DNA of 62,930 bases, counting the filler, from Collodictyon triciliatum (Eukaryota), in the NCBI GenBank assembly GCA_043381765.1. It is 5 parts of 5 records of this genome, joined end to end, with 100 filler letters (N's around TTAATTAATTAA, not from the genome) between each part and the next. Parts side by side here need not be neighbours in the genome. Positions count along the whole stretch, not along the records: positions 49,588 to 57,666 come from JBHJMP010000209.1; 4 more parts are not named here. One strand, written 5' to 3'. Below the pieces are notes generated by a model. That model worked only from the letters and a program-made list of their open reading frames with translations, was not told the DNA's origin and did no database searches. Every line of letters starts with the position of its first letter. Positions within the stretch are counted from its first letter, which is position 1. Below, in pieces: positions 1 to 62,930 of the stretch. A program made the position numbers and the translations under genes.

Positions 1-26
1 AAAAAAAAAAAAAAAAAAAAAAAAAA

Positions 27-61
<35 letters not shown>

Positions 62-215
62 AAAAAAACAAAAAAAAAAAGATAAATATACGAAAATTCT
101 ATGTCGGGATTTTTTTATTCTACTCTCTTATTTTTTTCCTTTTTTCATCGGACAGTTTTTACTTAATTCTTCACAAAAAAACAAACTCATAAGCACTCTG
201 GTGGGCAGTTCAGCG

Positions 216-1761
216 ATGCAGACACGAAAGGTCGAGGCATTTGACACTGCGGGGCTGCGGGCTGCTTTCGAGACATTTGCCGCAAAGACTCACCCACAAA
301 TTCCACACACCGAGCCACGCGCAGCAGTGCTGATTGGACTTAGGCTGGGAATATCTGGCGAGTATGAAATACTGCTAACAGAAAGGTAAGATTGGTTCCA
401 AATTCTATATATTAATTTATGACAGCACTAGCACAGACTAATATGAACCATTAAGGAGAGCTCGTTGTCATGCCCCGGCGAAAACCAGATAGAATATGAT
501 TTTTTAAATATTATTATATTATATTACTTTTATTGTTATCATCATCATTATCCCCTTAGTTTGTAATTGTATTCGTATTAATATTTGCATTTGTTGTTGG
601 TTTTGTTGTTTCGTGGTCATTAAGAATTTCATATGTACATCTACATCCTTCCGTCAGAATCACGTTGTTCTGGGCACATAAGCAGCCTATATTGATTTTA
701 TTCGGTAATTCAGTTATTTTTTAATGGATTATTTTCATAAAATATACATGGTATCTCGGACAGGTCAAAAGAATTGAAGACCCACGCTGGTGAAGTTGCG
801 CTTCCTGGAGGAAAGATGGACGAATCAGATGCAAACATTTATGAGACTGCGCTGGTAAACGAAAAAAAAATTAATAATGATAAGCTGATCAACGGCATAA
901 TATTTCAATTATCGATTGATCTGATTAGAGAGAAGCAAAAGAAGAGGTTGGATTAGAACGTCATCAAGTAAAAATAATTGGACATCTAGAATCCTTCGTT
1001 TCAAAGTATGCTGATACTTCTTTTTTTTTAAAATAATTTTGATACCATTAAGTTATTATGTACCTTTTCATAGAATATAAGTCTAATTTTCCAAATTCAT
1101 CATATACATATCGATTAATAAATTCCTATTCTACCAAAGACATCTTATCCTAGTGACTCCTGTAGTGGCCTTTATTCCAGACGACTTTGAGCCAAAAACA
1201 GACCCCTCCGAGGTTAATTGAGCACCCCCTACTCATACTTTTTTTTAATTTTGTGCCCATTCAAATGATTGAGCATGAAGTTTTTTTCTTCCCTGTATTT
1301 GATTCAAGATAATTAATGAACATCAAGTTAATCTTTCATATCAACTATCACAAACAAGTCTATACTAGCGAATATGAGCTTCTCACATTGTGTTACTTGT
1401 TAAAAAAATATCTAGAGAAATATAAGATTCACTAACAAACATAAATCAATATAAATTGCAGGGTGAAAAGCCAAAAAAAAACTATTCAAGGTGATGTTTA
1501 CTCCTGTAGGTTTCCAGATGCTTCTTCGTTCCAATATCAGGTTTCACGAAAGGAGAGAGTCATAGACACACAGATATACCCTGGCTTAATAGCTATATGA
1601 GACTACATTTCATCGAACATGAAGGAACAACAATATGGGGGCTGACAGCAATTATAATATTAACATTACTTGAGGCCTTGGATATCCGTGTAGAGTACGA
1701 AATTCACATACCTGGACTTTCAACTTACGCTGAGCTTTCAAAATCATACTCTAAAATATAA
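216..1761 (+). CDS. NUDT7: Nudix hydrolase, CoA diphosphatase (NUDT7/NUDT8/PCD1-like), 5 exons, C-terminal PTS1-like SKI
   Basis: Spliced exons ~216-385, 764-854, 929-1005, 1140-1212, 1510-1761. They give RAAVLI...LLTERSKELKTHAGEVALPGGKMD...ETALREAKEEVGL (NuCoA motif + Nudix box), LVTPVV and IWGLTA, ending SKI-stop. Confidence 0.88.
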
Positions 1762-3035
1762 CCACCAACTCTAATTCCAGAGCTAGAAAATAAACAGCTT
1801 CATAAATACATCATGAAAAATTGAAAGGGTGTAGCCTATATACTTTGACTTTAACACATCCTTAGTTTTTTTTTTTTATTTATTTATTCAGTTTTTAATG
1901 TATGCAACTTACGATTGGTCTATAGGTATGTCATTTTTTCTTTTTTAGATTATATTTTAACATCCAAGAAAATGAATGTAAATGAAAGTCGCGACGAAAA
2001 AAAGAACGAGTATTTGGCTGATTACCATATATGAAAATAATTATTAATCAGTTTCATTTTTAATTGGTAGAATGTATATCAGGGTTTTGATAATCAATCA
2101 CATCTATTTTGTCCGTCCAGATTCAGTCGAGCGGTCAAAAATTTATTGGGAATACTTCACCATTTCTACTCTCAAAATAAAAGTGAAACAAATGCTGCTA
2201 TCGAGCGCCAAAATATCTAGGTTTAACACTTTAATTTACATCCCTTCGACACAATCATATATCTCCCTTCACCCTTCTTACCTCGCTTTGTAGCAAAGTT
2301 AAGCCTGACTTTGTTAAAATTATACCACTTTTCCCTTCATAGTAAAGAGGTTCGGCTAACCCACTTTCCTATTTTCGACTCGAAGTAAAACGAGCATATT
2401 CATAAATACTGTGATAATGCGTACTAGTATCATACGCTATCGCCTTGAAGCATTCGTTCGCTTGATGGAATGGCATCATATAATGAAGTGTGATTATTTT
2501 ATAAACCTTTCGAATGAATTCTTCAGTACATTACTACATACTTTTTTTTTCAACTTCGGGTTCCAAAGTTCTTGTTCTCCTTAGTCTCAATAATTTCCTC
2601 CGTGCATCGGATTTAGTGGAAAAAAATTGAAAATCTTTTTGCAGTGCTTTATGGATGACGAGGCTTAATGTTTACCTAACATATATCAGTATTTTTCATC
2701 AGGTTTTTCTGTCCATATTAGCATCGATTATTGAGCAACGCCCTGAAATATAATACATAGTCCCTTTGTTCCGAGGTGAGTTCATTTCTTCTTTTCACGT
2801 AGTAAGCTAAGACACTTCCAACGAACTGAATTCGACCAATCATATTCTTGTTATTCCGTTTCTTTTTGTCTTGCAAATAACTATCGAATCATAAAAAAGT
2901 CTCATGTAATTGAAGCTTATATTTATTTGTTTAACTGATATTAATCATTTTCGCCGACGCAATTCCAAAAGTCATTCTTCGCGTTGCTAGTCAAAATTTT
3001 GAGTTTTGCAAAAAACAAAAACAACAAACGCATCC

Positions 3036-4289
3036 ATGGACCAAAACTTCTACAACACACCGTTTGATTTCTTTGAATCGGACGGTTTCAGTTTCTGTGA
3101 GCCGATATCAGAAGAAGCTTCACGTCCAGAATTGATGCAAACAGGGTCGTACGAATCTTTGACACAGCCTAGAATTCCTGATACTCCTAGCTTATCTCAC
3201 AATTACTTTGATAAGTTACCAATCAGTTCTCACAAATCTAAGGTGTCATGGGATTCGAATGAAAAATCTACCCAGCTGCAATCACAGGAAGAGTTTTTTA
3301 CGAATAAGTCAGGCAATTATTCCCGACCTGCGCATAAGGCACACAATTTCACACCAGGGCTCGATTCATCATTTTCTTCACTTCCAGAGTCAAGTCTGTC
3401 ATCAGAGTCTTATCAGGTAGAACAAAGTCCCACAGAAGTAAGATTAACAAGCACTTTGCAACAACTTGGAGCAGAATGTTTCGACAACAAAACGCGGTTG
3501 TCTGCAGCATCTCAATTTTCACAAGAATACGAAAATGTGAGCCAACTTCCAAGTACCAGTTCTTTGCCTGACAACGACTTAAACCCGTATGCACAAACAA
3601 GTGGTGACATTCAAAATACTCTTCCTAAGACTGATTTCTGTCTGCATTCTGAAGATAAGACTACAGAGTTCGAAAACTCAAAGGCTCCTAATGTAGAGCT
3701 CCCAGAAGACTATGACCAAATATCTGATTGTGAGGTGGGCGATAGGTTAGTCCGTCTTAGAAAACCGATGAATGCATATCTCCTCTTTTGTAAAGACTAC
3801 CGGGAGCAGTTTCGTGAGCAGCATCAATTCCAAAATACGACAGAACTGGCAGCATTGATGGGGAGACTTTGGAAGATGCTTCCGGATGATGTACGACAGT
3901 ACTACAAGGCAATTTAACTCAACCGAGAAATCTTTCCTCATCGTCTGCTCTAATGTTTCTGGTTCTCTCTCTCTCTTTTTCTTTTCGTTTTCTTTATTTA
4001 AAACCAAAAACAGTAGTTATAGAAGTAGAGACTAAAAGCAAAAGATGATTATTTTTGAAGACCTCATGTTCGGATCGATTTTTCTTTCGAAAGTTTATTT
4101 ATTGCAACCCAAATGGTGATAATAAAGAAAAATAATTCATCCAAGCAGGTAAAAGCTCGTGACTTGTACAAAAAGTTTATGCAAGATCACCCCATGCACC
4201 ATATCCGACGCATGGAGCGAGGGGTCCAAATGAGAAGGATGATGTCTACGTGGAAGGGAGTCTTTCCCGCGAATCCATCTGCCTCCTAG
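3036..4289 (+). CDS. HMG-box (SOX/MATA-type) DNA-binding protein with long Ser-rich N-terminus, 2 exons
   Basis: RKPMNAYLLFCKDYR...LMGRLWKML...YYK. Helix 3 continues as VKARDLYKKFMQDHP after a GC-AG intron (3909-4148); stop TAG at 4287-4289. Confidence 0.82.
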
Positions 4290-4320
4290 TATCATCACCA
4301 TTATCATCACCATCACCATC

Positions 4321-4351
<31 letters not shown>

Positions 4352-4640
4352 CCATCACCATCACCATCACCATCACCATCACCATCACCATCATCATCAC
4401 CATCATCATCATCACCATCATCATCACCATCACCATCACCATCACCATCACCATCACCATCACCATCACCATCACCATCACCATCACCATCACCATCACC
4501 ATCACCATCACCATCACCATCACCATCACCATCACCATCACCATCACCATCACCATCACCATCACCATCACCATCACCATCACCATCACCATCATCATCA
4601 CCACCATCACCATCACCATCATCACCATCACCATCATCAG
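4290..4640. repeat. (CACCAT)n/(CAT)n microsatellite directly after the HMG gene stop
   Basis: Tandem hexamer/trimer array read directly from the sequence. Confidence 0.95.
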
Positions 4641-4953
4641 CTTTAGCCTCTCCACTCACACATAATGCTTTTGAATCATCACGACCACCGGTGGTAATGA
4701 ACATCGCCAGGCTTCGTGCTGTCATTCAAACGCAACGAATACCTTCATCCTCGCCCACTTTTTTTCATTTCCCACCACACCACACTCCCTTACTCAGAAG
4801 CACATAAAAGAAGAAGAAAAAAAAAACCGCTGAACGAATCCACCGCGAGAGAGTAGACTCAAAGGCACGACCGAATATTGAACAGTTCACTTCATTATAT
4901 ATCACTCTTTAAGCGAGTTTTTTCTTGTTTTTTTTTTAAAAAAAAAAAAGCAA

Positions 4954-10236
<5,283 letters not shown>

Positions 10237-11029
10237 CCTTTTGCTTTGTATGCATATCTCCGCATCACTTTCAAAATAGAATGCATGGTCTATACATCTA
10301 TTCTGTTCTGGAGAAAAATTATTACCTTACCGTTGGTTGGGACGGACTTCCTGTAATAAAATTGAACATATAAATCCACACGGCTGATGAGAAAATGATT
10401 AATTATTTCATTTTGATATTTGCCACTATGTATGTGCGTCTACAGATTTAATGAAAACATTTAAGGCANNNNNNNNNNNNNNNNNNNNNNNNNNNNNNNN
10501 NNNNNNNNNNNNNNNNNNNNNNNNNNNNNNNNNNNNNNNNNNNNNNNNNNNNNNNNNNNNNNNNNNNNNNNNNNNNNNNNNNNNNNNNNNNNNNNNNNNN
10601 NNNNNNNNNNNNNNNNNNNNNNNNNNNNNNNNNNNNNNNNNNNNNNNNNNNNNNNNNNNNNNNNNNNNNNNNNNNNNNNNNNNNNNNNNNNNNNNNNNNN
10701 NNNNNNNNNNNNNNNNNNNNNNNNNNNNNNNNNNNNNNNNNNNNNNNNNNNNNNNNNNNNNNNNNNNNNNNNNNNNNNNNNNNNNNNNNNNNNNNNNNNN
10801 NNNNNNNNNNNNNNNNNNNNNNNNNNNNNNNNNNNNNNNNNNNNNNNNNNNNNNNNNNNNNNNNNNNNNNNNNNNNNNNNNNNNNNNNNNNNNNNNNNNN
10901 NNNNNNNNNNNNNNNNNNNNNNNNNNNNNNNNNNNNNNNNNNNNNNNNNATTTTCCAACTGAGCATCATTAATATGTTTTGGCCTCAGCACGCACTCTAT
11001 TCACTAGAAAAAAAAGTATATAGGCTTCA

Positions 11030-14000
11030 TTTCAGTCCTGTCACGACACCTAAATTACTTTGGATTATCCAACACCTAAAAAAAAATATAAAACTATGGT
11101 CAACTTAAAGGAAGACTTAATGATGTATTACTAATTCGGACTAATTGATTATTTGAATCGAATAAAGGGAAAAAATAATTCCGGATTAATCGGGCATTTC
11201 ATATTCGTTCATTTTTTATATACAAATTCTGAAGGCCATATCACTCACATATGTCTTTATTTTTTTTTTTTTTACAACAACCAGATATTGAGCAATAAAA
11301 TTAGCTTTTGATAAGTTTATTCGAAATCTTGGCGATATGGCCAGTCGTCTGGAGAAGCTGAAATAAAATTCAAGATTTTATCAAGACGCTAACTGCCTTG
11401 ATACTTTTAAAAAGAACCGTAAATCATATATATTTTCTATCAGGTAGGCTTGGTAGTTTTAATACAAGCACGGCTCTAAATTTTGTTGTCTTCAATAATT
11501 GTATTTGAATTGATTAAAGGAAAATACATTAATAATTATCTTAATCCACAATCTCATGAGGAAAATTATCTTATAACCGCGGAAGAGAGAATGCGTAACA
11601 CGGGATAACTGTTCGCAATTACAGATAAAATATTTGTGGTATGTTGGCAGAAGTTCTATTGCGTTATATGTAGAGTTTCAGACATACTTGACTCAAATAT
11701 GAAACCAAAGCGCATAATTCACACTTTTTTTTTTTTTGTTATACCTTTCGTTTTCTTTCTTGCCTGCACTACTAATTGTTCTTCTATACCGCCAACTTCA
11801 CTAAAATAGCACTCCGTTGAATCAGTTGAAAGAAGAATTAAATAAAATGAATGCCATTATTGTCGATTTTATTTTATCTCTTCGGCCAAAATGTTGGGCA
11901 AAACATAAAAAAACTTTCAACGTCCAACACAAACTGGTGACTTGCTGATACAGGGAACTGATAATTATAATATATGCTAATTTTTCCTGAAATGCCTCAA
12001 AATATTGCGGTTCTAAAATAGACGAGAACGATTACTGATGTCTGCAATATTACCAACTTACTAGAGTGCGTATCTGTGTTTCTTAAAAAAGGAAATAACT
12101 TCAAACTGTTTCTTTCACTGCTTTTCTTATTGGAACATTTGGTTTGATTAAAATTTTATTTCAATCGATCGTGTTTGATACTACCATAAATACTTCACTT
12201 TAGTGGTCTCACTACTCCTGTTGGTGCAAATCCAGTAAGTTTAAATCAGAAAGTTTATATTTTAAAATGATATATTAATTATTCATATATATGATTTTTT
12301 GCCAGTTATTTCGCTTCAGTAGCCAAAAAGTATGCGCACAGATGGAAGAGCTACCTGTGCAAGTCTCATCACTCACGAATCTGCAAGCGATGTGAATAAA
12401 TTTAGACCTCACACAGAATAAGGAGAGTATCATGTGGAATTCCTAATCTTCTCTGCCGGAACAACAATAAATAGAAATATCGCCTATACATACCAGCTCT
12501 GAAAATTTAAGAACACATTTGATAAACATATTTAATACATGTATAAAGGGAAACGATATATATTTTAATACAAAAAATTATTGCATTAACAATTGGACAA
12601 CACTGCCGATGCCGAACGAGCTGAAAGAAACAAAAAATTGAAGAGGCCATGCAAATCCTGTATCTCGAAAAGAGTTAGAATAATATAAAAATTTCATCGG
12701 AAATGTAAGAAAATGGTAAATATCGATGGCAAGCAATATATGCGCAAGAGTTGAAGACAGTTCACACAGGGTTTGAAAATTATGATTTTTTTAAAGAAAA
12801 AAACCTTCATTGATAAAACAAAATTAAGCCTTACAGTGACACATAATATGCATACTAAATCTAAATGTGTTGCAATAATTTTGCATATGATGTAATTTAT
12901 GCCTTCCGCTCATTAAATACTGAACATTGTATCATGTGAATATAATAGTTTATTAATTACTATTGAATATAAGCAAGGACAGATTTAGCAGCTTATTGGG
13001 TGATGCATCGTGCATCCGAGGTCAGCAGTATAGAGTAAGAGTTGAATATTGAAAAGGCATTTACGCAGTTGCTAAGGCCATGTTCACGTGGGAACGCATC
13101 GCTGAGGGGGTAAAATTATCATAATTTATTATTGGTTTATGAGATATTACATTTGCAGCATTATTCTGATTAATATTTCATTTTCCAGACAAATAAAAAA
13201 GAAGCAAACTGACCAAAAAAAGTTTCCTACGAAGAAAGGATGGATGACTATTCATAAGCAATGATTATTAGCAACTATGTCCTTTTATTTTTGCGTGGCT
13301 TTATCTTGTGTAAATGAGAGTGTAAATCTAAGCCCTTCAAATGAATAGCTTGAGAAAATCAAAGAGGTGACCGAGGTCAAAAGAAGCTGTCGTTCCAGCA
13401 TAAGTGTTTCTGGCGTTTGTTACAGTTACTCAAATTAAGAGCTCTGCAGTTCTAAAGTGTCAAAAAAAAACATTCTACTTTGTCTGTATCATGTCAGCCC
13501 TCAACGATTAAAATGAAAGTCTCGCGTTTGGATTCCCAGTGTGTACCGAGCCAATTCATGTGTATGAAAAGGCAATGAGTATCTTAAAAATTGTGATTGA
13601 TTCGCGTTTGCAGGATATACAAGCAGGCAAGGACGCTAGTGGTAAGGTCACAAAAAGGTTCATATGTTTTCCGATGCAAGGGGAGAAATATTCAGGATTA
13701 CACCAAAAATAAGTGTGTTGTCTTTGAGAAGTGGCGTAATCTTTTCGAGGCATGATGAAATGCATACCGAACTAAATGATGACGACCATGCTCCTATGTA
13801 AATTAAAATGAATCGATTCAAAATATGTTTTGCTGGTTAATTCATATTTAATGCACAATCAATGAATGATATATCCATAATCTATCATTTTATTTACTGT
13901 TCATCATTATATCTTGGTATAATATGTAATTTTATAATATTTTGCATTCCAAGTAACTTGAATTTGGAGTTGTACTGATTAAAAAAAAAAAAGAGAAAAC

Positions 14001-15785
14001 TACGCCATCAAAAGAGGGTTCATGTTGTACTGTTTTATCCATTTTGCCCTGAACCTTCATTAAAAAGTGCGCATGGTGAACAAAGTGACTGTATACACCA
14101 CAAAATACGCAAAGCATTAAATCAACAAATGCAGTATGCCAATTTGATTATCTGCCTTAAAATACAAGAGCTTTATTGTTCAAAACGCAAGCTGGCGGTG
14201 TGCATAATTCTGTTAAGGTAAAATCATTCAGGTATGCATATTATAATTTATTTTTTTTTACAAATATTATATGTACGACTCTTTTATTCTTATAAAAGAT
14301 GGTTCATTAATAAGAAGCGTTTAGACACATACAAACTGAAAAAAAACCGAGACAGATATTTAGAAAAAATCAAGGCAAGTTCTATATTTTAAAAGAAGGG
14401 CTAAAAATCTAGAAGTAGAAGTTTTTTTTTTTGAATGTCACCGATGCCCAATAAACAAAAATAATTAAAATTGTATTTTATCATACGCATGAGATTTTTT
14501 TTTATGATTTGATGTGTTTATTTTAGGTTAATAACAAATACTAAATTCATACTGTTCAACAGCTGGAATCATTGAAGTACTGTGTCATTGACCCACTCCA
14601 AAAGCCAAAGGATAAGCTAGTCTATGATATGCACTTAATTTACATCGACGAGAAAGCTCTATGCGCGCTCATGAAAAAGCCTGAGGAATAGCGTTCACAG
14701 TTTCAAACAGAACATGTACTTAACTCGGTAAATAATATATATGTATAGATCTTCTACTTCAAAAAATGACGCACCCATTGAAATATCCCCACTTAGGATT
14801 ATCTCCAGTGTGCCGCGGTTCAACCTGAATGAATAAAAAAAAAAGGCAATACGAGCGAGTCATTCTATTTGAATTAAATGCCACAGAATTCACCCCAAAA
14901 CACAACACGCAGCTTACGAAAAAAAAAACCTTTATCATCTCACATAAATCAAAAAAAAAAAAACAAACAAACACAGAGGTCACCTTATATAAATATTTTA
15001 TCACATTTCTGCATTTTTCTACCTATACCGCAGCAAATCCTGAGGCTTTTTATGGTATTTCAACACTTAAGCTCAAGTTTAGTGTCCATGAATCGTATGT
15101 GCTCATCCACAGAACGGAAACAATAATACCACACATGAAGACCTGCAGATGGTGTACACACATTTCACAATAGCTTCAGCCACATGTGTTCCTGTATTAA
15201 TCAGCTAATAAAAAGCATTATTTTGTTACACAGACCGAAATTAATTGATGTGTCTGATAAAAGACCCATTGCGTTTGCATGCTATAAAGACCATCAAACG
15301 AAGCTTTGCCTTAACGGTTGGACAGTTTTCAAAATTATCAGGGGTAAAAGTGTTTGAGAAAATACAAATAATCACACGCTCTCGGTTTCTTTTGATAGCC
15401 AAGGAAGTTTAAATGTGACAAACTCTGGCAACCAAAAAAAAAAAAAAATCCAAAAGTTTAACAAAATAAGATTTAGTTTATTTGCACCATGAAATGTAAA
15501 GGCAAAATCAGCGACTCCATAGACTCGCATGTTGATTGTGAGCGTGTCAATAAAGAGAATAGACTCCTAGTTCTATGCGCTGGTTGCGATTGTGTATAGG
15601 CATATTCTGAAAGAACGATATTTTGAAGGCATTATCAGACTGGAACATATATTCCGAGCCTCATATGGTATTATGGTGTTTGTGAAAACAAAATGAGCTA
15701 ATACTTGTATAATTTTCAAGATGCAGTCCGGCACTACATTCTCCTGAAAGGTTTTCTTGGGTGCCTGCTTCGGAAATAAAGGCAT
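11030..15785. pseudogene. Scattered degenerate LRR-like coding relics on both strands
   Basis: Short interrupted translations: MEELPVQVSSLTNLQAM (+, 12342), RALNLSNCNK and LKGLDLH (-, ~13445 and ~13340), LPLASLPACIS (-, ~13640), EAFYGISTLK (+, ~15040), ASFDGLYSMQT (-, ~15300), IQSNLGVVTGLK (-, ~11065). No intact ORF or consistent exon chain. Confidence 0.3.
11152..11175 (+). mobile_element. Ultra-short retroelement copy TTTGAATCGAATAAAGGG(A)6 with degenerate TSD
   Basis: Exact 17-nt match to the element terminus, flanked by TAATTCGGACTAAT / TAATTCCGGATTAAT. Confidence 0.75.
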
Positions 15786-16807
15786 ATTATTATATTATAC
15801 ATTACAACTTCTTTACGCAAGTTTGTAGCTTCTTTCACCTCTTATTTAAAAAAACTTCTTTTTGTTGTATTTAAAACTGAAAATATTGAAAATAAAAGGC
15901 TAAAATAAAACTCGCAACAAGTCCTTTATGCAGAAAAGTAAAATAAGATATATGTAAATAACCAAAAAAAAAAAACTTAGGTACGGTGATTCTTTCAGAT
16001 TTATGTCAATTTTGTTGATTTTAAAACGGTTTTTTCTTAATATCATCTGTGCGATTAGCCAAATTAAAAAAATTATATGCATCCTTTGATTATTTTTTTT
16101 TCAACTTGGGCAGTGGATATGTGTGCCGATGAGAAGGGCAAAGTTTTTTTTTTTATTCAAGCGGTTTAAATGATTCTTTTGTTGTTTCATTTCATGGGTT
16201 TATTTAGAGAAAACAGGGCTGAAGAGACGACCCTCATGTCAAGTTGTGAAATGGTGGTTTAACAAAGACTTAATTAGCAGATAATCACAAATAATAACTG
16301 CACACAGATACAAAAAAATTCTCTATAATTAACCTGATTTTATCCATACTTTTCTACATGCATAACAAAACGACATAAAATAAAAGAGAAGATATGCAAT
16401 TTTCCTTTTTTCTTTTCATTTGATCACTAATTAAATCCCATTCCATGGTGTATTTCGCGTTGTGCATCGGTACCAAACAAAACTCGAAACTTCCCATCTC
16501 ACACAACTTTGTAAGGATGATTAAAGAGACGCATGGCACGTAATCGTGTAATAAAATCATGGCTAAAGCCATTCGTAAACGTTTCAAGGATGTCTTTTAT
16601 TGCTTCCACATGATGTACTTCTCCATTTATAAACTATATCATACACAGCCAGATGGAGATGATGGCGTAAAAAGAAGAAACAATAACAATAATAATAGTA
16701 CCCATCCAAGCAACAAAGAATACAGAGAAGCAAGCAGAACAGACACGCGCGGTTTATTCTGGAGAGGGCAGAGCCAAGGCCAAGGCAAGGCAAGCAAAGC
16801 AGGGAGA

Positions 16808-17878
16808 CTAGTTGAGGACAGTGGTGTCAAAGATCTTTGCGGTGACGAGGTAGGGGTCCATGTTTGCGGCGGGGCGCCTGTCCTCGAAGTAGCCCTTGCC
16901 GTCGCGCTCGGCCTGGCGGGGGATGCGGACACTTGCGCCGCGGTTTGCGACGCCGTACGAGAACTTTGTGATGGGGGCGGTCTCGTGGCGGCCGGTGAGT
17001 CTGCGCTCGTTGCCCTTGCCGTAGAGGGCGATGTGCTCGTCGTGCTTGCGGGCGAGCTTCTCGATGGCGGCGAGGATGTGCGCGTAGCCGCCGTCGAGGC
17101 GCATGCTGCGTGTGGAGTAGTTTGTGTGGCAGCCTGCGCCGTTCCAGTCGCCGGGGATGGGCTTCGGGTCGAACGAGACGGTGAGGCCAAAGTCCTCGCA
17201 GACGCGGTGCATCAGGTAGCGCGCAAGCCACAGATGGTCGCCCGCCTCGATGCCCACGCACGGGCCCACCTGGAACTCCCACTGCCCGGGCATCACCTCG
17301 CCGTTCACCCCCGCGATCCTGACCCCCGCGTACACGCACGCCGCATAGTGCGCCTCCACCACGTCCCGCCCGAACGACACGTCCGCCCCCGCCGCGCAGT
17401 AGTACGGCCCCTGCGGCCCGGGGAACCCGTGGAACGGCCACCCGTACGGCCACCCGTCCTTCAGCAGCGTGTACTCCTGCTCCAGCCCGAACCACGGCTC
17501 CTCCGCCACCCCGCGCCCAAAGATCTCCGCCGCCCACTGCCGCGTGTTGCCCTCCAGCGCCTCCCCGCCCGGCGTGTAGCAGTCGCACAGCACCAGGAGG
17601 TGGCGCCCCCGCCGGAACGGATCCCGGAAGATCGCCCGCGGCCGCATGATCACCTCGCTGTCGTGCCCCGGCGCCTGTCCCGTCGACGACCCGTCAAAGT
17701 TCCACTCCGGCAGCTCCTCCACGCTCGTCGGCGCGCGTTCAAGCGTCCGCGTCTTGGACCGCAGATCAGACCCGCTCCCGCCGATCCACACGTACTCCGC
17801 AAGCACTCGCTCGTCTCCGAGGGCCGCGCTCGCTGCGTGCAGCTCCAGGTATCGGGCCAGAAGGGGCTTGTCCGTCAT
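16808..17878 (-). CDS. GLUL: Glutamine synthetase type II, intronless, 356 aa
   Basis: All GSII motifs present: [100 protein letters not shown]. Confidence 0.98.
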
Positions 17879-18264
17879 CTCTTGCTCTTGCTTTTGCTAG
17901 GTTAGTCCTCTTCTCGGCGCGCCCCCTTACGATCGTCTCTCCCTTCTTCACTCTTGCCTTTGGCTTCTTGCTCTCGTTGGATTCATCCTGCTCCGTGCCA
18001 CCCAACGACACTGAGTCCCCCATCACGAAACCATCATCCTGCCCCCCTTTGTTTAACCTAGATGAAAGTAAAGTTGGCGCATTTATACTCCTTCTGATGT
18101 CACCAGACAATACCCGCTTGTGCCTGGTTCTCCCATATATGGCCAGTGGCCTTTGTTTTGGGATGTGGCTGCGTGCTTGGGTTCGGTAGTGGGGTTTTGT
18201 TTGCTCGGTGGCGGCTGGAATTATGCTCGGCTTGGGGGCGTCGGTAGTAATGTGGATTATTTTA

Positions 18265-20510
<2,246 letters not shown>

Positions 20511-21055
20511 GTCGAAATATACTGTGGTAGTGTTGTCAGGCCCTTCCTTATTGTTGCTTTGTCAAGCACGGTTTGTCGCCTTGATCCTCTCCCGCAATGA
20601 TCACCTTTGAGGCGATCGGTTGCATGAGACTCGAAACGACCCTCTGAGTGTTTTGTTTGCCCAGTTGATTAATAGCGTTGGGTGTTTGTTTTGAGCTTAA
20701 CCGATTTTTCGGCGAAGCGATTGCTTTACGTTCGTAAAGTGCATGGATTACATCTGATATTTTTATCCACATTACTATTAAAAAGCGATAATTTTGGAGA
20801 AATTTATCAGTGAAATATATATTCCGAATATACAGATATGGTAATTCTAGTGGGCAATGGGTGAGTCACAGTACAGAACATACCGAACGCTTTTCCCCCC
20901 TTTTTGTCATCCAGTTTTCTTTCTGCCTCGTCTTTTGGCGGTTTATTAGTATTTTTTTTTTTATCTTTATTCAAAATGTCTCTTTCATGAAATGATTTTT
21001 TCTCTCGCCAAGGAGTTTGCAAGCTTGTGGCCCAAGAGAGCTTACGAGTGTCCTT

Positions 21056-24000
21056 CTAGGCAAAGGTGTCGGGTAGTAATTCCATCTCTGTGTTTCTTAG
21101 AATTAAGGTTCTAGCTGTTGGGAAGTTAACGGCGGAAAACCTTGATAATGGCACTCGATCAAACTCGACGTATGATGCATTAATTGGTCCTAGCGTAAGA
21201 TGCAGAGGACGAGCAATGGCGGAAGTGCATAAAAGGCGGAGCTCGTCGAGAGATTTCATACGTTGCAGAGATCTCCCACCATCACCAGCACTTCTTAATT
21301 CTGTTACTCTGAGCATCTTGATTGAAGTTATGAATGAATCTTCGTCCGGAATAAAAGCCAGGTCACGCACTGTGCACGAAGTTGGGTCAAAATTAGATAT
21401 CCTATTCACGATGTGGTAAATTGTTTCTAATGGAATATCATTTTTGTCTGAGAATGTTAAAAAAAGACGAGGAACCATATCCCAGTCCTTTGTAAAGTAA
21501 ACGTTTACTCTGGAAACAGTTAGGGATACTAAATTGATGCACGCTTGAAAGTACTTTGGAATAAATATTGAATTCGATGAAGAGATATCAAGGCTCTGTA
21601 AATCTGCAAAGAAACGAAGAGGCCCTGCGTACGTCGGGGTTTTAACTAACATCTGAGACACATCCACATCGATAATATTCCCAACAACTTTGATCATATT
21701 TGAGCTTGATGGGGTAAAGTTGCGGTCAGATGGGATATCAATGAAGTCGATCTCAACATGCGTAGGGTGAATAACATCTAAAACCACTGGGTAAATTCTG
21801 AACAAGTTATCCCTAGCACAAAGCTTGGTAAGTTTCGTAAGTGACGAAAGGCAGGTCGGTAAGGTGTTCAATAAGTTGTCTGTGACATCAAGCAGCTGCA
21901 GCTTGTGAAGAGAGGAGACTTTTGATATGCATGTGAGATTATTTGATGACAAGTCCAGTTCGATGATTCGGAAGAATTTATTCAAATCGGGCAGATAATA
22001 AAGGTCCTTGTCGTGAAACGTCAGATGCCTAACAAAACCTTTATCCTGTTTCCAATGTGGGTCAGCCTCAAATTGAGTATTGGAATACTCTAGTTCACAC
22101 AAGTTAGGGAGCATTATTGTTTCCTCTGCTCCATAAGGCAAATTATTTCTAATCAAACTCAATGAGCTTATGTATGGATGCTTAAGTAGCCAATCGGGAA
22201 GTGATGTAAAATAATTATGTGAAAGATTTAGGGTCTGAAGGTTACCGCCGAAATCTATATCCCCGATGGAAGAAATAAAATTGTAGCTGAGGTTTAAGGA
22301 TTGCAGAAAGGGAAACCCCTGGGAAATGGTTGCGCTCAGTATTTTGTTTGAACTGATATCTATGTATGTGGCCCCCTGGAAACACGCTTCTATTCCTTCC
22401 AGGGATTTAATTAAATTAGATGACATATCAATATGAAGAAGCGATGTGAGGAGTGGTAGGTCTCCAGGTATTGCTTCGATGAAATTGTTGGATATATTGA
22501 GACGAGTAATGGTCGGTAGCTCAGCAATCATCCTTGGGAGCTCTTTTAATCTGTTATACGATACATCAATAAATGAAAGATAATGCAGACTGTGCGATGG
22601 CGAATATGGAAAGGATGTGATAAGGTTTCTCGAAATATTGAGTTCTCTAAGTCCACTTAATCCAATAAAAGTGGATGGGAAAACATCAAAGTATTTCTTG
22701 GATAAATCAAGTCTCTCAGGCTGTACAACAAGAATTAAAGGTTCCATAGTCTCAATCTCTTTGCAATCCTTAAAGTCGTAAGACTTTTTTAGGCTAAACA
22801 CCTTTTCATAAACGAGAATATTGGAATGAATCGATGATGAAGTACAGGTGTTCAATGACAATAAAGCAATCCCTGACTTAAATACGCTTGGATGTATGTA
22901 TTCTAGAGGGTTTTCACTCATAATCAGGGTCTTTAAATTACAGGCTTCACCAATATCTAGTATCTCATGAATTTGATTACTTCGAAGGTCCAACGACACC
23001 AGCGTCGGTTTATTCCAAACCCAGTTGGGAATGCTACGTATTTCATTGGTTGATAAAGATATATTTGTTAGATTTGTAAGAAGTGATAATTGATCGGGAA
23101 CCTCCACTAATTTACATCCTGGAATGTTTACTGACTCTAGCATACTTAATTCAGATAACAAAGGTAAAACTGCACTGTGAATAAGCCCATAGGACTGATT
23201 TATCTTGATTAATCTATCAGGGAATGATCCATTCAAGATGGAACCACTTTCACCCGATATTTCCAAATTCTTCAAACTGTGCAAAATTTTGATGTTATCT
23301 GCAAATCGGTCAATAGTATCAGAAAATATAACGAGAGTCCTCCTCGATTTGTTCACGTATTCAACTTTCCAGATCAGATCTGGATGCAAAAGTTTTTCAT
23401 CAACGTTAATACACTGGATATTAGGCAGTCCAAAAATTGAATTTGGTATGCAATCGATGGTTCCAAAGGAAACAGATATAGACGTCAAATTTGTTAGAAC
23501 GCTCATGAAGTCTGGGAGGACAGCCTGTTTGCTAAAAACGATGCTCTTTAGTGAAGTCAAGTGCGATATCCATGTTAACGCCTGATTACCGTCAGATTGG
23601 ATTGTTATATGCTCGACAAAGCGAAGCAATCGGGCAGTTTTTTCGGCTGAGCTTGATTCGAGTGCTTCAACATTCATCAAGTCTAAAGTTAAATTGAGCT
23701 TTTTCTTCAAATATGTCTCAAGGAGAACATCAGACCACTGTGAGGAAAAGGCTATGGACGACTGAAATAATTTTAGGTTTGTCAACTCACTAATGTGACT
23801 GTAATTGGCTGCTCTAAGAGGGTTGTCTGCGATGTTCATGAACGTAAGAGCTGTAAGTTGTGATACTGATATTGGAATTGAAGATATGCTATTCTTTGAG
23901 ATATCCAAATGCGCCAGTTTAGTCAAATTGCCAATTTTTGAGGGTATTTTTGATAGAGCAAGGTTGGTTGCTTCAAAAACGACCAATGAAAGAAGCGTCG

Positions 24001-24514
24001 ACATGGTCTCTGGAATGGACTCGATGGGGGAGTCACTCAATCGTATCTCTGTGAGGCCTGTGAGCAAAGATATATGATAGGGTATATTCCTGATATTTGG
24101 GCATTCGCCGACAGAAAGAGATTCAAGTCCCATACAAGAAGCCAGCTCGGTTGGTATTCTGTCGATCTTGTTTTTTGCCAGCTGTAACTTTCGAAGACTT
24201 GTAACCCCATACAAAATGCCGGGAAAGACCCTATTATCAAAGGCAACGAGTTCGGTGATATAGGAATGGGCCGCAATCGACGGGTTTGGGATGCTGATTG
24301 GGCCAAACGTTGAGGTTTGAGAGAAAACACTCTGGCACGCCTTGGTCCACAGAAGATATGCATCCTTCTTGATCGTGGCCTTTTTTGTGTGTCTCATTTG
24401 GAGCAGATCCTCCTTGCACATGAGGGGAACAAACAAGGATAGCAGGGACTCGGCATATTCCTGGGATCGCTCCCATGGCCTGTCTTGGGTCCCGCCAGTT
24501 GCAGGACTAGTCAT
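21056..24514 (-). CDS. Large leucine-rich-repeat protein, single 1152-aa ORF
   Basis: Dozens of LxxLxLxxNxL/IxxLP repeats (e.g. LAHLDISKNSISSIP, LVSLDLRSNQIHEI, LQTLNLSHNYFTSLP). No other domain recognised. Confidence 0.93.
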   Translation of the reverse strand: MTSPATGGTQDRPWERSQEYAESLLSLFVPLMCKEDLLQMRHTKKATIKKDAYLLWTKACQSVFSQTSTFGPISIPNPSIAAHSYITELVAFDNRVFPGILYGVTSLRKLQLAKNKIDRIPTELASCMGLESLSVGECPNIRNIPYHISLLTGLTEIRLSDSPIESIPETMSTLLSLVVFEATNLALSKIPSKIGNLTKLAHLDISKNSISSIPISVSQLTALTFMNIADNPLRAANYSHISELTNLKLFQSSIAFSSQWSDVLLETYLKKKLNLTLDLMNVEALESSSAEKTARLLRFVEHITIQSDGNQALTWISHLTSLKSIVFSKQAVLPDFMSVLTNLTSISVSFGTIDCIPNSIFGLPNIQCINVDEKLLHPDLIWKVEYVNKSRRTLVIFSDTIDRFADNIKILHSLKNLEISGESGSILNGSFPDRLIKINQSYGLIHSAVLPLLSELSMLESVNIPGCKLVEVPDQLSLLTNLTNISLSTNEIRSIPNWVWNKPTLVSLDLRSNQIHEILDIGEACNLKTLIMSENPLEYIHPSVFKSGIALLSLNTCTSSSIHSNILVYEKVFSLKKSYDFKDCKEIETMEPLILVVQPERLDLSKKYFDVFPSTFIGLSGLRELNISRNLITSFPYSPSHSLHYLSFIDVSYNRLKELPRMIAELPTITRLNISNNFIEAIPGDLPLLTSLLHIDMSSNLIKSLEGIEACFQGATYIDISSNKILSATISQGFPFLQSLNLSYNFISSIGDIDFGGNLQTLNLSHNYFTSLPDWLLKHPYISSLSLIRNNLPYGAEETIMLPNLCELEYSNTQFEADPHWKQDKGFVRHLTFHDKDLYYLPDLNKFFRIIELDLSSNNLTCISKVSSLHKLQLLDVTDNLLNTLPTCLSSLTKLTKLCARDNLFRIYPVVLDVIHPTHVEIDFIDIPSDRNFTPSSSNMIKVVGNIIDVDVSQMLVKTPTYAGPLRFFADLQSLDISSSNSIFIPKYFQACINLVSLTVSRVNVYFTKDWDMVPRLFLTFSDKNDIPLETIYHIVNRISNFDPTSCTVRDLAFIPDEDSFITSIKMLRVTELRSAGDGGRSLQRMKSLDELRLLCTSAIARPLHLTLGPINASYVEFDRVPLSRFSAVNFPTARTLILRNTEMELLPDTFA

Positions 24515-25205
24515 GGTCAGCTATGGTGGGAAAAGAAGTCAAAGTTGCTGGTTTACCTTTGTTTGTTCGGCGGATCTTTTCATTTTTCTTTGCTACCTTA
24601 CAACCAAAACTTTACGGCTCAGAGTTGATAAATATGTATATATAATTATTTTGTCTCCTATTGGATGTGTGGTAACCAGGCGGCACGATTCGCCGGGACG
24701 GGGTGCTGTGGCGAGGCAGCATCAGGCTGCAGCCGCAAGCCGGAGAAAGTTTGATTCATGAAAGGGAGCGGCGAATCAGATCAAAATGATTCCGCAAAAA
24801 TAATCAGTGAATTTATGCAATTGTGGAAAAAATAGTATATTACGTAAATTCTCTAAATTTTAAGATTGCGGTGATAAATAAAAGCTTTTTAACAACATAA
24901 TATATTTACTTCTGCCGGTTTATGTGCTCGCGTGCTCAATCATTTGTCTGTTCATTTGTTTTTTTTGGTCGTCATCTGTCAACCCGCACGCCCGGCCGAA
25001 CGAAAACGCAGCAAAGCTTTCTCTGAGTACACACTTGCCTGACAAATGGCAATCCTACAGAGACACCGCGCAAAATACAAAATACAAAAACAAAAAACAA
25101 AAAAACAAAAAAACAAAAAAACAAAAAAACAAAAAAACAAAAAAACAAAAAAACAAAAAAANNNNNNNNNNNNNNNNNNNNNNNNNNNNNNNNNNNNNNN
25201 NNNNN

Positions 25206-25217
25206 TTAATTAATTAA
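25206..25217. other. Artificial scaffold-joining spacer TTAATTAATTAA (also at 34321-34332, 49532-49543, 57711-57722)
   Basis: Identical palindromic 12-mer with stops in all six frames, embedded in N runs, four times. Confidence 0.97.
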
Positions 25218-25305
25218 NNNNNNNNNNNNNNNNNNNNNNNNNNNNNNNNNNNNNNNNNNNNTGTATAGCTATCAATTGAGGTTTCTTCCATACATCTCCA
25301 TGCAG

Positions 25306-26930
25306 TACACTCTTGTTAGTATGTTTGATAAACAAAAGCAACTAAATTCTCATGAACCAGGTTTGTTATCACCCTCCTAGCCAGTGCGCAAAAAAAAAAA
25401 AAAAAAACTTGTACCTATGAAAAAAATATAATACCCAAAATATGACGGGTTTTATTGCATGTATGTGCTTTATTTATCATTCTTTTTTTTTGTAATTATT
25501 TAAGTTATACCATTCTAGAATACGAAATATCCTTTGGAAATTACATCGACAAAATCAATATAATGATTGGTAGAATTATGTGTGACCAAGCACACGGTTT
25601 TTGAAATTTTATTCGCAAATTAAAGAAAGTACCCAGAATAAAATTCGAGCAGAGAACGAATGGATAGCATTTTCAAAAAAAAAAAATACTTATAATTTTG
25701 TATAGCATCACTCCCGCAAATGAGCCGCACCGAAAATGCAATGTGTATATGGGAGCACATCGCACAAAATGCTAATATTAGTCACATAATGGAAAAAATC
25801 ATTCCCTTCCATGTACGAGTATTATTCTAATTTTTAAGATAAAAAGCATTTCAACCAAGCAATATCTTCAAATCAGGATAATACCAATCACGACACACAT
25901 GAATACATATTTTCTGAGAAAGTAGAAATAAGTCATTTTAGTTATTCGACTAAAGGGTTCGTTGTAAATAAGGTAGGCATTGTGCATGATGTTTTTTAAC
26001 AACTTTCTTTGATATATGTCTATTTTTATCTAATAAAAATCCATATTTAGTCAAGTCCTAGCCAGATAGCTCTTGCATTTCATAGAGGAATTAGCCAGCA
26101 CAATACCAACGATTTACCTATTAATTTTTACCGTGTAAGTTTCGATGTCGCTGGCTTAAATTACTATTTTTATTTTTATCGTTTTCCATGAGATACGGTC
26201 AACCACTTTCATAAAAATAAACATTTCGCAACCAACACGTGTTTTTCTAAATCGACCTAGGATATCGACAACACAAAAGTTCTCGAAAGGTCACATATTT
26301 ATATCTCATAATCCTGAAATGAATAAGTCGAAGAAGAAATGCGATTCTATTTGTTTCGGATCTGCGAGATTTTATGGCATATGTTTTTTATATGTTTTTT
26401 ATATGTTTTTTATATGTTTTTTATATGTTTTTTATATGTTTTTTATATGTTTTTTATATGTTTTTTATATGTTTTTTATATGTTTTTTATATGTTTTTGT
26501 CTTTGATTTTTCTTTTTTATTCTTGTTTACTGCAGCTCTCCTATGTCCACAAAGCACAAGACAAGTTCCATTGGACAAAACCTTAACATAGTCTTGGAAA
26601 GCATGTTTGGTTCAGAAAAGCCGCGCGTGAGAATTTCTCAGAATGTTGAAGATGATACCAATATTGGTAATTTACTTATTTATTTTTGCTTTACAAAAGA
26701 AAGCATAGAAAAAGAAACATATATGCGCCCTCAACTTGAATGATTGATTGTAATCCACTCTTCATGGTTGAATATTTTTCAAAGTGTATATATGCATTTT
26801 ACCATATTATCTCTTTCACAAGTAACGTCCATCATTTATTTATTTTTTGTTTTTATTTATATTTCAGCCTTCCATTCTCCCTTTTCATGAAGATATTTTC
26901 GTATTAGCAGGTGCTTTAGAACTGGCTGTA
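25306..26930 (+). CDS. DMXL/Rabconnectin-3a/Rav1-like gene, partial (exons upstream of the C-terminal WD40 propeller)
   Basis: Chain of short GT-AG exons. One pair reads EYIFSEKVEISHFSYSTKGFVVNK/SSPSQIALAFHRGI, resembling the DMXL 'AFSVNK..N.IA(L)AS' segment. Confidence 0.5.
26381..26497. repeat. 11-bp tandem repeat (TTTTTTATATG)n, intronic
   Basis: About 10 tandem units; near-identical unit at 57767-57900. Confidence 0.9.
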
Positions 26931-27617
26931 GGTGNNNNNNNNNNNNNNNNNNNNNNNNNNNNNNNNNNNNNNNNNNNNNNNNNNNNNNNNNNNNNNNNNN
27001 NNNNNNNNNNNNNNNNNNNNNNNNNNNNNNNNNNNNNNNNNNNNNNNNNNNNNNNNNNNNNNNNNNNNNNNNNNNNNNNNNNNNNNNNNNNNNNNNNNNN
27101 NNNNNNNNNNNNNNNNNNNNNNNNNNNNNNNNNNNNNNNNNNNNNNNNNNNNNNNNNNNNNNNNNNNNNNNNNNNNNNNNNNNNNNNNNNNNNNNNNNNN
27201 NNNNNNNNNNNNNNNNNNNNNNNNNNNNNNNNNNNNNNNNNNNNNNNNNNNNNNNNNNNNNNNNNNNNNNNNNNNNNNNNNNNNNNNNNNNNNNNNNNNN
27301 NNNNNNNNNNNNNNNNNNNNNNNNNNNNNNNNNNNNNNNNNNNNNNNNNNNNNNNNNNNNNNNNNNNNNNNNNNNNNNNNNNNNNNNNNNNNNNNNNNNN
27401 NNNNNNNNNNNNNNNNNNNNNNNNNNNNNNNNNNNNNNNNNNNNNNNNNNNNNNNNNNNNNNNNNNNNNNNNNNNNNNNNNNNNNNNNNNNNNNNNNNNN
27501 NNNNNNNNNNNNNNNNNNNNNNNNNNNNNGTCACTCACTCAGACAAACGCTATCATTCTCGTCACTCCACCCCTCTGCCTCCATAGCTGCTTATGAACTG
27601 CAACCATTTTTTCTCAG

Positions 27618-30600
27618 GGCGCAGGTGGGCAATACATCTACGCATGCACCTCGACCGGCGAGCCTGGCTTCGGACAACCGCTCACAGACTTGACCATTGT
27701 CGCTGCCTCAACTTCCTCTGTTCAGGTGTGCCCATCCCTGCACCTTTTGATGCAAACATCTCATGTCACGCTCTGGAATAAGGCAGAATTGACACTCCCG
27801 GGAAAGATTCCTCCAAATTCATATCACGCCATACCACCCCCTACTCTTCTTAGTGCCCTGCAGGATACACGCGCGTTGAAAAGGACTGCAACTCTGGTGC
27901 TCGCGGCTCTTATGTCTACTGGTGCTATCAAAGAGGAGGCGCCTCCGCTGTAACCAGTCTAAAGTTTGTTGTTGGCTCTAGTGTGTGCCCTGCCGACCAC
28001 GAGCTGATTCCCCAGAATATAAATCAGGTTTCTTCCCAGTTTTTCTTCCCATCTGACACGTTTCCTATGACATATTCAATCGTAGCTGACCGTGCACGGC
28101 TCTCAATCTGTCTCTAATACTCACTCATTTTCTCATCCGAACTGACTTCATAGGGCACATCCGGCCCGGCTATATATGCCTGCAAGCAAAAGGCGTGCAA
28201 TCTTCGATTCGAGACCTTGTCCGACCTGAGATTTAGGTCTTCCGGTGGATTTAGAGTCGTTCAGTTCTCTGATATTCATACTGGCGTCCCGGAGCCCGAC
28301 ATGAGCACCCAAAATGTAACATATCCGTCATGTTTCGATTTTCGTGCTGGATAATAAAGAGATTAACTGGATGCGTTTTTTTGCTCAATTGAAATTGTTA
28401 ATTCATACTCATCTCGACTAGGTCATGCGCCAGATTCTTGAACAAGAGAAGCCCGATCTGGTTGTCCTCAATGGAGATCAGGTAGAAAAAATATTTTGAC
28501 TGAAATACCAACGAATGGATTGTTTCGTATTTATATATTCAAAGACGTCGGCATCTATTGGCACAAAAAAAATATGCAAAGATAATTTTACATACTTTTT
28601 TCACTTGATTGTTTTATTCTACCTGATGGAGAGGCGACTAATATCTTCCTGTCTCGAAGGTATCTGACTACTCGTGGAATCGCGTCACTCGGCCATGGTT
28701 CCAAGGATTTTACGAACGCCTTTTGGATCCCATTCTAGCCGGAGGTTACCGATACGCTTTTGCAATGGGAAATCATGACCCAGGTAACTAAAGCCTTTAA
28801 ACTCCCAAAAAAAAAAAACCCCCCACTCTGAATACCAGCAATATGAACCATATGACTCACTCAATCCATAGCTTAAAATTCGAGATGAAAAGGCATTGAG
28901 GAGATACACCTAGATATTTTGAAATGATATCCAGGCAACTCCCCATGCAGCCCATCCAAATAAATTTAAACGGTTTCTATTATATTCACTCGCACACCTG
29001 TTGTAGGAGCGGACCTTAGCGCAGAACAAATCATCGCAGTCGATCAGAAGGCTGGGGGAGTCTTGTCCCTGACAAAACGTGGCCCCACAAACATCAACGG
29101 AACTACAAATTACGTCATCAATATTTTCTCATCTTCAGGAACCACTGAGGTGACAGGCCATGTGTGGGTTCTGGACTCCGGCGTCAGTAACTGCGAGGTT
29201 TTGTCACTTTATGCTCACTCTCAATTTTTAATTATTTTTTTATGGATTTGTTGAATATTCGAATAATTAACGTTGAATTAGTTTCTTAAAAGAACAAAAC
29301 ATAAAATTATCTGTTTACTATCACCGTAATCAACATTTCAATTATAATTGGTGACAATATTGCCTCTGTCGGTTTAGGGTGTCCGTGGGTATGGATGTGT
29401 TGAACGCGACCAAGTGGCTTGGTATCAGGAAACTGCAAATGCCCTACGTCGCCAAAATCCAAACAACCGCATCAACCCTGCCCTCGCTTACTTCCACATT
29501 CCAATGCAGGAGCACATGGAAGTAAATGATAAGTCCTTATGATGCTTGTTTTTATTTTGTTTTTTGTTTTTTGTTTTTTGTTTTTTGTTTTTTGTTTTTT
29601 GTTTTTTGTTTTTTGTTTTTTGTTTTTTGTTTTTTGTTTTTATTTTCTAATTTCTAATTTTTTTTTGTCCTAAATACAAAAAATAGGTTAACACTGCCTC
29701 TGAGTGCTACGGACGCAAGGAAGAAAATGTCTGCTGTCATTCTGTTAATACTGGGTATTTAGGATGATGAATTAATCTTTCTCTTTCGACTCTTTCGTAT
29801 GCTCGAACTTAACACTCGTATGGGAGAGGACGAACACTTTTGTCTCCCTTTTTTCCCCCTTTTTTTTCTCTCCTTTTTTTTCTCTCTCTCTTTTTTTTTC
29901 TCTCTCTCTTTTTTTTTTCTCTCTCTTTTTTTCTCTCTCTCTTTTTTTTTTCTCTCTCTTTTTTTCTCTCTCTTTTCTTGGCTAGATGAATTCTTAATTG
30001 TTATTTGATTGGTATATTCAATCCGCTTTATCCGCTTCAATATCAGCCTTTTTGATGCATTCAAGATTCAAGGTGATGTTCGGGCCATCACCGTAGGTCA
30101 TGGTACGCCCTTTATTGCTCAACCCTATAGATGACTAAATTATTTCGAAAAAAAAAACTCAGAAAGTGTGATTATTGTGCCACTGGGTTATTTAAATACT
30201 GTTCAAAATGCAGATTTGCTGACGGCCTAAAAGGCTACAAACAAGAGAAAAGAGGACATATCATCTTTAATAATTTAATGTGGAATAACCTAAATCTGCC
30301 ACCATACGCCCCCAATCAACCAGATCACAATATCGACTTTGTTGCCAAACTGGAGGGTATTTACGTGACTTATGGCCGCAAGTCTGGGTATGGCGGATAC
30401 GGTCCGCCAAGTGGCTGGCTCCTGGGCTCTCGTGTCATCGAGTTATTCGAAGACGGTATCTTTACACAAACTCTAATTGCCTTTTGTCCTTTGTGCTTGT
30501 AACTGTCATAATTATTCGGGTGATTCCCCCAACCATGAGAAATGCGTCTCGATGTAGGCTCTGTGAGTACTTGGATTCGTCAGCAAGACGGCTCCAAGAT

Positions 30601-30758
30601 TGTCCAAACTGAAAAGTGCAACTTTGGCGGACAGGTTTGAAAACGAATCGCCATAGCTTCAGAAAAAGCCTCTGCGACAAAACTCACATTAACCATGCTG
30701 CACAAAGGATCGTTGCTGCGGCTCTGTCAACACCGAATGCGAGCGTTGTGTGGTTTAG
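27618..30758 (+). CDS. MABP-like beta-prism + calcineurin-like metallophosphoesterase (DCR2 / plant PAP14-29 type), 5'-partial, ~11 exons
   Basis: Phosphoesterase motifs SDIH, VLNGDQ, GNHD, FHIP, GHDHN.D and GYGGYG...GSRVIEL. Upstream exons give GAGGQYIYAC..PLTDLTIV, CPAGYTRVEKDCNSGARGSYVYWCY and CPADHELIPQNINQGTSGPAIYAC. Confidence 0.87.
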
Positions 30759-31131
30759 ACGCTTTTCTTCACCCGCACTGCCGTTTGACAACACAGAAAT
30801 AAATGAAATGCCGTTGTTGGAAATAAATGATATCGCCATTAGTTTTTGTTTTGTTTTGTTTTGTGATTAATTATTTACACACAATTTTAAAAAAGAAGCC
30901 GCGTGTAATCACGCATGATGTTCTTTTAGTTTATTGTTGGTTGCTTTTATTCTCTCTTTCTATTGAACAACAATACTCCATCACTTGTGTTGGTTTCTGA
31001 CCACCAGCATAATCATGACATAGCCCACCACTTCTGTGTGGTGAACCCCGGTACAGCCAGAAAGAGAAAGAGAAAGTGCATGCGAGAGAAAGGAAAGCGT
31101 CCACCATGCAATGCTTCGGGGCTGTGGCACA

Positions 31132-32700
31132 TCAAAAATCATCGTCAGCCTCCGTGCCAAAGTCTGCGAACATGTTTGTAATCCTGGCTGAGGTTGTTGA
31201 TTTCGCAGCGCTTGGACGGGCTGGATGATTGTTTGGAAGCAGAAATGATTAAAGGGTGATGAATTCAAGCGGGCTACCCACACACCATCCACAGAGAAAC
31301 AAGAAAGGATTGGGTGCTAAGAGGCAAGATGGAAGAACAGGGTTATGAAGGGGAGTCTTCAAGTCATGCTTCCTCGAGCTTGTTCATGGGTTGTGCAAAG
31401 TAGAGAAGTGCACATACCTGCGGGAGTCACGGATGCCTTTGCGGCCCCGCCCGAGGACGAAGCCGGATTTGCAGCAGGCTCCTCCTCCTTTTTGGTGAAC
31501 CGAGAGAAGCGGGACGGCTGTGGCGGTGCCACCTCTGGTGGATTGGGTCGTGTCTGGCTTGGTTGGCTTGGTTGGCTTGGCTGGTTCTTCTGGGGTTTCT
31601 CGCCCGCAGCAAATCCTCCCGCGAATCGTGTAAACAGCGAAGATGACGGCCTACTCTCGACGCTGGAGTTCGGAGAGGAGTCATAGCTAGACAGTACGCT
31701 GCCTCCACCCGTGCTGGCTTTGGGCAAGGATTCAGGCGGCGGGCTCATCCGGTTCGAGGACTCTAGTTTCGGTAGCTCGGTGATGGAAAACGAGGACTCT
31801 GACTTTTGGGTTGTCTGTAAATGTGATGTTGAGTGAAGATATTCGGATAATAACGAATTAAGGGATGTATTGGCAAGGGTTGTTTTGTGAAGAGGAGCAA
31901 TGGCATTTTCTGGATGAACAGAGTTTCTTAAATGGCAACCTCTTTTGGTAACACGGGCTGAGTCTTCGGCGGCATTGCACTTCCTGCATTTGATGAAGAT
32001 GCCCCCGGTGTGGTGGTTGTGGTTGTTGGATAAAAAGTGTGTCGGATAGCAGAAACATCTCCAAACTGATATTCATCTACGGCACTCTGAATCATTCGGA
32101 CCAGCGGTGTTTTTTATACAAAAAGAATATCAGAATATAAGAGGGATTGGTCAAATAATCGTTGGAATTATTGATGATTTGACAACTATCTCAATTGATT
32201 TTTTCATGTTGAGAGGATGAGAGAAAGGGAATAACAAAACAAAGAGCGTAGGAGAACAAGAGCAGGGTAGATAAGCAGAGGGGAAAAGCCAGGATGAAAG
32301 AGGATGCAGGAACAGAAAAAAAAATTATGTGAGGCAATTAAATAAGCAAGTGATATGCCCACCTTTTCTGATGGTGCATTGCGTGTTTGTGAAGGGCTTC
32401 CCATAGAACTACTTGCTCTGATGCGGGTGTCAATTAATGCACACTCTAAAATTCTTAACAGTGGCTGAAATATATGCACAAAATCATATATGTGATGAGC
32501 TCAGAAAAAAGAGAGGGGGAGATTCCAGAATATATAAATACGAAATGTGTTACACTTTCGACCCAAGTCCAAGAGCCGAACGCAAAGATGGTGGAGCCAC
32601 TTTTGGCTGCTCCGTTTCCTTATCTTCACCAGACAGATTGGCAAGAATGGCAGCAGAACGTGCAGTCATTTCGACAGAACGTTGGGGTGTTTGCGGTTGC
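31132..32700 (-). CDS. Hypothetical Ser/Pro-rich protein, 3' part only (about 5 exons), ends MFADFGTEADDDF
   Basis: Open minus-strand exons with GT-AG boundaries and coding-like composition. The 5' end runs into the (AGATGT)n repeat and gap. Confidence 0.6.
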
Positions 32701-32729
32701 TGCATAAAGACAGGGATAGGTTTATTTGT

Positions 32730-32779
32730 ATCCTTAAAATATATGTTTCCTTAATTCGATTGAAATCCTTAAAGTATAT
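32730..32779 (-). mobile_element. Ultra-short retroelement insertion with 15-bp TSD (1 mismatch)
   Basis: ATCCTTAAAATATAT - GTTTCCTTAATTCGATTGAA - ATCCTTAAAGTATAT. Confidence 0.7.
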
Positions 32780-32830
32780 ATCATAGATCAGATATATGGG
32801 ATAGTTTGCCAAAATATTCGATAGTTTATT

Positions 32831-32979
32831 AGATGTAGATGTAGATGTAGATGTAGATGTAGATGTAGATGTAGATGTAGATGTAGATGTAGATGTAGAT
32901 GTAGATGTAGATGTAGATGTAGATGTAGATGTAGATGTAGATGTAGATGTAGATGTAGATGTAGATGTAGATGTAGATG
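32831..32979. repeat. (AGATGT)n hexanucleotide microsatellite
   Basis: Perfect tandem array abutting a gap. Confidence 0.95.
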
Positions 32980-33138
32980 ANNNNNNNNNNNNNNNNNNNN
33001 NNNNNNNNNNNNNNNNNNNNNNNNNNNNNNNNNNNNNNNNNNNNNNNNNNNNNNNNNNNNNNNNNNNNNNNNNNNNNNNNTTTACTCTTTTTTTACTCTT
33101 TTTTTACTCTTTTTTTTCTCTTTTTTACTCTTTTTTTT

Positions 33139-33206
<68 letters not shown>

Positions 33207-33353
33207 CTTTTTTTTTCTCTTTTTTTTACTCTTTTTTTTACTCTTTTTTTTTCTCTTTTTTTTACTCTTTTTTTTACTCTTTTTTTTACTCTTTTTTTAC
33301 TCTTTTTTTACTCTTTTTTTTTACTCTTTTTTGAACTGTTTCGGTCATGTCAG

Positions 33354-46838: not shown

Positions 46839-49310
46839 TTAATCCGGAGGCCAACGTCTGCCGTTCACGTCCGGCTGCGAATGTACAACGTCGACAGCCC
46901 ACGGGTCGTCTTCCTCGTTGTAGCCCTTTGGTTCCAGCGAGTACGGTATCGGAAGGTAAATCCGGACGGTGGGTTTGGTCCTTGCGGTTGATGAGGAAGC
47001 TGCTCGGGTTGTCCGAATCAAAACAAAAGAAAAAAAGGAAAAGGAAAAGGAAAAGGAAAAGGAAAAGGAAAAGGAAAAGGAAAAGGAAAAGGAAAAGGAA
47101 AAGGAAAAGGAAAAGGAAAAGGAAGATTCATGGTAAGTAAATGCGAGGCCATTCGAAAGAAGGTCACAGTCGCGGTGCTGGTAACAAGAAAAAGAAAATA
47201 TGAAAGTATATTGTGCTTGTTTAAAACCACAAACCAATTGGTATATCCTCGTGTGTATCTTGCAGGATGACTTTATGCTTCAGTTCGCCTTGTGGACCCC
47301 CAATGTAAGTGGAGAGAGGGTTGTCTGGTGTGCAGCTAAATGTCTGTTTAATCTAGAGCATTGAAGGATACATATTAATCAGAATAAGACATTTATAGGA
47401 AAACAGAATTTCGACCGATACAGTTGCATTTGCCCAAGAGCTGAATGCATTGGATGTCATGAATTTACAATACAATTCCTTTTGGTGTATACATCCCGAC
47501 GCATCATGCATAGATGTATTTTTCGTAAGATGGGGAATGGTGCTTACAATCCCATATTTGAATTTATCAGGAGTGACCAGAACGCCTAGTTCATACGAGC
47601 GGATGAAAAGTTGTGTGCGATCTTTTTGCAAAGATCCCCAGGCAGCCTTATTTTTTTCCAAAAACAGTTAATGTCTTATTTTTTTTTTTAAAAAAAAAAA
47701 AAAAATAGAGCTAAATGACTTTGCAATGGGCTGAATTATTTACAGGGGGAATGATATCAATTAAATTGTTCAAAACAGATGATATTGTCGTAGAGGCACC
47801 TTGCTGAGGTTATGTGAACCTGTGTAAGCCCAAAAAATACGATGCCTCTTGTGGCATATTATTGTTTTTATATGAGGCATCTGAGGGTATTAAAAAAATC
47901 AGTAATCTTTTAATACATAATGATACCAATTTTTCTTTGAGAAAAGGGAGATGAAGGAGCATAGACCGCGCGCTCTCTTTCAACAGCGCCCCCACTTCGA
48001 CCTAGGATACCAATACCACCGTCCCAAGAAGCCAAAGAATCGTTGGGTTCTTTATTTTTATTTTAGAAAAATGATCAAGAACCATGCTTAAAATATTGAA
48101 TCGTTGGCTATTCCGATTTTTAATTCAACTTTCAAATAATACCCAATGACTGCAATAGTTTCTTCACGAAATCTAGTTTCACTGGAATTGAACTGCCTGC
48201 TATGTATCCCTCCAGTGACAAACGCACCTGACGAATTCTCAAATTAACCATAAAAATGTGATTAAAAAGAAAGGATAAAAGGGAGACCGGTTTCATGTCA
48301 CTTGGAGAAAGCCTATGATTAGGTTAAGGCTATAGAATATATGATAGGGGAAATTATATGAAAAATATATAAAATTCAAAGAAAAACTTGTTCCACTGTA
48401 GGATATATGAACCATCTACAAACTCTTCCAGTTTTTGATTGCGTAAACGGATTTGACTGTTTTCTTTTGATTGGATTTACAGATGCCATTATTTCCTCCC
48501 CTAGCCATTTCTTGTCCATTGAACCCAAGCTATGATTTTTTATGATCCGAAAGAAAAAAAATTACTATTATTGATGAAAATATAGGAACAGCAGAGTTGA
48601 TCATTCCGCTCTAGCTCATATCAGCAAAATATTTTCCTTTTTTTTAAAAAAAAAGATCGTTAACCTGGATGATTGAAATGTAAATTCTGGGGTTGGTTCT
48701 TCACTATCCTCTATTTTAGAGAGCAGGTTCCTAAGTTTCATATGGCCCCAACTGCGATAACAAGCATGCTTAAAAGAAATACACACTACATTTTATAAAG
48801 GATAGATTGGTACCTCCTTATCATTCAGACAATTAAGAGAAACTATTTAATATGAGATGGGTCATAGGGGATGTTCAAGTTTTTCTCCCTTTTCAATCTC
48901 ATCATACTTGTCTTTTGCTTGAAAATGGGTCCCTGGGGTTGATGCAATCAAATCTACATTTGCATTAGAATAGTCATAATGACTCAGCTTCCGAACATCA
49001 AAATCCGGTATTTTTAAGGATGCAAAATAAGCCAGCAGGTCCACCTTAATGTTCAATTTGAAAAAAAAATCATTAATATTGACCAGTATAGCACAGTCAT
49101 TGTGGGAATTTTTTGGATGAGCCTTCAAATAAACCTATGTATAATAGTTTTTTTTTTCAAGGGAACCTCAAAATCGGATTTGCTCTTATCTTCTGAACAC
49201 TTTCTTGGGAAATCTTGAACCCAAATACTCTGCGTCTTATTGTACCAGTCTTGAGATAGCAGGTTTGCTGAAAATATAGAGATTCTCACTCCAGTCGGAT
49301 ATAGGAGAAC
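46839..49310 (-). CDS. TDP1: Tyrosyl-DNA phosphodiesterase 1, 5'-partial, multi-exon
   Basis: SANLLSQDWYNKTQSIWVQDFP, LIASTPGTH, WGHMKLR, QSSSLGS, IYPTVEQVR.SLEGY.AG.SIP, RAMPHIKT, GSHNLSKAAWG, IRSYELGVL, PIPYSL and PD..G..W. The first HK motif is lost at the scaffold end. Confidence 0.95.
47037..47123. repeat. (GGAAAA)n microsatellite in a TDP1 intron
   Basis: Tandem hexamer array. Confidence 0.95.
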
Positions 49311-49587
49311 CTTTTATTATGTTTGTTTCTTTGTTTTTATCCATTTATTATACCACTGTTATCCTTGGTCTCTCTCTCTTCTTTTTTTTTTTTTTTTTTA
49401 ATAAATTATTTTTTTTTTTTTTTTTATTTTTTTTTAATTTCTAAACAACATTTTTTAAATTAAAATATACATTTTTTTTATTAAAAANNNNNNNNNNNNN
49501 NNNNNNNNNNNNNNNNNNNNNNNNNNNNNNNTTAATTAATTAANNNNNNNNNNNNNNNNNNNNNNNNNNNNNNNNNNNNNNNNNNNN

Positions 49588-49684
49588 TCTCCTACTCGCG
49601 TTTGCTCTCTCCCATGCGCTCCCATCCCGCCCCTTTGTATGGCATAACCTCGCTACACTTTGAATCGAATAAAGGAAAAAAAAA
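49588..49684 (+). mobile_element. Non-LTR retroelement 3' end, copy B (at scaffold start)
   Basis: CTACTCGCGTTTGCTCTCT...GTATGGCATAACCTCGCTACACTTTGAATCGAATAAAGG(A)9, shared with copies A and C. Confidence 0.85.
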
Positions 49685-51139
49685 ACAACAACATATGGTA
49701 AGTAGAAAGCAATAGTGAGGCGAATGAAGAAATTGCAATCCAAAGGAATCAATCAAGTGAGGGTCTCATCAAGGAGTTAGGGCAAAAGTTCGCAAGGCAA
49801 CCGTGGTGGATAGCAAAATAACTAATGGGCTGATAGTTATTTTCTTGAACAAAAAAGAAAACAAAAAAAAATAAGAATTGAGAAAAGAAAAAAAAGAAAA
49901 AAGAAAAAAGGAAAAGAAGAAAAGAAAAAAGAAAAAGAAAAAAAGAAAAAAAGAAAAAAAGGAAAAGAAAAAAAAAGAAAAAAAGAAAAAAAGAAAAAAA
50001 GAAAAAAAGAAAAAAAGAAAAAAAGAAAAAAAGGAAAAAAGGAAAAAAGGAAAAAAGGAAAAGAAAAAAAGGAAAAGAAAAAAAGGGAAAAAGGGAAAAA
50101 GGAAAAGAAAAAAAAGGGGGGGTTGGTTCGTTGGGGAGGTGATGGCGCCAAGTGTTTTGCAGACCCCTTTGGAGTCCGGCCAGCAGGACATCTTGTGAAG
50201 GAATATCCTATCTGAAACCCGAGTGCGAATCTGGGAGTGGAAAGAATGCGCCAGGCAAAGACGATTTGGCGTGGTGACCTGGCTATGAGGCACGGGTACG
50301 CATATGGCATCCTGGCGCAGTTAAAACACAGCCCATGGACGACTAAGTTCCGGTTGGAGAAGTGTTCCTCCCAGACCACAGGCTCAGGCGAAAGAGGGAT
50401 TGCTCCCCGTTTATTACTGAATGTCCTAACGGACCGACTACTTGGCGGTCGTGTTACTGCGCCGCTAAATTTGAAATTCTGGTGTACGAAGTAACACGTC
50501 AGCATAGCACCTTTTTCCCAATGAACTTATCCCCCCACGTCAATGTGGATTCAAGGGGCTATATAAATTGTTGCTTGGCTGGTCGTGACTGTATTATGGG
50601 TTTTATAGAGAATGGTGACATAAGGGAGTCCAGCCTTTTTGGCTTTTTTTTTAATCTTCCTTTCAATTTTTTTCTGGGTGGTGGAGGTGTTGGCTTTCGT
50701 TCGCTAGACATCGTTTGCATGGACGCTACTTGGTGGCCGGGCGGCAGAGAAGTTGTCGGTAACCAGGAATCCTTCTTTTTGGCTATTGGGAGGTTGGGTC
50801 TAATCTCCTCTCGTGAGAGGAAGCCATTTCAAGGGCGGGGCGTCGTTTTGCAGGCAAGGTCCATCGACCTACGTGCCTTCGGTGGAGTTTAATCGGAATA
50901 TGTTATTGAGATAAAGAATGAAGCGCTCACAAACATATAATTGGCGGCAGGACTCGCAAATTACGGCTTAACGCGCTTCCTATTTTTTTTTCTTATTTTT
51001 AGGCAAAACACAGTATCTGGAGTGCAGTTTGAAAGATTAAAAGCTTCGGAAGATCTTTTTCTCCTTTACCCTTCAGTATTACATATCCCATTATTTTGCT
51101 TCATTATCTTAGTTGTTATGTTCATGCTCTCCAGAAGAG

Positions 51140-51376
51140 AGATGTGGGAATGTGTCGTGCGATATCTCCTACAGCATACCCAACCCCTGCTGCCCACGCA
51201 ACCAATCAACCAGTTGGGACACCCGCCTGACCAACTCGCTATCACTGATTTCTTACTGGTGCTAGCCTCTCCACAGTAGTGTCTTCTACTCGCGTTTGCT
51301 CTCTACCATGCGCACCTATCTCGCCCCTTTTGTATGGCATAACCTCGCTGCACTTTGAATCGAATAAAGGAAAAAA
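51140..51376 (+). mobile_element. Non-LTR retroelement 3' end, copy C (longest, diverged; 5' boundary approximate)
   Basis: Aligns to copy A from 51226. Encodes MWECVVRYLLQH...QLGHPPDQLAITDFLLVLASPQ* with the stop at the same position as copy A, then the shared 3'UTR and poly(A). Confidence 0.8.
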
Positions 51377-51617
51377 GAGTTTCTTGCCTCAGTTGGGGCA
51401 AAGGTTTTTTTTTAAAAAAAAATTTTTTTTTTAGGGCTTATATATCCTAAGCCACCAAAATATTAACCAATATCCCATACACTCACAAAACTTATGCATA
51501 AGCCAAATCAAAATCACAGAATGCAAGATTTTAATGCGTGTGAGCAGCACCCAAGCATATTTATGTCATGGGTAAATCTCCAGCATATTCAGCAATCTTT
51601 AAAAAGGTGTGCTGCAG

Positions 51618-53764
51618 TTAAGAAAACTTCAGCGTGGCTTGGTTCAGGGAGTCTTGTAAACTAGGTTGGGTATTTGCTTTAAGCCAAGCTATGCTCTTGT
51701 TTAGCATCAAAACCCATCTGTCCTTGAATTGCAAGAGTTTCGACTCGATGAACTTGATTACCACACTTGTGATGAGGACGTTCTCGGGAACTACAGAGGT
51801 GGTGCATAAATTCATATTAGATTTTTCTTTACAAAAAAAGGCAAATAGCTACGTATTTTTATCGTTCATAAGCCCACGTTATCAGTAAGAGCATACAGTC
51901 GGCATACGTGATAGTCGTTGTGATTCTATGCCCACAGCAGTGAAATCTATCTCGATCAGGAGACATATCTCTGCCGTAAGAACCCAGTACCCCGCGGCTA
52001 ATATGTGTTCATAATATATCAATAGTTAAAACAGAAAAACCGACATGGTCATTTTACATACCTTTCTGGAGCTCGGTAATTTTGCGGAGAATCATATCAG
52101 GGGTAGGTTTCGATACAACGGGGGTAGATGAGGAGGACTTCGAAGCTTCGCTAGACCTTGGTCGGGAAACACTCCATGAAGATGCAAAGCTATCGGAATT
52201 TTCCTCCCTTTATCCCAGCATACACATTTCATGATAGGTTAATCAAATGAGCAACATGGGATAGGTTTTGAAATAGAAGTAATCAACCTTGGTAACCTGA
52301 TAAGTATTCAGAATAGTAGTTTTGTTCAACCTTTCTTTTGGTGCGTCCTTTTTCTTCTCAACCATACTTTCTTTGCGTAGAGGTACTGAGTTTACTGCGC
52401 TGGGGACAGGAGAATATCCCACGGAATACCTCGTCCTAAGGCCTCCTCCACCACGTGATGCAGGAGATGATGAAAGAGAAACTGCAGATTCCTTCATCAT
52501 AGAACGGGGTGCTGCTCTGACTAGAGACAGTGTAAATTAACAATGGAATATCTACACAATTTTAGATATAAGGTTAATATAGGGATCATATGTAACAATA
52601 AAAATATAGTAGTGCTTTTTCGCTAATATTTCTACGAAGTTACAGATTCATATTTACACACATACCAGATTTCGATTCCTCCACAGGCTGAAATTTTTCA
52701 ACTTTGATGACAGGGGTTCCCTATCACGCGTTCGTATTAAGTTACAATTATGTGTGTAATTCGAGTGAGAAGCGAGTAGCTTAGATGGGTAAGTGTAAAA
52801 AACCAAAAATCCCAAAAAACCCAAAAAACCCAAAAAACCCAAAAAACCCAAAAAACCCAAAATCCCAAAAAAACCAAAAAAAACCAAAAAAAACCAAAAA
52901 AACATCAACAGCTAGATGGCGAGTAAGCTCGAAATTACTTCAGGATTTTTTGTCGAAACGCCGATAAATGATGTCTGAGAAGACATGACTGATGTCCTGA
53001 AATACAAAAAACAAGAAAAGCAATCAGGAATTTCCTTTGAAACTAAATGCGAGCTTAAAACTTCTGGTAAAGGCTACACTAATAGAGTCAAAAGAGCTCA
53101 CTCAAGAGAAAGAGCTTTTGCAGCTAATTTTGATCCACTATTTTGAGATGCGTCAAGTGCCCTATAATTTGGTATATGAGTCACATATTCATTCCTTAGC
53201 TTCATAGTGATATCGAAGGGGCCTTGCATAGATGATGTATATCTGAATATACATGATTGGTATGCTGATGACAACCTGATTCTCTGCAGTGCTGCTTGAC
53301 GAACAACGCTTCCATGCAAGGTGCTCCTCTGACTAAAGTCAACTAGAAGAAAATATTGGAACTTAAGCAAAACCGTCGATAAGAAATGAAAAACCTAATA
53401 AAACTCAAAAACAACAACGCCAAAAGTACAGAGCAACTGTTGAGGTACTTACCATAAGAAAGAAAAATCAATAAAAATGGGGTTAAAAAATATGAGGGGA
53501 GGGGCACATCAAATTGATATTTACTTTCGATTGGGAATTCCAGAGCGCGATTGCCGAATTTGCCATTCACTTTGATGACCTCCTAATTATTATTTTTCGA
53601 GACATTAGATCTGAATAAAAGAATAATTTTGGAGACAAAATACAACGTTATATTCTTCTTACCTTTCCAACTTTATTTTGTAGTTTTTGGGAATCAGTCA
53701 ATCCATAGAATGTCATTCGCACAGAATCAAAAATATAATCGATATTGGCAGGTTCAAGCACATA

Positions 53765-53844
<80 letters not shown>

Positions 53845-56800
53845 NNNNNNNNNNNNNNNNNNNNNNNNNNNNNNNNNNNNNNNNNNNNNNNNNNNNNNNN
53901 NNNNNNNNNNNNNNNNNNNNNNNNNNNNNNNNNNNNNNNNNNNNGACAAAAGACAAAAGACAAAAGACAAAAGACAAAAGACAAAAGACAAAAGACAAAA
54001 GACAAAAGACAAAAGACAAAAGACAAAAGACAAACAGAAAAGAAAAAGAAAAAAAGAAACAGAATGACCACATGGATATGGAAGATATGTAAATGAATTT
54101 CATCAGGCACAGTTAACTTAAATTCAGCAAAAACCATGTGATTATCCACCACTCACTTTAGAATCTAATTCTTCCCCCTCTACAACAAATTCAGCTGTTC
54201 CCTGCGAGAATAGGATAAAGGATGAAGATTTTATAGGGGAACCAAAAACAACAAAACAACAAAAAAGAAACCACCACCACAACAACACCAACAAAGGAAA
54301 GTCAAAATAAAATACAATCGTAAATTGAAAAGGATTAAACTCCGATATCTTATGGGTTACCCTCGCAGCTTTCGCCAATCCACGAACTAGATGATGGGAG
54401 ACCCCGTTCCCAATACCGAAAGTGTATATTCTAGTAGTATCTGCCATCGATTTTCCAGCTGCAATAACCTTTGAGAATAACATAATATTAGATGCAACAA
54501 GAGAGCGAATAGGAGGGAAAAACAACAACAAAAAACAAGGAGTAAGAACAGAAATTGCTGTCTCTTACGAATGAATTCCTTCGTTTTCCTTTTGCATTAT
54601 CTTTCTAAATAAATTATGCAGGGGTTGTCAAATGTATAAAGCTTCAAAACCTGTTCAGTGTTACTGACGCTGCCATCTGTTAAGAGAAAGATGTTTAAGA
54701 GTCGCCCCTAAAAGAAATACCAAGTCATCAGATGAAGTTTCTGTTGAAAAAAAAGAAGTGAAAACATGTGAATTTCGGATTCATCATATATTCCTACAAA
54801 ATAAAAGATCACATAGTTTTCTCTTTTATTAAATAAAATAAAATGAAATAAAATAAAAGCACATATCATTTGGATGAGTGATAAGAAGAGGGGATTCATG
54901 ATAGGATTATCAATATTCAGTTTTTCAGTTATGTTACTTCTTTTTGAAGTTTCGATCTGATATGATTCAAAGGCTGCAAGAGTTCAGTTCCGCCCAAATC
55001 AGCATCCATGGATTTGCAAAACTCCGAAGCTTTATCCACACTTACTTCATTATAGACGACTGCTTCGGGAAATAGGCTTTGAAAGGAACTCCTGAGTGGA
55101 TAAGATTTTGGTATTTCTCTTATTGCTGAAGGAGACATTGGAGGAAAATGTAAACATTCATGCCAAATAATCACAATTTGATTGTATAAACAAAAAGGAA
55201 AGAAAATATATTCTATTGACCCGAATCCAAGTATGTTGAACTTGCAGTCGATAGGAAGTGACCTAAGGAACAACATCATTGTATCCCTGACTTGGCTTAT
55301 TCGACTCCCAGACATAGAACCTTTTGAAAGATGGTGAATTTTTCATATGATTAAACATTTGCCAGAGCAAAAATTAGAATTGAAAGCAAACATACATCAG
55401 TTATGCATTTTTGGACACCAATTTATTTCAATATTAAGTTTTTTTTCCCTTTATTCGATTCAAAGTATTTCAATATTAAGTTAATGGTATGTACCGCTTC
55501 TATCGATTAGAAAAATGTAATCAAAATTGGATGAGTCTTGGACGTCTTCAGGTTCAACAAACTTGGGGTTAAACGAGACACATACAGCCGATTTAGATTC
55601 CAAGGTTTCCACCATTCTTTGGGTCAAACAAATGTTTTTGGGCGATTGTTTAGAGAACATTATGCATGACAGCATACCAATTTATGTATGTTAAATTATC
55701 AGAGCTTTATATTACGTTATCGTCTCATGTGGGTTTTCAAGGATGATACTCAAGATGTAATCCCCCTTCCAAGCCTTTTCTTTTTCGCTTAGGCTAAGAG
55801 AGAAGATGAACCCCTATCGTAATTTCGCTATCAATATCAAAGGAAAACTTAATGTATCCTTTATATTGATGCGTGTATAGAACCAATTAAAGGAGAAAAA
55901 AAACCATTCATGCGTTTTTGAGAGTTTGAATGGAGCAAAGTAAAGCACTAAAATTTTGATAGTGAGGGCACTTTCATTTCTTAGTGTCCGATTAAAATAA
56001 AAAATATGGTTCATATACATAGTATGGAACATTACCCTAGCGACTTCTGTTGTATCAATATTATAAGTGAGACAGTCTATACGTGAAATTCTTGATGTGC
56101 TTTCGATCTGGTTGATTCAACATATAATTTAGTCGATAATTACCTAAAAATGGTTTCTTATTTTGAATGCATGGGAAAAAAGTAATTATTTTACTATCAA
56201 CAAACTTTCGCTTCGATCTTGAAGTCAAACATCTTGGCTTGAGTTTTGGAGGATTCTGGGAGGGTATATGCATCACTATATCCAGCAGGAGAGTATTTGT
56301 TGGGCAATAGCGTCGGAAGAACAAATCGTAGATTGCTTTCTGTCAAGATCATTTTTTTTTTATTGATATCGGCACAATAAAAAAAAAATTCCTTTATCCG
56401 ATTTCGGCACAATAAAATATGAAAATTAAATAAAGGCGTATTTATATTTTTTTTTTTTTAAAAAAAGAAGGCAAATTCACCTTCGTTGATGAGTGGAGTA
56501 AAAAAGCGAACACAAGTCTTCACATAGCCTCCTGGACTGATGTTACCGATAGACATGACAAGATTTTCTTGCGTTTCTAGTTTATCATGCACAAGAATTG
56601 AAATTGGGAATATCTTATCTTACGGGTTTGTCATAAAATAAAGGTGGTTCATTCGCATGAATGGCCAAGGGAGGAGTGAAACTGGCCCTATCCCTCAGCA
56701 GAAGGGTAAAGTGCAAAACAAAAACATCCATACTTTCCTCCATCAAAACTGCAGTGTTTCCTTGTGCGACAGCATCCTGGAATTCTGATCGAGCTACTGC

Positions 56801-57467
56801 AGAATCCCTCAGGACTGCTCGGAACGTATCATTCGATGTCACGATATCCAGAGCGTAAACACATGAATTTGGATCGATGGGAAATGAGTAGCTATAAGTA
56901 AAAGAAGATACAGATTCAAAATTAAACGGTAGAAAAGGCAGCAGAAACGAAAGCATGCACCAATAAACTGGATGAGAATCTGCGCTAGCATGATGATAAA
57001 TCAAGTCTAATAGCATTTCGTCTCTATTGACAGACTTACAAACAATCAGCCGGAGATGTGAGCGGGTTGGTGTACGTTTGGTTCAGGGTCACGTCAGCCA
57101 CAGAGTTAAGAATACTTATCTAATAAAAAAAAAAAAAAGAATACTTATCTAATCAAAGAAAAACTATAGATGAGATATAAGGAGGTACATTAATGATTCG
57201 TTCCGTGTCTTATCAACGTCACAGAAGATCAGTATTTTAGTTAAATTGCTTTCACTTTTTATGTGATATTTAAAATCCATTCAATTACTTTTGACAGTTT
57301 TCTTTTTAATTTGCGCACAGTTGATCTATAACTTTTTTTGCAAACGGGGTTTACTTTTGCACTTAATAAACACAGGAGATCAAACAATAAGTAATTAAAA
57401 ATACTTGAACATCCATTGTGGCGAGGACGAACTCCTCTGAAGTCTTGATGCAACAGATGCGAGCCAT
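51618..57467 (-). CDS. VIT + von Willebrand factor A domain protein (VWA5A/BCSC-1-like), multi-exon
   Basis: VIT: VADVTLNQTYTNP..YSFPID...ARSEFQDAVAQGNTAVLMEE, LRFVLPT. VWA: FLIDRS/GSMSG (MIDAS split by an intron), FNILGFG, ADLGGTEL, FLLTDG, RIYTFGIG, GTAEFV. ATG at 57467. Confidence 0.9.
55424..55482 (-). mobile_element. Ultra-short retroelement insertion (25 bp) with perfect 17-bp TSD
   Basis: TATTTCAATATTAAGTT - TTTTTTCCCTTTATTCGATTCAAAG - TATTTCAATATTAAGTT. The insert is the reverse complement of the element terminus. Confidence 0.88.
56369..56417 (-). mobile_element. Ultra-short retroelement insertion with 14-bp TSD
   Basis: TCGGCACAATAAAA - AAAAAATTCCTTTATCCGATT - TCGGCACAATAAAA. Confidence 0.75.
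57108..57153 (+). mobile_element. Poly(A)-only insertion with perfect 17-bp TSD spanning a splice acceptor
   Basis: AAGAATACTTATCTAAT - A12 - AAGAATACTTATCTAAT. Confidence 0.75.
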
Positions 57468-57766
57468 TTAGCACTCGCCTTTTGGCTTCCTGTGGAGATT
57501 TTCAGAGGCGATAAGAGTGTATAAGGGATAAATAGAATCAATAAGAAAAGAAAAAAAGAAAAAAAGAAAAAAAGAAAAAAAGAAAAAAAGAAAAAAAGAA
57601 AAAAGAAAAATAAAAGAAAAAAGGAAAAGAAAGAAGAAAGAAGAAAGAAGAAAGAAACAAGAAACANNNNNNNNNNNNNNNNNNNNNNNNNNNNNNNNNN
57701 NNNNNNNNNNTTAATTAATTAANNNNNNNNNNNNNNNNNNNNNNNNNNNNNNNNNNNNNNNNNNNN

Positions 57767-58018
57767 TATATGCTTTTTATATGCTTTTTATATGCTTTTT
57801 ATATGCTTTTTATATGCTTTTTATATGCTTTTTATATGCTTTTTATATGCTTTTTATATGCTTTTTATATGCTTTTTATATGCTTTTTATATGCTTTTTA
57901 TTTTATTTTTTTTGTTTTTTTGTTTTGTTTTTATTTTTATTTTTATTTTTATTTTTATTTTTATTTTTATTTTTATTTTTATTTTTATTTTTATTTTTAT
58001 TTTTATTTTTATTTTTAT
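57767..58018. repeat. (TATATGCTTTT)n 11-mer array followed by (TTTTTA)n
   Basis: Tandem arrays read directly. Confidence 0.92.
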
Positions 58019-58928
58019 TGACGAAAAGTTTTTAAGCTACATTTGATTTGTTTTAGTTGTTCTTGATTCCCCTGTTATTTTCTTTTGATAAGCTTTGAAT
58101 AGTCATGTGTATATTTTCCCTTTTCATGCAAGAAATCCTTTACTGAGTATCAGCCTTTTAGCAAAGCAGGTAAATGAACAACCACGCACCATAAACTATT
58201 TACATACTACACATTTCCATGTTGACCTCAAAAGTTTCTCAAACGGCAAAAAAAAAAGTGCTTTTGTTTATGAATAACTACCATTTTGATTTGCTATTAA
58301 TTGAACTCCTCTTTTTCTTAAAGAATGTAAAAAAGAAAAGTAAAATTTTTACCATAAATATTCATTATAATTGTCTCTGTGTGTATACACATGGCCATGC
58401 TATGTGAAAGCATATTTATATTTTGGAATATACGCCACCGTAATAATGAACTCCTACCTCATACTAACTACATCTTTGACTTCACTGCCCCATCTTTTCA
58501 CTTTGGCTTCCGCCCATATACATCCATGTAAAATAAAATAATATATTTTTTTATTTTTATATGTCTGACTCTTTTATTTACATTCACGGCGTCATATGGT
58601 AACTCTATTTTTTCTTTTTTTCTTTTTTGCACGGATATTTTAATTTAATATTTGAATTGATTTCATTTAATTCTCTTTCCTGTTATTCTAAAACGCCGTA
58701 ACTTTTAAATTCATGCAATATATTCATCAAAATGAAAATCATTCCATGACATTCATGTGTGTTTTGTACCATCACCATCGAATTCACTCAATACTTTAAT
58801 TTTAACTGGTGCAAAGAAGAGTAGAAAATATGGAAACTCAAGGTTTTGCATTCACATTCAGAATCATTACTATCAGATACTCTTTTGGATGACATTATTT
58901 CAGTATTAAATATTGCATAAATCACAGA

Positions 58929-61900
58929 TATTATGGAGATTTCCATCCAATGTGACTTGGAAGCAGAGTTGGAAGAGATGGAACGACAACGAGTTGAAAA
59001 GGAAAAGAAGCTCGCCGAAGAACGAGAGCGTCAGCGAATCATACGTGAAGAACTTCGAAAAAAGCACGAGCTTGAGCAGCGGCGTGTCGAAGAAGAAAAA
59101 AGAAACAAGCTTGAGCAGGAGCGCATTGAGCGGCAAAGAGAATACGAGCAGCGCCGCAAGCTGCAAGAGCAGCAAGACCTCATCAAAGCCAAAGAACTTC
59201 AGTACAAGCTTGAGATGCAGCGCAAGAAGCTGGAGATCCAAACGCAGCGCAACAAGGAGGAACGCGACAAAATCGAAAAGGCCATCAAGGAGAAAAAAAT
59301 GGCTGATAAGCGCAGACGCGAGGAGGAGTTGGAACGCAAGAAGGAAACTACGGAGGTCTACAAACGCATGGCCGTGGCCCAAATGGATCAGATCAAGGCC
59401 ATTCTGGCGGCTGCTCCTCCACCACAAAAGCCCATCAGTGATGATGTACTTACACGGCGCGATGATGCAAGCCCAAGAAAATCTCGCATATCTCGCTCAA
59501 GTTCTCGTTCAAGTTCTCGTTCAAGTTCTCGCTCCAGTTCTCGCTCAAGTTCTCGCTCAAGTTCTCGTTCAAGTTCTCGTTCAAGTTCTCGTTCAAGTTC
59601 TCGTTCAAGTTCTCGTCCAAGTTCTCGTTCAAGTTCTCGCTCCAGTTCTCGTTCAAGTTCTCGTTCAAAATCATCATCATCCAAAGACAACTCTCCCCCA
59701 AAAACGACACCAGCAACCAGGCAGCCTTCTCTCCCACCAAATGCACCTGCTGCACAATGGCAGCAAAAGAACCCTGCAAACCGTGTTTCAGCCTCACTTC
59801 AGCAAATCCGCCCCAAATCATCAGTCTTCAAACTGACCCCTGCTGCGCCAACGCCCAAACAAGCACAGCTGCTGCCCGATACAAAGCACCAGCCCAGCGC
59901 AAAAGTTGTGCAGAAAAGCACGTTTAATTCTCTCCAAAGTGGCCTGCTTCAGTCAAAACCGACGAGGCACCTTGTCTGGCCCAAAGAAATCTTGCCTCCA
60001 GCCCTTCCCACAGACGTCCTTCCGCCCGGTGTTGATTCTGAGATTGCCCCAGACACGGCAGAGTTAGTGTCAATCCAAACTTTTGGCAACCAAAACACTT
60101 CATTCCTGGGAGCTTTTGTCGATGCGCCGTCAAAAATAACTGCGACTCCACCTCCGGTCCCTGTCCCTTTTGCGGAGAAGGAGGCTGATTTGGAGCGTAA
60201 CATACGCACACTCAAAGGCGAATCAAACATCCAAGCGAAAGAAACAGATACTCTCATCGCAGATGAATTTCTTGGGATACAAATGGTGTCTGATTCACAG
60301 GATATTCAAAATAGCTCGGCCAATCGAATCGCTACAGAACATACGGTAAGAGAGGAATACGTCGAGACCATCTTTAGTATGGATGGGCCGGTAGACACGA
60401 AGGAAAACAAAAAGCATCCAACGATTTCCGATACTTTAGTCGAGGAAAATGCAACAAAAGTTGCAGATGTAGTCGTCTCTTCTGTAGAGATTCCTTCGGC
60501 TCTTGACAAATCGAACTTGACACTGAGTGCTGATCTTGAGAAAGCCTTTGACCATGGTGCAAAAGCCCTCCAAGAACAAAAAACAACTCATGTCATTAGT
60601 CCGTCTGCCACAGATAGTGCTGCAATTCCAGCTCGACTGAATGATGAAAGTATACTTTTCACTGAGTGCCCGGCTCCTTCGACCCAAATTGAAGAACCGT
60701 TTGTTTCAACCTCTAATGAAAGTGGCAGTTTTTTAATGTCGGCAGGAAATGCAGAATCTTCCGAAAAAGATACTACAGATGTAGTTATTGACAAGTCGGA
60801 TGCAGTGGGGGAAATGCGTATTGCCCACATTGAACAACCTGTGGAAAGCAAGCCGGTCTATGTGGCACATCCACACGCCACCGAGGCAAGAAAGAGAGAT
60901 GTTATAGATGAAGAGATGATGCTCGATTATGGCGATCCGTTGGATGATTTTTCATTCAACACTTGTGCTGCGCACAAAGAGAGTCCTGATGAGCTTCAAC
61001 GCATTGGTATTTACTCTATTTATTTTTTATTTTTTCCAGGGCTTGTTAATATTTGTGGAGTATCTGTGAGATACACTATAAGGCTCTGTAAAATAACTCT
61101 GAAACTAATTTGCATCAAATGCGTACCTTATATATCTTGGCAGATAATCCGGCAACATCTGAGCCTATTAGCTGCATCCAGACTTTGTTTGTCGCATTTA
61201 CTGAATACTTTGATATTCAAATCTTACTATTTACTCTATCTGTATGATTATCATACCTGCATAGTACAAATAATTAAATTGAGTATATTTCAGCCACATA
61301 GCATGCCCGCAAGAAAAAGAACAAGAAGGCATATCTGCGTCTTCGAATTACCCAGCAGAAAGTACAGAAATATCTGGCGAGTAAATATATGTTTAAAAAA
61401 ATTATGAAATTTAGTTATAAATGACTCCAAAATGTAGTAGTCCCCTACCAAACAACCAGCCTTTCAGACACACCCCGTCGAAGTGGCACAGATGAAAAGA
61501 CTGAGCCTATCTGCCAACAACCAACCCTTCAAGACGGCGTGTAAAAGCATCTGCATTTATCGAAATACACTTCAAATACGCTTTGCAACACTAATCTACA
61601 AAAATAACATTCAAGCGAGCTGCCTGAAGTTGCCATGCAGACACAGGACGAAAATCAGCCCTCACAAATTCCAACGAAAGCTGCAATTGTCGGAGAAATA
61701 CCTGCCCAGCCACTGGGGAATGGCTCCACCTCGACGAACGCCCGTTTGCAATCAACAGTCAACGTAGCATTTCAAATGCCGGCTGCGCCCGCGAATCCTT
61801 TAACACCTGCAAATTATATGATGCCCGCAAATCCCATGACGCCCATGATGTCCATGTTTACTCCCGGTGCTTGTCTCATGTGCGGTCAGGTAGTTAAGTA

Positions 61901-61945
61901 CTTTGAGTTTTATTTTATTTTATCATTATTCTTTTATTCGTGATT

Positions 61946-62016
<71 letters not shown>

Positions 62017-62116
62017 NNNNNNNNNNNNNNNNNNNNNNNNNNNNNNNNNNNNNNNNNNNNNNNNNNNNNNNNNNNNNNNNNNNNNNNNNNNNNNNNNNNN
62101 NNNNNNNNNNNNNNNN

Positions 62117-62182
<66 letters not shown>

Positions 62183-62798
62183 TCTTCCTTTCAACTTTGT
62201 TCAGGACCGTGGGGGTAAAGGCTGGAACTATAAGAATGATGTCATTACATTTATTTTGATTACTTGTTTATACCAGCGGCAATTTTTTGAAATCATGACT
62301 ATGCGTAGGTTGGTGGGCATCACCCAACGTGCTTGGTAGGAAACCCACAGCTGCAACAATTATTGATGCTCCAGGTTTAATGCTTAATCGATATCTTCCA
62401 CTATATAATGAAAATTATCATGTGTTGATAAACATAGTGCTCATAAATGTTCAAAATTAGGTGTATTCACCCCGATAAAAAAAAAACATCTATTATACAT
62501 CCCACCCACCTTAACTCTCTGTAACCCGATGTCATCACCCCACAAAAGGCTCTGCAGCAGATGATTCACGGCATGAACCCCCTCCATGGCGGAATTGGGC
62601 TGCAGAGTCCTGTTTATCCGCAGCAGATGCCTACGTTCCACCAGAGCCCAACACAAAGCGCGACGCACTTGCACAGCCCGGTCCCGAGCCCCAATGTTCA
62701 ACTTCATCAGCAACTCCATCAACAACAGAGCCCCGCCACCGGCTCTGTGACTCAACAGCTTCCTGCCGTGGCCCAAAGCAGCCCCGAGACAACTGCAG
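58929..62798 (+). CDS. Hypothetical large protein: charged E/R/K coiled coil, (SSSR)n tract, long disordered region; extends beyond the window
   Basis: Open ~2.1-kb exon 58929-61006 (preceded by CAG, followed by GT) and further coding-like exons to 62798. The true start and the phases of the 3' exons are uncertain. Confidence 0.7.
59491..59667 (+). repeat. Coding 12-bp tandem repeat TCAAGTTCTCGY encoding (SSSR) x ~14
   Basis: Tandem units with mostly synonymous third-position variation. Confidence 0.93.
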
Positions 62799-62836
62799 GT
62801 TTCGATTCGACACAGCGCCACAAGTGCACCGTTGTT

Positions 62837-62930
62837 TTTTGTTTGTTTGTTTGTTTGTTTGTTTGTTTGTTTGTTTGTTTGTTTGTTTGTTTGTTTGTTT
62901 GTTTGTTTGTTTGTTTGTTTGTTTGTTTGT
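62837..62930. repeat. (GTTT)n microsatellite
   Basis: Perfect tetramer array running to the window end. Confidence 0.95.

Follow-up and report, generated by a model that had tools for sequence, protein, structure and literature searches.

Micro-insertions of a retrotransposon terminus

The sequence analyzed here (the window) is a 62,930-nt stretch of Collodictyon triciliatum DNA made up of five scaffolds joined by [44N]TTAATTAATTAA[44N] linkers, with 60.3 kb of non-N sequence. At 55441..55465, within the intron (55319-55492) of a minus-strand gene, it carries a minus-strand insertion of the form C+TTTGAATCGAATAAAGG+G+A6-8, which reads TTTTTTCCCTTTATTCGATTCAAAG on the plus strand and is bordered by a perfect (17/17) duplication, TATTTCAATATTAAGTT, at 55424-55440 and 55466-55482. 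The core of this micro-insertion corresponds to the last 17-18 nt of a LINE, of which the window contains three longer copies: an ordinary 5'-truncated copy of ~243 bp with an A6 tail and no clear duplication (51134..51376, plus strand), a 3' end that covers at least 159 bp and is interrupted by the N gap at 41335 (41176..41334, minus strand), and a 3' end of at least 97 bp that begins at the first base of scaffold 4 (49588..49684, plus strand). The long repeat of the original prediction is thus present, but it is visible for only ~100-243 bp because the scaffolds break inside the element.

A search of the window for TTTGAATCGAATAAAGG followed by an A-tail, with up to three mismatches, returned 11 matches against 0.60 expected, an ~18-fold enrichment over shuffled sequence, and none of 100 shuffles reached 11. 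A fuzzy search with up to four edits was uninformative, since 19.9 matches are expected per shuffle. Three of the 11 matches (41185, minus strand; 49659 and 51354, plus strand) are the 3' ends of the longer non-LTR retrotransposon copies, seven (1292, 11152, 11504, 32749, 33779, 39171, and 55448) stand alone, and the one at 8958 is doubtful, having no A-tail and a duplication p value of 0.02-0.15. The seven stand-alone matches, together with copies at 9807 and 56383, constitute the short-copy set (n=9), a small sample from one window. These results confirm that the micro-copies, each consisting of only the last bases of a retrotransposon (~18 nt) and a short A-tail, are genuine, and they bear out the proposal that short LINE-terminus insertions form a family.

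Eight of the nine short copies have an A-tail of 3-8 A directly after the core; in the copy at 56383 the tail is AA only, followed by a T-run. As predicted, micro-copies occur on four of the five scaffolds and on both strands. They differ in age, ranging from exact to ~18% diverged. The predicted density of ~1 per 7 kb is right for the window, in which the micro-to-long ratio is inflated because two of the three long copies run into an assembly gap or the edge of a scaffold. The predicted intronic location was shown for 55441-55465 and 56383-56403, and for those two only, by spliced contigs from runs presumed to be RNA (X1 and X2); both copies lie in sense orientation within introns.

Flanking duplications and target sites

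Duplications were assessed by an anchored ungapped test against 3000 random non-repetitive control sites and by a gapped test against 4000 control sites. Besides the 17/17 duplication at 55448, three others were each reached by 0/3000 controls in the ungapped test. These flank 32745..32765 (minus strand, two core mismatches, short tail; ATATACTTTAAGGA / ATATATTTTAAGGA, 13/14), the old insertion at 1283..1310 (minus strand, CTTGAATCAAATACAGG + GAAGAAAAA, two extra bases at the 5' junction; 1311-1329 / 1264-1282, 15/19, gapped p=0.0008), and 39165..39188 (minus strand, two core mismatches, then G + A5; 14/18, gapped p=0.004), where the final C of the duplication also matches LINE position -18. 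The gapped test detected duplications at 11152..11175 (plus strand, exact 17-nt core, then G + A6; 11132-11145 / 11176-11190, p=0.0008), at the decayed insertion 9807..9830 (minus strand, (T)CTTTAATCAATATAAGG+AATAAA with indels; 9798-9806 / 9831-9839, perfect 9/9, p=0.0008), and at 56383..56403 (minus strand, AATCGGATAAAGG+AA, then the T-run). The last of these matches at 14/14, reached by 0/4000 controls, or at 17/18 if AATC is counted as a 3-4 nt junction microhomology, and the insertion is also present, with a longer A/T run, in an independent DNA contig (run X3). The copy at 11504..11524 (plus strand, two core mismatches, A4 tail, one extra A at the 5' junction) was borderline, with an 8/9 duplication (AATAATTGT / AATAATTAT; ungapped p=0.0013, gapped p=0.02). 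Neither test detected a duplication around the core-only match at 33779..33795 (minus strand, CTTGAATCAAATAAAGA + AAAA; p=0.2-0.5), which has CTTG and CA variants in common with 1292. The three long-copy ends, used as negative controls, gave no duplication in the gapped test (p=0.36-0.87).

In total, seven of the nine short copies had duplications abutting the core at empirical p<=0.004 (3000-4000 control sites). The target-site duplications (TSDs) originally proposed for 55441-55465 (perfect, 17 bp), 32745, 11152 (degenerate), and 9807 (9 bp) were all recovered. For 56383 the proposed 14-bp TSD stood and the proposed length did not, the insertion holding only 9-13 nt of tail. Among the copies listed as decayed, 1292 and 39171 proved to be duplication-flanked, and 11504 and 33779 fared as described above. 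Two copies count against reading the set as LINE insertions: 11152, where an exact core stands next to a decayed, gapped duplication that leaves six unmatched bases before it, and 33779, which has no duplication. At old junctions, the extra bases might have arisen by mutation of the duplication and not by addition. No empty-site allele was seen among the DNA contigs, none of which spans 55441-55465.

Duplication length varied from 9 to 19 bp. An L1-like endonuclease has the nick consensus TT/AAAA (the slash marks the nick). Of only 10 insertion sites, four had TT/AA and seven had T or C followed by A, and the ambiguity between A-tail and duplication biases the A side of this count. The A-tails and the variable duplications agree with the predicted marks of target-primed reverse transcription (TPRT), to which the TT/AA context may be added.

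An unbiased direct-repeat scan also found a poly(A)-only insertion at 57125..57136 (plus strand), in which A12 lies in the nick context GTT/AAG between perfect 17-bp duplications (57108-57124 / 57137-57153). Of the 218 A-runs, no other had a non-repetitive duplication, and this insertion would be a product of the same machinery. A possible 9-10-nt tail piece, uncertain in its assignment, lies at 12540..12563 (plus strand; GTATAAAGGG+AAA, then CGAT(AT)n, with the 9-bp duplication TTTAATACA).

The source element

The LINE terminus was traced to a metagenome contig, L030 (1157 bp), which contains an ORF with a zf-RVT domain (PF13966, 32.4 bits against a cut-off of 27.5, E=1.5e-07) followed by a ~430-nt 3'UTR ending in the motif + A10. 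The zf-RVT domain is C-terminal in LINE reverse transcriptases (RTs), and the atlas neighbours are zf-RVT clusters. At 1157 bp, L030 is too short to reach the LINE's RT and endonuclease domains, and a search for longer relatives of its ORF found none. The LINE copies in the window are 92-99% identical to L030, with 51134..51376 at 92%. These results support the conclusion that the micro-copies replicate the end of a retrotransposon with a zf-RVT domain in its ORF.

No window sequence matched Rfam at gathering score, and the Rfam search of L030 gave only two sub-threshold lncRNA chance matches. ARAGORN detected no tRNA-like element in the window or in L030, including upstream of the boundary at which the micro-copies begin. 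The GC content of the LINE is 29% in its last 17 nt versus 58% in the 60 nt upstream.

Scanning the metagenome with the bare 17-mer yielded at least 118 loci; among the matches listed, 117 were due to chance, mostly lacking an A-tail, and L030 was the only LINE. Viral contigs scanned with the motif + tail gave 0 matches. Some X3/X4 contigs, visible only as loose-end snippets, match the tail + core only and then continue into AT-rich non-LINE sequence near 55467-55468, which hints at further micro-copies elsewhere.

Clustered 5' ends

The 5' ends of the short copies are clustered, as the original prediction held: 8/9 lie at LINE position -17 or -18. An anchored scan with the last 9 nt + A-tail gave lengths of 17, 17, 17, 18, and 19 nt and then long copies only; the range of 20-45 nt was empty, and no match of 11-15 nt was convincing. 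Blastn found no fragments intermediate between ~20 nt and the long copies of ~100 nt or more. We simulated truncation in 20,000 sets of 10 copies and scored sets with >=7 copies in any 2-nt window. This was reached in 2.8% of sets under an exponential model with a mean of 5 nt, in 0.07% with a mean of 10, and in 0% with a mean of 20 or more or under a log-uniform model; the mean-5 model, moreover, cannot produce three copies of ~100 nt or more.

Microhomology at the -17/-18 junctions was 0-1 nt (1 nt in 2/7, about the chance level), and it was therefore rejected as the cause of the boundary. Extra bases (1-6) were present at this junction in 4/7 copies. The CTTTG...TAAAG hairpin originally suggested at the boundary was not supported, since it folds at -0.3 kcal/mol and 111/200 shuffles fold at least equally well. 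The last 155 nt of the LINE likewise fold no better than shuffles (z=-0.48). The shared start base suggests either a fixed stop for the copying enzyme or a very short RNA template.

Origin of the micro-copies

The micro-copies are very probably real retro-insertions made by the endonuclease and RT of a poly(A)-type non-LTR retrotransposon (LINE). The LINE endonuclease would nick AT-rich DNA, often at TT/AA; the RT would prime on the A-tail of the LINE's own RNA and copy the last 17-18 nt only; and the product would be sealed between staggered nicks, generating the 9-19 bp duplications. Since the copies span exact to ~18% diverged, they are, on this mechanism, in all likelihood by-products of LINE activity over a long period. 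We attribute the sharp -17/-18 end more tentatively to a template that itself stops there, namely, a 3'-terminal fragment of LINE RNA that might arise by cleavage or by exonuclease trimming down to a protein-bound end and that the RT might copy through to the last template base (run-off). The A12-only insertion and the 9-13-nt pieces would come from less frequent aborts at an earlier point. The explanation as a whole, in which LINE TPRT products have a template ending at -17/-18, seems to us plausible if not quite probable.

Run-off is favored because the -17/-18 junctions have 0-1 nt of microhomology and extra bases in 4/7 copies, whereas the shorter 56383 copy has 3-4 nt. In human L1, microhomologies are reported to be less frequent at the junctions of full-length copies than at those of truncated copies (PMC2912911), and full-length insertions to have discrete 12-18 bp duplications (PMC11702581), which further favors run-off. 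The sequence before the tail is AAAGGG in 4/9 short copies (4/8 without 33779, which reads AAAGA) versus AAAGG in 4/4 longer LINE copies (three in the window and L030), so the micro-copies may stem from LINE copies other than those sampled; the GGG versus GG difference is not significant (p~0.14 by our Fisher calculation).

A possible but less probable alternative is that the RT stalls on intact LINE RNA, copying the AT-rich last 17 nt and halting at a fixed obstacle that starts at -18, with the aborted cDNA then joined by end-joining. Such an obstacle could be a small stem-loop met at its base, a bound protein (e.g., the element's RNA-binding part), or the jump to GC-rich sequence noted above. 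A predicted hairpin pairs -39..-33 with -24..-18 and so has its 3' base exactly at the boundary, a fit that weakens the run-off model. The diverged copy 51354 retains this hairpin through a U-A to U-G change, and the long copies would represent RT molecules that get past the site. However, the hairpin is weak (-2.8 kcal/mol; 29/200 shuffles fold at least equally well), compensatory changes were found in 0/14 pairs, the last 155 nt are not unusually folded, and the junctions lack the microhomology usual for internal truncation.

It is improbable that the micro-copies form a self-propagating lineage, descending from each other and not from LINEs. A discrete polyadenylated RNA of 18 nt would then come either from transcripts ending in a micro-copy or from a dedicated source locus, and the LINE RT would recognise it in trans. 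The discrete 5' end and the extra bases at some junctions are compatible with such descent, as are two variants absent from the four sampled LINE copies, i.e., GGG before the tail in 55448, 11152, 39171, and 1292 and CTTG plus CA in 1292 and 33779. However, CG to CA is a recurrent CpG change, and since only four LINE copies were sampled, unsampled LINE subfamilies can account for the variants. Moreover, 18 nt is too small for a promoter, ARAGORN detected no tRNA-like head, and the variable 5' ends with host sequence that read-through would give were not seen, because the duplications abut the core.

Less probable still is random 5' truncation, with the cluster an artefact of a 17-mer search in a small sample. 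Shorter products do exist (the A12-only insertion, the possible 9-10-nt piece, and the 9-13-nt piece), as does the ordinary 243-bp truncated copy, and copies of less than ~14 nt are hard to detect after duplication decay. However, the scan anchored on only 9 nt placed five copies at 17-19 nt, with nothing persuasive at 11-15 nt and none at 20-45 nt, and the smooth models almost never reproduced such a cluster. The assembly is fragmented and microsatellite-rich, and 56383 also fits a tandem duplication of 18 bp whose two units are separated by 17 nt, but chance matches, tandem duplications with filler DNA, and amplification or assembly artefacts are very improbable given the ~18-fold motif excess, the recurrence of core + A-tail on four scaffolds in both orientations and at various ages, the presence of the 56383 insertion in an independent DNA run, and the identity of the core to a LINE terminus in an unrelated metagenome contig.

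Returning to run-off on a LINE RNA fragment, a stronger form of this model, in which a discrete ~18-nt polyadenylated RNA is cut from the end of the LINE transcript and repeatedly copied to its 5' end, is conceivable but doubtful. If true, this RNA would be the smallest retroposon unit described, and the RT would need <=17 nt + poly(A) to choose and use a template. The shared variants (GGG; CTTG/CA) leave room for micro-units forming their own lineages.

A fixed stop 17-18 nt into the template would provide a natural read-out of the earliest steps of TPRT. Such a stop could point to a minimal template, to a site where the LINE RNA is processed, or to a barrier between initiation and elongation, features that are hard to see in genomes with smooth truncation. 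Each micro-copy plants an AATAAA hexamer and an A-run, and at ~1 copy per 7 kb the mutational load would be considerable and is probably missed by standard repeat annotation.

Comparison with known systems

Our searches of the open literature found no account of such a class. Judged by a single gene, which has Diphylleia rotans as its nearest named relative, the host appears to be a freshwater protist that has received little study, and the searches gave no retrotransposon description for that group. A DNA-transposon footprint or MITE was rejected, as the core is not an inverted repeat (-0.3 kcal/mol) and the duplications vary from 9 to 19 bp.

The micro-copies resemble 5'-truncated insertions of L1-type LINEs (poly(A), APE-endonuclease) in the A-tail, the variable 9-19 bp duplications, and, less clearly, the TT/AA-like nick context (4/10 here). 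The window copies also match the 3' end of an element whose ORF includes zf-RVT, and an ordinary 243-bp truncated copy lies in the same window. They differ in that most share, to within 1-2 nt, an end point at 17-18 nt and lack microhomology, and in that the broad truncation continuum is absent, with none between 20 nt and ~100 nt or more. In humans, extreme 5' truncation leaves little or no element in poly(A)-only insertions mediated by L1 and in orphan 3' transductions, which are sporadic, vary in length, and are not known to form a recurrent fixed-boundary class; the A12 at 57125-57136 is of the poly(A)-only kind. Truncation of human L1 is broad, with a median of 712 bp for de novo insertions in PMC11702581.

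With SINEs that carry the tail of a partner LINE, the micro-copies have in common a discrete 5' end, a LINE-shared tail, and mobilisation by the LINE enzyme. They differ in being ~18 nt long, without a Pol III head or any promoter; PMC4864456 describes Platy-1 (~100 bp) as the shortest SINE known from primates. Tailless retropseudogenes are also reported to be very short, duplication-flanked retro-copies whose ends correspond to discrete RNA fragments (PMC2912911; PMC5322556). Those copies, however, are without an A-tail, 3'-truncated, and derived from structured non-coding RNAs (e.g., tRNA), whereas the micro-copies are A-tailed and derive from a LINE 3'UTR terminus without significant structure.

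Source element

The motif TTTGAATCGAATAAAGG followed by A6-A10 forms the 3′ terminus of three longer repeat copies in the window, located at 41176-41334 (minus strand, truncated by an N gap), 49588-49684 (plus strand, beginning at the first base of its scaffold) and 51134-51376 (plus strand, ~243 bp, 92% identical to L030). L030, a metagenome contig of 1157 bp, was the one locus carrying the same element among at least 118 metagenome loci with the exact 17-mer; 117 of those listed were chance matches. It contains a 5′-open ORF of 202 amino acids with a Pfam zf-RVT match (32.4 bits, cut-off 27.5), followed by a ~430-nt 3′UTR, the motif and A10, and the closest Atlas clusters to this ORF are likewise zf-RVT. 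Because of this layout, the long repeat is probably a poly(A)-type non-LTR retrotransposon, although L030 shows neither its RT nor its endonuclease domain. At the LINE 3′ end (e.g., 41176-41248, minus), the terminal AUAAAGG is predicted to pair with CC-UUUGU ~40 nt upstream in a 7-bp long-range helix (alignment fold of four copies), with no covariation and no significant energy.

Short copies of the LINE terminus

The LINE terminus was originally noted to recur alone. Matches to the motif with at most three mismatches numbered 11, compared with 0.60 expected, and none of 100 shuffled sequences reached 11. Three of the matches were the ends of the long copies, seven stood alone, and one (8958) was doubtful. 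The short copies are confirmed as real.

Flanking duplications were compared with those at random sites (3000 for the anchored, ungapped test and 4000 for the gapped test). Since microsatellite and low-complexity tracts produced spurious duplications at ~3% of random sites, the controls were restricted to non-repetitive flanks. In the ungapped test, none of the 3000 controls reached the duplications of the copies at 55448 (the focal copy, 55441-55465; 17/17), 32749 (13/14), 1292 (15/19) and 39171 (14/18). In the gapped test, the 14/14 duplication at 56383 was reached by none of the 4000 controls, and 11152 and 9807 (9/9) each gave p=0.0008. Flanking duplications thus stood out at these seven copies; they were less firm for 11504 (8/9; p=0.0013 ungapped, p=0.02 gapped), and 33779 gave no signal in the gapped test (p=0.5, 4000 controls). 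The three long-copy ends, used as negative controls, also showed no duplication signal (p=0.36-0.87). Independent support came from a motif-blind scan for perfect direct repeats of at least 9 bp, spaced 8-80 bp apart outside tandem arrays: only three of the 37 pairs kept had repeats of at least 14 bp, and these enclose the focal copy, the copy at 56383 and a pure A12 tract. L1-type endonuclease prefers nick sites resembling TT|AA, and the TT|AA context found at four of ten insertion sites (55448, 1292, 39171 and 57125) resembles this preference.

Four short copies carry AAAGGG before the tail versus AAAGG in all four LINE copies, a difference that was not significant, and 1292 and 33779 have CTTG and CA variants in common. 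These variants could stem either from LINE subfamilies missing from the sample or from a micro-lineage of their own.

Genomic context

The window (62,930 bases, GC 37%, 2,652 N) contains four identical linkers, each 44 N, TTAATTAATTAA and 44 N, with all six frames stopped (25162-25261, 34277-34376, 49488-49587 and 57667-57766). It therefore consists of five separate scaffolds (1-25161, 25262-34276, 34377-49487, 49588-57666 and 57767-62930), and neighbors across a linker are not necessarily adjacent in the genome. Freshwater metagenome DNA contigs matched parts of it nearly exactly. A multi-exon gene on the minus strand (~54356-57100), confirmed by spliced RNA-like contigs from two sequencing runs (X1 and X2), has at least nine introns of 98-230 bp with GT..AG borders (CT..AC on the plus strand); two intronic micro-copies lie within it in the sense orientation, each contributing one AATAAA hexamer. 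A glutamine synthetase ORF without introns, at 16808-17896 on the minus strand, has a GC content of 69% versus 33-39% in its flanks, and its relatives by sequence identity are a JGI protein (best, 95%), Diphylleia rotans (nearest named, 81%), then oomycetes and plants (~65%). Judged by this one gene, the host is probably a freshwater protist. One open frame of 1154 amino acids (21056-24520, minus) contains candidate leucine-rich repeats recognized by eye. The window has a very high density of microsatellite and low-complexity tracts, which often adjoin N gaps (e.g., 4240-4660, 6590-6970, 33100-33320, 45760-46100 and 49880-50120).

A fixed 5′ boundary

We scanned the window with the last 9 nt plus A-tail as the anchor and extended matches against the LINE. 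The real copies had lengths of 17, 17, 17, 18 and 19 nt, followed only by the long copies; no copy of 20-45 nt was detected, and the 11-16-nt range contained only a low-complexity 15-mer (16404) and a 16-nt match without duplication (38578). Blastn of L030 against the window likewise returned no fragments of intermediate length. Counting 1292, 33779 and 9807, eight of nine short copies start at T(-17) or C(-18), numbered back from the LINE 3′ terminus before the A-tail; the 56383 copy starts between -13 and -9.

Smooth length models were simulated in sets of 10 copies, scoring sets with at least seven copies in any 2-nt window. Such sets made up 2.8% under an exponential of mean 5 nt, which is incompatible with three copies of ~100 nt or more, 0.07% at mean 10, and 0% at means of 20 or above or under a log-uniform model. 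The clustering of 5′ ends claimed originally is therefore upheld in the present sample, which lacks the smooth distribution that would have refuted it. Two of the three long copies adjoin a gap or scaffold end; long copies are thus under-assembled, which inflates the micro-to-long ratio.

A poly(A)-only insertion and a possible shorter piece

At 57108-57153, a pure A12 tract occupies a GTT|AAG site between two identical 17-bp direct repeats (AAGAATACTTATCTAAT). Among 218 A-runs, no other has a duplication that is non-repetitive. The tract is a poly(A)-only retro-insertion, on the same scaffold as the two youngest micro-copies, 0.7 kb and 1.7 kb away. At 12531-12572, 9-bp repeats (TTTAATACA) lie on either side of TGTATAAAGGGAAACGATATATAT. 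This insert is an uncertain candidate for a LINE-tail fragment of 9-10 nt, belonging to the GGG type and bearing an (AT)n-modified tail.

Origin of the boundary

We tentatively favor a 3′-terminal LINE RNA fragment over a stall on intact RNA: such a fragment, copied to the end of the template (run-off), would place the 5′ end at -17/-18. The junctions look more like run-off to a template end than internal truncation, because those at -17/-18 have only 0-1 nt of microhomology, 1-6 extra bases in four of seven, and duplications mostly of 13-19 bp. The shorter 56383 copy has 3-4 nt of junction microhomology. For human L1, passages in two studies describe fewer microhomologies at full-length than at truncated junctions (PMC2912911) and the most discrete duplications at full-length insertions (PMC11702581). 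Stalling of reverse transcriptase on intact LINE RNA at the boundary is only slightly less likely: a predicted hairpin (-39..-33/-24..-18) has its base exactly there, where GC content rises abruptly from 29% to 58%, but the hairpin is weak (-2.8 kcal/mol, equalled by 29 of 200 shuffles) and shows no compensatory change in the compared copies. The originally proposed CTTTG...TAAAG hairpin was rejected as negligible (-0.3 kcal/mol; 111 of 200 shuffles equal or better), as was microhomology, given the 0-1 nt at these junctions. The 3′-terminal 155 nt of the element folded no better than shuffles (z=-0.48), and searches of the window and L030 detected no Rfam family or tRNA-like element.

Comparison with known retroelements

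In the openly searchable literature, we found no description of insertions that recur at a constant length of 17-18 nt, the significance of which is limited here by the small sample. The mechanism class, target-primed reverse transcription with extreme 5′ truncation, is already known. SINEs require a promoter head, and the short copies fall outside that definition because they have none. Tailless retropseudogenes lack an A-tail, whereas the short copies possess A-tails and are therefore distinct from them as well.
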